Source: Candidatus Iainarchaeum sp. (GTDB taxonomy: Archaea > Iainarchaeota > Iainarchaeia > Iainarchaeales > 0-14-0-20-30-16). From it: a stretch of DNA of 30,833 bases. Positions 1-30,833 of this stretch are shown here, piece after piece (within the stretch, counting starts at the first letter, position 1; each line of letters opens with the position of its first letter). The stretch lies in assembly GCA_028710695.1 (NCBI GenBank), contig JAQTTP010000008.1, positions 1 through 30,833 on the forward strand, read 5' to 3'. The notes below the pieces were generated by a model. The model worked only from the letters and a program-made list of their open reading frames with translations. It was not told the origin of the DNA and did not search any database. Position numbers and translations under genes: made by a program.

Positions 1-579
1 GGGCGTCTGGTATGGATCGGAGATTCTGGAACTTCAGCTCCTGCAAATGAAAAATCGATCTCTGAAAAAGATGTAAACCCTCAATCCGCTACTGATAAAG
101 ACTATAGTGGTTGGATAAGGGCCAATGCAGATGGAGATGTTTTGGACTTTTCTGAGCTTATCTCTGTTGAGTTTTTAGGAAATTTTTGTGATTTGAAAAA
201 TTGTGCAAATCCATATACTGAATATGTTGGAAAAATGCTTGCAGAAGGTTCAAGCAGTTTAACTAAGCAAATGTTATCTACTGCTGAGCTACATGGAACC
301 TTTTCTTTGGTAAAAACTAAAAAGAAAGTTTCTACTACAGTTGCATTAATGCTAGATTATCAGTCTCATTTGATAACTAATGGTGGAGAAGATCTGGGAA
401 ATATCCAGCCTCTAATAGTTTCATCAGGGCTTGGTGGAAAGGTAGCATATTATGCTGTACCTCCAGAGCACTTCTTTGATTTCTCAGGAAGCGGAGCAGT
501 TCAGATAACTGACTTTGTTAATACTGGTATGTATTATGGAGTGTTAGTAGAGAATCTTTACTTTGGAATGTTGGAGTAA
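1..579 (+). CDS. hypothetical protein, 3' part of a gene that begins upstream of the window
   Basis: Frame 1 is open from nt 1 (GRLVWIGDSGTSAPANEK...) to TAA at 577-579. The tracked TTG at 142 is therefore internal. No family motif recognised. Confidence 0.5.
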   Translation, partial: GRLVWIGDSGTSAPANEKSISEKDVNPQSATDKDYSGWIRANADGDVLDFSELISVEFLGNFCDLKNCANPYTEYVGKMLAEGSSSLTKQMLSTAELHGTFSLVKTKKKVSTTVALMLDYQSHLITNGGEDLGNIQPLIVSSGLGGKVAYYAVPPEHFFDFSGSGAVQITDFVNTGMYYGVLVENLYFGMLE

Positions 580-646
580 AGAAAGGGTTTGTTTTTAAAC
601 TTTTTCCCCTTATAACATTCTCATACTTTTTACGTTTAGTAAATTC

Positions 647-680
647 TGGGTTATCGAGCCATAAGGCGAAGATGGACCCA
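647..680 (+). other. GC-rich stem-loop upstream of tRNA-Leu, unassigned
   Basis: TGGGT(647-651)/ACCCA(676-680), ATC/GAT and GCC-ATAA-GGC can nest into one hairpin. The local GC content is clearly above the AT-rich background. No coding potential. Confidence 0.3.
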
Positions 681-694
681 CTTTTGGCGAACGT

Positions 695-713
695 AGGCTT
701 TTTGTAAAAGCCT
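695..713 (+). other. perfect 8-bp hairpin ending 1 nt before the tRNA 5' end
   Basis: AGGCTTTT-TGT-AAAAGCCT. It shares the core CTTTTTGTAAAAG with the hairpin 3' of the tRNA. Confidence 0.55.
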
Positions 714-714
714 C

Positions 715-798
715 GCTGGGGTACCGAAGCGGTCAAACGGGATAGGCTTAGGACCTATTGGCTTAGTGCCTTCGCAGGTTCAAGTCCTGCCTCCAGCA
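715..798 (+). tRNA. tRNA-Leu, anticodon UAG, class II (long variable arm)
   Basis: Hand-folded cloverleaf. Acceptor GCTGGGG/CTCCAGC (one G-U). D arm CCG..GG..CGG. Anticodon stem ATAGG/CCTAT with loop CTTAGGA (TAG at 749-751). 15-nt variable arm with GGC/GCC stem. T arm GCAGG-TTCAAGT-CCTGC. Discriminator A798. CCA is not encoded. Confidence 0.9.
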
Positions 799-800
799 CT

Positions 801-830
801 ACACCCCTTCTTTTTGTAAAAAGAAGGTGT
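801..830 (+). other. hairpin 3 nt after the tRNA 3' end
   Basis: ACACC(CC)TTCTTTTT-GT-AAAAAGAAGGTGT. It contains the same CTTTTTGTAAAAAG core as the 5' hairpin. Confidence 0.55.
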
Positions 831-841
831 AAAGGTTATCC

Positions 842-876
842 CAAGAAAAACAGGGGGCGTAAAGCCCCTGTTCTTG
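842..876 (+). other. GC-rich hairpin (possible terminator or small structured RNA)
   Basis: CAAG(842-845)/CTTG(873-876) plus AACAGGGG(849-856)/CCCCTGTT(865-872) around the loop GCGTAAAG. Confidence 0.45.
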
Positions 877-912
877 AGGTAATAATATATTACTATTTTT
901 CCTATTTCTTAT

Positions 913-1518
913 GTGGTATTTATGGTGGATAAGAAATTATATTTGTCTGGATTTTTAGTTTTGATATTAATTATTGCAATTGTTTTTTTGGTATTCTCTG
1001 TTGCTAAGCCAAAGGAAAAAGAAATAACAAAAGAAATTGCTGTATTTGAAACAACTCAAGGCACTTTTGAAATTGAGTTAGATAGAAATGCAGCACCAAT
1101 AACTGTGGAGAACTTTGTTAATTATGTTAAAGCAGGATTTTATGATGGAACTGTATTTCACAGAGTAATACCTAACTTTGTTGCACAAGCAGGTGGTTAT
1201 ACTGCTGATGGTGTATCAAAACCAAGAGGAAGCCCAATATTTTTAGAATCTAAGAATGGATTGAGTAATAAATTAGGAACAGTTGCAATGGCAAGAACAA
1301 TGGTAGAGAACAGCGCCACAAGTGAGTTTTATGTTAACCTTAAAGATAACCTATTCCTAGATTACAGCCCAGAAACTGCGGGATATGCAGTGTTTGGAAA
1401 AGTAATAAAGGGAATGGATATTATTTTTAAAATTGCAGAACTACCTACAAAGACCAAATATAATATGGAAGATTGGCCAGTTCAAGATGTGGTTATTACA
1501 AAGGCATATATGAAATAA
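913..1518 (+). CDS. cyclophilin-type peptidyl-prolyl cis-trans isomerase with an N-terminal membrane anchor
   Basis: Motifs FHRVIPNFVAQAGG, GTVAMART..SATSEFYVNL and GYAVFGKVIKGMD. One N-terminal hydrophobic helix (LYLSGFLVLILIIAIVFLVF). The tracked start is GTG 913; the in-frame ATG at 922 is equally plausible. Confidence 0.9.
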   Translation: MVFMVDKKLYLSGFLVLILIIAIVFLVFSVAKPKEKEITKEIAVFETTQGTFEIELDRNAAPITVENFVNYVKAGFYDGTVFHRVIPNFVAQAGGYTADGVSKPRGSPIFLESKNGLSNKLGTVAMARTMVENSATSEFYVNLKDNLFLDYSPETAGYAVFGKVIKGMDIIFKIAELPTKTKYNMEDWPVQDVVITKAYMK

Positions 1519-1532
1519 TATAAAAGTTTGAA

Positions 1533-1564
1533 CCTAACTTGACAGGATCATATCCCTACTTGCT
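1533..1564 (+). repeat. intergenic element copy C (CCTAACT-N15-CCTACTTGCT)
   Basis: One of three same-orientation copies (see 3462-3492 and 27760-27790). Lies between the convergent stops of the PPIase and the membrane-protein gene. Confidence 0.6.
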
Positions 1565-2352
1565 TAAAAAGGTTTTATCAGACAAGTTGTCACATATGAT
1601 AAAAATAATAATCCTAGAAGCAAGTAAACCACTGGTAAAAAGCTTGCAATTATAATGAAAATGTAAAGGATTATTATTAGAACAAAGCAGAATGTGAGCT
1701 TTTCTAAATACTTGTTTAGTCCATTTCTTGTGAACTGTTTGAATAACCCTTTGAATACCTCTTTTATTTGTGAAGTTTTGACTTTGTAATCTGTAGAATG
1801 CATTGGTAAAACCATTAGATCAAGGAATGTTGGGAATAATGCAATGTAAATAATTGTGAATAAATAGTTTAAAATTTTTGTTACTACTGCTACGTTTATC
1901 AAGGTTCCTAATAATAGATCTAGGCCGTACATAATTCCTACAATAATTAAGACCAATATTGGGCCCAGTAGATAAGATGGGTATTTTTTTATTAAACTTA
2001 AAAACTTTGTCTGCTTGTATGCTTCTCCAAGCTTTTCCTCTTCGCCATTTTTGAATTCGCCTTTCTTGTTTGCCTCTACAATTTCAGAAAGAACTTTTGT
2101 CTTTACTAAACCTGCAAAGAAATAATAGAACCCAACGAAGAATGTAAGAACACCAAATATGATGTAAAGCAACAAACGATAATTATAGATTCCTTCTGGG
2201 CTGTATTTTATTGCTAGCCCGATAAGCAGTGCAAGAAGAAGGATTATTAGCATTCCAAAAAAGTAGTTTAGCACGTTTCCAAGATATGGTGTAATTGTTT
2301 TATATGAAATTATTGCTTCTTTTAGTCTGGAAACTACTTTATTAAATACCAT
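1564..2352 (-). CDS. polytopic membrane protein, unknown function
   Basis: 262-aa ORF with about 6 hydrophobic segments and a charged central loop (EANKKGEFKNGEEEKLGE). No family motif recognised. Confidence 0.6.
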   Translation of the reverse strand: MVFNKVVSRLKEAIISYKTITPYLGNVLNYFFGMLIILLLALLIGLAIKYSPEGIYNYRLLLYIIFGVLTFFVGFYYFFAGLVKTKVLSEIVEANKKGEFKNGEEEKLGEAYKQTKFLSLIKKYPSYLLGPILVLIIVGIMYGLDLLLGTLINVAVVTKILNYLFTIIYIALFPTFLDLMVLPMHSTDYKVKTSQIKEVFKGLFKQFTRNGLNKYLEKLTFCFVLIIILYIFIIIASFLPVVYLLLGLLFLSYVTTCLIKPF

Positions 2353-2441
2353 AAGAATGATTAAAAAGCAAAACTTTATAAAGGCTTGTTGTTTTTATAT
2401 AATGAGAAAATTATGTTTAATCTTATTTTGGAGGGTGTAAT

Positions 2442-3416
2442 ATGCACATGCTAAAAAAAGGTATTTTATTTGGTCTTGGTTTGAAGAACACAAACAAGAA
2501 GCACATAAAAGACTTTGTTGATGATTTATACAAGAAAGGCTATGTTGGTTATGAGGAAGCCGAAGAACTATTCAAGACTCTTGTAGAAAAAGCAAGAGGT
2601 CAAAGAGACTCTACAAAGAGCCACATAGAAGAGCAAATTAAAAACTATATTAAAGAATACGATGAACTAATCTACGAGCACTTGCTTTACTTAGAAAGAA
2701 GAGTTGAGCAATTGGAAGATGAAATTGAAAGAATGCAATTAGAGAAAGAGCTTGAAAACATGAGCGATGACGATCTAGAAAAGCTTATTAGCGAATTTGA
2801 AGCAGATCTTCCAAAAGGCCCAAAGAGTAAGAAAGAGAAAGAGCAAGATAAGATAATAACTGATATAATAAATCACGATCATGATATTGACGACAAGAAA
2901 TTAGAAGAAATCCTTTTTGGAGACGACAGAAAACACACAGTAAAAGTGAAAGTGAAAGCTAAAAAGGGCAAGAAGGCAAAGAAAGTTAAGAAGAAAAAAG
3001 TAAAGAAAGTAAAAAAAGCCAAAAAAAAGAAAGTAAAAACAATAAAGGCAAAGGCTCCTAAAGTTAAAAAGGAAAAGAAGAAAAAAGCTAAAAAGGCAAA
3101 AGTGAAGAAATCAAAGAAAAGATCTTCTAAAAGCAAAGCTAAGAAAGGCACAAAACAAATAGTTGCAAATAAGGATTCAAACATAATAATTAATGTAAAT
3201 ACTGATGTAACTCCTTCTGAAAATAAGCCTTTAGCAAAAAAAGTAACTGTAAAGAAATCAAAGAAAGCGAAAAAAGTTAAAGCTAAAGCTCCTAAGGCAA
3301 AAAAGTCAAAAAAGCCAAAGGCAAAGAAAGCAAAGCGATCTAAAAAACAAAAAAAGTCAACGCCTACAACAAAATCATATAAGAAAACAGTTGAAACAAT
3401 AGAAGAAGTATCTTAA
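2442..3416 (+). CDS. coiled-coil protein with a histone-H1-like poly-Lys/Ala C-terminal tail (putative nucleic-acid-binding)
   Basis: SD GGAGGGTG lies 4 nt upstream of the ATG. The N-terminal ~160 aa are helical and acidic (LERRVEQLEDEIERMQLEKELE). The C-terminal ~160 aa are more than half Lys (KKAKKVKKKKVKKVKKAKKKK..., AKAPKAKKSKKPKAKKAK). Confidence 0.7.
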   Translation: MHMLKKGILFGLGLKNTNKKHIKDFVDDLYKKGYVGYEEAEELFKTLVEKARGQRDSTKSHIEEQIKNYIKEYDELIYEHLLYLERRVEQLEDEIERMQLEKELENMSDDDLEKLISEFEADLPKGPKSKKEKEQDKIITDIINHDHDIDDKKLEEILFGDDRKHTVKVKVKAKKGKKAKKVKKKKVKKVKKAKKKKVKTIKAKAPKVKKEKKKKAKKAKVKKSKKRSSKSKAKKGTKQIVANKDSNIIINVNTDVTPSENKPLAKKVTVKKSKKAKKVKAKAPKAKKSKKPKAKKAKRSKKQKKSTPTTKSYKKTVETIEEVS

Positions 3417-3452
3417 AGGGAATAATCTCTTCCCTCTTTTATTTTATTTTTT
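3417..3452 (+). terminator. hairpin + oligo-T terminator after the Lys-rich gene
   Basis: AGGGAA-TAATCTC-TTCCCT followed by CTTTTATTTTATTTTTT. Confidence 0.6.
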
Positions 3453-3461
3453 ATCTTAAGA

Positions 3462-3492
3462 CCTAACTAATGCTGTCCTTGCCCTACTTCCT
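3462..3492 (+). repeat. intergenic element copy A (CCTAACT-N14-CCTACTTCCT)
   Basis: 28/36 identical to copy B when aligned by eye, counting flanking bases. Lies between the terminator and the livH promoter. Confidence 0.6.
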
Positions 3493-3500
3493 CTGAATAC

Positions 3501-3512
3501 CTTTTTATATCT
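3501..3512 (+). promoter_or_regulatory. TATA-like box for livH (leaderless-type spacing)
   Basis: CTTTTTATATCT is centred about 27 nt upstream of ATG 3533. No SD-like purine run lies between them. Confidence 0.35.
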
Positions 3513-3532
3513 ATATTCCCTTTTTTGTATAG

Positions 3533-4399
3533 ATGTTATTCCAAGTTTTTGTTAATGCAATGATTGTTGGAAGTATATATGCCCTTGTGGCTGTTGGGTT
3601 TGTTCTGACTTATACAACAACAAAATTCCTTAACTTTGGGCATGGTGCCACAGTTGCATTATCTGCATACTTGTTTTTGGTTTCATTTGATTATGTTGGA
3701 TACTTTGGGGCTTTCATAGTTGCTTGTTTATCAGCAGTTTTGTTTAATTTTGTAGTTTACCAATTTTTGTATAAGAGGCTTATGGGTAAGAAAGCCTCAA
3801 AAGTTATTTTGCTTCTAGTTTCTTTTGGAGTTTTGATTGCAGTTGAGAGTATTATTCAAATTGTATTCTCTGCATCCCCACGTAGATTGAATGTCCCGAT
3901 TGTAGAGGGTTTAAACCTGTTTGGGGCAAAGATAACCGGGATCCAAATTTTTATAGTCATAATAACTATTCTGATTTTAATTGCAGTATGGATTGTAATG
4001 AAAAAAACAAAAGTAGGGTTGGGTCTAAGAGCTATTGCAGATAACCCAGATTTGGCAGAGGTTTATGGTCTGAATTCTAAAAAGATCATTGTGGCCTCAT
4101 TTATGATTGCAGGGGTTTTGGGTGCAATTGCTGGTATGGCGATCTCTTTAGATTATGTTATAACTCCAACAGTTGGAACTGGGTATATGATTAAAGGGTT
4201 TGTTGGTGCTGTAACTGGTGGGCTTAACACTGTGTATGGTTCGATATTTGGAAGCTATGTAGTTGGTCTGTTTGAGAACTATGGTGCTTGGTTCTTTAAT
4301 TCCGGGTACAAGGATGCAATAGCATTCTTTTTATTATTTATTATGCTTATTATAAGGCCACAGGGCTTATTTGGAATCAAGAAAGGAATAAGGGGTTAG
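3533..4399 (+). CDS. livH: branched-chain amino acid (HAAT family) ABC transporter permease, LivH-type
   Basis: MLFQVFVNAMIVGSIYALVAVGFVLTY..LNFGHG is a LivH/BraD-type N-terminus. About 8 TM segments. Ends ..RPQGLFG. Confidence 0.9.
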   Translation: MLFQVFVNAMIVGSIYALVAVGFVLTYTTTKFLNFGHGATVALSAYLFLVSFDYVGYFGAFIVACLSAVLFNFVVYQFLYKRLMGKKASKVILLLVSFGVLIAVESIIQIVFSASPRRLNVPIVEGLNLFGAKITGIQIFIVIITILILIAVWIVMKKTKVGLGLRAIADNPDLAEVYGLNSKKIIVASFMIAGVLGAIAGMAISLDYVITPTVGTGYMIKGFVGAVTGGLNTVYGSIFGSYVVGLFENYGAWFFNSGYKDAIAFFLLFIMLIIRPQGLFGIKKGIRG

Positions 4400-4405
4400 G
4401 TATAA

Positions 4406-5536
4406 GTGGGTGTATTTATGGATAAAAAAAGATTAGTGAATTTTTTTATTGTTCTTGTTCTAACAATTGTAATTGTTTTACTTATTATTTTTTCAGGAAC
4501 AACAGAAACCTACAAAATTGGATATGTTGGTGCAATGACTGGCCCAATGGCAAAGTATGGGTCTTATGAGGCAGTAAGCCTTGCTATTGATGAAATTAAC
4601 GACAAGGGCGGAATAAGCGGGAAACAGATTGAATTAATTGCAGAAGATGGAAAATGTAATGCTCAAGACGCAGTTGCCGGAGCAAACAAATTGATATTCC
4701 AAGATGGTGTAAAAGTAATTTTGGGAGGCCATTGTAGTCCGGAAAGTTTGGCAATAGCATCTTTAAGCGAAGAAAATAAAGTGATACAACTTGCATCTAT
4801 AACTACAAGCCCAAAGTATTCTGACTTTGGAGATTATATTTTTAGAACCTCTCCTTCTAGTGCTGTGCAAGGCGAAGTAATTTCAAATGCAATAAAAGCA
4901 CAAGGCTATACAAAAGTAGCAATTTTATTTGAGAAAACAGATTATGCAGAGCCAATAGCTGCAAATTTGAAAACAGGTGTAGAGAAATTTGGTCAAGTAG
5001 TTTATTATGATCAATATGTAACTGGGACAAACGATTTCAAAACGGAAGTATCAAAAATTGTAGAATCAGGTGCAGAGATAGTGTTCATATCTCCGCAGGC
5101 CCCAGATGCAACTTTATTAATTGTTAAACAGCTTTTAGAACAGGGTTCTACAGCAAAGATATTTGGAAACGATGTAACTGGTAATCTATCTGTGATAGAA
5201 AAAGATCCAACTATTTTTGAAGGAATGATCTTCACAACTCCATCTTTTGATTCAAATTCTGAGATGTACTTAATGTTTTCACAAAAGTATAAAGAAAAAT
5301 ATGGTGTTGATGTTCCTTATGGGTTTTGGACTGCAGAATCATATGATGCAGTGTTTATAATTGCAAATGCAATAAATGAGAATGGATATGATTCTGATGG
5401 AATAAAAACTTATTTAGAGGCTTTAACAGGCTTTAAAGGATCATCTGGAACAATTAGTATAAATGCATTACACGATGGAATCAGAAGTTATTCTTTGAGA
5501 ACTGTAAAATCTGGAAAAATAGTTAATTATGAATAA
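4406..5536 (+). CDS. ABC transporter substrate-binding protein 1 (Leu/Ile/Val-binding-protein-like type I PBP)
   Basis: YKIGYVGAMTGPMAKYGS..AIDEINDKGGISGKQIELIAEDGKC..AGANKLI.QDGVKVILGG. N-terminal TM anchor with no Cys. The likely true start is ATG 4418. Confidence 0.85.
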   Translation: MGVFMDKKRLVNFFIVLVLTIVIVLLIIFSGTTETYKIGYVGAMTGPMAKYGSYEAVSLAIDEINDKGGISGKQIELIAEDGKCNAQDAVAGANKLIFQDGVKVILGGHCSPESLAIASLSEENKVIQLASITTSPKYSDFGDYIFRTSPSSAVQGEVISNAIKAQGYTKVAILFEKTDYAEPIAANLKTGVEKFGQVVYYDQYVTGTNDFKTEVSKIVESGAEIVFISPQAPDATLLIVKQLLEQGSTAKIFGNDVTGNLSVIEKDPTIFEGMIFTTPSFDSNSEMYLMFSQKYKEKYGVDVPYGFWTAESYDAVFIIANAINENGYDSDGIKTYLEALTGFKGSSGTISINALHDGIRSYSLRTVKSGKIVNYE

Positions 5537-5570
5537 TTGTTATTAAATTAATGTTTAAGGGGGTAATGGT

Positions 5571-6197
5571 ATGAAGTATTTAGGTTTATTATTAGTTGTG
5601 CTTTTATGTTTTGCACTTCTTTTTAGTGGGTGTGTTGGAAGTAGTACGACTGGCGAAGAAAAAATAGCAGGTGGAGAAGTAAAAGCAGGAGAAACTTATT
5701 CTGCAAGCGATAGTTTAAGCGACTGGAAGAACATAGTTGATGCTATTGACGATGGAAAAACAGTTAAATGTGAATATAATATAAACGGAAACAAAGTTAC
5801 TATGATTTTATCAGAGTTTAAGAATTATATGCACTTTTATGGTTTGACGGGAGCAACAAGTCCTTTGAATGCACAAACAGAGTTTAAGGATAATACAATG
5901 ACTTCTTATGTTTGGCAGGACACAGGGTCTGTAATACCTGATGAGTATTTATCAATATATAAGCAGTATGTGGACATTCCAGATGGAAAAAGAATTGGGG
6001 CAAAGAATGCAACTCCTTCTACTGCAGAATCATGGAAAAGTACATGGGACTATGATCCTGATAAAGCATATAGTTCTGAAGAATCACAATTTGATATGTC
6101 TTGGAGCTGTAGTACTTTGAGTTATGCATTTGGTTTACCTACTGATGTATATTTCATAGATCAACAAGAAGTAGCTAAGCAAATGGGCGGAGAATAA
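5571..6197 (+). CDS. putative lipoprotein, unknown function
   Basis: Signal peptide with lipobox-like LLFSGC|VGSS. SD GGGGGT upstream. The mature part has no recognisable motif. Confidence 0.65.
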   Translation: MKYLGLLLVVLLCFALLFSGCVGSSTTGEEKIAGGEVKAGETYSASDSLSDWKNIVDAIDDGKTVKCEYNINGNKVTMILSEFKNYMHFYGLTGATSPLNAQTEFKDNTMTSYVWQDTGSVIPDEYLSIYKQYVDIPDGKRIGAKNATPSTAESWKSTWDYDPDKAYSSEESQFDMSWSCSTLSYAFGLPTDVYFIDQQEVAKQMGGE

Positions 6198-6219
6198 TTC
6201 TCCCTTTTTTTTATTTTTT
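6189..6219 (+). terminator. hairpin + T-tract terminator
   Basis: GGAGAA-TAA-TTCTCC spans the stop codon and is followed by CTTTTTTTTTATTTTTT. Confidence 0.6.
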
Positions 6220-7066
6220 GAGGCCTTTCATGGATATATCAAAAATAAGGTTTGGAACAAGTGGGAATCCACCTAATTTTTTTAAATCAAAGTTCGGAAA
6301 AGATAGAAAATATGCAGTAGAGTGGATTAACTCAACAGGATTGAACGCTTATGAGTACCTAATGACTTATGGTGCAAGGTTACAAAAAGATAAAGCAGAT
6401 TATCTAAGAAAGAAAGCAGAAGAATTAGATGTAAGTTTGTCTGTGCATGGTCCATATTATGTTGTACTAACCTCTTTGGATTCTAAAAAATTAGAAAATG
6501 GTAGAACAGAACTGTTAAGGACTTTAGAAAAAACAGAATGGCTTGGAAGCAAAAAAGTGGTTTTGCACCCTGGATTTCACAATAATCCAAATGCTTTAAA
6601 AGATTTTATAAAAAATTTAAACTTAGTAACTGACTCTTATTCTGGAAAAGTAAAAGTCCTTCCAGAAACAATGGGTAAAAAATCTCAGTTAGGTAGTTTG
6701 GATGAAGTTCTTGAGATAAGTAGGGTGTGTGGAACTGTGCCCTGTGTTGATTTTGGACATTTACATGCAAGGGATTTAGGTTGTTTAAATAATCCAGAAG
6801 ATTTTAGAAAAGTATTAAATAAAATTGAAAATACTTTGGGCACAAAGGCCTTGAAAGAATTACATTGCCATTTTTATCCTGTTGAGTTTACAGATAAAGG
6901 GGAAAAGACCCATAGGGCGGTAATGGAAAAGGATGCTTATCCCAAATTTAAAGATTTTGCCCCTTTAATAAAAGAATATAATATGAATCCAACGCTAATT
7001 TCAGAATCAATGAACAGCCAAGATATTGGTGCTTTAGAAATGCAAACTATTCTTAGAAAAATCTAG
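6218..7066 (+). CDS. AP-endonuclease-2 / endonuclease IV-like TIM-barrel protein
   Basis: SVHGPYY, VVLHPGF, LPETMGKKSQLG, CVDFGHLHARD, LHCHF and LISES are colinear with the Nfo-type metal-ligand motifs. The start is probably ATG 6230, because TTG 6218 sits inside the upstream terminator T-tract. Confidence 0.6.
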   Translation: MRPFMDISKIRFGTSGNPPNFFKSKFGKDRKYAVEWINSTGLNAYEYLMTYGARLQKDKADYLRKKAEELDVSLSVHGPYYVVLTSLDSKKLENGRTELLRTLEKTEWLGSKKVVLHPGFHNNPNALKDFIKNLNLVTDSYSGKVKVLPETMGKKSQLGSLDEVLEISRVCGTVPCVDFGHLHARDLGCLNNPEDFRKVLNKIENTLGTKALKELHCHFYPVEFTDKGEKTHRAVMEKDAYPKFKDFAPLIKEYNMNPTLISESMNSQDIGALEMQTILRKI

Positions 7067-8022
7067 TTCCAGTAAAAAGGACCCCAGATTATAGTGTACT
7101 CTTTGTATAAATCTAAAATATCATAAGAAAGATATTTTCCTAAGAACTTCTTTTTGAATTCACCTAATATGTTTCTTATCTCTTCATTGTCATCCACAAA
7201 AATTTCTATTGTCAAATCATATTTTCCTAGAAGTTGAATTGAGTGTATGCATTTGTTTGTCCTGTCGAAGAAGTTTGTAATTTCTGGGATTGAATCTAAG
7301 TCTTTTATTATGAAGTTTATTTGTGTGAACTTCTTTCCTAGCTTGTTGTAGTCTATTGCAACCATGTATCTCAAAATAACTTTTTCTTTTTCTAATCTTT
7401 TTATTCTATATTTAATTACTTTTGGATCTAAGTTTAGCTTTTGTCCAATCTCAACTAAAGGCATTCTTGCATTTATTGACAAAATATTTAGTATTTTTAT
7501 GTCTTGTTCATCTACCTTATTGTTTATTCTTTCATCTTGTTCATACACAGTTCTTATCTTTTCACAGCCGTCATATAGCCTAATATTAAATCTATTAATG
7601 TTTAGTGGAAAGTGCATGTCTTTCTCTATTATGTGTTCTCCATAGTTTCTTTTAAGTTCGGTTATGAATCCTTGGAATTGATTTGGTGTTTTTACCATAA
7701 GTAGAACAACAACATCATAGCTTCCTTGGCTACTGCCTAGATAAGCACAATACTTTTGGTTTTTTATGTAATCCAAAATCTCGTTTTCAAGTTGGGGGGT
7801 AACATTGTGGAGTTTTATTAGAAGCTTGTAATAGAAGTGATTCAGCTTTGCAGTATTGAAGGCAGTGTAGAATTCAGTTATAACTCCAGAAGTTATTAGC
7901 TTGTCTATTCTATATTTCACAGTCTCTTTCGATGCACCTGCTTTTTTCCCTATTTCAGTAAGGGGGGCCCTAGAGTTAATATCTAGTTCTGTTAATATCT
8001 TTCTGTCTAATAAATCAAGCAT
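7063..8022 (-). CDS. Lrp/AsnC-family transcription regulator, tandem-duplicated (two HTH + two RAM-like units in one chain)
   Basis: Unit 1: LDRKILTELDINSRAPLTEIGKKAGASKETVKYRIDKLITSGVI. Unit 2: DEQDIKILNILSINARMPLVEIGQKLNLDPKVIKYRIKRLEKEKVI. Each is followed by a ~70-aa alpha/beta segment. Confidence 0.8.
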   Translation of the reverse strand: MLDLLDRKILTELDINSRAPLTEIGKKAGASKETVKYRIDKLITSGVITEFYTAFNTAKLNHFYYKLLIKLHNVTPQLENEILDYIKNQKYCAYLGSSQGSYDVVVLLMVKTPNQFQGFITELKRNYGEHIIEKDMHFPLNINRFNIRLYDGCEKIRTVYEQDERINNKVDEQDIKILNILSINARMPLVEIGQKLNLDPKVIKYRIKRLEKEKVILRYMVAIDYNKLGKKFTQINFIIKDLDSIPEITNFFDRTNKCIHSIQLLGKYDLTIEIFVDDNEEIRNILGEFKKKFLGKYLSYDILDLYKEYTIIWGPFYWN

Positions 8023-8037
8023 GTAATTGTATTAAGC

Positions 8038-8067
8038 ACAAAAAGGAATATATTTATTTCCCTTTTG
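8038..8067. promoter_or_regulatory. 8-bp inverted repeat flanking a TATA-like box in the lrp / SBP2 divergent intergenic region
   Basis: ACAAAAGG-N14(AATATATTTATTTC)-CCTTTTGT, 16-45 nt upstream of the lrp ATG (8022, minus strand). An exact 10-mer AAATCAAGCA also occurs at 8012-8021 and 8071-8080. Confidence 0.4.
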
Positions 8068-8162
8068 TTAAAAATCAAGCAGTAGTAAGAATATATACTC
8101 GGAACCGCCAATATATAATATCTTATTTTAACTGATGAAACTAATGATTTGGAGGTATTATT

Positions 8163-9290
8163 GTGAATAAAATATTCGGTTGGTCTATTGCAGTAGTGGT
8201 AATTGCAGTAGTAATTGTATTAATTGCAGTATTCGGCGGAAGTAAGAGTGATGCGGATACTATAAAGATTGGATTCATGGCACCAATGAGTGGTGACATG
8301 GGGGTATATGGTCTATCTAGTAAGGGTGGTGCAGAATTAGCTGCAGATGATATGAATTGGACTATTAACGGGAAGAAAATAGAATTCATATATGAAGATA
8401 GTAAATGTGATGCAAAAGCAGCAAGTGAGGCAGCTAATAAGCTAATAGCTGTTGATGGAGTGAAGTACATAATTGGTTTTGTTTGTAGTTCTGAGATATT
8501 GGCTACTGCTCCAATAGCTGAGCAAGAAAAAGTAATTAATATTGGTGCATCAACAACATCTCCAGAATTGCAAAAAGCAGGAGAATATTCATTTGCAATG
8601 TATCCTTTGGATACCTTTGGTGCGAAGTATGATGCGGAATATATCTATAATAAATTAGGAAAGAGAAACGTTGCAATGTTGCTTTGTTTAAGTGACTGGT
8701 GTAAGGGTTATGAAAAACCATTTACTGAAACATTTACTGGTTTAGGCGGAAAAATAACTACTGTGGAATATAATGAAAAAGGAGCAAAAGATCTGAAAAC
8801 CCAGTTGTCAAAGATAAAAGAAACAAACCTGGATTTATTATATACAGTAGAATATAATGAAGAATTTACTGCACTAGTTACTCAATCAAAAGAGATGGGC
8901 TTAGAAACCACTATTTTTTCACCACAAATTGTAACTGAGGATGCAATCAGAACTTTAGGATCACAGATTGAGGGGTATTATACAGATGTAGTTAAATCTG
9001 ATATTGACCAATCTGCGTTTTTGGCAAAGTTGAAAACAAAAACAGGTCTAGAAACACCAGAAATAGATTTAACTGCGGGAAGATCTTATGATGCTATGTT
9101 CATGATAAAAGCAGCAATAGAGAAGGCGGGAACATCTACTGATATGGAGAAAGTTAAAGATGCTTTGTTGACAACAACTTTTACTGGAATAACGGGATAT
9201 CACGAATTCGATAAAGACGGGGTTCCTGCAAAAGGAAATTATGTTATTCAGAAAGTAGTAGATGGGAAACTTGTAGCACAATCACAATAA
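8163..9290 (+). CDS. ABC transporter substrate-binding protein 2 (LIV-binding-like)
   Basis: GTG start with SD GGAGGT 6 nt upstream. IKIGFMAPMSGDMGVYG..INGKKIEFIYEDSKCD..AANKLIAVDGVKYIIGFVCSSE. N-terminal TM anchor. Close paralog of SBP3. Confidence 0.85.
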   Translation: MNKIFGWSIAVVVIAVVIVLIAVFGGSKSDADTIKIGFMAPMSGDMGVYGLSSKGGAELAADDMNWTINGKKIEFIYEDSKCDAKAASEAANKLIAVDGVKYIIGFVCSSEILATAPIAEQEKVINIGASTTSPELQKAGEYSFAMYPLDTFGAKYDAEYIYNKLGKRNVAMLLCLSDWCKGYEKPFTETFTGLGGKITTVEYNEKGAKDLKTQLSKIKETNLDLLYTVEYNEEFTALVTQSKEMGLETTIFSPQIVTEDAIRTLGSQIEGYYTDVVKSDIDQSAFLAKLKTKTGLETPEIDLTAGRSYDAMFMIKAAIEKAGTSTDMEKVKDALLTTTFTGITGYHEFDKDGVPAKGNYVIQKVVDGKLVAQSQ

Positions 9291-9364
9291 TTCCTTCTTT
9301 CTTCTTTTTCTTTTTTTATTCTTATTTTCAATTATTTCAACAGTAAGGTTTATAACTCTTTTTG

Positions 9365-9379
9365 TACACATAATGTGTA
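9365..9379. promoter_or_regulatory. palindrome, candidate operator of the toxin-antitoxin operon
   Basis: TACACAT-A-ATGTGTA is a perfect 7+7 palindrome, 26 nt upstream of the likely antitoxin ATG (9405). Confidence 0.4.
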
Positions 9380-9650
9380 TACGATATGTATTTGGGGTGT
9401 ATTTATGTCTGAAGTAATATCTGCAAGAGTATCATTAAATGATTATTCAAACAGGGTTTTGGGTGTAATAAAGGCAAAATATAACTTAAAAGATAAAAGT
9501 GAAGCTCTTAATAAGTTTATTGATATGTATGGAACAAATGAAGTTGAACCAGAATTGAAAGAAGAATATGTACAGAAAATTCTTGAATTAGAAAAAAATT
9601 ACAAAAGTAAGCCTATGTCTAAAAAAGAATTTGATAGTCTATTTGAGTGA
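9375..9650 (+). CDS. putative antitoxin (ribbon-helix-helix-like)
   Basis: The likely start is ATG 9405 (MSEVISARVSL...) with GGGGTG 6 nt upstream. A beta-strand followed by two helices (ISARVSL / YSNRVLGVIKAKY / KSEALNKFIDMYG). Its stop overlaps the start of the downstream RelE-like gene (TGATG). Confidence 0.55.
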   Translation: MYTICIWGVFMSEVISARVSLNDYSNRVLGVIKAKYNLKDKSEALNKFIDMYGTNEVEPELKEEYVQKILELEKNYKSKPMSKKEFDSLFE

Positions 9651-9931
9651 TGTGGATGCTGAATTACGATGTGCATCCCCATCTAAGAAAGATTCTTCAA
9701 AAATTAAAAACCAAAGATAAAATTCGGTTAAAGATAATAAAAAATAAAATGGATGAAATTATATCCTCAACTGAAGAAACAATAGAGAACTATAAACCTC
9801 TAAGATACAATCTAAAAAATCAAAAACGAGTACATATTGACAAAAGTTTTGTTTTAGTCTTTAGCTATGATAAAAAAGAAAAATTAATTACTTTTTTAGA
9901 TTTTGATCATCACGACAACATATATAAATAA
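9647..9931 (+). CDS. relE: RelE/ParE-superfamily toxin
   Basis: About 92 aa. L.KL.KKD...I.NKMDEI....E.YKPL.Y.LK...RVHIDKSFVLVFSYD.....I.FLDFDHHDNIYK fits the RelE pattern (..R..+G.YR+.Y.+d....+.i..+.HR...Y). Translationally coupled to the upstream small gene. Confidence 0.7.
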   Translation: MMWMLNYDVHPHLRKILQKLKTKDKIRLKIIKNKMDEIISSTEETIENYKPLRYNLKNQKRVHIDKSFVLVFSYDKKEKLITFLDFDHHDNIYK

Positions 9932-9938
9932 GCGCTTG

Positions 9939-10670
9939 CTAATTTCTTAAAAATCCATTATCTTCCAAGTATTTGTATGCAACATTTCTTGCTTCTTTAA
10001 GTTGATAAAGATTATGGGCATCGCTATTAACCATAATTAGTTTTGCTTTTTCTAGCATGGCGTTTAGAACTTTTAAATTAGACTTTTCATTTAATAAATC
10101 TGAACCATTTACTTCTAAAGGAACATTATGCTTGTTTGCAAACTCTGTAAGCCTCTCGATGTCTATATGCTCAGAAGGATCTGCTATTGCACTTTGGTGT
10201 TTGGGGCTAAGTTCTGGGTGGCCAATACATTTTATTCTTTCTTTGTTTTTAAGAATTGCATTTTCATATCCTTCAGTTAGTTTGCCATAGTCTCCTTTAT
10301 AGGTTTCTGGGTGTGCAGAAAGAATAAGCCAATCAATTTCTTTTGAATGTTGATTCCCGCATATGTTTCCCTTTTCATCTAACAAATCTGCCTCTAGCCC
10401 AAATCTGACTTCAACATTATTAATAACATTTTTGTATCTATCTTTGTTCCAAAATGGGCCACCAGCATAAATTCCTTTTTCTATTCTCCAACAATCAATT
10501 GTTGCTTGAGAGTGATCAGTAATAGTTATTTCTTTAAGGCCAAAGATTCCAGCATAGGTTACCATTTCATCTACAGAGTTCAGGCCATCAGAATAGTTTG
10601 ATGTGTGCATATGATTGTCTGATAGTCTTGAGTTAACGATTTTAAAAGCCATAATATATTTTGTTGGCAA
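9939..10670 (-). CDS. PHP-domain metal-dependent phosphoesterase
   Basis: DNHMHTSNYSDG..VDEM...A...GLKEITITDHS, then SAHPE, IGHPE and NSDAHN histidine motifs. The likely start is ATG 10652 (MAFKIV...) rather than TTG 10670. Confidence 0.65.
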   Translation of the reverse strand: MPTKYIMAFKIVNSRLSDNHMHTSNYSDGLNSVDEMVTYAGIFGLKEITITDHSQATIDCWRIEKGIYAGGPFWNKDRYKNVINNVEVRFGLEADLLDEKGNICGNQHSKEIDWLILSAHPETYKGDYGKLTEGYENAILKNKERIKCIGHPELSPKHQSAIADPSEHIDIERLTEFANKHNVPLEVNGSDLLNEKSNLKVLNAMLEKAKLIMVNSDAHNLYQLKEARNVAYKYLEDNGFLRN

Positions 10671-10726
10671 TAGTTATTTATTTGTTTAAGTGATAATTTT
10701 ACTTATCAGCAGAGTTTGGGGATGTT

Positions 10727-11851
10727 ATGGTAAATAAAGTTTTTAGTTGGGCTGTTGTAGCCGTGTTAATTATAGTAATAGTTGTGTTGGTAGTTGTGTT
10801 TACTGGTGGGAATAGCGAAAAAGAAGTTATTAAGATTGGTGTTGTTGGGCCTTTGACTGGTGATATTGCTCAATATGGTTTATCTTACAACGCAGCAGTA
10901 GAGTTGGCGGCAGAAAAAGCAAATTATGAAATAGATGGAAAGAAAGTAGAATTTATAGTTGAAGATGGAAAATGTAATGGCACTGATGCAACAACAGCAT
11001 TTAACAAATTAATACATATTGATCAAGTAGATTTTATTATTGGTGGTTTTTGTAGTTCTGAGACCTTGGCTGGAATGCCAATTGCTGAGGCTTCAAAAAT
11101 TCTTACTTTGAGTCCAACATCAAGCAATCCAGGTTTAAAAAATGCTGGAGAATTTTTGGTTACTTTATATCCATTAGATGACTTTGAGGGCACTTTTGAT
11201 GCAGAATATGTGTATACTAAACTTGGTGCGAAAACAGTTGCCTTAATAGTAGAACAGAGCGATTGGCCCAAAGGAATTTCTGACGCATTCATAAAAAAAT
11301 ATGAAGAACTTGGGGGAAAAATTGTTGCAAAAGAATCCAATGAACAGAATGCCAAGGATTTAAAAATGCAATTGACTAAAATTGCAAGCCTAAACCCAGA
11401 TTTAATATATGTTGCACAATATACTGGCTCTTTAGCTAATTTACTTACTCAGAGGCAGGAACTAGGAATAACAATTCCTTTGATGGCACCGCAATTTATA
11501 GAAGATGGTCTAATAAAGACAGTTGGGTCTGCTGCGGAAGGAGTTTATGGATCTATAATTGATGTTCCAATAATGACTCAAGAAATGGAAATTGAAATAA
11601 AGGAACTTAGTGGGTTATCAATTCCAGAAAAAGTGTTTTCCTTGTTTGCCTATGATGCTTTTAACATTTTAAAGAAAACAATAGAAGACAAAAAAACACT
11701 TGATTCTACTGTGCTTAAAGATTATATGTTAACCCAAACTTATACAGGGTTAACTGGAAGCTACATTTTTGACAAGGACGGCGGAAACATTTCAGCAGCC
11801 TTTAAAGTAGAGAAAGTTGTGGATGGAATAAGAGTAACCCAACCACAATGA
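10727..11851 (+). CDS. ABC transporter substrate-binding protein 3 (LIV-binding-like)
   Basis: IKIGVVGPLTGDIAQYG..IDGKKVEFIVEDGKCNG..FNKLIHIDQVDFIIGGFCSSE. Colinear with SBP2 through to the end (..KVVDGIRVTQPQ versus ..KVVDGKLVAQSQ). Confidence 0.85.
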   Translation: MVNKVFSWAVVAVLIIVIVVLVVVFTGGNSEKEVIKIGVVGPLTGDIAQYGLSYNAAVELAAEKANYEIDGKKVEFIVEDGKCNGTDATTAFNKLIHIDQVDFIIGGFCSSETLAGMPIAEASKILTLSPTSSNPGLKNAGEFLVTLYPLDDFEGTFDAEYVYTKLGAKTVALIVEQSDWPKGISDAFIKKYEELGGKIVAKESNEQNAKDLKMQLTKIASLNPDLIYVAQYTGSLANLLTQRQELGITIPLMAPQFIEDGLIKTVGSAAEGVYGSIIDVPIMTQEMEIEIKELSGLSIPEKVFSLFAYDAFNILKKTIEDKKTLDSTVLKDYMLTQTYTGLTGSYIFDKDGGNISAAFKVEKVVDGIRVTQPQ

Positions 11852-11913
11852 TTTTTTTATTTCAACTCTTTAACCACAAACTTAAGTTTATATAACTATA
11901 TACCCTATTTTTT

Positions 11914-12798
11914 ATGGAAAATGGGGTAACTATGTTTAATTATCTTTTTACTGTGTTAGTGTTCTTCATTTACAACCTTTTAACTGCAGTAGCAGCTAAC
12001 TTGACTATCGGATATTTGGGTCTATTCAACTTGGGATTAATTGCATTTGTGGGAATAGGTGCTTACTCTTATGCCCTAGTAACAAAAGCGGGGCTGGGAT
12101 TCTGGCCTGCTGCCTTAGTGGCGATTGTGCTTCCTGGGCTTTTTGCTATTGCTTTGCAGCTTATAACAAAGAAGCTAAAAGGAGACTATTTTGGAATTGC
12201 TACTTTGGGGTTTACTTATGTTGTTTTTGCAATTCTAATCAATTCAGAGTTCTCAAATGGTGCTTTTGGGATTGCCGGTATTGCAAAACCCGAGATCTTT
12301 GGGTATGTGTTTAGAACCCCTGGGGAGTTCTTATTTTTCTCAACAATTGTGCTTGTAATTGTAATGCTAATAGTTTGGAAGCTTGTTAACTCGCGGTTCG
12401 GAAAACTGATGGAAGCTATAAGAGATGACGAAGTTTCTGTTAAGGTTCTTGGAAAAAATACAAACGCAGTAAAATACAAAGTTCTGTTCTTTGCAGGGGC
12501 AATCTGTGGATTAGCGGGTCTAATCTTTGCAAGTTTTATAACATTTATAGACCCTTATTCTTTCTTGCTCCAGCCTTTGATTGTAATTTTAACTATTGCT
12601 ATTCTTGGCGGGTTGGCATCTTTCTGGGGGCCTGTGCTTGGGGCAGCAATTATTACTTCTGTACCAGAGATTTTGAGATTTGTAGGGCTTCCATCTTCTA
12701 TTCTGGGGCCAGCAAGAATTCTGATTTATGCAATTATCTTAATCTTGGTTTTAATATATTGGCCTAAAGGCTTAATGGGCAGAATAAAGTATGATTAG
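11914..12798 (+). CDS. livM: branched-chain amino acid ABC transporter permease, LivM-type
   Basis: LTIGYLGLFNLGLIAFVGIGAYSYAL is the LivM signature region. About 8 TM segments. An alternative SD-led start exists at ATG 11932 (GGGGT upstream). Confidence 0.9.
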   Translation: MENGVTMFNYLFTVLVFFIYNLLTAVAANLTIGYLGLFNLGLIAFVGIGAYSYALVTKAGLGFWPAALVAIVLPGLFAIALQLITKKLKGDYFGIATLGFTYVVFAILINSEFSNGAFGIAGIAKPEIFGYVFRTPGEFLFFSTIVLVIVMLIVWKLVNSRFGKLMEAIRDDEVSVKVLGKNTNAVKYKVLFFAGAICGLAGLIFASFITFIDPYSFLLQPLIVILTIAILGGLASFWGPVLGAAIITSVPEILRFVGLPSSILGPARILIYAIILILVLIYWPKGLMGRIKYD

Positions 12799-13543
12799 TG
12801 GTGTTATGGAAAATATATTGCACACAAGAGGAGTAACAAAAGCATTTGGTGGAGTGAAAGCTCTGCATAATGTCTCCATTGATGTGCTAAGTGGGAAGAT
12901 AACTGCACTCATAGGCCCAAATGGAAGCGGGAAATCTACTCTTTTTGAAATTATATCTGGATTACAAAAGCAAGATCAAGGGAAGCTATATTTCAGAGAA
13001 AAAGAGTTTAGTAAGTTAAGCCCTTATAGAAGAGCAAATCAAGGGATTGCAAGGACTTTCCAGCAGGTCAGGTTGTTTAAGAATCTGGAACTGGCAGACC
13101 ATATAGAATTTGCGGTTGATAATGGGGATACAGGTTTTTTCAAGAATCTGTTTACAAGAACAAGACTTAGTGAGGATAAGCTTAGGGCAGCATTGGATAA
13201 GGTGGGCTTGGATAAGAGGGCAGATACTCAAGCACATAACTTGAGCTATGGCCAAAGAAAGCTTTTGGATTTGGCGGTTGCTTTGGCAAAGCCACATGAT
13301 CTTTTAATGTTGGATGAACCAGTAGCTGGAGTGACCCCTAAACTAAGAACCGAGATAAAACGGATCCTATTAGAAGAAAAGAAAGCCGGGAAGAGTATAT
13401 TGCTTATAGAGCACGATATGGATTTTGTTATGGGCATTGCAGATATAGTTTATGTATTGGGGCAAGGAGAAGTAATTGCAAAAGGAACTCCTAATCAAGT
13501 GAAGAAGAACAAAGCAGTGTTGGAAGCATATTTAGGTGAATAA
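12791..13543 (+). CDS. livG: ABC transporter ATP-binding protein, LivG-type
   Basis: Walker A GPNGSGKST, RTFQQVRLF, signature LSYGQRK, Walker B LLMLDEPVAG, and the LivG-type C-terminus ..VLEAYLGE. Overlaps the livM stop. Confidence 0.9.
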   Translation: MISGVMENILHTRGVTKAFGGVKALHNVSIDVLSGKITALIGPNGSGKSTLFEIISGLQKQDQGKLYFREKEFSKLSPYRRANQGIARTFQQVRLFKNLELADHIEFAVDNGDTGFFKNLFTRTRLSEDKLRAALDKVGLDKRADTQAHNLSYGQRKLLDLAVALAKPHDLLMLDEPVAGVTPKLRTEIKRILLEEKKAGKSILLIEHDMDFVMGIADIVYVLGQGEVIAKGTPNQVKKNKAVLEAYLGE

Positions 13544-14669
13544 TATGAATAAGTTATGGTCTTGGGGAATAGGGGCATTGGTAATTTTACTTGTTGTATT
13601 TTTGATTATTATCTCTTTTAGTCCTAAAGAAACAGGAATAATAAAAACGGGGGTAATTGCTCCTTTAACGGGAGTAAGGGCTGATGCAGGAGAATATATT
13701 TCTAATGCAATTGCTATTGCAAAGGAAGAACTTGATTCAAATAAAGACAAGAAATACAAACTAGAATTTGTCTTTGAGGATTCTCAATACAAACCCGATA
13801 TTGCAGTAACTGTGGCAAATAAATTACTTGATTATGACAATGTAAATTATATTATTGGTCCAAGCGGGTCTTCCGAAGTACTTGCCGTAGCCCCTATAAC
13901 AGAAGAACAGAAAAAAATACTTATGATTCCTGGTGCACAAACTCCAGAAATATCTGATGCTGGAGAATATATATTTAGGTTAATGCACAATAGTGCTCAG
14001 GAAGCACCAATATTTGCAAAATTTGTTGCAAAGAATATGAAAAGTGATACAATACATCTACTTGTAATTAACACCGCCTTTGGGTCAGGTTACCTAAAGT
14101 ATTTTGTTCCTGCTTTAGAAGCAGAGGGAAAAAAGGTAGGATTAATAGAATATTTTGAATCTTCAGAAATGGATTTTAAGCAGCCTCTTGCAAAAATTAA
14201 ATCTGAGAATCCAACAGATATTTTTCCAATGTCTACTGCTAAGCAATTTGGAACTATATTGGTTCAGGCAAAGGAGATTGATTTAAATGCTCAATTCTAT
14301 ATGGTTGGAACAGAAGGCCCAGATTTGGTTAAAATTGCTGGCTTTCTTGTCGAAGGGGTAAAATACCCTTATTCTTATGATGCTTTAAGTAGTGATGACA
14401 GTAAGGTAAAAGTTTTTTATAATAACTACTTAAACAAGTTTAAATCAGAGCCAGATACAATTGCAGCCAATACTTATGATGCAGTAATGTTACTAAGTAA
14501 CTGCTTCGAAAAATTTGGAGACAAAGTAGAAGAAGTAAAAACCTGCTTATACAATACAAAAAATTATTTTGGTGTAAGCGGAACATTTAGCATTGACTCG
14601 AAAGGGGACGCAGTAAAAAAAATAATAATTAAGACAGTTAAAGATGGAAAGTTTGTAAAATATGAGTGA
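13536..14669 (+). CDS. ABC transporter substrate-binding protein 4 (LIV-binding-like, divergent)
   Basis: IKTGVIAPLTGVRADAGE..KYKLEFVFEDSQYKPD..ANKLLDYDNVNYIIGPSGSSE. Overlaps the livG stop. The likely start is ATG 13545 after AGGTGA. Confidence 0.8.
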   Translation: MNNMNKLWSWGIGALVILLVVFLIIISFSPKETGIIKTGVIAPLTGVRADAGEYISNAIAIAKEELDSNKDKKYKLEFVFEDSQYKPDIAVTVANKLLDYDNVNYIIGPSGSSEVLAVAPITEEQKKILMIPGAQTPEISDAGEYIFRLMHNSAQEAPIFAKFVAKNMKSDTIHLLVINTAFGSGYLKYFVPALEAEGKKVGLIEYFESSEMDFKQPLAKIKSENPTDIFPMSTAKQFGTILVQAKEIDLNAQFYMVGTEGPDLVKIAGFLVEGVKYPYSYDALSSDDSKVKVFYNNYLNKFKSEPDTIAANTYDAVMLLSNCFEKFGDKVEEVKTCLYNTKNYFGVSGTFSIDSKGDAVKKIIIKTVKDGKFVKYE

Positions 14670-15396
14670 TTATATTATGGCTGTTGTTAAAGACCAAGGT
14701 AAGAAGTTTGGACTTGCAAAAAGTAAAGACTTTGATACTCTATACTTTAAGTATAACAAAAAGCTTTTGGGATTACTAGTTGATAAAATAAAAACAAAAA
14801 AACCATTAATTGCGGACTATGGTGGAGCGAACTCTATCTTAGGGAAAGAACTACTGAATTTATTGGATAAAAAAAAGATTGTGGCGAGTATTGATAATAT
14901 TGATTCTGATTCAAAAAAATTCATTAAAGTAAAAGGTATAAAAAACATAAAGGCGGATTTTCTGAAGCCTTTGGAAAAAGAAAAATATGACTTTGCAATG
15001 TCTAGGCATACTTTACACTATCTAAACAAAAAAGACCAAAGCAAATTTCTGGATAATGTTTATGCTAGCTTAAAGCCGAATGGATATTTCTTGTTGATTA
15101 TGTTTGTTAATTCAGAAGATGTACTTAGAAAAATAAAGATAAAGATTGAGGAATACCTAAAACATAAAAAGAACATTTATCGGCAGATGTTTAGTGATGA
15201 GAGTTTTTTGGATTTAGCAGAGAAGTCCAAATTTAAGGTGATAAAAACAAAGAAGGTTAATTATACAATTTCAATTAATGATTTTTATAAGAATAGATTT
15301 AATTTATCAAAAACACAAGTTAAAGAGATAGAAAAAACTATTTGCAAGAAACATAAAGAATCAATAGTGGCCGTATTGCTAAAGAAAGGTGAATAG
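14662..15396 (+). CDS. class I SAM-dependent methyltransferase-like protein
   Basis: Degenerate motif I IADYGGANSILG, then ASIDNIDSD, YDFAMSRHTLHYL and LKPNGYFLL. The ATG overlaps the SBP4 stop by 8 nt. Confidence 0.55.
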   Translation: MSDYIMAVVKDQGKKFGLAKSKDFDTLYFKYNKKLLGLLVDKIKTKKPLIADYGGANSILGKELLNLLDKKKIVASIDNIDSDSKKFIKVKGIKNIKADFLKPLEKEKYDFAMSRHTLHYLNKKDQSKFLDNVYASLKPNGYFLLIMFVNSEDVLRKIKIKIEEYLKHKKNIYRQMFSDESFLDLAEKSKFKVIKTKKVNYTISINDFYKNRFNLSKTQVKEIEKTICKKHKESIVAVLLKKGE

Positions 15397-15931
15397 AATG
15401 GTGATTAGGGAAATCGCCAAAGTATTGAGGTTAGATCCAAAATCCCGGTTAAAACGAAAAATAAAATCCCCCGAGGATGCAAAAATAGTTATTGAAACCT
15501 TAAAAGAAGAGATTGAAAAAAGAAAGAGAACTGTAGAATTTATGAAACAAAATGTTAAAATTGTTAAAGCAGGTAATAACACAAAAAGGTTTCAATTAGT
15601 TACCCCCGGGGGTAAAGTTGTCGCCAGTGTTAGTTGTAGCCACCTAAAGCAGGGGTTATGGGAAGGCCATGATTTATATGTTGGCTCTTATTATTTTTCT
15701 AAAGTTGAATATCGGCAGCTAGGTCTTGCAAAATTTTTGTTGGGCGCGTTAAGGGAATATTTAACAAAGAAAAATGCTACTGCCTTGCTTTTTAATGCAA
15801 AACCTGGCCTTGCAGAATTTTATGAGAAGTTGGGGGCAGTTAAAGATCAGAGTCGTAGTGAAGTGGTAGCATTTGGGCTAGTTCCAATGAAGTTTGTATT
15901 ATCGCCAGGAATAGAAGTAGGGGGGAAATAA
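15389..15931 (+). CDS. GNAT-family N-acetyltransferase with a basic helical N-terminal extension
   Basis: Motif A-like YRQLGLAKFLLGALREYL, followed by ..FNAKPGLAEFYEKLGA. The likely start is ATG 15398 after AAAGGTGA. The stop abuts the livF ATG. Confidence 0.6.
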   Translation: MNRMVIREIAKVLRLDPKSRLKRKIKSPEDAKIVIETLKEEIEKRKRTVEFMKQNVKIVKAGNNTKRFQLVTPGGKVVASVSCSHLKQGLWEGHDLYVGSYYFSKVEYRQLGLAKFLLGALREYLTKKNATALLFNAKPGLAEFYEKLGAVKDQSRSEVVAFGLVPMKFVLSPGIEVGGK

Positions 15932-16642
15932 ATGTTAAGTATACATAACCTTAATGCAGGATATGAAGAACTGAAGGTCCTGAAGAATGTTGATCTTGAG
16001 TTCCAAATGGGGGAATTTGTGTCTATAATTGGACCAAATGGAGCAGGAAAGTCCACTGTGTTGAAATCTATATTTAATATTGCTACCTTGGAAAAAGGGT
16101 CGAGCATAAAGTTCGAGGATAAAGAGCTTGTGGGTCTGAAGCCATATCAGCTGATATTTGAAGGTGTTGCATATGTTCCGCAAGGGAGAATAAACTTTGC
16201 AGATCTTACAGTAGAGGAAAACTTGCTTATTGGAAACTATTATCTAAAAGACAAAAAGGTTTCAGAACAGAATCTTGAAAAGGTATATAAATTCTTTCCA
16301 GAATTACACAAATTCAAGAAGAAGCTTTCGTATGCTTTGAGTGGCGGACAACAACAAATGCTTGCAATAGGGCGAGCAATGATGTTAGACCCTAAAGTGC
16401 TTTTGTTGGATGAGCCTTCTTTAGGATTAAGCCCCAAATTAATAAAAGAAACCTTTGCAAAAATAAAAGAAATTGCTGAATCAGGAGTACTAGTTTTAAT
16501 GGTTGAACAGAATGCAAAGAAAGCAATGGAATGTACAGACAAAACAGTTGTGCTTGAAGGTGGAGAATTGAAATTGTTTGGGAAAAGTAAAGACCTATTA
16601 AAAGATCCTAAATTAGGAAAAGTGTTTTTTGGCGGGGAATAA
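15932..16642 (+). CDS. livF: ABC transporter ATP-binding protein, LivF-type
   Basis: Walker A GPNGAGKST, AYVPQGRINFADLTVEENL, signature LSGGQQQ, Walker B LLLLDEPSLGL. Confidence 0.9.
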   Translation: MLSIHNLNAGYEELKVLKNVDLEFQMGEFVSIIGPNGAGKSTVLKSIFNIATLEKGSSIKFEDKELVGLKPYQLIFEGVAYVPQGRINFADLTVEENLLIGNYYLKDKKVSEQNLEKVYKFFPELHKFKKKLSYALSGGQQQMLAIGRAMMLDPKVLLLDEPSLGLSPKLIKETFAKIKEIAESGVLVLMVEQNAKKAMECTDKTVVLEGGELKLFGKSKDLLKDPKLGKVFFGGE

Positions 16643-16702
16643 GCAAGAATAAGGTAAGAGTAACAGGTCTATTTCCCTATAAGAATAAAAGAAAAAAGAG
16701 GG

Positions 16703-16718
16703 GCTCCTAATTAGGAGC
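16703..16718. terminator. perfect 16-nt palindrome between convergent genes (bidirectional terminator candidate)
   Basis: GCTCCTAATTAGGAGC, preceded by an A-rich run. It contains the last codons and stop of the minus-strand esterase gene. Confidence 0.45.
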
Positions 16719-19391
16719 TGCGTAATTAGTTGTGCTTTCTACTATTCCATTACTAACAGTTAGAACTTGTGCTTCTCCATAAGAGTTTGAAGTAAGAACT
16801 AAAAGCTTTCCATCTGCCCTTATTTCTAAATCAGAAGCATCTAAACCATTTGTAGGAATATTGTATTCAGTTCCGCTGTAAACATCTAGGATTAAAGCAT
16901 CACTACCATCTAATAAAGCATAGCCAACTTCTAAATCAGCAAGAGAATACCCTTCTGGTATAGGGAAAGTATATTCATTTGTTTTTGCTAAGCTAGAGTT
17001 TAGTTCCCATACTTTGAATTCTGTGTTATTTGTAAGAAGAACAGCAACCTTATCAGTATGGTTGGTTACTAATCTTAATAGTTTCCAAGAACTATCTGGA
17101 AGAGCTATTGTTGTGCTTCCGATGTTCTGTGCTTTGTTGTTGAACTTTATTATAACTGCCTTGTTTTGTAAGTTTTGATATAGGATCAAAGGATTACTTC
17201 CAAGTAAGGACATGTAAACAGGGTATCTGTTAGTTGTTGAAAACAATGATTTAATTAGCTTGTTTCCACCATATGCATCTTGTCTATAAAGTCCTAAGCT
17301 TCCATTTGGGCCAGTCCATAATCCCCACCAAAGAGAAGGGATTTTTTGTTCAACATCTATTGAAAGGATATTATATGTCGGGTAATCAAAGAAACTTTGG
17401 TTTATTATTCCGTTTGAACCGTAGTCAAAACTTACAGACCATTTACCGCTATTTTTCCATACTACTCCGCTGTAATCTAATAAACTTGCTAAGAACTTTG
17501 CTTCCCATGAAGAAACAATTTTTACAATACATTCTGAACTCTCACAACCAAATTCACAAGTCTTTACTAAAATCTCATTCTTGTTGCTTTGGCAGCTTGA
17601 GTTGAATAGCCCTGGGTTTAAACAACCAAAGGAAGTTATCTCTTTGTAAACATTTCCGCTTTTACAATAATTTGCGCTTTCTGATGGTGCACCACAATCT
17701 AAATCTAGAGTACAGGAAGGCACAAAACAAGAACCCTCATAACAAGAGTTAGAGCAAGTTTCTTGTAAAACATTTTCTGTTTTTACAACACAATTTGCTA
17801 ATAGAGTTCCTGGATTTTCACAAGTTGGAATATCTTTTGTCTTTAAAACATTATTTTCTGAGCAAAAGTTGCTTGATGTCCAGCTCTCAGTTCCACAATC
17901 AGTATTTGAGAAACATTTTGGAACAACACAAGCACCAGCTTCACAGCCGTACTCACAATCTTCTACTAAGGTATCAACAAGATTATTTGAACAAGAGGAA
18001 GTCCATTTTCCGGCATCATTACAGGAAAACATTTGCTTTTTCTTGTAAACATCATTGTTTTGACAATAATTTTCTCCAACAAGAGCATCTGCCCCACAAT
18101 CTGTGTTTAGGAAGCAAGAAATTTTCTTACACTCTCCGCTAAAACACTCTTGGGTTGGAGAACAACTTTCCATTAAAATATTTCCTGTGTTTTTTGAACA
18201 AGATGAACTTGTTGTTCCAGGATTATTACATGTAAATGTTTCTTTTTGTTTGAATACATTATTTTCAGAACAGAAATTATTACCTATAAATGAATCTACT
18301 CCACAGTCAGTATTAGCAAAACAAGCTATATCTTTACATTGTGAAGATTCACATAATTGACTAGAAGAACACTGCTGAACTAAGTTAGTAACTGTTTCTT
18401 TTTTACAGTATGATGCAGTTGTTCCTGGATTAACACAGGTATTTACTAAGGTGTCTTTCTTCAAAGCATTAGTTGAACAATAATTTGCTGAATCTGTGTT
18501 TGTTCCACATTCTAGATTTGTAGAACAGGCAATCTGCTGTGGAAGTGGTGTAGAATTATTAATAAAGAAAGTCCAAATTGACTCATTCTTTGTTTTGTCA
18601 TAGTTGTGGCCCATTCCAGTTAAAGAAATTAATTGATTTGGGTGGCCTTTGTTTGTTAATTCTGTTTGTAATTTTTGATCCCATGAATAAGGAACTACTG
18701 AATCATCAGTAGAGTGTATCAAAAGTCCGGGAACTTTTAATGCTGCATTTGTTTTTGCATTAGTTGCAGCTATTGGGAAATAAAACATATTATAATAGTT
18801 TACTAATCCCCCTGAATGCCCTGCAAAAGCAGTAACCTTGCTTGGCAAACACATTGAGGCATAATAACTAAATAAAGCACCATATGAGTGGCCCATAAAG
18901 TAAACGTGATCTGCAGATACTTTGTAATCTGTACTTAATTTTGTTAGGATGTTGCTAACAAAATCTAAATCTTGGGAGTCACATTTGTTTGATGCTTGGA
19001 TATGACCTATGTCCCATCGAATATATTTTTGGTTTCCTGGGAAACCAGCTACATCATATTCGGGAATGTTTACCCATAAAAACGAAAAATTCTTTGGGGG
19101 TAAGTTCTTTAGTGAATCAGGGAAAACAGCAATAAAGCCCTTGCTATCAGCTAAGCCTTTTATATTGTAATAATCACTTGCTGCAAAAGTGGCATCGCTT
19201 CCCATTCCGTGGAACATATAAACCAGCGGATAGGTTTTTGTTGCGTCAAATCCTGTTGGCAAATAAACCAAATATGTTCTTTCAATACCCCTTATTGTTG
19301 TTTTCTGGGTTAAGAGACTTCCTGCAAAAGTAAAAGATGCAAGAATTAAAATTAAAAGAATTGTAATAACTATCTTTGAAAAGTTGTTCAC
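16707..19391 (-). CDS. secreted alpha/beta-hydrolase (PHB-depolymerase/feruloyl-esterase-like) fused to five Cys-rich modules and an unknown C-terminal domain
   Basis: GTG start with GGGGTGA upstream. Signal peptide. RTYLVYLP..YPLVYMFHGMG, nucleophile elbow GHSYG, HSTDDSVVP and GMGHNY (Ser/Asp/His order). Five ~65-aa repeats follow, then ~270 aa with no recognised motif. Confidence 0.7.
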   Translation of the reverse strand: MNNFSKIVITILLILILASFTFAGSLLTQKTTIRGIERTYLVYLPTGFDATKTYPLVYMFHGMGSDATFAASDYYNIKGLADSKGFIAVFPDSLKNLPPKNFSFLWVNIPEYDVAGFPGNQKYIRWDIGHIQASNKCDSQDLDFVSNILTKLSTDYKVSADHVYFMGHSYGALFSYYASMCLPSKVTAFAGHSGGLVNYYNMFYFPIAATNAKTNAALKVPGLLIHSTDDSVVPYSWDQKLQTELTNKGHPNQLISLTGMGHNYDKTKNESIWTFFINNSTPLPQQIACSTNLECGTNTDSANYCSTNALKKDTLVNTCVNPGTTASYCKKETVTNLVQQCSSSQLCESSQCKDIACFANTDCGVDSFIGNNFCSENNVFKQKETFTCNNPGTTSSSCSKNTGNILMESCSPTQECFSGECKKISCFLNTDCGADALVGENYCQNNDVYKKKQMFSCNDAGKWTSSCSNNLVDTLVEDCEYGCEAGACVVPKCFSNTDCGTESWTSSNFCSENNVLKTKDIPTCENPGTLLANCVVKTENVLQETCSNSCYEGSCFVPSCTLDLDCGAPSESANYCKSGNVYKEITSFGCLNPGLFNSSCQSNKNEILVKTCEFGCESSECIVKIVSSWEAKFLASLLDYSGVVWKNSGKWSVSFDYGSNGIINQSFFDYPTYNILSIDVEQKIPSLWWGLWTGPNGSLGLYRQDAYGGNKLIKSLFSTTNRYPVYMSLLGSNPLILYQNLQNKAVIIKFNNKAQNIGSTTIALPDSSWKLLRLVTNHTDKVAVLLTNNTEFKVWELNSSLAKTNEYTFPIPEGYSLADLEVGYALLDGSDALILDVYSGTEYNIPTNGLDASDLEIRADGKLLVLTSNSYGEAQVLTVSNGIVESTTNYAAPN
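17529..18527 (-). repeat. five tandem Cys-rich coding modules (aa 289-621 of the esterase)
   Basis: Each unit reads C-x3-(D/E)CG-x~10-C-x~13-C-x-NPG-x5-C-x~12-C-x3-5-C-x3-C, for example ACFANTDCGVDSFIGNNFCSENNVFKQKETFTCNNPGTTSSSCSKNTGNILMESCSPTQECFSGEC. Confidence 0.75.
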
Positions 19392-19480
19392 TATAAATCA
19401 CCCCAATAGTAGATAAATAACTATTACCAAATATATATATCTTACTCAATTATTCTTTATTTTTCTCTTTCTAAAAGGGT

Positions 19481-20584
19481 TTACTTTGCTGTTTTACAAT
19501 TTAACTGTGGCCCTTTTGTGAGTAATGGAACTCCCAAAGGTGTTTCTTGACAACCTAACTCTAATTCTGTTGTGCAATTTTCTTTTTGTGGCAAAACAAA
19601 CACTCTAAATGGGAATTGGGTTGCCATTGCAGCACCCCCAATGGGTATCGGGGTTTCTGGAATAATACAACTATATGCCAGTCCATCTATTGCATACCAT
19701 TGATTTCCTATTTGTAATGCTGTATAATAATGGCCCGCAGAATATGCAAAGAAATCTTCTATAGTTGTTAGTCCCATTCCAGTCATTTTTGTTTTTATCT
19801 TTTCAATATTTGGAACTTTTTTTGTAATTCCGTTTTCGTCAGTTTCAATTGAAAAATATTCTAATGGCCAATTGCCGGCCAAGTTTGCAACAATAAGCTT
19901 ATCTCTTGGTATTCCTAACCTTGTGAGTAAAGCATATGTTACAAATCCACCTTGTATGCAAGCAGCAAGGCAGATCTTACCAGTATCTTTGAATAGTTCT
20001 GCCTGGGTGCTCAAGTGATCTATGTTTTGTGAACTTGACTCTACATATTGCATTGATACTGGGCAATCTCCAGTTTCGGCATTGTTTTTATACCAATCAA
20101 ATAAGTTCTTCACAATAGCCCACATTTCTTGGTCCGTTAATTTTTTGTTAAAATTATGCCCATAATTTTTGTCAATGCTTTTTAGTAATGTATCAATTGT
20201 ATCGTTTTGTGTGTAAATATCTTCCAAAACATTTTCTGGTTTTTTTGAATCTTTAAAAGAAACGTTTTTTGTCAAGAATTTGGTGAATGGCTCTTTGTTT
20301 ATTTCAGAAATTTTTTTAAATATGCCTTCAGTTTTGTTAAGAATATAGTAATAGCTTCCATTCGTTAATTTTATTTTTTTGTATTGCACTTTTCCAATCC
20401 TGTCTGATTCTAATTCCAAATATTCTTGAGCATCCTCAAATTTAATGTCATTCAAATCTATTGTGTTTTTTATATTGGGATCTTTTTGTGTATTTGTGTC
20501 TTCTGTACTAGTTATGTCTGAAGTACAGCCACTAAACAAGAAAATTACGAAAATGAGTAATAAAAACAAAAATATTTTTTTCAT
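19481..20584 (-). CDS. putative lipoprotein with a transglutaminase-like (Cys-His-Asp) core
   Basis: Lipobox-like FLFSGC|TSD. GKICLAACIQGGFVTYALLTRLGIPRDKLIV resembles G.C..FA..f.al.Ra.GIPAR.V. AGHYYTALQIGNQWYAIDG resembles H.W.EV...g.W...D. Confidence 0.45.
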   Translation of the reverse strand: MKKIFLFLLLIFVIFLFSGCTSDITSTEDTNTQKDPNIKNTIDLNDIKFEDAQEYLELESDRIGKVQYKKIKLTNGSYYYILNKTEGIFKKISEINKEPFTKFLTKNVSFKDSKKPENVLEDIYTQNDTIDTLLKSIDKNYGHNFNKKLTDQEMWAIVKNLFDWYKNNAETGDCPVSMQYVESSSQNIDHLSTQAELFKDTGKICLAACIQGGFVTYALLTRLGIPRDKLIVANLAGNWPLEYFSIETDENGITKKVPNIEKIKTKMTGMGLTTIEDFFAYSAGHYYTALQIGNQWYAIDGLAYSCIIPETPIPIGGAAMATQFPFRVFVLPQKENCTTELELGCQETPLGVPLLTKGPQLNCKTAK

Positions 20585-20587
20585 AAT

Positions 20588-20619
20588 AAAAAAAAGGAAG
20601 ATAAGAATAAATTCTTATC
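20588..20619 (-). terminator. hairpin + T8 terminator after asnS
   Basis: On the minus strand: GATAAGAAT-TT-ATTCTTATC, then TTCC and TTTTTTTT, immediately before the next ATG. Confidence 0.6.
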
Positions 20620-20621
20620 AG

Positions 20622-21905
20622 TTATGGGTAAAATCTATTTGGAGTTCTGGGGAATGCAATTGCATCTTTAATGTTCTCTAATCCGCAGATCCATCTTACT
20701 ACTCTTTCTAGGCCCATTCCGAATCCAGAGTGAGGAACACTTCCATATTTTCTTGTGTCTAAGTAGAATCCATAGTTCTTTGGATCTTCGCCCATCTCCT
20801 TTAATCTTTTCTTAATTGAATCTATGTTGGACTCTCTTTCAGAACCACCAACAATCTCCCCAATCCCTTCTGGAGCCAGGAAATCCGAACCTAAAACAAC
20901 ATCTTTGTTTTTGTCATCTTCTTTCATATAGAAAGCTTTTACTTTTTTTGGATAATGAGTCACTATAACCGGGACATCATACAAGCTCATAAGTTTCTCT
21001 TCTTCTACAGTTCGTAGATCTTTTCCCCATTCTATGTCCATTTTACATTTATCTTTTAGAATTTTTAGTGCCTCAGTATAAGTAATCTGTGGGAACTTTT
21101 TCTTTACTGTTGGTTCTAGCTTTTTTGGATCTCTCCCAAGAACTTCAAGTTCTTTTCTGTTTTTATCAAGAACTGCTTTTACACAGGCCTTAATCAAACC
21201 TTCACCAACTTCTAGCATATCTTCAAACTTCATCCAAGCCATCTCTGCTTCAATCATCCAGAATTCGGTTAGATGTCGTGAAGTAATAGATTTCTCTGCT
21301 CTAAATGTTGGAGAAACTGTGTAAATTTTTTCCATAGAAAATATTCCTGCTTCTGCAGGTAATTGCCATGTCTGAGTAAGATACATTTTTTTATCAAAAT
21401 ACTTAACTTCAAAAAGTTCACTTCCACCTTCACATTGAGTGGACTGGAATATTGGGCTTTGAAACTCATTAAAGCCCTGGCCTCTAAAATATTCATGGAT
21501 TGCACCAGTAACTGTGCTTCTGATTTTTAAAATTGCATTCATTTTTCTGCTTCTCAGCCATAAATGCCTGTTATCTGCTAAGAATTCTGTAGAAAAGTCT
21601 TTTTGAATAGGGAAATCTTCTCCAATATCAACAACATCAAGCTTAGTTGCCTGGATTTCATAGCCGTTTGGGGCTTTTTCTGATTTAATTAATTTTCCTT
21701 TAACTATAAGTGCTGATTCCATCTTAAGTTTTTCAGCATCATTAAAAGAGGAGGCATTATTGCTAAAAACCACTTGGATAATATCATCTGTATCACGAAC
21801 TACTGCAAAGACTTTGTCTTTCATCTTTCTTATTCTGTGAACCCATCCTTTGATTTCAACTTCCTTTCCTTCTTTGTGTTCTTCTAAAACTTTTGCTATA
21901 TACAC
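20622..21905 (-). CDS. asnS: asparaginyl-tRNA synthetase
   Basis: Class IIb aaRS with an N-terminal OB domain. Motif 2 FRAEKSITSRHLTEFWMIEAEMAW and motif 3 GFGMGLERVV. The AsnRS-type tail is YLDTRKYGSVPHSGFG....AIAFPRTPNRFYP. Confidence 0.8.
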   Translation of the reverse strand: MYIAKVLEEHKEGKEVEIKGWVHRIRKMKDKVFAVVRDTDDIIQVVFSNNASSFNDAEKLKMESALIVKGKLIKSEKAPNGYEIQATKLDVVDIGEDFPIQKDFSTEFLADNRHLWLRSRKMNAILKIRSTVTGAIHEYFRGQGFNEFQSPIFQSTQCEGGSELFEVKYFDKKMYLTQTWQLPAEAGIFSMEKIYTVSPTFRAEKSITSRHLTEFWMIEAEMAWMKFEDMLEVGEGLIKACVKAVLDKNRKELEVLGRDPKKLEPTVKKKFPQITYTEALKILKDKCKMDIEWGKDLRTVEEEKLMSLYDVPVIVTHYPKKVKAFYMKEDDKNKDVVLGSDFLAPEGIGEIVGGSERESNIDSIKKRLKEMGEDPKNYGFYLDTRKYGSVPHSGFGMGLERVVRWICGLENIKDAIAFPRTPNRFYP

Positions 21906-21986
21906 AATACCACCTCTTCTATATACAATAAATATATAATATTTTTAAATGATGCTAATTATGATTATATAGTTTGGGGTATTGAT

Positions 21987-22463
21987 ATGCCATTTCCTGC
22001 ATTACATGTTTTATTTAATATTGGTGCTTTCTATCCTTTCAGAAAATATTTTGGAAAGTACTGGCTTGTATTTGCTGGACTTTCTGGATTAGTAATGGAT
22101 TTAGATTTTGCATTACAATTTATTCTTGGGCCGGATTCATTTTTTGCACATGGGTATTTCTTCCATACAATTGGGTTTGTGCTGTGTTTATTAGCAATTT
22201 CTTTGGTTGTGTTTTTGAAAAACAAAGAATATGGAAAATATGGACTTATTATTGCAGGCGGAGCATTGTTACACTTACTTTTAGATTATATCCTTGGGGG
22301 CGGAAAATATTATTTGGCATTATTCTACCCCTTCTATTCTGGCGGATTCCACTTACACCTTTTGATGTCTTTTAAAGAAAACGACATTTTTGGAATTCTG
22401 GATGCAATAGCAATATTTATTTCTTTGGGTGTTTATTTTATAATCTTAAAAACTAGGAAATAG
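21987..22463 (+). CDS. YdjM/DUF457-like membrane-bound metal-dependent hydrolase
   Basis: 158 aa with 4-5 TM segments. GLVMDLDFA....FFAHGYFFHTIG resembles the ..PD.D....HRG.THS signature. SD TGGGGT upstream. Ends 7 nt before the next gene. Confidence 0.5.
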   Translation: MPFPALHVLFNIGAFYPFRKYFGKYWLVFAGLSGLVMDLDFALQFILGPDSFFAHGYFFHTIGFVLCLLAISLVVFLKNKEYGKYGLIIAGGALLHLLLDYILGGGKYYLALFYPFYSGGFHLHLLMSFKENDIFGILDAIAIFISLGVYFIILKTRK

Positions 22464-22470
22464 GGGTTGC

Positions 22471-24669
22471 ATGAACAAATATTTTATTGTAATTATTTTT
22501 TGTGTTCTTTTTGCTGCTTGCTCATACTCTTATACCTGGTCATTAACCCAAGTTGAGGCAATTGGAACTGGGACTGCAGGGTATCCTTATCTATTAAAAA
22601 TGGATGTAACGTCTGATGGTATTCCAAATCTAATTTATAGAAATAATTCAGGTTCTAATTTAAGACACGCATACTATTCGAGTGGAAGTTGGACTATAGC
22701 GAATATTGGGGCTTATAACCCACAATATATTTGGGCCTGTATGGACCCAAGTGACAATTTGCATGTTTCTTATTATGACCTTACAAGTGCAAACAGGGAT
22801 ATGAGGTATCTAAAATGGACTGATGCAACATCTTCGTGGCAAGCAAGCCCAACCATTGTGGATCAAAGCCACACAGTTATTGGACAATACAGCTCAATAG
22901 CCTCAGATAGCAGTGGAAACTTAGGGCTGGCTTATTTGGATTATTACAGTACCTCCGCCGTAGATGACTTGTATTATGCTTACTATAATGGCTCTTGGGC
23001 CACAACTGGAATTGATGTAAATGCCTCTGAAAAGGATGGATATAACACGGCAATTGTTTTTGATAGCTCTGGGTTTGCCCATATAGTTTATTGTGATAAC
23101 ACAAATTATGATTTGAAATATGCAACAAATAGTTCTGGATCTTGGGTGATATCAAGGGTTGACACAAGCGATGTTTGTTGGGGTAATGGTGTGGGTTTAG
23201 CAATAGATACTTCCGATAATCTTTATGCTTGTTATTGGGATAGGGGGGGCAATTTTACTCAAGACCTGAAGTTTGCATATTATAATGGAAGTTGGAGTAC
23301 CGAGACTGCAGCATCTACTGACGTTGTTGGAAAATACTGTTCAATAGACGTAAACTCAAGTGGCGTACCGCACATATCACATTTTAACGACACTGATAAC
23401 ACTTTAGAAATGGCATACAAAGTTGAATCTACTTGGTATACAGAGGTAGTAGACACTAATTCAAATTCTGGAATATATGGTACTAGTCTTAAAATAGATG
23501 CAGATAATAATGTGCACATTGGATATTTAATAAACCCTGGAACAAGTGGATTTGTGGGGTATGCTTTTGCTGCGGGACCTGTAGTGCCTGTAGCAAGCTA
23601 TTTTGATGTAAATTATACCACTCCTACTTCTGGCAACTATAATACTGAGGTCCAAGATGTTGAATTTTATAGCACTACTTCCGATCCGTCTACTGGCCTA
23701 AATCTAAAAATTTATGTTTCTAGCAGCCAAGGCGGATTTGAAACAGAATTAGTGGATTTAAATGTATTAGATTATGCGAATATATCTGGAATGTCTTGTG
23801 TAGATTCGAACTTCCAAGATTCAACAAGATGTGTTTATGATTTGAATGTGGTGGGCGTAACTGATGGAAATTATTATATTGACTTAAACTTGTATAATAC
23901 AACAACATCTAGTACTGATTCAAGTACGGGGACTTTAAGAATTGATCATACCGCACCAACTATTTCATCCGTAAGTATGAATTCTGAGAGTCAACTAACC
24001 GGAAGTAATTATGCTTTAACTGCAACAATATCTGACGCGGGATCTGGGCTTGACGGGAACGAAATTTATATTTGTTGGAGCCCAAGTTCAAGTGAAGTAG
24101 CATGTACTTCTGGAAGTTGGGATTGTCATTTAGGAGATATGGTAAACACAGCGGGAAATAGTTATAGCGCGACTATTTCAGCAAGTGTAAAAGATACATC
24201 CGGAGTTTGGAATTGTAAAATTTATGCAACAGATGTTTTGGGATTATCAAATAGTGGAACAGATACTGAAACAATGCAAACTACTACTGGAATTACTGTG
24301 GACGCTGCGTCAGCAATCTATTCTGGAAATCCCAACACTACTGAGAATGATATTCTAACAGATCAGGCCCACAATTATTTAGTGGTTACACATAATGGAA
24401 ATTCATCAATAAATGTTGATGTTAACGGAAACCCGTTTACATCTGGGGGAAATATTATTACTCCAAATCTTCAAAAATTTAAAAATAGTGATGATTACGG
24501 CTCTGCAGTATCTATGACTGGTTCATCTCAAAGACTTATAACTACTTGGGGGTCAGGGAGCTACCCTACAAGTGATAATTTTAGTATGTGGTTTTGGCTA
24601 GATATTCCTGTTGGGGCATATCACGGAGATTATAGTAGTTCTATAGTTTTTACAAGTGAGGGGTCTTAG
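22471..24669 (+). CDS. large surface protein A: lipobox-like signal, 7-repeat beta-propeller, Ig-like modules, C-terminal domain shared with protein B
   Basis: MNKYFIVIIFCVLFAAC. Seven ~45-aa repeats (D.SG..H+.Y.D....L.YA...GSW). IDHTAPTISSV and SDAGSGLDG are Ig-like module starts. The last 126 aa are paralogous to the end of B. Confidence 0.75.
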   Translation: MNKYFIVIIFCVLFAACSYSYTWSLTQVEAIGTGTAGYPYLLKMDVTSDGIPNLIYRNNSGSNLRHAYYSSGSWTIANIGAYNPQYIWACMDPSDNLHVSYYDLTSANRDMRYLKWTDATSSWQASPTIVDQSHTVIGQYSSIASDSSGNLGLAYLDYYSTSAVDDLYYAYYNGSWATTGIDVNASEKDGYNTAIVFDSSGFAHIVYCDNTNYDLKYATNSSGSWVISRVDTSDVCWGNGVGLAIDTSDNLYACYWDRGGNFTQDLKFAYYNGSWSTETAASTDVVGKYCSIDVNSSGVPHISHFNDTDNTLEMAYKVESTWYTEVVDTNSNSGIYGTSLKIDADNNVHIGYLINPGTSGFVGYAFAAGPVVPVASYFDVNYTTPTSGNYNTEVQDVEFYSTTSDPSTGLNLKIYVSSSQGGFETELVDLNVLDYANISGMSCVDSNFQDSTRCVYDLNVVGVTDGNYYIDLNLYNTTTSSTDSSTGTLRIDHTAPTISSVSMNSESQLTGSNYALTATISDAGSGLDGNEIYICWSPSSSEVACTSGSWDCHLGDMVNTAGNSYSATISASVKDTSGVWNCKIYATDVLGLSNSGTDTETMQTTTGITVDAASAIYSGNPNTTENDILTDQAHNYLVVTHNGNSSINVDVNGNPFTSGGNIITPNLQKFKNSDDYGSAVSMTGSSQRLITTWGSGSYPTSDNFSMWFWLDIPVGAYHGDYSSSIVFTSEGS

Positions 24670-24762
24670 TGATTTTTTGCTTGTGAAGATGCAAGGGTTT
24701 ATAAATTATGTTTGTGTTTTATATATACAAATCTTATCACATTTGGATTCAAGGGAGATTGA

Positions 24763-25728
24763 TTGTTTATGATTTCAAATAAAGGCTTTTTGAGAATAGG
24801 AAAATTCTTTTTAATATTTATTTTCGCGGGGCTGTTTATTTTTTTGTTAAATTTTTCTAGTTCTGCTGATGTATCTGTAACTGCAACAGTTGGTAATGCA
24901 AGCCCAATATTGCAAGATGTGAATATTTGTTCAACTAGTTGTGAAAAATATAAAGCACTTGCCCCTGGGACAGCATTCACAGTTCAAGTTATAGCAGGGG
25001 ACCCAAATGGATTAAGTGATATAAATTGGGGTGCAACAGAAATAGAAATCTATACTGTGGCAGATACAAACGCAAGTTCAGCAAGTTGGGATCATGTGAT
25101 TTTGTCAATGGCAGATGGAACCTTGACTCAAACAGATTCTGCAGATGGTTGTACTGCGGAAATAGCTATTACGGATACAAACTGTTTTACTATAGAAGCA
25201 GGGGATTGGACAGTAAAATTTTTAGAGGCTGGGGCAGAAATTTATGTTAAAATTTATGATAAATATGCAGTTCCGGCATCAAGTGATTTAGAAATTGCTT
25301 ATGTTGCGGATACTCTTGGAATCTTAGTTTCTGGAACAACAGGTATGTCATTAGATACGACTGCCGGGACTTTTTCAGGGAGCGCAAATACAACAAATAA
25401 TGCCTTTGACTCTGGACAAACAGTTAATGCTTATATAATTGCTACACATAGCGGAAACCAGAATTTAGAATTAAAAATGGATGCAAGTAGTTTAACTAGT
25501 GGTGGTAACACAATTGCTGATGGCAATATAAGTTGGTATTTAAGTAATGATGCAGTAAGTTCAACACCATTTACTGGTGCAGCAGATACTATCCATACTG
25601 CTTGGGGACGAGGAACAAGTCCAACATCAAGTACAGATAATGTTTATACTTGGTTAGATATTCCTATAAGCACACCTACCGGGGATTATACGGGAACTTT
25701 CTCAGTAACTACTGAAGCATCATCATAA
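24763..25728 (+). CDS. secreted protein B: paralog of the C-terminal half of A (Ig-like module + shared C-terminal domain)
   Basis: The likely start is ATG 24769, with GGGAGA ~10 nt upstream. Sec-type signal ending ..FSSSA|DVSVTATV. The C-terminus ..HTAWGRGTSPTSSTDNVYTWLDIPISTPTGDYTGTFSVTTE aligns with ..TTWGSGSYPTSDNFSMWFWLDIPVGAYHGDYSSSIVFTSE in A. Confidence 0.75.
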   Translation: MFMISNKGFLRIGKFFLIFIFAGLFIFLLNFSSSADVSVTATVGNASPILQDVNICSTSCEKYKALAPGTAFTVQVIAGDPNGLSDINWGATEIEIYTVADTNASSASWDHVILSMADGTLTQTDSADGCTAEIAITDTNCFTIEAGDWTVKFLEAGAEIYVKIYDKYAVPASSDLEIAYVADTLGILVSGTTGMSLDTTAGTFSGSANTTNNAFDSGQTVNAYIIATHSGNQNLELKMDASSLTSGGNTIADGNISWYLSNDAVSSTPFTGAADTIHTAWGRGTSPTSSTDNVYTWLDIPISTPTGDYTGTFSVTTEASS

Positions 25729-25755
25729 AAACTTTATCTTCCTTTATTTATTTGA

Positions 25756-26412
25756 GTGAAAGGTATGAATTGTATGAAAGGAAGTATTTATTTTCTGATT
25801 AGTGTCTTTATCTTATCCTCTTTATCCCTTAGTATTTCCTGCCTTGCTCTTGCGGGCGGGTACGATTTAAATGCAATAAAAGGCCAAGAATATTACTTTG
25901 ATTTTACAGTATACAATAATGATGCGGATTCAGCAACTGTTTGTGATCCTGGAATGTATTCTATGTCTTTAAGTGTTGTGGATGGAGATATTGACGACTT
26001 ATTTGACTATAAAATTTCTGAAAATGATTTGGTTTTAAATGACACAGACACAAAAAAGGTAATGGTTTCTATTACCCCCCTTGTAGACTCCGGACAGTAT
26101 GAAATTTTAGTGACTGTTAAAAGGGCTGATGTTGGTTTGGGGCAGGGTGGAACAAAAATATTTAACTCTACTGTGGGCAAGATAAAGGTAAATTTAGGCG
26201 GAGAAACAAAGAAAACATCATATGATGAGGTTCCTGAATGGTATGCCTATGAACAACAGCAAGAAGATCTAAATGCGGATCAAAATGCCCCTTTAGCAAA
26301 TAATCCTGAAAACAATAGCTCAAGTGATGGTAATACTTTGTTATATGTATTAGTAATAATTATGGCGGCAGTAATACTGTTTATGGCATTTATTTTGTAC
26401 AAAAGACGGTAA
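25756..26412 (+). CDS. surface protein C: signal peptide, single beta-sandwich-like ectodomain, acidic/Gln linker, C-terminal TM anchor
   Basis: Candidate starts are GTG 25756, ATG 25765 and ATG 25774. Ectodomain YYFDFTVYNND...VMVSITPLVDSGQYEILVTVK (CARDB/NEW3-like pattern). C-terminus LLYVLVIIMAAVILFMAFILYKRR. Confidence 0.7.
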   Translation: MKGMNCMKGSIYFLISVFILSSLSLSISCLALAGGYDLNAIKGQEYYFDFTVYNNDADSATVCDPGMYSMSLSVVDGDIDDLFDYKISENDLVLNDTDTKKVMVSITPLVDSGQYEILVTVKRADVGLGQGGTKIFNSTVGKIKVNLGGETKKTSYDEVPEWYAYEQQQEDLNADQNAPLANNPENNSSSDGNTLLYVLVIIMAAVILFMAFILYKRR

Positions 26413-26444
26413 CCTTTATTAATCACAAAAAAACAATTGTATAA

Positions 26445-27722
26445 ATGTCTAGAAATTGTTTATTTTTTATAGTAGTTTTATTTTTAACATTAGTGATTTC
26501 TCCTTTTGTGTATTCAGAACTTGTAACAGTAACTGCACAAGTTGTAAGTTCAAACGCAGAACCATCAGTGCCTTTGCTTATTGATGAAGGAGATAAAACA
26601 AGCTATGGGACAGTTACATTAGATTGGCTGGAATCTACTGATGACGAGAATGACTCAATTTTATATTTCTTAAGGGCCGGAACTACTTCTGGAGGAAACA
26701 GTACTTTGGATGTAAATACTCCAGATATAAACTATTCCTTTTCCTTAGCCACGAATGGAACTTATTATTGGTCTGTGAAGGCCTGTGATAATAATGATTC
26801 TACTTGGGGACATTGTAGTGACTGGAGTATAGAAGACACGTTTGTTATGAATTATACTGCCCCTGTTGATGATGAAGATCTTGGCGGCGGAGGGGGCTCA
26901 ACAACAAAAACAGAGCCAATTGACACCAACGAGCTAGAAGTAAATAGCTGTGAGATTTGTAGCAAGGGACAAAAATGTGATGGAAAATATATTTATTCTG
27001 ATGGCTTAGTGTGCTGTTTTAATGGTTGTAGTGTGAGTTCCCAAATCACTAATGAACCAATAGGCGAAAACTATGATGAAGTTATAATTGATAACTTTGT
27101 CCTTGATATGAAACAGGTTTATAATAAAGAAGACATGACCTTTGAAGATAATGAGATTGGGCTGAGGGATTATGTTCTAGATACAAATAAAATAAAAATA
27201 ACTTTGAAGGTAAAAACAACAAAGCTTCTTTCAAACTTTAAATTTGAGGGATATAGAATCCATTTTGATTACTACCTTAGCTCGCCAGATGAAACTATAG
27301 AAAAACCATTTATTCTTTTAGAATATGATCCTGCACTTATTTCTAACGCAAAATTAATACAAAGCGAGCAGGATTTCTTTGTTGTAAATGATTCCACAGT
27401 AATTGGAATAATACCAGAAAAATTAACTAGTCAGGACTATTTATTTTCTTTTTATGTTGATTTGAAAGAAAAGCCAAATGATAATTTGTGGACAAATTTG
27501 AAGAAGCCACTAGTTTACATAAAGAACAAGGATCTTTGTGCAAGTGTAAAGTGTGATGATTTTGATGCCTGTACAAAAGATATTTGTGAAGAGGGGAAAT
27601 GTGTTCACATAAACACTTGTGAGCAAAAGAAACCATCTGCAAGCAGCTATGTTTTATATTATATAATTGGTGCTCTGCTTTTAATGATCTTGGTGGCAGT
27701 CTACCTATTGAAGAAACATTAA
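26445..27722 (+). CDS. surface protein D: signal peptide, FN3-like domain, Gly5 linker, Cys-rich modules, C-terminal TM anchor
   Basis: The signal ends ..FVYS|ELVTVTAQV. FN3-like TVTLDWLES..YYWSVKACDN..CSDWS. A GGGGGS linker. Cys-rich segments CEICSKGQKCDG..CCFNGC and CASVKCDDFDACTKDICEEGKCVHINTC. C-terminus YVLYYIIGALLLMILVAVYLLKKH. Confidence 0.7.
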   Translation: MSRNCLFFIVVLFLTLVISPFVYSELVTVTAQVVSSNAEPSVPLLIDEGDKTSYGTVTLDWLESTDDENDSILYFLRAGTTSGGNSTLDVNTPDINYSFSLATNGTYYWSVKACDNNDSTWGHCSDWSIEDTFVMNYTAPVDDEDLGGGGGSTTKTEPIDTNELEVNSCEICSKGQKCDGKYIYSDGLVCCFNGCSVSSQITNEPIGENYDEVIIDNFVLDMKQVYNKEDMTFEDNEIGLRDYVLDTNKIKITLKVKTTKLLSNFKFEGYRIHFDYYLSSPDETIEKPFILLEYDPALISNAKLIQSEQDFFVVNDSTVIGIIPEKLTSQDYLFSFYVDLKEKPNDNLWTNLKKPLVYIKNKDLCASVKCDDFDACTKDICEEGKCVHINTCEQKKPSASSYVLYYIIGALLLMILVAVYLLKKH

Positions 27723-27759
27723 TAGCAAATAGGCCGATTGTCCTGGGCATCTTTGTTTG

Positions 27760-27790
27760 CCTGACTAAAGCTGTCTTTGTCCTACTTGCT
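27760..27790 (+). repeat. intergenic element copy B (CCTGACT-N14-CCTACTTGCT)
   Basis: Third same-orientation copy. It lies inside a 69-nt intergenic region closed by an 11-bp stem with one mismatch: TAGCAAATAGG (27723-27733) and CCTACTTGCTA (27781-27791). Confidence 0.6.
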
Positions 27791-27791
27791 A

Positions 27792-28433
27792 TTAGAAAGA
27801 AACTTCTAAGAAATAGTGCTCTTTTTCAAAAGGTTCTAGGTCTATGGTCTTTAAGATCTTTAGGCCTGCCTTTCTAATCTTTTCTGATTCTTTTACAAGA
27901 ACTTGCTTTGGGCTCTTTGAAGAATCTATACTTCTCGTCTTCAAGCTTATTGCTGCTTGTCCACCCTTATTTAAGAACTTTTTTACTAGCTCTATAAATA
28001 CATCTGTTTGATCTTTCTGGGATACATCCTGAAATACAAAATCAAATTTATCTTTATTTAATTCTTTATTTTCAGGCAATATTCTGAAATCAGAAAGAAT
28101 TGGAATTACGTTTTTCTTTATCTTTAAAAGGTTAAGTAGGCCAATCATGCTTTCCATAGAAACATCATTAGCAATTATATCTCCTTTTGTGGCTATATCT
28201 GCAATGTGGCTTAGAGTAGTGCCTGTAGAGCAACCCACGTACAAAACAGTAGAATTATCTTTTAGTTTAAGGCTAAATCCTTTTCTCATTGCGGCAGCAA
28301 TTTTTGAGTTGTTTGGGCTCCATTCTCTTAAATATAAGCCCCCCTCTTTAATCACTTTTTCCCCATAATGGTTGTAATTGTCCTTTGTTTCTGTGTAAGT
28401 TCTGTTTTTTATTGTTTGTATCATAAGGATCAC
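27792..28433 (-). CDS. flpA: fibrillarin-like rRNA/tRNA 2'-O-methyltransferase
   Basis: REWSPNNSKIAAAM, SAM motif VLYVGCSTGTTLSHIADI, NVIPILSDFR, DFVFQDVSQKDQ and LEPFEKEHYFL are colinear with archaeal fibrillarins. Confidence 0.85.
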   Translation of the reverse strand: MILMIQTIKNRTYTETKDNYNHYGEKVIKEGGLYLREWSPNNSKIAAAMRKGFSLKLKDNSTVLYVGCSTGTTLSHIADIATKGDIIANDVSMESMIGLLNLLKIKKNVIPILSDFRILPENKELNKDKFDFVFQDVSQKDQTDVFIELVKKFLNKGGQAAISLKTRSIDSSKSPKQVLVKESEKIRKAGLKILKTIDLEPFEKEHYFLEVSF

Positions 28434-29161
28434 TGGGTTTTTTTAATCTCTAATTTCTTTTTTTCTATATCTTTAAGCAGCCCTTCGCTTATCTTGTTTT
28501 TTGTGTACATATCCGCTCTAACTGCAAGTTCTATTCTTCCTGCAAAGTATCTTGAAAGCTTGCCTTTTTGTTTGTTGTTTAGTCCTTGCATTATTGGGTG
28601 TAGATATAAGAACCCATATTTTGGACATTTCTTGCCAAATTTTAAGTGTTTAAATAATGCGCTTTCTGCACCAATAAGCTGAAGTGAGGATGAAGGCATC
28701 TTTGAAAGCCTTTCAAGTGAACCAACTTGAGAAATGAACTTTGTGGCGAGTATTGGGCCTAGCAAAGTGCTTAGGTTGGGGTATGCTACTTTTGCGCTCT
28801 TTTCTATTATCTTTTTTAGTTTATTGGAATTTTTCTCAAAATCTAGGAATAGATTACATAATGATTTAATTGCTTCAATTGCATCGTTACCTATTGATCC
28901 AGACATTATAGAATCTTTTTTGCTTGACTCTAACTCTAAGATTGTTTTAATATATTTAGAATTATCCTTGCTACAAGAAGCATAAAGCTCAGGGTACTCT
29001 AAACTATGCCATTTGTATACATAATCAAAGATAGAATTTGATTGTGTTGTAAGGTAGTTAACTACTTCTAAAGCTTTTACCGCATTAATGATCTCTTTGT
29101 TTTTTGACAAGTAACTGTTTAAATCCTTTACAAATTGCTTCTGTAAGTTGTCTTTATTCAT
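28430..29161 (-). CDS. nop5: Nop5 (Nop56/58-family) C/D-box RNP protein, short form lacking the usual N-terminal domain
   Basis: NOSIC-like YVYKWHSLEYPEL. Nop domain LLGPILATKFISQVGSLERLSKMPSSSLQLIGAESALFKHLK..KCPKYGFLYLHP. KKE-like tail. Only 243 aa. Overlaps fibrillarin by 4 nt. Confidence 0.8.
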   Translation of the reverse strand: MNKDNLQKQFVKDLNSYLSKNKEIINAVKALEVVNYLTTQSNSIFDYVYKWHSLEYPELYASCSKDNSKYIKTILELESSKKDSIMSGSIGNDAIEAIKSLCNLFLDFEKNSNKLKKIIEKSAKVAYPNLSTLLGPILATKFISQVGSLERLSKMPSSSLQLIGAESALFKHLKFGKKCPKYGFLYLHPIMQGLNNKQKGKLSRYFAGRIELAVRADMYTKNKISEGLLKDIEKKKLEIKKTQ

Positions 29162-30833
29162 CTTTACTGCCTCGTGAAATTTTGTTATCTAAATATTCTT
29201 TATACAAATCATTTAAAATATTGCTTTCTTTGTTCTGAAGGATATTATATACCTCTTTTATGATCTGGTTTGAAGCCAATATGCTTGGTATTACTACAAA
29301 TTTTGCTCCTAAACTATAATACTCTGAGGCGTCTTTTAGGAAGTGAGCCCTTACTAATAGTTTCACTTTTTTAGGGTCAATATGCTTCAATATTTCTTTA
29401 TTTATTTCAATATTTGGGATTGTTGTAATTATCAGTCTTGCTTTATCCAAATCAAGGCTTTTTAATATCTCTTTATTGTCTGCGTGTCCACAGATTGCGT
29501 AAACTCCAAGCTTTATGTATTGTAATACTGGCTCTGGGTCACTATCTACTATTACAAGTTTGTCTTTTTCTATTGCTCTGCTTGCCAATAGAGCATCTGC
29601 AATATTTGTTCCCATTCTGCCTGTGCCAAAGATTACTATGTGGTCTTTGAATTCTATCTTTTTTTCTTGGTCTATAGTAGTTGATTTAATTCTAAATGTT
29701 TTTCTGATTGCTTTGGAAATTTTGTCTATAAATAAAATTTTGTTTGATGCTTCATAAATCTGTTTGTTGTAGTTAATAACATAAGGTGTTAGAATCATAG
29801 TCAAAGCAATAAAGAGTATTAAGGTATTACTAATTGATGTATTGAATATTCCTTGTACTGTTGCAACCTGAACTAAAACTAAGCCAAAAATGTTTTGTTG
29901 GAATAAAGAAGTACTTACAAAAAATGATGTGTCTGTATCATACTTAAAAAACAATGATGCAAGATATGTTGAAATCGGTTTTATAAGTAAAGTCACAATT
30001 AGAAGAATTACTATAAGTAACCAATTTATGTTTCCTAAGCCGGTTATTTGCATTCCAAGTAAGATAAAAAAGAACATGCTGAAAAAGAATCTTATCTCCT
30101 TTATTCTATCCATAATTTCTAGTTGGTATGGGTAGTTTGCTAAAATTAATCCTCCAATGAATGCAGCAATTATCATTGAAAAATTTAGTATTGTGGATAG
30201 AAGAATAAACCCAAAGCAAGATGCCAGAATTACTAAAAATAATAGGTCTTCGTTTGCAGCAGATTTTTTTATCATTGTTTTGAACACTAGGAAGTTAACT
30301 AATAAAGCTACTGCAATTATTATTGCGAGTTTATAGACAAGTTCGTAGATTATTACAAAAGAAAATTGGCCTGTGCCTGTTGTGAGAATTGGAAGGAAAA
30401 TAATTATTATTGCATCTTGTAGCAATAGGATTCCAAGAAGAATTCTACCCTTGAGACTAGAAGTCATTCTTAGATCTGACAAGCATTTCATTATAAGTTC
30501 AGTACTGCTGATACATAGAATAGTTCCAATTATTAGTGACGGAAGTAGATCTAAGCCAATGGCTTTCGAGAGCAAGAAAGCACCCAAAAAGCTTATTGCT
30601 ACTTGGATAAGCCCAATAATTATAATATTAGATTTGATTGCTTTTAACTTTTTGAAATCCAGTTCTGCACCAACGGTGTAAATTAACAGAGCAATACCAA
30701 TTTCTGACATTGCAATGATTGTAGAATGATTTGTAATAACATTAAAAACTGCGGGCCCTAATAAAAATCCAACCAAAACAAAAGCAAGGATCATAGGCTG
30801 TTTTATTTTATAGGACAGATATGCAAGCGATGC
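29154..30833 (-). CDS. Kef/CPA2-type cation:proton antiporter with a C-terminal TrkA-N (RCK) domain, 5'-truncated by the window edge
   Basis: About 12 TM segments, then Rossmann HIVIFGTGRMGTNIADAL and VIVDSDPE. The frame stays open upstream of the tracked ATG 30794 to nt 30833 (..ASLAYLSYKIKQP-MILAFVLVGFLLGP), matching the typical Kef N-terminal region. Confidence 0.8.
   Translation of the reverse strand, partial: ASLAYLSYKIKQPMILAFVLVGFLLGPAVFNVITNHSTIIAMSEIGIALLIYTVGAELDFKKLKAIKSNIIIIGLIQVAISFLGAFLLSKAIGLDLLPSLIIGTILCISSTELIMKCLSDLRMTSSLKGRILLGILLLQDAIIIIFLPILTTGTGQFSFVIIYELVYKLAIIIAVALLVNFLVFKTMIKKSAANEDLLFLVILASCFGFILLSTILNFSMIIAAFIGGLILANYPYQLEIMDRIKEIRFFFSMFFFILLGMQITGLGNINWLLIVILLIVTLLIKPISTYLASLFFKYDTDTSFFVSTSLFQQNIFGLVLVQVATVQGIFNTSISNTLILFIALTMILTPYVINYNKQIYEASNKILFIDKISKAIRKTFRIKSTTIDQEKKIEFKDHIVIFGTGRMGTNIADALLASRAIEKDKLVIVDSDPEPVLQYIKLGVYAICGHADNKEILKSLDLDKARLIITTIPNIEINKEILKHIDPKKVKLLVRAHFLKDASEYYSLGAKFVVIPSILASNQIIKEVYNILQNKESNILNDLYKEYLDNKISRGSKDE

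Follow-up and report, generated by a model that had tools for sequence, protein, structure and literature searches.

A conserved cassette of secreted and membrane-anchored proteins in DPANN archaea and a CPR bacterium, possibly encoding an adhesive fibre joined by beta-strand donation

Gene organization of the locus

Five genes, termed here H, A, B, C and D, were analyzed in a window (the whole 30,833-nucleotide stretch of DNA studied) from a metagenome-assembled genome of 'Candidatus Iainarchaeum', a member of the Iainarchaeota/DPANN. Their ORFs lie on the + strand throughout and are separated by 7 nt (H-A), 93-99 nt (A-B), 27-45 nt (B-C) and 32 nt (C-D), the values varying with the start codon; the ORF coordinates bear out the co-directional arrangement and spacers given in the first-pass annotation of this DNA. 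The NCBI calls place the start of B at ATG 24769 (319 aa) and that of C at ATG 25765 (215 aa). The features considered below are:

21987..22463, + strand: H, YdjM-family polytopic membrane protein, 158 aa
22471..24669, + strand: A, candidate tip adhesin, 732 aa
22561..23568, + strand: head of A, residues ~31-366, seven ~48-aa repeats
23887..24666, + strand: C-terminal B-homologous region of A, residues 473-732
24670..24768, + strand: A-B spacer, read from sequence, function putative
24763/24769-25728, + strand: B, candidate shaft subunit, 319 aa from ATG 24769
24868..24906, + strand: orphan N-terminal strand and linker of B, residues 34-46, DVSVTATVGNASP
25294..25725, + strand: C-terminal domain (CTD) of B, residues 176-319
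25756/25765-26412, + strand: C, candidate membrane-anchored accessory protein, 215 aa from ATG 25765
26445-27722, + strand: D, candidate membrane-anchored base, 425 aa
~26517-26573, + strand: orphan strand ELVTVTAQVV and SSNAEPSVP linker of D, after the signal (residues 1-24)
~27636-27707, + strand: C-terminal transmembrane (TM) helix of D, followed by a KKH tail

The earlier proposal of a single five-gene operon is not supported, a possible terminator and promoter lying between A and B. A run of six T residues immediately follows the stop codon of A, and the A-B spacer contains the TATA-like boxes TTTATAAA and TTTATATATA; thus, B may be transcribed from its own promoter. The sequence GGGAG lies 11 nt upstream of ATG 24769. 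Such a promoter, together with the T-run after A, would fit a shaft subunit that is made at a higher level.

The product of H matches the Pfam YdjM model with 34.8 bits (E 1.4e-8), against a gathering score of 29 bits. Apart from the window, the YdjM-like gene adjoins the cassette in just one close relative (L005), whose entire neighbourhood is syntenic with the window. None of the eight other lineages with the upstream flank on the contig has it next to the cassette; it is absent from loci L004, L006, L007, L009, L012, L018, L021, L022 and L024. Since it recurs only in this one relative, H lies outside the system and is a neighbour of the cassette rather than a component, and its description as a 'dedicated' membrane hydrolase is not supported. 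The host-attachment role suggested earlier for a likely episymbiont is hypothetical: the organism belongs to the DPANN, but the window also encodes a large ABC transporter of the Liv type for amino acids, together with four binding proteins.

A conserved four-gene cassette

The order A-B-C-D, comprising an A-like gene, one or two B-like genes, a C-like gene and a D-like gene, recurs with unrelated flanks in eight or more additional, divergent lineages, one CPR bacterium among them (cassette loci L001/L002/L005, L004, L018, L021, L022, L012, L006, L007, L023 and L024, with the CPR locus L009 conforming partly). B identity across these loci ranges from 61% down to ~20%. The C-like genes are always immediately 3' of the B-like genes, and the CPR cassette includes a gene for an S26 signal peptidase. 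The heads of the A-like proteins are swapped between propeller, Laminin_G_3, Flg_new_2 and DUF2341 types, with a constant B-like C-terminus, an arrangement analogous to the two-part design of pilus tip adhesins. No catalytic motif was recognized in A-D, as had been claimed, and none of the four falls in a known family, including the SCPU, DUF4402, WxL and TasA families of Pfam. The evidence thus supports A-D as a genuine and conserved functional unit of secreted or anchored proteins; the undescribed surface system proposed earlier survives as these four genes, with the YdjM-like gene removed. The envisaged design of a binding head, a small paralogous subunit and anchored partners likewise holds.

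The sequon density (N-x-S/T) of the cassette proteins is 1.6-1.9 per 100 aa, as compared to 0-0.5 in most other window proteins, so that the reported abundance of sequons is real; it is not an excess, because the N/S/T-rich composition predicts it (14 observed in A against 13.7 expected).

Domain architectures and the orphan strand

Protein A consists of a signal peptide, a head of seven repeats, an Ig-like module, a B-like N-domain and the CTD. Alignment of the ~48-aa repeats gives the consensus D.SGN.H..Y.D...DL.YAY..GSW....D, and more than 160 proteins are homologous to A over its N-terminal 40-50%, covering only the head; many of these match the BNR_4, BNR_2 or SBBP propeller models, with A itself lacking a Pfam match. 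The head is accordingly predicted to form a 7-bladed beta-propeller of the BNR/SBBP kind, in line with the first-pass annotation. A B profile covers residues 473-731 of A (6e-29, hmmsearch), corresponding to the last Ig-like module and the CTD (~590-732, ending WFWLDIPVGAYHGDYSSSIVFTSEGS), and BLASTP aligns A with B at 35% identity over 149 aa (E 4e-22), which confirms B as a paralog of this part of A. The C-terminal region of A is also 37% identical over 391 aa to a 1071-aa protein from L004 that has a different head. The lipobox-like signal noted earlier in A is not conserved: the A protein of L005, though 61% identical, reads ...ITFSYSYNW at this site and lacks the Cys, leaving lipidation of A unsupported.

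Protein B comprises a Sec-type signal (residues 1-33), the orphan strand, an Ig-like N-domain with two conserved Cys pairs and the CTD, and its AF2 monomer model shows two beta-sandwich domains. The B/CTD family has ~176 representatives and no Pfam model or annotation. The orphan strand, with the motif VxVTATVGNxxP, is nearly invariant across the B family alignment and among the best-conserved segments of the B/CTD family. In essentially all short B-like members it immediately follows the signal peptide. It is absent from most long A-like members, in which the B-homologous region begins at NxxP, behind the final strand of the Ig domain before it; the B strand aligns with this final strand in A (STGTLRIDHTAP). 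It is unstructured in the AF2 monomer, with a pLDDT below 50 as against 80-88 for the neighbouring domain. The donor strand of TLP-1 has likewise been reported as disordered by AF2 in the monomer (PMC11494351). A coevolution scan, which was underpowered, detected no partner for the strand.

Proteins C and D each begin with a hydrophobic signal and carry one TM helix near the C-terminus, their tails being KRR and KKH respectively, as previously described. C contains one beta-sandwich with a conserved Cys pair, followed by an acidic/N-rich linker, and belongs to a family of only 14 proteins without a Pfam model; its CPR version has 314 aa with two beta-sandwich domains and a TM helix. In D the signal is followed by the orphan strand and linker, an FN3-like module, Cys-rich segments and a beta-rich domain. 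Of the ectodomain types assigned earlier, the sandwich of C is upheld and the N-terminal module of D is FN3-like through weak or indirect matches only; the FN3-like modules of D are shared with a 1502-aa protein of L004 (E 1e-23).

Seven lineages with both B- and D-like N-termini were compared, and in six of these the D-like TM-anchored protein has a matching N-terminal strand. The mean local score between N-termini was 24.4 for B vs D, compared with 12.3 when B was set against A and 13.7 against C, and the same-locus pairing of B with D was matched or exceeded by only 14 of 720 permutations. A lacks the strand at its N-terminus. The D-like protein of L024 is reduced to the N-terminal strand, a B-type N-domain and a TM helix, without a CTD, and the D-like proteins of the Type II cassettes (L004, L018, L021 and L022) have no VxVTA strand.

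Structural neighbours of the CTD

The CTD of B was modelled by AF2 with a pLDDT of 95.2 and a pTM of 0.85 (108-sequence MSA), and in 147 of 151 family members it lies at the extreme C-terminus. Among its 50 best Foldseek PDB neighbours, about 30 are subunits of donor-strand-exchange fibres, although every match is weak, none reaching E <= 1e-3 and TM scores being 0.4-0.5. They include CsuA/B (6fq0; probability 1.00, TM 0.46-0.49), Csu 7zl4, TLP-1b (9ikk), cannulae (9h8b/7uii), TasA (8aur) and the thread subunit (7pnb), along with FimG/F/A/I, CupE, CS17, CfaB, Caf1, PapA, SafA and the pilin domain of CsuE. At the sequence level, no membership in the Pfam Fimbrial, SCPU, DUF4402, TasA/M73 or WxL families was found.

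Of the top 25 matches, about 10 fall on a non-fibre domain, namely the N-terminal beta-sandwich of GH123 glycosidases (probability 0.92-1.00). This domain of GH123/NgaCa also gives the only sequence-level match of the CTD to a solved structure (5l7v/5l7r, E 2e-4), and Glyco_hydro_123_N_2 has weak, sub-threshold matches in 3 of 45 family members. It differs in belonging to a globular enzyme, without an assembly role, and the cassette has no glycosidase domain. Given this similarity, the modelled CTD may be a complete, self-sufficient sandwich.

A proposed strand-exchange fibre and its precedents

We propose, with a probability of about one half, that A-D encode an adhesive fibre or short stalk that is exported through Sec, anchored in the membrane and assembled without a periplasmic chaperone or usher, its subunits being joined by beta-strand donation. 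A would be the distal tip, with a variable head for a putative binding target placed on a strand-accepting B-like module and no strand to donate. B would be the repeating subunit, in which cleavage by signal peptidase would expose the orphan strand (VSVTATVG, then NxxP) as the new N-terminus, which could complete or augment the CTD of the preceding A or B and thus allow polymerization. D, with a similar N-terminal strand, no CTD and a TM end, would insert into the last B and thereby anchor the structure in the membrane. C, a TM-tethered single beta-sandwich in every cassette, may act as a chaperone or platform for assembly, or as a second anchor.

The archaic Csu pili (CsuA/B shaft, two-domain CsuE tip), which belong to the chaperone-usher class, supply the structures closest to the CTD (6fq0, 7zl4 and 6fjy). 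They resemble the proposed fibre in combining a tip made of a binding domain and a pilin-like domain without a donor strand, a shaft N-terminal strand with alternating small hydrophobics (V.V.A.V) and a terminal subunit that ends the chain. Unlike Csu, the cassette has no gene for a PapD-like chaperone or an usher, no Fimbrial or SCPU sequence signature and no outer membrane; its putative base is a TM-anchored protein, and its hosts are DPANN archaea and CPR bacteria. In B, an additional Ig-like domain separates the strand from the CTD; such an arrangement of donor and acceptor in a two-domain subunit is unlike classical pilins.

Archaeal threads are donor-strand fibres formed without a chaperone (10.1101/2022.04.26.489512), and cannulae and bundling pili are further archaeal precedents. 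These chaperone-free systems, i.e. threads (Saci_0406/0405), Pyrodictium cannulae (CanA), Pyrobaculum bundling pili, Bacillus TasA/TapA/SipW and freshwater TLP-1 fibrils, resemble the proposed fibre in having a Sec/SPase-I-processed subunit that donates the strand at its new N-terminus, a paralog missing one of two functions that serves as cap or nucleator (Saci_0405, TapA), donor strands disordered in AF2 monomers and members among the CTD neighbours (9ikk, 9h8b, 7uii, 8aur and 7pnb). However, they have no sequence relationship to the cassette, their structural similarity is weak (E 0.02-0.5), and they lack a co-encoded large modular tip adhesin or TM-anchored base subunit.

Alternative interpretations

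The main rival, which we consider rather unlikely, is a non-polymeric, membrane-anchored adhesin complex like those of the Gram-positive WxL/Csc clusters. Here A and B would dock side by side through their shared CTD onto the TM-anchored, Ig-like C and/or D, perhaps with insertion of a beta-strand or hairpin, and the head of A would face outward without any fibre. The clusters of Lactobacillales/Bacillales (small WxL, large WxL, WxLIP with DUF916-DUF3324-TM, and an LPxTG protein) follow a near-identical logic: a small protein, a large variable-headed protein, a strictly C-terminal shared domain, an Ig-like TM-anchored partner and a further anchored protein. For such clusters, too, AF2 models predict that partner and domain interact by insertion of a strand (PMC10599100, PMC9772566). 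The C-terminal-most position of the CTD, its apparent completeness and GH123_N similarity, the constant presence of C and the WxLIP-like build of the CPR version of C all agree with this. In contrast, WxL, DUF916 and DUF3324 went unmatched at E <= 1 for B and C and at E <= 0.01 for 45 members; there is no dual WxL motif with its typical spacing, SWYL and WLDIP in B being 39 residues apart; WxL binds peptidoglycan, which archaea lack as a substrate for such an anchor; and no polymerization has been proposed for WxL clusters. Left unexplained are the N-terminal orphan strand common to B and D but not A and the enrichment of polymerizing subunits among the CTD fold neighbours.

It is improbable that A-D are instead functionally independent surface proteins, such as envelope or S-layer-associated glycoproteins or lectin-like binders, which could be linked by regulation or descent without specific inter-subunit assembly. 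The lack of recognized families or catalytic motifs would suit this reading, as would the generic occurrence of Ig-like, FN3-like and CARDB-like sandwiches in archaeal envelopes and the TATA-like boxes in each spacer, which permit separate transcription. Moreover, tandem Ig domains are commonly joined by NxxP-type linkers with a strand in front, so that the orphan strand could have been left behind by domain shuffling; against this, it is among the best-conserved segments of the family. The A-B-C-D order persists even where B identity is ~20%, the flanks are unrelated and the heads have been exchanged, which is hard to explain other than by a physical or functional link. An attachment module borne by a virus or mobile element (virion or conjugation-related fibres) and chromosomally captured in the window is very improbable: it would account for the patchy distribution across DPANN and CPR, the Type II cassettes within long co-directional small-ORF arrays with homing endonucleases, TnpB and giant ORFs, and the integrase and P-loop protein just 3' of the L007 cassette, but core genes (Asn/Asp-tRNA synthetase, fibrillarin, Nop5, histone, L21e, Rpb4) flank the cassette in the window, L005, L001, L006 and L012, its GC content matches the surrounding DNA, a search for capsid, portal and terminase was negative, and a viral structure library held no comparable CTD neighbour (best E 0.2).

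Conclusions

The earlier suggestion of a pilus or fibre gains support from the fold neighbours of the CTD and from the strand that B and D share and A lacks, with polymerization as its putative element. If the strand-donation reading is true, a DPANN archaeon would possess an undescribed thin adhesive fibre or anchored adhesin built by beta-strand sharing.

Gene layout and genomic context of the cassette

The cassette region carries five ORFs in one direction, flanked in the window by core genes.

Upstream of the cassette, class II Asn/Asp-type tRNA synthetase
21987-22463, + strand, ORF of H, the YdjM-family protein
22471-24669, + strand, ORF of A, the large protein with a putative propeller head
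24670-24768, A-B spacer with a T6 run directly after the A stop, two TATA-like boxes and GGGAG 11 nt before the B ATG
24769-25728, + strand, B, the small paralog of A (NCBI start; an alternative TTG at 24763 is also open)
25765-26412, + strand, C, a TM-anchored partner (NCBI start)
26445-27722, + strand, ORF of D, a second TM-anchored partner
Downstream of the cassette, opposite strand, fibrillarin and Nop5

Identical proteins are recorded in databases as the hypothetical proteins PHH82_04010, PHH82_04015 and PHH82_04020 of a MAG labeled 'Candidatus ainarchaeum sp.'; this puts the organism among the Iainarchaeota, which fall within the DPANN kingdom Nanobdellati. The spacers between the five genes, read from the sequence, have the lengths given in the first-pass annotation. 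Its designation of the genes as a five-gene operon goes too far: the T6 run, TATA-like boxes and GGGAG motif of the A-B spacer suggest termination after A and a promoter belonging to B, so that transcription of all five genes as one unit is not established. A sigma-70 promoter and terminator scan of the window gave nothing above shuffled sequences, this model being uninformative for an archaeon, and the GC content of the window has no island signal.

Several other loci in the window deserve mention. A Liv-type branched-chain amino-acid ABC transporter occupies 3533-16642; it comprises two permeases, two ATPases and four binding proteins of the Peripla_BP_6 family that are paralogs of one another (4406-5536, 8163-9290, 10727-11851 and 13536-14669), with a methyltransferase and a GNAT gene interleaved. 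Such a system is a large uptake investment for a DPANN genome. On the minus strand, 16707-19391 encodes an 894-aa secreted protein with 42 cysteines, in which an N-terminal alpha/beta-hydrolase (esterase/carboxylesterase-like) domain is followed by about 600 aa that match no family. Also on the minus strand, 19481-20584 encodes a protein of 367 aa that has a canonical lipobox (LFSGC); its sub-threshold NCBIfam match to BamK (E 8.6e-6, 25.7 bits against a cutoff of 120 bits) most likely stems from the lipoprotein leader.

Conservation of gene order and exchange of heads

Contigs encoding homologs of B or C were retrieved and their gene orders compared. The A-B-C-D order recurs in relatives, amid quite different neighbors, even as the identity of B to its window counterpart declines, reaching about 20-25% in the most divergent loci.

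Loci with homologous cassettes
L001, L002 and L005, close relatives, A-B-C-D order
L004, L018, L021 and L022, Type II cassettes, two B paralogs, a D of 1100-1500 aa and an extra anchored protein of ~170 aa
L006, archaeal chromosome, cassette adjoining histone, L21e and Rpb4 genes
L007/L008, L023 and L024, same gene order
L009, Candidatus Kerfeldbacteria (CPR), cassette in part
L012, uncultured archaeon, same gene order
L014, L016 and L017, short contigs, B then C

A search for related loci with the B-family alignment yielded no more than 2 loci in genomes and 8 in metagenomes. In all of the loci compared, the large first protein has a B-like C-terminus, and its head differs (Laminin_G_3, Flg_new_2, DUF2341 and others). 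This head-swapping marks the A-like proteins as the specificity determinant.

H belongs to the YdjM family as previously proposed, scoring 34.8 bits against Pfam PF04307 (cutoff 29 bits; profile positions 27-141 of 176), and a membrane hydrolase role is predicted for it. Its proposed place as a dedicated component is not borne out by co-occurrence: among the relatives a YdjM gene lies beside the cassette only in L005, whose entire neighborhood is syntenic with the window. YdjM is thus rejected as a part of the system; the hydrolase gene is a bystander and the cassette comprises A-B-C-D.

The Type II cassettes lie within long co-directional arrays of small ORFs (L004 1-16879, L018 1-16903, L021 1-16383 and L022 1-17338), which include homing endonucleases (NUMOD3, LAGLIDADG) and TnpB, with 1700-aa ORFs downstream. 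PHROGs and Pfam scans of their flanks found no virion genes, with neither capsid nor terminase, and these arrays may represent a large mobile element or virus of an ultra-small archaeon. A 203-aa ORF in L022 (8389-9000) opens with the signal peptide of C (MQKDKIIR…LAIAL, as in the C of L004) and continues as a basic endonuclease-like protein, with an intact C gene directly after it; its sequence suggests that a homing endonuclease inserted into the 5' end of C and that the leader was duplicated. Other loci show variations of their own. The 740-aa protein of L009 looks like a fusion of a C-like to a B-like protein and has a second, internal signal-like helix. In L024 a gene at 276-1580, directly upstream of the cassette, encodes a subtilisin-like peptidase of family S8 that has a C-terminal TM helix. 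In L012 the cassette is preceded by a gene (13-1905) for a protein, 630 aa or longer, with many short 'FYGKLDVN / DVNLNFRDLNARS'-type repeats that ends in a YadA/collagen-like 'AxGxxSxA' repeat region, and may be another fibrous surface protein.

Families and domain architecture of A-D

The B profile spans residues 473-731 of A, and BLASTP aligns the two proteins with 35% identity across the last 149 residues of A; B is therefore a paralog of the last two domains of A, namely its last Ig-like module and the C-terminal beta-sandwich domain (CTD; residues 176-319 of B), in line with the original reading. With B alone as query, a word-indexed search returned 10 proteins, and an exhaustive profile search with the B family recovered 176 cluster representatives (E <= 1e-3). 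They form two size classes, short (270-350 aa) and long (450-1300 aa), and 147 of 151 members bear the CTD at the extreme C-terminus. A Pfam scan of 45 members left all of them without a covering family, and the named records are all 'hypothetical'. Three proteins from the profile search (P0236, P0240 and P0257; 561-609 aa) have the reverse domain arrangement: they begin with an orphan strand (see below) and B-like module and end in a LamG-like domain or in 'GNGLFVAV' propeller repeats; going by this arrangement, they would be shaft-type subunits carrying their own head.

As described, A carries a signal peptide, and alignment shows seven repeats of ~48 aa, which would form a propeller head. 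Surface proteins homologous to this repeat region are very numerous in both bacteria and archaea, and many of them match the BNR_4, BNR_2 or SBBP propeller models, mostly near threshold; in the Pfam scan neither A nor its 61% identical homolog from L005 matched a BNR or SBBP propeller model. The cysteine of the lipobox ascribed to A is not conserved in this homolog, and lipoprotein status is rejected because of this. C and D each have the signal peptide and single C-terminal TM helix with a basic tail that had been described. The family of C is small, with 14 members, and matches nothing in Pfam. The sequons reported as abundant are indeed frequent, yet show no excess over the N/S/T-rich composition. 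Pfam and NCBIfam assigned no family to A-D, and no meaningful match came from searching PDB chains with the sequences of A, B and D. The cassette is made of families without prior description.

The orphan strand at the N-termini of B and D

The most informative feature at the sequence level is a segment directly after the signal peptide of the short B-like proteins (VxVTATVGNxxP), which we term the orphan strand. Essentially every such protein has an AxA-type site, followed by an alternating small-hydrophobic strand and an NxxP linker (DVSVTATVG-NASP in the window B), and the strand is among the few segments conserved family-wide. At the homologous position A has the last strand of the preceding Ig domain (…STGTLRID-HTAP…), and in other long proteins the profile match starts at NxxP; the N-terminus of B therefore looks like the final strand of an absent domain. 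In the AF2 model of B the orphan strand is unstructured (pLDDT < 50) and the neighboring domain reaches 80-88. The same AF2 behavior was described for a segment of the TLP-1 fibril that proved to be a donor strand (PMC11494351).

No orphan-type strand was found on comparison of the mature N-termini of A-like proteins. The TM-anchored D-like proteins do carry one:

Orphan-type strands of D-like proteins
Window, ELVTVTAQVV-SSNAEP
L005, VITITAHV
L002, VTITAQII
L012, LITIVVTV-NNVAP
L006, EMNATVL-NSPP
L007, GKATVG-P
L023, LTGTVEV
L024, EGTADVG-NSPP

The mean local alignment score of the N-termini is 24.4 for B versus D, as against 12.3 for B versus A and 13.7 for B versus C, and the pairing of B with D from the same locus was equaled or beaten in 14 of 720 permutations across six lineages. 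The D-like protein encoded by the last gene of L024 (8531-9760) combines the orphan strand with a B-type N-domain, a PKD domain and a TM helix, and reads as a B subunit with a membrane anchor in place of the CTD. The D proteins of Type II cassettes are without the motif, and their small anchored protein, E, might take the strand-bearing role. A mutual-information/APC scan was uninformative: in 90 B-like sequences no columns came out as partners of the N-terminal strand, and the top pairs reflect subfamily signatures.

In the B-family signals the AxA-like site lies directly before the conserved strand (SSSA|DVS, AMA|ADVS). The first-pass annotation had recognized no class III (type IV pilin) signal, and predicted cleavage at these sites agrees with it; a class III signal of the type IV pilin or archaellin kind is rejected from the sequences, as the hydrophobic segment is removed, not retained.

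Predicted fold of the CTD and comparison with known fibers

The AF2 model of full-length B (pLDDT 68, moderate) has two beta-sandwich domains. Because Foldseek returned only generic two-Ig (Fab/TCR) matches to it, the CTD was modeled separately from a 108-sequence alignment (pLDDT 95.2, pTM 0.85). The PDB neighbors of this model form two groups, the N-terminal sandwich of GH123-type glycosidases and donor-strand-exchange fiber subunits. The latter include CsuA/B, the Csu pilus, the CsuE pilin domain, TLP-1b, Pyrodictium cannulae, CS17, CfaB, Caf1, FimG/F/A/I, PapA, CupE, HdaB, SafA, TasA and the Sulfolobus thread subunit. Such an enrichment of polymerizing subunits around the predicted domain appears striking. 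No match in either group is strong (best E 2.7e-3, TM about 0.4-0.5), GH123 N-domains score equally well, and the GH123 N-terminal domain is the only sequence-level match of the family profile to PDB chains (E 2e-4); the model-based fold evidence is weak, and part of it points to a non-fiber domain. Against a viral structure library the CTD found nothing similar to the fiber-subunit matches.

In chaperone-usher pili an N-terminal alternating-hydrophobic extension is present on shaft pilins and absent from the tip, a distribution matched by short B-like versus A-like proteins; a donor role of the B strand is predicted. Fimbrial (PF00419) and SCPU (PF05229) models matched neither A-D (E <= 1) nor 45 B-family members (E <= 0.01), and no PapD-like chaperone or usher gene was found by Pfam among the window ORFs or related loci. 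Peptidase_M73/TasA likewise had no match in A-D or these 45 members, and the TasA fiber (8aur) is a weak fold neighbor of the CTD (E 0.17). The window encodes no signal peptidase; only the CPR cassette of L009 includes one, of the S26 family (5012-5533, minus strand), recalling sipW in tapA-sipW-tasA. As for archaeal threads (Saci_0406 family), the cassette sequences had no match to them among PDB chains, and the thread subunit 7pnb is a weak fold neighbor only of the CTD (E 0.53, TM 0.3). Of the families named earlier as candidates, WxL, SCPU, DUF4402, TasA and CARDB are ruled out by sequence, the CARDB match (E 0.1) lying below threshold.

Proposed assembly and alternative explanations

The cassette is conserved, A and B share a strictly C-terminal beta-sandwich, and an N-terminal orphan strand is present in B and D and not in A. 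In the assembly that we propose, the strand of B would pair with or complete the CTD of A, and then that of the previous B; the strand of D would terminate the chain, which its TM helix would anchor. By analogy to TapA for TasA or PapD-like chaperones for pilins, the membrane-tethered C might hold or prime subunits. Such a fiber would mirror the tip-shaft-terminator logic of chaperone-usher pili, and would share with archaeal threads, cannulae and bundling pili the lack of chaperone, usher and outer membrane. We give this strand-donation fiber model as a whole even odds (probability about 0.5). The finding of the first-pass annotation is real, and its pilus or fiber reading gains a fiber-subunit-like fold and a donor-like strand pattern, which is more than could be told at that stage; it is less interesting in one respect because the hydrolase is a bystander. 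The cassette is best filed as a strand-complementation surface fiber or anchored adhesin cluster. More tentatively, it may typify a new class: a chaperone- and usher-independent, membrane-anchored donor-strand pilus with a two-domain subunit and exchangeable tips (propeller, LamG, DUF2341 and others), found in DPANN and CPR, sometimes on mobile elements, and serving as an attachment organelle of ultra-small cells.

The main rival reading, itself somewhat unlikely, is that the window cassette is a DPANN/CPR analog of the WxL clusters, forming a stoichiometric anchored complex and no polymer. The WxL/Csc clusters of Gram-positive bacteria pair a small and a large protein that share a strictly C-terminal domain, the large one bearing variable host-binding heads, and include a partner with two Ig domains and a C-terminal TM helix, predicted by AF2 to insert a hairpin into the WxL domain (PMC10599100, PMC9772566). 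In architecture and synteny their composition appears nearly the same as that of the window cassette. However, Pfam WxL (PF13731) has no match in A-D or the 45 B-family members, and WxL motifs as described (68/106-residue spacing) are unlike the two Trp motifs of B, SWYL and WLDIP, which are 39 residues apart. The likeness would thus be one of analogy and not of membership, because the DUF916 and DUF3324 models are not matched in the cassette partner proteins; moreover, a complex of this kind leaves the B/D-specific strand unexplained. Both the fiber and the WxL-like models embody beta-strand complementation and differ in stoichiometry.

That A-D are independent surface proteins merely co-located is improbable, fitting poorly with the conservation of gene order across very divergent lineages. 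Least probable for the window is a mobile-element or viral attachment module, to which the Type II contexts with their co-directional small ORFs, homing endonucleases and TnpB, and an integrase in L007, would point, but against which stand the housekeeping genes flanking the window cassette and the want of virion genes and viral fold neighbors.

Significance

To our knowledge, apart from type IV pili, little is known about the means by which DPANN archaea and CPR bacteria adhere to surfaces or to partner cells. The strand-donation reading assigns clear, testable subunit roles (tip, shaft, base and accessory) to a concrete, conserved four-gene cassette that has no Pfam model or annotation, and the family profile is directly usable to annotate about 176 orphan protein clusters. 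If strand donation is true, this would be the fourth archaeal donor-strand fiber, the only one so far to combine a modular tip adhesin with a TM-anchored base, and would conceptually link the fibers of monoderm archaea to chaperone-usher pili and WxL clusters.

Follow-up and report, generated by a model that had tools for sequence, protein, structure and literature searches.

Four co-directional genes, A to D, in the window (the whole stretch of 30,833 nucleotides of Candidatus Iainarchaeum sp. DNA that was analyzed) most likely specify a thin fibre on the cell surface, or at the least a complex displayed there, which would be put together by the logic of chaperone-usher pili and, closest of all, of the WxL (Elr) pilus. 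We put the probability that A-B-C-D encodes such an analogous, membrane-anchored chaperone-pilin fibre at roughly 45%. The reading is built on a domain, X, that ends proteins A and B and defines a family with a beta-sandwich fold and three architectures, on the conserved order of an X gene followed by a gene for an anchored C-type protein, and on an N-terminal motif common to B and D. From these we infer strand insertion, polymerisation, a chaperone role of C and an anchor role of D. X, with the Ig-like spacer before it, would serve a previously undescribed family of secreted proteins as its C-terminal module for attachment or polymerisation.

Table 1 Features of the gene cluster and its upstream neighbour. 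Positions are those of the window.
Feature	Position	Strand	Basis or remarks
YdjM-family membrane protein, directly upstream of A	21987..22463	+	Pfam PF04307, E=1.4e-8
Gene A, 732 aa	22471..24669	+	ORF; orthologues syntenic in loci L001 and L010
Ig-like domain of A, before X	23935..24282	+	Homologous to the N-terminal domain of B (hhalign)
X domain, copy in A	24283..24666	+	Residues 605-732, the C-terminus of the protein; profile match E=2e-50
Gene B, 319 aa from ATG 24769	24769..25728	+	ORF; 319-aa form on record (P0005)
Mature N-terminal strand of B, DVSVTATVGNASP, candidate donor strand	24868..24906	+	Most conserved stretch of the B family
Ig-like domain of B	24907..25335	+	Conserved Cys pairs, DPNG..D motif; AF2 strands 47-164; hhalign to the A-type pre-X domain
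X domain, copy in B	25336..25725	+	Residues 190-319; profile match E=2e-55
Gene C, 218 aa	25756..26412	+	ORF; C-terminal transmembrane helix ~26338-26400, KRR tail
Gene D, 425 aa	26445..27722	+	ORF; C-terminal transmembrane helix ~27648-27710, KKH tail
Mature N-terminal strand of D, ELVTVTAQVVSSNAEP	26517..26564	+	Resembles the B strand

The shared C-terminal domain and its family

The original prediction had read by eye a domain of about 125 residues, roughly one-third identical, at the C-termini of A and B. BLASTP aligned A 24289-24666 with B 25342-25725 at 44 identities in 127 positions (35%), with 58% positives and one gap (E=2e-24), and the full-length proteins gave a single significant segment (A 585-732 / B 180-320, E=4e-22). 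A profile of X, run against its own 0.9-Mb genome, found exactly two copies, at 24283-24666 and 25336-25722. The alignment and the profile copies together show that the similarity is real and far beyond chance. All of the conserved blocks that had been listed (SG..NTT.N, THxGN, LTSGGNxI, WGxGxxPTS and WLDIP....GDY....T.E) are present and are kept in relatives. While the domain itself is thus real, the unit that the two proteins share is larger than had been thought. In A-type proteins, the ~115 residues preceding X share homology with the N-terminal Ig-like domain of the B type (hhalign probability 99.4%, E=4e-21, for 16 A-type pre-X segments against 29 B-type N-domains), so that A (about 23935-24666) and B (about 24898-25725) have a two-domain cassette, Ig-like plus X, in common.

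No Pfam or NCBIfam model exists for X, and scans of A to D against both libraries yielded nothing significant. In the AF2 domain model, X of B is an 11-strand beta-sandwich (pLDDT 87.7, pTM 0.77); that the domain alone is so confidently folded as a monomer was counted against the fibre reading.

A profile of X retrieved 351 clusters at E<=1e-3, and X is thus a recurrent family, carried by DPANN-like archaea and Dehalococcoidia. Of 148 representatives, 146 have at most 20 residues between X and the end of the protein, and 129 have at most five. The carriers, which span <=230 aa to 1293 aa, present three architectures: X-only proteins of ~160-180 aa, which open with invariant alternating A-x-V-x-V residues; Ig+X proteins of ~270-330 aa; and proteins of 700-1300 aa in which an unrelated head precedes Ig+X. 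At present, all members of X and of its two linked partner families are annotated as hypothetical proteins; whatever the mechanism, X constitutes a new family of C-terminal domains.

The N-terminal strand of B and the head of A

Gene B, for which an alternative TTG start is found at 24763, encodes a signal peptide, a conserved N-terminal strand, an Ig-like domain and X, and has 10 homologues among 5.8 billion proteins. In the strand, T40, V41 and P46 are invariant in the B-family alignment and V35, T38, A39, G42 and N43 nearly so, yet residues 30-42 are unstructured in the AF2 monomer (pLDDT<50). High conservation of a segment that the monomer leaves unplaced is the behaviour of segments acting between molecules, and the combination was thus counted for an intermolecular role. 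B would accordingly be cast as the shaft subunit, the mature N-terminal strand of which, DVSVTATVGNASP, would insert into X of the preceding subunit. Two points should nonetheless be considered when reading the motif in this way. The N-x-x-P strand could be no more than the strand and hinge with which an Ig-like domain ordinarily begins, which was counted against the fibre reading, and in the hhalign comparison of A-type with B-type proteins the segment of A equivalent to the B strand forms the final strand of the domain before it. Run with the full-length B model, Foldseek gave only generic two-Ig-domain matches (antibodies, T-cell receptors, tapasin), which were set aside as uninformative.

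Gene A is laid out as an N-terminal signal or lipobox-like leader, a repeat-rich head, Ig-like domains and the C-terminal X. It has no Pfam, NCBIfam or PDB sequence matches, and its head no family match. A-type proteins never have the strand motif of B and D, and the mature N-terminus of A is likewise free of it. A would be the tip adhesin at the distal end of the fibre, placing a variable binding head on the same Ig+X cassette, and, as it has no N-terminal strand, could act as strand acceptor only.

The membrane-anchored partners C and D

Gene C encodes a signal peptide, a beta-rich ectodomain of ~125 aa, an acidic/polar linker and a transmembrane helix. It has no Pfam, NCBIfam or PDB match, and a PDB search with the C-family profile was also empty. 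At about 20 loci, a gene for an anchored C-type protein (~200-280 aa; signal peptide, beta-rich body, and C-terminal transmembrane helix with a basic tail) comes immediately after the last X gene; these loci belong to several families within the phylum of the window, to another archaeon and to Dehalococcoidia/Chloroflexota MAGs. Homologues of gene C hold this position in L001/2, L010, L004 and L027-L032, and in 11 further loci it is occupied by a second C family of the same architecture. An anchored beta-rich partner, which the original prediction had described as a C-terminally TM-anchored beta-sandwich, thus follows X well beyond the window, and an absence of relatives from comparable operons, which it had named as evidence to the contrary, is not what these loci present. 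When the two C families were compared with each other, hhalign gave a probability of 1.7% with 4+4 sequences and of 24% with 10+9 sequences in global mode. In sequence they are not demonstrably homologous, for all their common architecture, and this was counted against the fibre reading. C would serve as a membrane-anchored chaperone or assembly platform.

Gene D encodes a signal peptide, a B-like N-terminal strand, an FN3-like domain, a Cys-rich region and a transmembrane helix, with no X. Its orthologues or analogues come after C in L002, L010, L004, L028-L032 and L034. In 10 of 11 clusters, the D-type protein starts with h-x-h-x-[AG]-x-h...N-x-x-P, as B does, whether an FN3-like or a B-like domain comes next. 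The motif is missing from the D-like protein of L004, which was counted against the fibre reading. Within a cluster, B and D carry matching small central strand residues (TA/TA, VG/VG, SG/SG), a co-variation behind which there are few independent lineages. In its own genome, the motif stands behind an N-terminal hydrophobic leader in four ORFs, of which only B and D look like real secreted proteins; this test is post hoc, as the motif was defined after B and D had been seen. D would be a donor-only base that plugs the last subunit and tethers the fibre to a cell without peptidoglycan or sortase.

Likeness to the WxL pilus

The WxL/WxLIP clusters known from Enterococcus faecalis and other Bacillota (PMC10599100, PMC9772566) are donor-strand-exchange pili that were reported as limited to Bacillota, and the older model of a static WxL/WxLIP platform has now been revised towards polymerisation (October 2026; bioRxiv 10.64898/2026.10.17.759780). 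With WxL clusters shown to be such pili, the two analogies of the original prediction, to pilins and to WxL, converge. [quoted passage not shown] A, B, C and D correspond one-to-one to ElrA, ElrD, ElrE and ElrB by architecture, and X-only, Ig+X and head+Ig+X proteins correspond to small WxL proteins, large WxL proteins and tip adhesins. Both clusters encode a small protein, in essence the C-terminal domain with an N-terminal strand, and a large one, in which a variable N-terminal head and an Ig-like spacer precede the domain at the extreme C-terminus and the strand is missing; WxL is C-terminal in 2,867 of 2,871 adhesins (10.64898/2026.10.17.759780). In both, a beta-sandwich protein on a C-terminal transmembrane helix is encoded beside the pilins or X genes, and a strand-bearing protein without an acceptor domain ends in a transmembrane helix and a basic tail.

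The clusters differ in several respects. X is hosted by archaea and Chloroflexota. C appears to have one ectodomain of ~125-165 aa rather than the DUF916 plus DUF3324 of an ElrE-type chaperone, and C-type proteins match neither PF06030 (DUF916) nor PF11797 (DUF3324), nor PapD; these differences, like the lack of detectable homology between X and WxL, were counted against the fibre reading. D, unlike ElrB, has no LPxTG sorting signal, so that anchoring would depend on the membrane helix alone. The loose WxL parallel that had been suggested thus stands for the architecture, with a C-terminal domain in small and large proteins and an anchored partner, but not for the sequence. In a Pfam scan, A to D gave no match to WxL (PF13731), WxLIP_PGBD or WxLIP_HBD (A and B at E<=1), and none of 42 X-family members matched WxL at E<=0.1, while ElrD, as positive control, was recognised as WxL in the same library (E=1.7e-58). 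ElrD against the X profiles reached an hhalign probability of 0.1%. The WxL domain has two conserved Trp-x-Leu motifs on adjacent C-terminal strands (PMC9772566); X lacks this dual motif, with a single Trp, in W-L-D-I-P, where Leu is at +1 and not +2, and no WxL in its last strand, GDYTGTFSVTTEA.

It should be noted that the WxL survey picked systems by Pfam thresholds for WxL and WxLIP (10.64898/2026.10.17.759780) and would thus miss systems made of unmodelled domains. The X cluster, laid out like that of the WxL pilus, may point to a comparable pilus-like system in archaea and Chloroflexota. Tentatively, and at somewhat less than an even chance, X as acceptor, the hVxVxAxV..NxxP strand as donor, a single-domain membrane-tethered chaperone and a TM-anchored donor-only subunit in place of sortase could constitute a third version of the chaperone-pilin principle, independent or anciently diverged. 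Chaperone-assisted donor-strand exchange has long been regarded as a Gram-negative mechanism, and the same four-part grammar in archaea and Chloroflexota would make the principle far more widespread. If true, this would be the first chaperone-pilin system with a dedicated membrane-anchored chaperone in archaea, and in small-genome archaea the fibre could be an organelle that holds the cell to its host. The cluster offers a concrete candidate surface fibre or adhesin in small-genome DPANN-like archaea, the host attachment of which is poorly understood.

The closest solved relative and non-polymerising readings

The original prediction had held that best matches to a complete, non-pilin fold would speak against it, and sequence and fold searches are indeed both led by such a fold, the N-terminal beta-sandwich of the GH123 beta-N-acetylgalactosaminidases. 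This N-domain (PF22680; PDB 5L7R/5L7U/5L7V, 5FQG) is the only solved family co-linear with the X profile (E=1.4e-5) and takes the top Foldseek matches of X (5l7u/5l7v, probability 0.99, TM 0.39), all fold matches being below TM 0.45. Glyco_hydro_123_N_2 gave weak matches in 13 of 42 X-family members; the B domain scored 18.2 bits against a cut-off of 27, and the relative P0116 just reaches 27.4. The final hairpin ...W/I-x-I-P-x-G-x-x-A-G-x-Y-T-G-T-h-T-h is common to both. These matches, although weak, suggest the GH123 N-domain as the closest solved relative of X, and its being a complete, non-pilin sandwich was counted against the fibre reading. The GH123 domain is complete, lies at the N-terminus and packs against the catalytic barrel, whereas X is C-terminal, with no enzyme and in a different gene context; as X ends the protein, no catalytic domain follows it.

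A relative of this kind lends weight to a static platform, in which X would bind the ectodomain of anchored C one-to-one with no polymerisation, A, with its variable head, and B, as a small accessory protein, would be tethered to the membrane, and D would be an independent anchored surface protein, much as in the older WxL/WxLIP model or in dockerin-cohesin pairs. Within GH123 proteins the N-domain docks intramolecularly onto DUF4091 (PMC11087588), and the strictly C-terminal position of X beneath variable heads, the conserved X-then-C gene order and the confident folding of isolated X all fit such docking. It gives, however, no role to the extreme conservation of the unstructured mature N-terminal strand of B, leaves unexplained both the recurrence of the strand on D-type proteins with different downstream domains and the existence of small X-only proteins, and relies on the kind of model that was just revised for WxL in favour of polymerisation. 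We thus consider docking rather unlikely, although it deserves to be kept in mind next to the fibre.

We regard as improbable that X is a glycan- or envelope-binding module, that is, a CBM-like beta-sandwich related to the GH123 N-domain that uses S-layer or host-cell glycans to fix secreted proteins to the envelope of the producer or to a host, C and D being unrelated neighbouring surface proteins. The leading GH123 matches bear on this reading too, as do weaker fold matches that include CBM32 and discoidin sandwiches, and as do the carriers themselves: DPANN-like archaea and Dehalococcoidia include lineages without peptidoglycan and with proteinaceous, glycosylated envelopes. Against it, the low TM values hold for every fold match, no aromatic-platform binding motif is evident in X, and X-then-C synteny at about 20 loci in two domains of life goes beyond chance adjacency. 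The GH123 N-domain is, moreover, not known as a carbohydrate binder and is described as a structural domain (PMC11087588).

Comparison with pilins and other filaments

Among the best 50 PDB matches of the X model in Foldseek, there was no Csu/SCPU pilin, TasA, archaeal thread or bundling pilin, and a type 1 pilus subunit came only at rank 45 (E 0.72), an outcome that was counted against the fibre reading. The same model gave nothing below E=0.02 against viral structures, and a viral receptor-binding reading was set aside, although many small ORFs surround the cluster in L004. Sulfolobus threads, Pyrobaculum bundling pili (TasA-like) and Pyrodictium cannulae are strand-donation polymers of Sec-secreted beta-sandwich or jelly-roll subunits; none of these archaeal donor-strand filaments has sequence or convincing fold similarity to X, the Pyrodictium cannula subunit 9h8b being a weak fold match (TM 0.43).

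The parallel to SCPU/Csu- and DUF4402-type pilins that had been drawn was recovered below threshold in distant relatives but neither in A and B, which match neither SCPU nor DUF4402 at E<=1, nor in the fold. DUF4402 (PF14352) matched nine of 42 X-family members, distant X-only relatives, over most of the model (best E=2.4e-5; 24.6 bits for the best-scoring protein, the cut-off being 25.2), and SCPU (PF05229) matched one of the 42 (E=0.004). The DUF4402 model found nothing at E<=1 in its own genome and nothing above the cut-off in control genomes, and a literature search on DUF4402 found no papers. As in chaperone-usher pili, the proposed tip adhesins have two domains, a head for binding and a pilin-like domain at the C-terminus, and the small subunits begin with an amphipathic strand. 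Unlike in those systems, there is no PapD-like periplasmic chaperone, usher or outer membrane: A to D have no PapD_N or usher matches, and the hosts lack an outer membrane since they are archaea, as the adjacent fibrillarin and Nop genes indicate. That X is a homologous pilin, a divergent SCPU/DUF4402 or WxL member by common descent, is thus very improbable, the near-threshold DUF4402 scores and a resemblance by eye of the X-only terminal hairpin (...P-G-x4-6-Y-x-[ST]-T-[IF]-T-[WY]) to the last WxL strand of ElrD being outweighed by the dissimilarity to ElrD, the missing dual WxL motif, the fold search and the lack of chaperone and usher.

As for the surroundings of the cluster, the YdjM-family gene upstream of A is present in L010 and missing from the L004 and L007 clusters; it is conserved in close relatives only and lies outside the widely conserved core.

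Host and gene cluster

The G+C content of the window is low (about 33%), and the host genome (0.9 Mb, 86% complete) has a size that suggests a DPANN-like lineage. As genes for fibrillarin and a Nop-domain protein adjoin the A-D cluster, the host is an archaeon. The N-terminal two-thirds of A (22471-23934) make up a head rich in repeats, in which a YY..G.W pattern recurs and for which no sequence match was found in Pfam, NCBIfam or the PDB, and the leader of A ends in a lipobox-like FAAC.

Genes of the cluster, additional components in Chloroflexota clusters and architectures of X-bearing proteins (positions prefixed by L refer to loci of relatives)
Feature	Position	Size	Remarks
YdjM-family membrane protein	21987-22463		Upstream of four co-directional genes; Pfam E=1.4e-8
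Gene A	22471-24669	732 aa	Co-directional with B, C and D
Gene B	24769-25728	319 aa	Database form begins at ATG
Gene C	25756-26412	218 aa	Co-directional with A, B and D
Gene D	26445-27722	425 aa	Co-directional with A, B and C
Extra secreted protein	L007:3728-4240, L038:1543-2097, L041:1164-1745, L042:2989-3516		Chloroflexota
'YPLEPDD'-type proteins	L007:5837-7186, L041:3271-4647, L043:6093-7253 and 7302-9986, L044:3677-5749		
X-only proteins		about 160-180 aa	Signal peptide, short conserved strand, X
B-type proteins		about 270-330 aa	Ig and X
Large proteins		700-1300 aa	Unrelated N-terminal parts, Ig and X at the end

X as a C-terminal domain family

That A and B share a C-terminal domain, referred to here as X, was borne out, with 35% identity over 127 residues, one gap and E=2e-24, and a full BLAST comparison of the two proteins returned this region as the sole significant similarity. 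The motif blocks listed in the original prediction are kept in relatives, and a domain profile search of the whole genome found exactly two copies, those of A and B. The shared unit is larger than had been proposed. By hhalign (probability 99.4%, E=4e-21), the Ig-like domain at the N-terminus of B-type proteins has a homologue in the ~115 residues that precede X in A-type proteins, so that A ends in the complete architecture of mature B, namely an Ig-like domain followed by X.

X represents a real C-terminal domain family that had not been described, and Pfam and NCBIfam contain no model of it. A search of 5.8 billion clustered proteins yields only ten relatives of full-length B, whereas the X profile, run against 1.84 billion representatives, matches 351 clusters (50% identity), of which 54 have E<=1e-10. 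The end of X lies at most 20 residues from the C-terminus in 146 of 148 representatives, and at most five in 129. Where a source is named for the X-only form, it is a Dehalococcoidia/Chloroflexota MAG, and one contig binned as Pirellulales also carries this form. Within the window's phylum, 14 of the 215 species genomes encode X, most often in a pair of adjacent genes, one large and one small. Rare exceptions to the C-terminal rule are the representatives P0095 (614 aa), where X is internal, and P0111 (287 aa), where it is N-terminal; P0053 (1236 aa), also listed among the exceptions, shows 14 partial matched stretches. Such departures bring to mind the exceptional N-terminal WxL domain reported in E. 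faecium.

Conserved gene order around X

The function of X is tied to a membrane-anchored partner, and gene context is the strongest evidence. Close relatives (L001/L002, L010) wholly keep the order YdjM-A-B-C-D-fibrillarin-Nop. A distant contig (L004) encodes a 1071-aa A-type protein, two B paralogues and a C homologue (33% identity, E=5e-17), as well as a 1490-aa FN3-rich protein that ends in a transmembrane helix. The order of X gene(s), C-type gene and D-type gene recurs in other families of the window's phylum (L027-L032, L034). A highly conserved second partner family, C(A6), takes the position directly after the X-only gene in Dehalococcoidia/Chloroflexota and one other archaeon, often with a large X-ending gene upstream. 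Where complete, C(A6) proteins (L007, L011, L013, L014, L033, L038-L041, L043, L044) have 236-262 aa and comprise a signal peptide, a beta-rich ectodomain, an acidic linker, a transmembrane helix and a basic tail. The two C families are co-linear in pattern, but homology between them could not be demonstrated (hhalign probability 1.7-24%). Only three or four loci are without a C-type neighbor, some of these being truncated.

Two of these loci deserve separate mention. In L004:1-16879 (Logan SRR14872662 contig, 47.5 kb), the A-B-B-C-D cluster lies amid many short unannotated ORFs, a gene for a methyltransferase and genes for other giant secreted proteins (1490 aa, over 1699 aa), and this context could be that of a virus or integrated element rather than a chromosome. 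In L033:5938-6510, from a genome of the window's phylum (G018), an X-only gene is accompanied by C(A6) instead of the DPANN-type C, a pattern that suggests whole-cluster transfer between bacteria and archaea. The C(A6) ORF at this locus (190 aa, without transmembrane helix) may be truncated or frameshifted.

Comparison with the WxL pilus

WxL clusters of Bacillota have three components, one being a DUF916-DUF3324 protein with a C-terminal transmembrane helix (PMC10599100, PMC9772566). According to an October 2026 preprint, cryo-EM and biochemistry show that these clusters build a pilus, reported as confined to Bacillota on the basis of detection by Pfam thresholds; its base, ElrB, has a donor strand, an LPxTG signal, a transmembrane helix and a basic tail, and is without an acceptor domain (10.64898/2026.10.17.759780). 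The WxL analogy originally drawn holds at the operon level and has gained in meaning, as A, B, C and D correspond part for part to ElrA, ElrD, ElrE and ElrB of Enterococcus faecalis. This correspondence does not amount to membership of the family. No match came from the Pfam models of WxL, WxLIP and PapD. The ElrD sequence given in the preprint, once translated, matches the WxL model with E=1.7e-58, and its hhalign comparison with X found no similarity (probability 0.1%). The dual motif of WxL proteins is missing from X, C appears to have a single ectodomain whereas the WxL partner has DUF916-DUF3324, and D, unlike ElrB, lacks LPxTG.

N-terminal strand and proposed mechanism

Conservation within the B family is highest at the mature N-terminus of B, DVSVTATVGNASP (24868-24906), yet AlphaFold leaves this strand unstructured (pLDDT<50, residues 30-42). 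At the start of X-only proteins lies an invariant A-x-V-x-V strand. D-type proteins are without X, end in a membrane anchor and, in 10 of 11 clusters, start with the same motif as B, h-x-h-x-[A/G]-x-h...N-x-x-P, irrespective of whether an FN3-like or a B-like domain comes next. Within a cluster, the small central residues of B and D match (TA/TA in the window's genus, VG/VG in L031/L032 and SG/SG in L034). The strand motif was never present at the N-terminus of the A-type proteins of the clusters compared. In the window's own genome, the motif, as a pattern defined post hoc from B and D, lies behind an N-terminal hydrophobic leader in four ORFs, of which only B and D look like real secreted proteins. 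In D-type proteins, the membrane anchor is also preceded by a short segment rich in Cys (window 27500-27640; L031:4460-5845), with weak Dicty_CTDC-repeat matches (E=0.009 and 5.8e-5, respectively).

The most economical mechanism, which we consider to have slightly less than even odds (about 0.45), would be a WxL-like or chaperone-usher-like fibre, where B would form the shaft and A the tip, and C would serve as a membrane-tethered chaperone and D as a membrane-anchored terminator. Strand exchange is inferred solely from the architecture, the conservation and the strand left unplaced in the monomer model.

Fold of X and alternative explanations

The AlphaFold2 model of the X copy of B, based on a 41-sequence alignment, is confident and contains eleven strands (pLDDT 87.7, pTM 0.77). 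Foldseek found no close relative in the PDB, all TM-scores being <0.45. The top matches are to the GH123 N-terminal beta-sandwich (5l7u/5l7v; E=2.7e-3, probability 0.99, about 20% identity), which the X sequence profile matches independently and co-linearly over two stretches (E=1.4e-5), and 13 of 42 X sequences show weak Glyco_hydro_123_N_2 matches. No Csu/SCPU pilin is among the top 50 PDB matches, a type 1 pilus subunit ranks 45 (E 0.72), and the Pyrodictium cannula subunit gives a TM-score of 0.43. X had been proposed to resemble fimbrial subunits at the level of pattern. As its nearest solved relative is a complete non-pilin sandwich, the kind of match that the original prediction itself had set against this proposal, the fold evidence leans away from a classical pilin.

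That the nearest solved relatives are complete sandwiches also counts against the fibre. Within the enzyme, the GH123 N-domain forms a complete structural sandwich docked on DUF4091 (PMC11087588), and X might be a non-polymeric docking platform; with the unplaced strand of B on the side of a fibre, we regard this as rather unlikely. The lower Foldseek matches comprise jelly-roll and CBM32-like sandwiches and the PapD-like CEP192 domain; the GH123 N-domain is not a known carbohydrate-binding module, and it is improbable that X is a glycan- or envelope-binding module. It is more improbable still that X is a true, very remote member of SCPU/DUF4402/WxL. Weak DUF4402 matches are found in 9 of 42 X sequences, SCPU in one, WxLIP_PGBD in two and WxL in none, and the specific resemblance to these families that had been suggested lies below significance.

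Additional components in Chloroflexota clusters

Between the gene for the large X protein and the X-only gene, Chloroflexota clusters contain one more conserved gene, whose secreted product (about 170-190 aa) lacks an X domain and matches no family; three of four examples show a DAEVEVLPG-type start. Downstream of C(A6), and immediately after it in L007, L041 and L043, lie secreted proteins whose start is of the 'YPLEPDD' type and whose repeats give weak SQHop_cyclase_C (squalene-cyclase-like) matches; they may be a further component of the Chloroflexota version. In L007:7372-7962, a 196-aa protein with a BACON_2/PapD-like/MSP-like Ig domain, a C-terminal transmembrane helix and an Arg-rich tail adjoins DUF4430-CbiQ-ABC transporter genes; membrane-tethered PapD-like folds thus exist in the same genomes.

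Follow-up and report, generated by a model that had tools for sequence, protein, structure and literature searches.

An archaeal surface operon with conserved N-terminal strands that may join its products by strand donation

Two exported proteins, B and D, encoded in a four-gene surface operon (A, B, C, D, all on the + strand) of a ~0.9-Mb archaeal genome, begin directly after their signal peptides with the same alternating-hydrophobic strand. The evidence supports this strand being a conserved N-terminal extension that is separate from the domain following it. We give about an even chance to the proposal that the operon builds a fibre on the cell surface, or at minimum a chain-like complex, joined by donation of this N-terminal beta-strand. 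More tentatively, we suggest that it could be a four-component donor-strand pilus of a DPANN archaeon, with a modular tip, a two-domain shaft, a chaperone-like C and a TM-anchored terminator, i.e. an archaeal counterpart of the WxL pilus, by homology or convergence, that serves host attachment. DPANN archaea live attached to host cells, and we know of few molecules identified at this contact. Positions refer to the window, i.e. the whole 30,833-nucleotide stretch of DNA that was analysed (Table 1).

Table 1. Positions, layout and candidate roles of the operon products and their elements
Feature	Position	Strand	Candidate role	Layout
Protein A, 732 aa	22471..24669	+	candidate distal tip	signal peptide, repeat head (putative beta-propeller), Ig-like, D1-like aa ~493-597, D2 aa ~598-732
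Protein B, 321 aa from TTG	24763..25728	+	candidate shaft subunit	signal peptide, N-terminal strand, D1 aa ~49-185, D2 aa ~186-321
B mature N-terminal strand DVSVTATVGNASP	24868..24906	+	candidate donor strand	
D2 of B	25318..25725	+	candidate acceptor	compact beta-sandwich
Protein C, 218 aa	25756..26412	+	candidate membrane-tethered assembly factor or chaperone	signal peptide, one beta-sandwich, polar linker, C-terminal TM helix (~26335-26400), KRR end
Protein D, 425 aa	26445..27722	+	candidate donor-only membrane-anchored base	signal peptide, strand, FN3-like aa ~37-137, Gly-rich linker, Cys-rich and middle domains
D mature N-terminal strand ELVTVTAQVVSSNAEP	26517..26564	+	candidate donor strand	
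D C-terminal TM helix	~27648-27707	+		ends KKH

The N-terminal strands of B and D

The original prediction held that B and D start their mature chains with the same strand, and the translations confirm this. Both signal peptides are hydrophobic with small residues at -3/-1, and the cleavage sites, assigned by rule, are SSA/D in B and VYS/E in D. The coordinates first given for the two strands are right, but they span 13 and 16 codons as compared with the 15- and 20-residue peptides quoted alongside. Of the pattern V[ST]VTA[TQ]V..NA.P proposed for both proteins the strand part stands, whereas the NA.P part is a generic domain-start linker. Note that B may alternatively start at the ATG at 24769, which would yield a 319-aa protein. 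Since the overall BLASTP comparison of B with D is not significant (E 0.04), the likeness is limited to the short motif. A loose version of it, [VIL]x[VIL][TS][AG][TQSNK][VITA], occurs 26 times among the 1080 genome ORFs of at least 100 aa, and directly after a signal peptide it is found in B and D alone, two genes apart. Judged from these sequences, the likeness of the two strands is beyond chance.

Conservation of the strand was checked across homologues. It is kept in B homologues down to ~25% identity and, in an alignment of 35 B-like proteins, essentially every sequence has it after the signal peptide, always starting within 1-3 residues of the predicted cleavage site. All five D homologues with a full N-terminus keep it as well, and the D strand is conserved in P0011, P0012, L001 and L007. 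In the B family the strand ranks with the 12-residue windows of lowest entropy, its mean column entropy being 1.74 vs 2.24 for D1 and 2.11 for D2. Furthermore, the strand cores of B and D (7 residues each) carry lineage-matched residues (TA/TA, G./G., SG/SG and NI/NI), and among 120 permutations the cognate B/D pairing ranks first or second in a test that covers five clades only, with registers picked by eye.

It had also been considered that the strand simply opens the Ig-like module that comes next. For B, the AF2 monomer (model mf6f31b7ef323, computed from a 35-sequence alignment; pLDDT 91, pTM 0.79) argues against this: residues 29-48 are left unpaired, DSSP assigning no secondary structure to them and placing the first strand at 49-56. 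Structural alignments of B to Ig-like domains begin at residue 43-50, most of them at 44-49, and the pLDDT of the strand region is 75-89. Fused A-like relatives also speak for a separate extension: there the last strand of a preceding domain takes the position of the N-terminal strand, examples being the FN3 G strand in P0022 and P0028, IGCIYGFE/NNPP in P0030 and L002, and GTLRIDHTAP in A. For B we found neither of the outcomes that the original prediction had named as contrary to it: the monomer model shows no intramolecular placement of the strand, and the homologues retain it.

Parts of the operon and their proposed assembly

The family is patchy, being present in 14 of the 201 sampled genomes of the phylum. 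Ten further distinct loci carry the set of an A-like, a B-like and a membrane-anchored C-like gene, and most of them have a membrane-anchored D-like gene as well; the genes are ordered A-B-C-D or B-C-D-A. A C-like gene lies 3' of B in all 12 loci with sequence downstream of B. One B-like gene (L030) is solitary, with A, C and D all missing, and has both strand and body. An upstream YdjM-like gene was rejected as a part of the operon, since it is absent beside the operon in the other loci. A Pfam scan of five genes of the operon gave no family above the curated threshold.

Protein A lacks the N-terminal strand, as had been proposed, and its relatives begin with plain signal peptides, never with the strand. 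A and B were predicted to have a C-terminal domain in common; this holds (35% identity between the C-terminal 148 aa of A and residues 180-320 of B, E 4e-22), but the Ig domain of A that precedes D2 also aligns with D1 of B, so it is the whole B body that the two proteins share. In the source genome D2 is found in A and B only, and in nearly all of the 62 representative homologues it forms the extreme C-terminus, P0062 being an exception. The heads of A-like proteins vary (repeat head, LamG-like, Cys-rich), and such free swapping is the pattern expected for host-specific adhesins. A lipid anchor at the N-terminus of A had been raised as an argument against a tip role; since the lipobox-like Cys of A varies among A-like proteins, we dropped the lipid anchor and consider the objection weak.

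Protein D is membrane-anchored and strand-bearing, in agreement with the original prediction, its TM helix being C-terminal and its strand following the signal peptide; it has no similarity to D2. In the L009/L010/L012 clade the anchored D-like protein begins with its own head and not with an N-terminal strand. The D-like proteins of this clade carry a strand-like segment internally, ahead of a D1-like domain; in L010 this segment, MIIIEGQVGNVVP, lies between FN3 and the D1-like domain.

Of the tip/shaft/base model in the original prediction, the distribution of strand, anchor and domains stands; we infer that the strand inserts in trans, that D2 accepts it and that B polymerises, as well as what C does. 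In the proposed assembly all four proteins would be exported by Sec, and cleavage by signal peptidase I would leave the strands of B and D exposed at the start of the mature chains. The strand would then be donated in trans to the D1+D2 body, which only A and B carry, with D2 the likeliest site. The outcome would be a polar chain that leads from the anchored, donor-only D through B, a donor and acceptor present in one copy or many, to the acceptor-only A with its head distal. C, a single-pass anchored beta-sandwich, is a candidate membrane-tethered chaperone or assembly factor.

As to the acceptor, D2 carries the conserved motifs TH.GN, RG..P.S and W[LI]D.P....G.Y.G in the alignment and has a pLDDT of 97-98 in the AF2 model of B. 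Complete sandwiches (GH123 N-domain, Z 9.0; MSP/PapD-like, Z ~8) align with D2 up to and including its last strand; given this and its compactness, an open acceptor groove is hypothetical. Its nearest named predicted-structure clusters are WxL (TM 0.70-0.71, over ~120 residues of predicted models and in clusters of which 22-33% of the members carry WxL) and DUF4402 (TM 0.63). At the sequence level D2 gave weak DUF4402 and GH123_N matches, and neither a D2-only profile search nor a profile search of the PDB uncovered a bridge to WxL, DUF4402 or any pilin. Fold searches against the PDB and viral models returned only generic Ig-like or CBM-like sandwiches. Gene co-occurrence fits D1 as the acceptor as well as it fits D2. 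Similarly, mutual information between the strand columns and the rest of B (42 sequences) revealed no preference for D1 or D2, the couplings being dominated by one subfamily split.

We also modelled a read-through chain of the C-terminal part of A and B, in which the three in-frame stops between the two genes were set to Gly (window positions 23950-25317). The D1-like and D2 part of A folds at a pLDDT of ~95 without the strand. The strand itself is assigned E at a pLDDT below 50 and the B half has a pLDDT of 30-60; this half folded poorly because its alignment depth was 2, MAFFT having placed the homologues on one of the two homologous halves.

Other readings of the strand

It is fairly unlikely, in our view, that the strand stays with its own chain, flexible or lying loosely on D1 or FN3 as a spacer or stabiliser, with A, B and D acting as independent adhesins. 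The pLDDT of the strand region in the B monomer would agree with this, as would the internal position of the similar segment in the L010 D-like protein and the apparent completeness of D2 in the model; against it, DSSP leaves the segment unpaired and the D1-like domain of A folds with high confidence in its absence. Moreover, the domains that follow the strand are unrelated (D1 in B, FN3 in D), and still it co-varies between the two proteins, and a passive spacer would not rank among the most conserved segments. The strand might instead pair in trans with another partner or in another geometry, e.g. with C, in a strand-swapped dimer, or with a host or envelope component, giving a fixed complex; we regard this as quite unlikely. 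The consistent presence of a membrane-anchored C downstream of B, the indirect assignment of the acceptor to D2 and the solitary B-like gene could all be read this way. However, the solitary gene keeps strand and body, so that self-association is a better fit than binding to C, and a chain would be expected to comprise just such acceptor-only, donor-plus-acceptor and donor-only proteins. The solved Elr analogue, too, uses the small subunit's own domain as acceptor.

A role of the conserved segment in export or processing, e.g. in recognition by signal peptidase, in modification of the N-terminus or in glycosylation, is improbable. While the closeness of the strand to the cleavage site and an N-A-S sequon within the B strand are in line with such a role, the sequon is not conserved among B homologues, which have GNENP, NNEAP or GNQAP instead; the A-like and C-like products of these operons lack the segment and are exported all the same; and neither the alternating beta pattern nor the B/D co-variation is expected of a processing signal. 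Finally, the strand could be a functionless relic, the last strand of a domain lost when a multi-domain ancestor was truncated. Its alignment with the last strand of the preceding domain in fused A-like relatives would agree with this. The D strand resembles the last strand of an absent FN3 domain followed by an FN3 start linker, and comparable FN3-FN3 junctions are found in the L010 D-like protein. But relics decay, while among homologues of 25-60% identity the folded domains vary more than this segment, which is retained in two different proteins; we consider a relic highly improbable.

Comparison with known donor-strand systems

If donation of the strand in trans does join these proteins, the operon would encode a donor-strand fibre that, as the first of its kind in archaea, has a distinct tip adhesin and a terminator anchored in the membrane. 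The fibre would serve attachment of an episymbiont to its host, and its parts would provide a defined and testable protein set for host attachment in uncultured ultrasmall archaea. It would also extend past bacteria the tip/shaft/chaperone/anchor logic of chaperone-usher pili, which in October 2026 was described for Gram-positive WxL pili as well (bioRxiv 10.64898/2026.10.17.759780).

The archaeal system for comparison is the thread of Sulfolobus acidocaldarius, formed by Saci_0406 with Saci_0405 as the putative cap (PMC9715654). Saci_0406 has a conserved N-terminal donor strand directly following signal peptidase I cleavage, where B has its candidate donor; in both systems the product of a neighbouring gene has a strand but lacks an acceptor site; and both belong to archaeal hosts and have neither an usher nor an ATPase encoded nearby. 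The thread differs in its single head domain and isopeptide bond, and no modular tip adhesin or membrane-anchored base has been described for it. When all PDB sequences were searched (E≤10), a profile built from 35 B-like proteins returned GH123 and phage gp5 noise alone and showed no similarity to the thread. The fold searches list generic beta-sandwiches only, with threads, bundling pili (AbpA, TasA-like), cannulae and Tafi not listed, an absence that does not exclude the fold.

The Pam pili (PamA/PamB) of CPR bacteria are built by donor-strand exchange from two-domain Ig-like pilins, whose conservation is highest in the donated strand and the site that binds it (PMC13278184). Their two-domain Ig-like subunit and ultrasmall episymbiont bearer resemble what we describe here; however, what Pam pilins donate is the linker strand between their domains as opposed to the N-terminus, their hosts are bacteria, and we detected no homology to them. 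Chaperone-usher pili (Fim, Pap, Csu and CFA/I) follow the same logic of a donor-less tip, a shaft with N-terminal extensions and an incomplete Ig fold, and a terminator, but the host here has no outer membrane. Foldseek gave a weak match to the CfaE-CfaB fusion 3f83 (E 3.4e-4, TMq 0.33) and D2 gave weak DUF4402 and SCPU leads, the structural matches reflecting no more than generic beta-sandwiches. Neither an usher nor a PapD-like chaperone came up in Pfam scans of the five operon genes and flanking genes.

The layout matches, part by part, that of the Elr/WxL pilus of Enterococcus faecalis (elrABCDE), a donor-strand pilus solved by cryo-EM and described in October 2026, in which the acceptor is the small subunit's own domain, and which its authors' screen located in Bacillota only (Sleutel, Remaut, Kline and co-workers; bioRxiv 10.64898/2026.10.17.759780). 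Both are Sec-exported operons with four kinds of part, and tipless and reduced loci occur in both systems. ElrD would correspond to B, as its mature N-terminus is a donor strand followed by an Ig-like acceptor domain; B shares the exposed amphipathic N-terminal strand after the signal peptide, in its case a putative donor. ElrA, with a variable N-terminal payload, Ig-like spacers, a C-terminal acceptor and no donor, would correspond to A, and A-like proteins match this layout in having a variable payload, a C-terminal D2 in nearly all cases and no strand. The anchored terminator ElrB, which has a donor strand but no acceptor, parallels D, and ElrE, a beta-sandwich tethered by a C-terminal TM helix, parallels C.

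The two systems differ in detail. D2 has ~135 aa vs the 214 positions of the WxL model, in B an additional domain, D1, separates the strand from D2, and C has one sandwich domain where ElrE has two. D lacks an LPxTG sortase signal and its TM helix and KKH end make the anchoring analogous in function only; the host is an archaeon without peptidoglycan as opposed to Bacillota. The B strand departs from the Elr donor consensus [S/T]8-x-[G/A]10-x-[V/I]12-x-F14, having V/I at the first position and no Phe14; it reads V-x-V-x-A-x-V-x-N, and a small residue with V/I two positions on is common to both. The WxL family PF13731 matched neither A-D (hmmscan, E≤1) nor any of 50 family members, and a six-frame search of the whole genome at E≤10 gave no match while the Lactococcus control matched. 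DUF916 (PF06030) and DUF3324 (PF11797) matched none of eight C-like proteins at E≤5, nor C itself. Since Pfam WxL and DUF916 are unmatched, and membership is thus unsupported by these families, we treat the operon as an analogue of the WxL system and not as a shown member; as such, its predicted tip, shaft, anchor and tethered beta-sandwich fit a surface structure that would work in the manner of the WxL pilus.

The operon and its relatives

Genes A (candidate tip), B (candidate shaft subunit), C (candidate membrane-tethered assembly factor) and D (candidate anchored base) form an operon within a co-directional block headed by a gene for a YdjM-like membrane protein. The source genome is 0.9 Mb in size and 86% complete, and the G+C content of the window is ~33%. 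Archaeal housekeeping genes flank the block: upstream is a gene that, judged from its sequence, is Asn/Asp-tRNA synthetase-like, and fibrillarin and Nop5 are directly downstream. When searched against Pfam and NCBIfam, none of the four products reached a threshold. A and B lie in one reading frame, separated by three in-frame stops (TAG, TGA, TGA), and their counterparts at locus L001 likewise share a frame with stops between; the common frame is probably a coincidence. A solitary B-like gene from a different genus (L030) has fibrillarin and a short Nop5 ~2 kb away, the pair that also adjoins the window operon; Nop5 is unusually short at both places (243 and 218 aa).

Coordinates of the features discussed; minus strand is marked (-)
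Feature	Locus	Position	Length
YdjM-like membrane protein	window	21987-22463	
A	window	22471-24669	732 aa
Between A and B	window	24667-24765	93 nt
B	window	24763-25728	321 aa
N-terminal strand of mature B	window	24868-24906	
D1, first domain of B body	window	24907-25317	
C	window	25756-26412	218 aa
D	window	26445-27722	425 aa
N-terminal strand of mature D	window	26517-26564	
Fibrillarin/Nop5 pair	window	27792-29161	
A-like and B-like bodies	L002	5489-8951	
D-like protein	L010	8759-12412	1218 aa
A-like and B-like bodies	L025	4009-11119	
Polytopic membrane protein	L025	5681-7207 (-)	508 aa
Solitary B-like gene	L030	4514-5482 (-)	

We recovered ten more distinct loci, from at least five clades and with identities of 77% down to ~27%. 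These encode an A-like protein ending in D2 (the C-terminal domain of the B body), a B-like protein, a membrane-anchored C-like protein and, in most cases, a membrane-anchored D-like protein, in the order A-B-C-D or B-C-D-A. One genome is an exception in that its B-like gene is solitary. At L025, in genome G002, the D-like and A-like genes are separated by one for a polytopic membrane protein that matches nothing in Pfam; it may act in assembly or glycosylation.

The strand shared by B and D

The original prediction held that mature B and D begin with the same alternating-hydrophobic strand, and this is borne out: both stretches translate as it had given them. Outside the strand B and D are unrelated, and of the genome's 1080 ORFs of 100 aa or longer only B and D carry a loose version of the motif behind a signal peptide. 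The likeness is real and not a chance resemblance. In D homologues with an intact N-terminus, [LV][VI]T[VI][TS]A[QH][VI] past the cleavage site is kept in all five.

Close relatives of B are few (10 at 90% clustering); an exhaustive search yielded 62 representatives of two architectures, patchily distributed (14 of 201 genomes sampled from the phylum). Short B-like proteins of 270-350 aa have a signal peptide followed by V-x-[IV]-T-A-T-[VT]-x-N-x-x-P, the strand beginning 1-3 residues from the A-x-A cleavage site; this is true of practically all members, to identities as low as 25%. In long A-like proteins of 700-1300 aa, heads of varied kinds precede the B-like body or just its last domain, with which the chain ends; the strand was never found at their N-terminus. 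A 35-sequence alignment of the B family places the strand among its lowest-entropy 12-residue windows (1.74; D1 has 2.24 and D2 2.11), comparable to the core motifs of D2. Tandem duplication of the strand ahead of D1 in the B-like proteins P0021, P0040 and P0048 (e.g. DVPVDA...IPVDANV) indicates that it acts as a separate module.

Within D1, the acidic/Asn motifs DPNG..D, D.N and WD are invariant in the ten closest B homologues and lie near the N..P linker; two Cys pairs conserved in the same ten are absent from more distant homologues. These may form a calcium site and disulfides where D1 meets the strand. The 172-aa protein P0064 is a minimal relative: its Ala-rich signal peptide is followed by just a short N-terminal extension, TTPVQVPAIVQV, and D2. 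It resembles a single-domain pilin version of the family.

Across the loci a D-like N-terminal strand of the B/D type occurs in four clades, before an FN3 or a D1-like domain alike, and the strands of B and D carry common lineage-specific residues.

Strand cores of B and D by lineage
Lineage	B core	D core
Window clade	VSVTATV	VTVTAQV
Genus g2	FDVGVSV	FSVGAII
G002	VNVSGTI	ITVSGVV
L029	INITANI	IIINGNI

With registers placed by eye and few independent clades (five), the cognate B/D pairing ranked first or second among 120 permutations by identity and by BLOSUM62. Gene conversion is unlikely to have caused this co-variation, since the domains beside the strands differ or are only ~27% identical. 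The L009/L010/L012 clade is an exception: its anchored D-like protein opens with its own head and has only an internal strand-like segment before a D1-like domain. The L010 member, which lacks an N-terminal strand, comprises the head, five FN3 repeats like the single FN3 of D, the segment MIIIEGQVGNVVP and the D1-like domain.

Relation of the strand to the domain behind it

The original prediction also offered a rival reading, namely that the strand is only the first strand of an Ig-like module. Both the model of B and the homology between A and B speak against it. In the AF2 monomer of B (pLDDT 91, pTM 0.79), residues 29-48 have no secondary structure and the first strand comprises residues 49-56; alignments to solved Ig-like domains start at residues 43-50, most of them at 44-49. 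Alignments prepared for the pseudo-dimer described below show the penultimate Ig domain of A to be homologous to D1, so that GTLRIDHTAP of A occupies the position of VSVTATVGNASP in B. In A this segment closes the preceding domain, and in its absence the D1-like and D2 part still folds, at pLDDT ~95. Other fused relatives fill this position either with the G strand of an FN3 domain or with the final strand of a small beta-meander. Similarly, the strand of D resembles FN3-to-FN3 junctions of the L010 relative (DVFTVSPIYVNQAPSTP versus ELVTVTAQVVSSNAEPSVP), and on our reading of the sequence the FN3 domain of D has its full set of seven strands downstream of it. The NA.P common to B and D is thus a generic domain-start linker; the distinctive element is an orphan strand of last-strand shape ahead of it.

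We also folded A and B as a single-chain pseudo-dimer, with the three intervening stops read as Gly. The A part was confident; at an alignment depth of 2 the B part reached pLDDT 30-60, and the strand was assigned as extended only at pLDDT <50. Coupling analysis within B gave no informative signal.

The candidate acceptor and comparison with known systems

In the source genome only A and B contain D2, the candidate acceptor, and almost all homologues have it at the C-terminus. When the B model was used for fold searches, only generic sandwiches came back: D1 is Ig/PKD/CBM-like (Z ~8.8), and D2 resembles a GH123 N-domain (Z 9.0 over 113 residues at 2.4 A) and, with Z ~8, PapD/MSP-like domains. 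By language-model and predicted-structure look-up, the clusters nearest to D2 carry WxL (TM 0.70-0.71), DUF4402 (TM 0.63) or SCPU; six family members give weak DUF4402 matches, as does P0064 (E 0.039), and the Pfam WxL model found no match in the source genome. We regard these likenesses as leads, short of proof. A-like and B-like bodies of one genome are 74% alike at L002, compared with 35% over D2 in the window, and those at L025 are likewise far more alike than the window pair, which suggests that the putative acceptor duplicated recently or evolved in concert.

The donor-strand interpretation is partly supported. Comparative and monomer-model evidence favours a strand donated in trans, in a chain that would have D at its base, B in the middle and A at the end, and we put the chances of this reading at about even; insertion of the strand, the site that accepts it, polymerisation and the part played by C are what we infer.

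The archaeal operon matches none of the Pfam families that define the systems compared here, so our claim is limited to its working like them, not to membership. In archaeal threads (PMC9715654), too, a conserved donor strand comes after the SPase I cleavage site and a donor-only protein is encoded next door, and the CPR Pam pili (PMC13278184) have a two-domain Ig-like pilin in an episymbiont. The likeness is part for part with the donor-strand-exchange pilus built by the elrABCDE WxL operon of Enterococcus, established by genetics, biochemistry and cryo-EM and confined to Bacillota in its authors' screen (bioRxiv 10.64898/2026.10.17.759780, October 2026 preprint). There, ElrA is a payload with a C-terminal WxL domain and no donor (compare A), ElrD a donor strand (mature residues 1-15) with an incomplete WxL sandwich (compare B), ElrB a donor strand with a wall anchor and no acceptor (compare D), and ElrE a chaperone on a C-terminal TM helix tether (compare C) (bioRxiv 10.64898/2026.10.17.759780). 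The original prediction of an anchored base D, a shaft of B and a terminal adhesin A, linked by donated strands, was set out before the Elr-type system was seen, and its parts match those of Elr.
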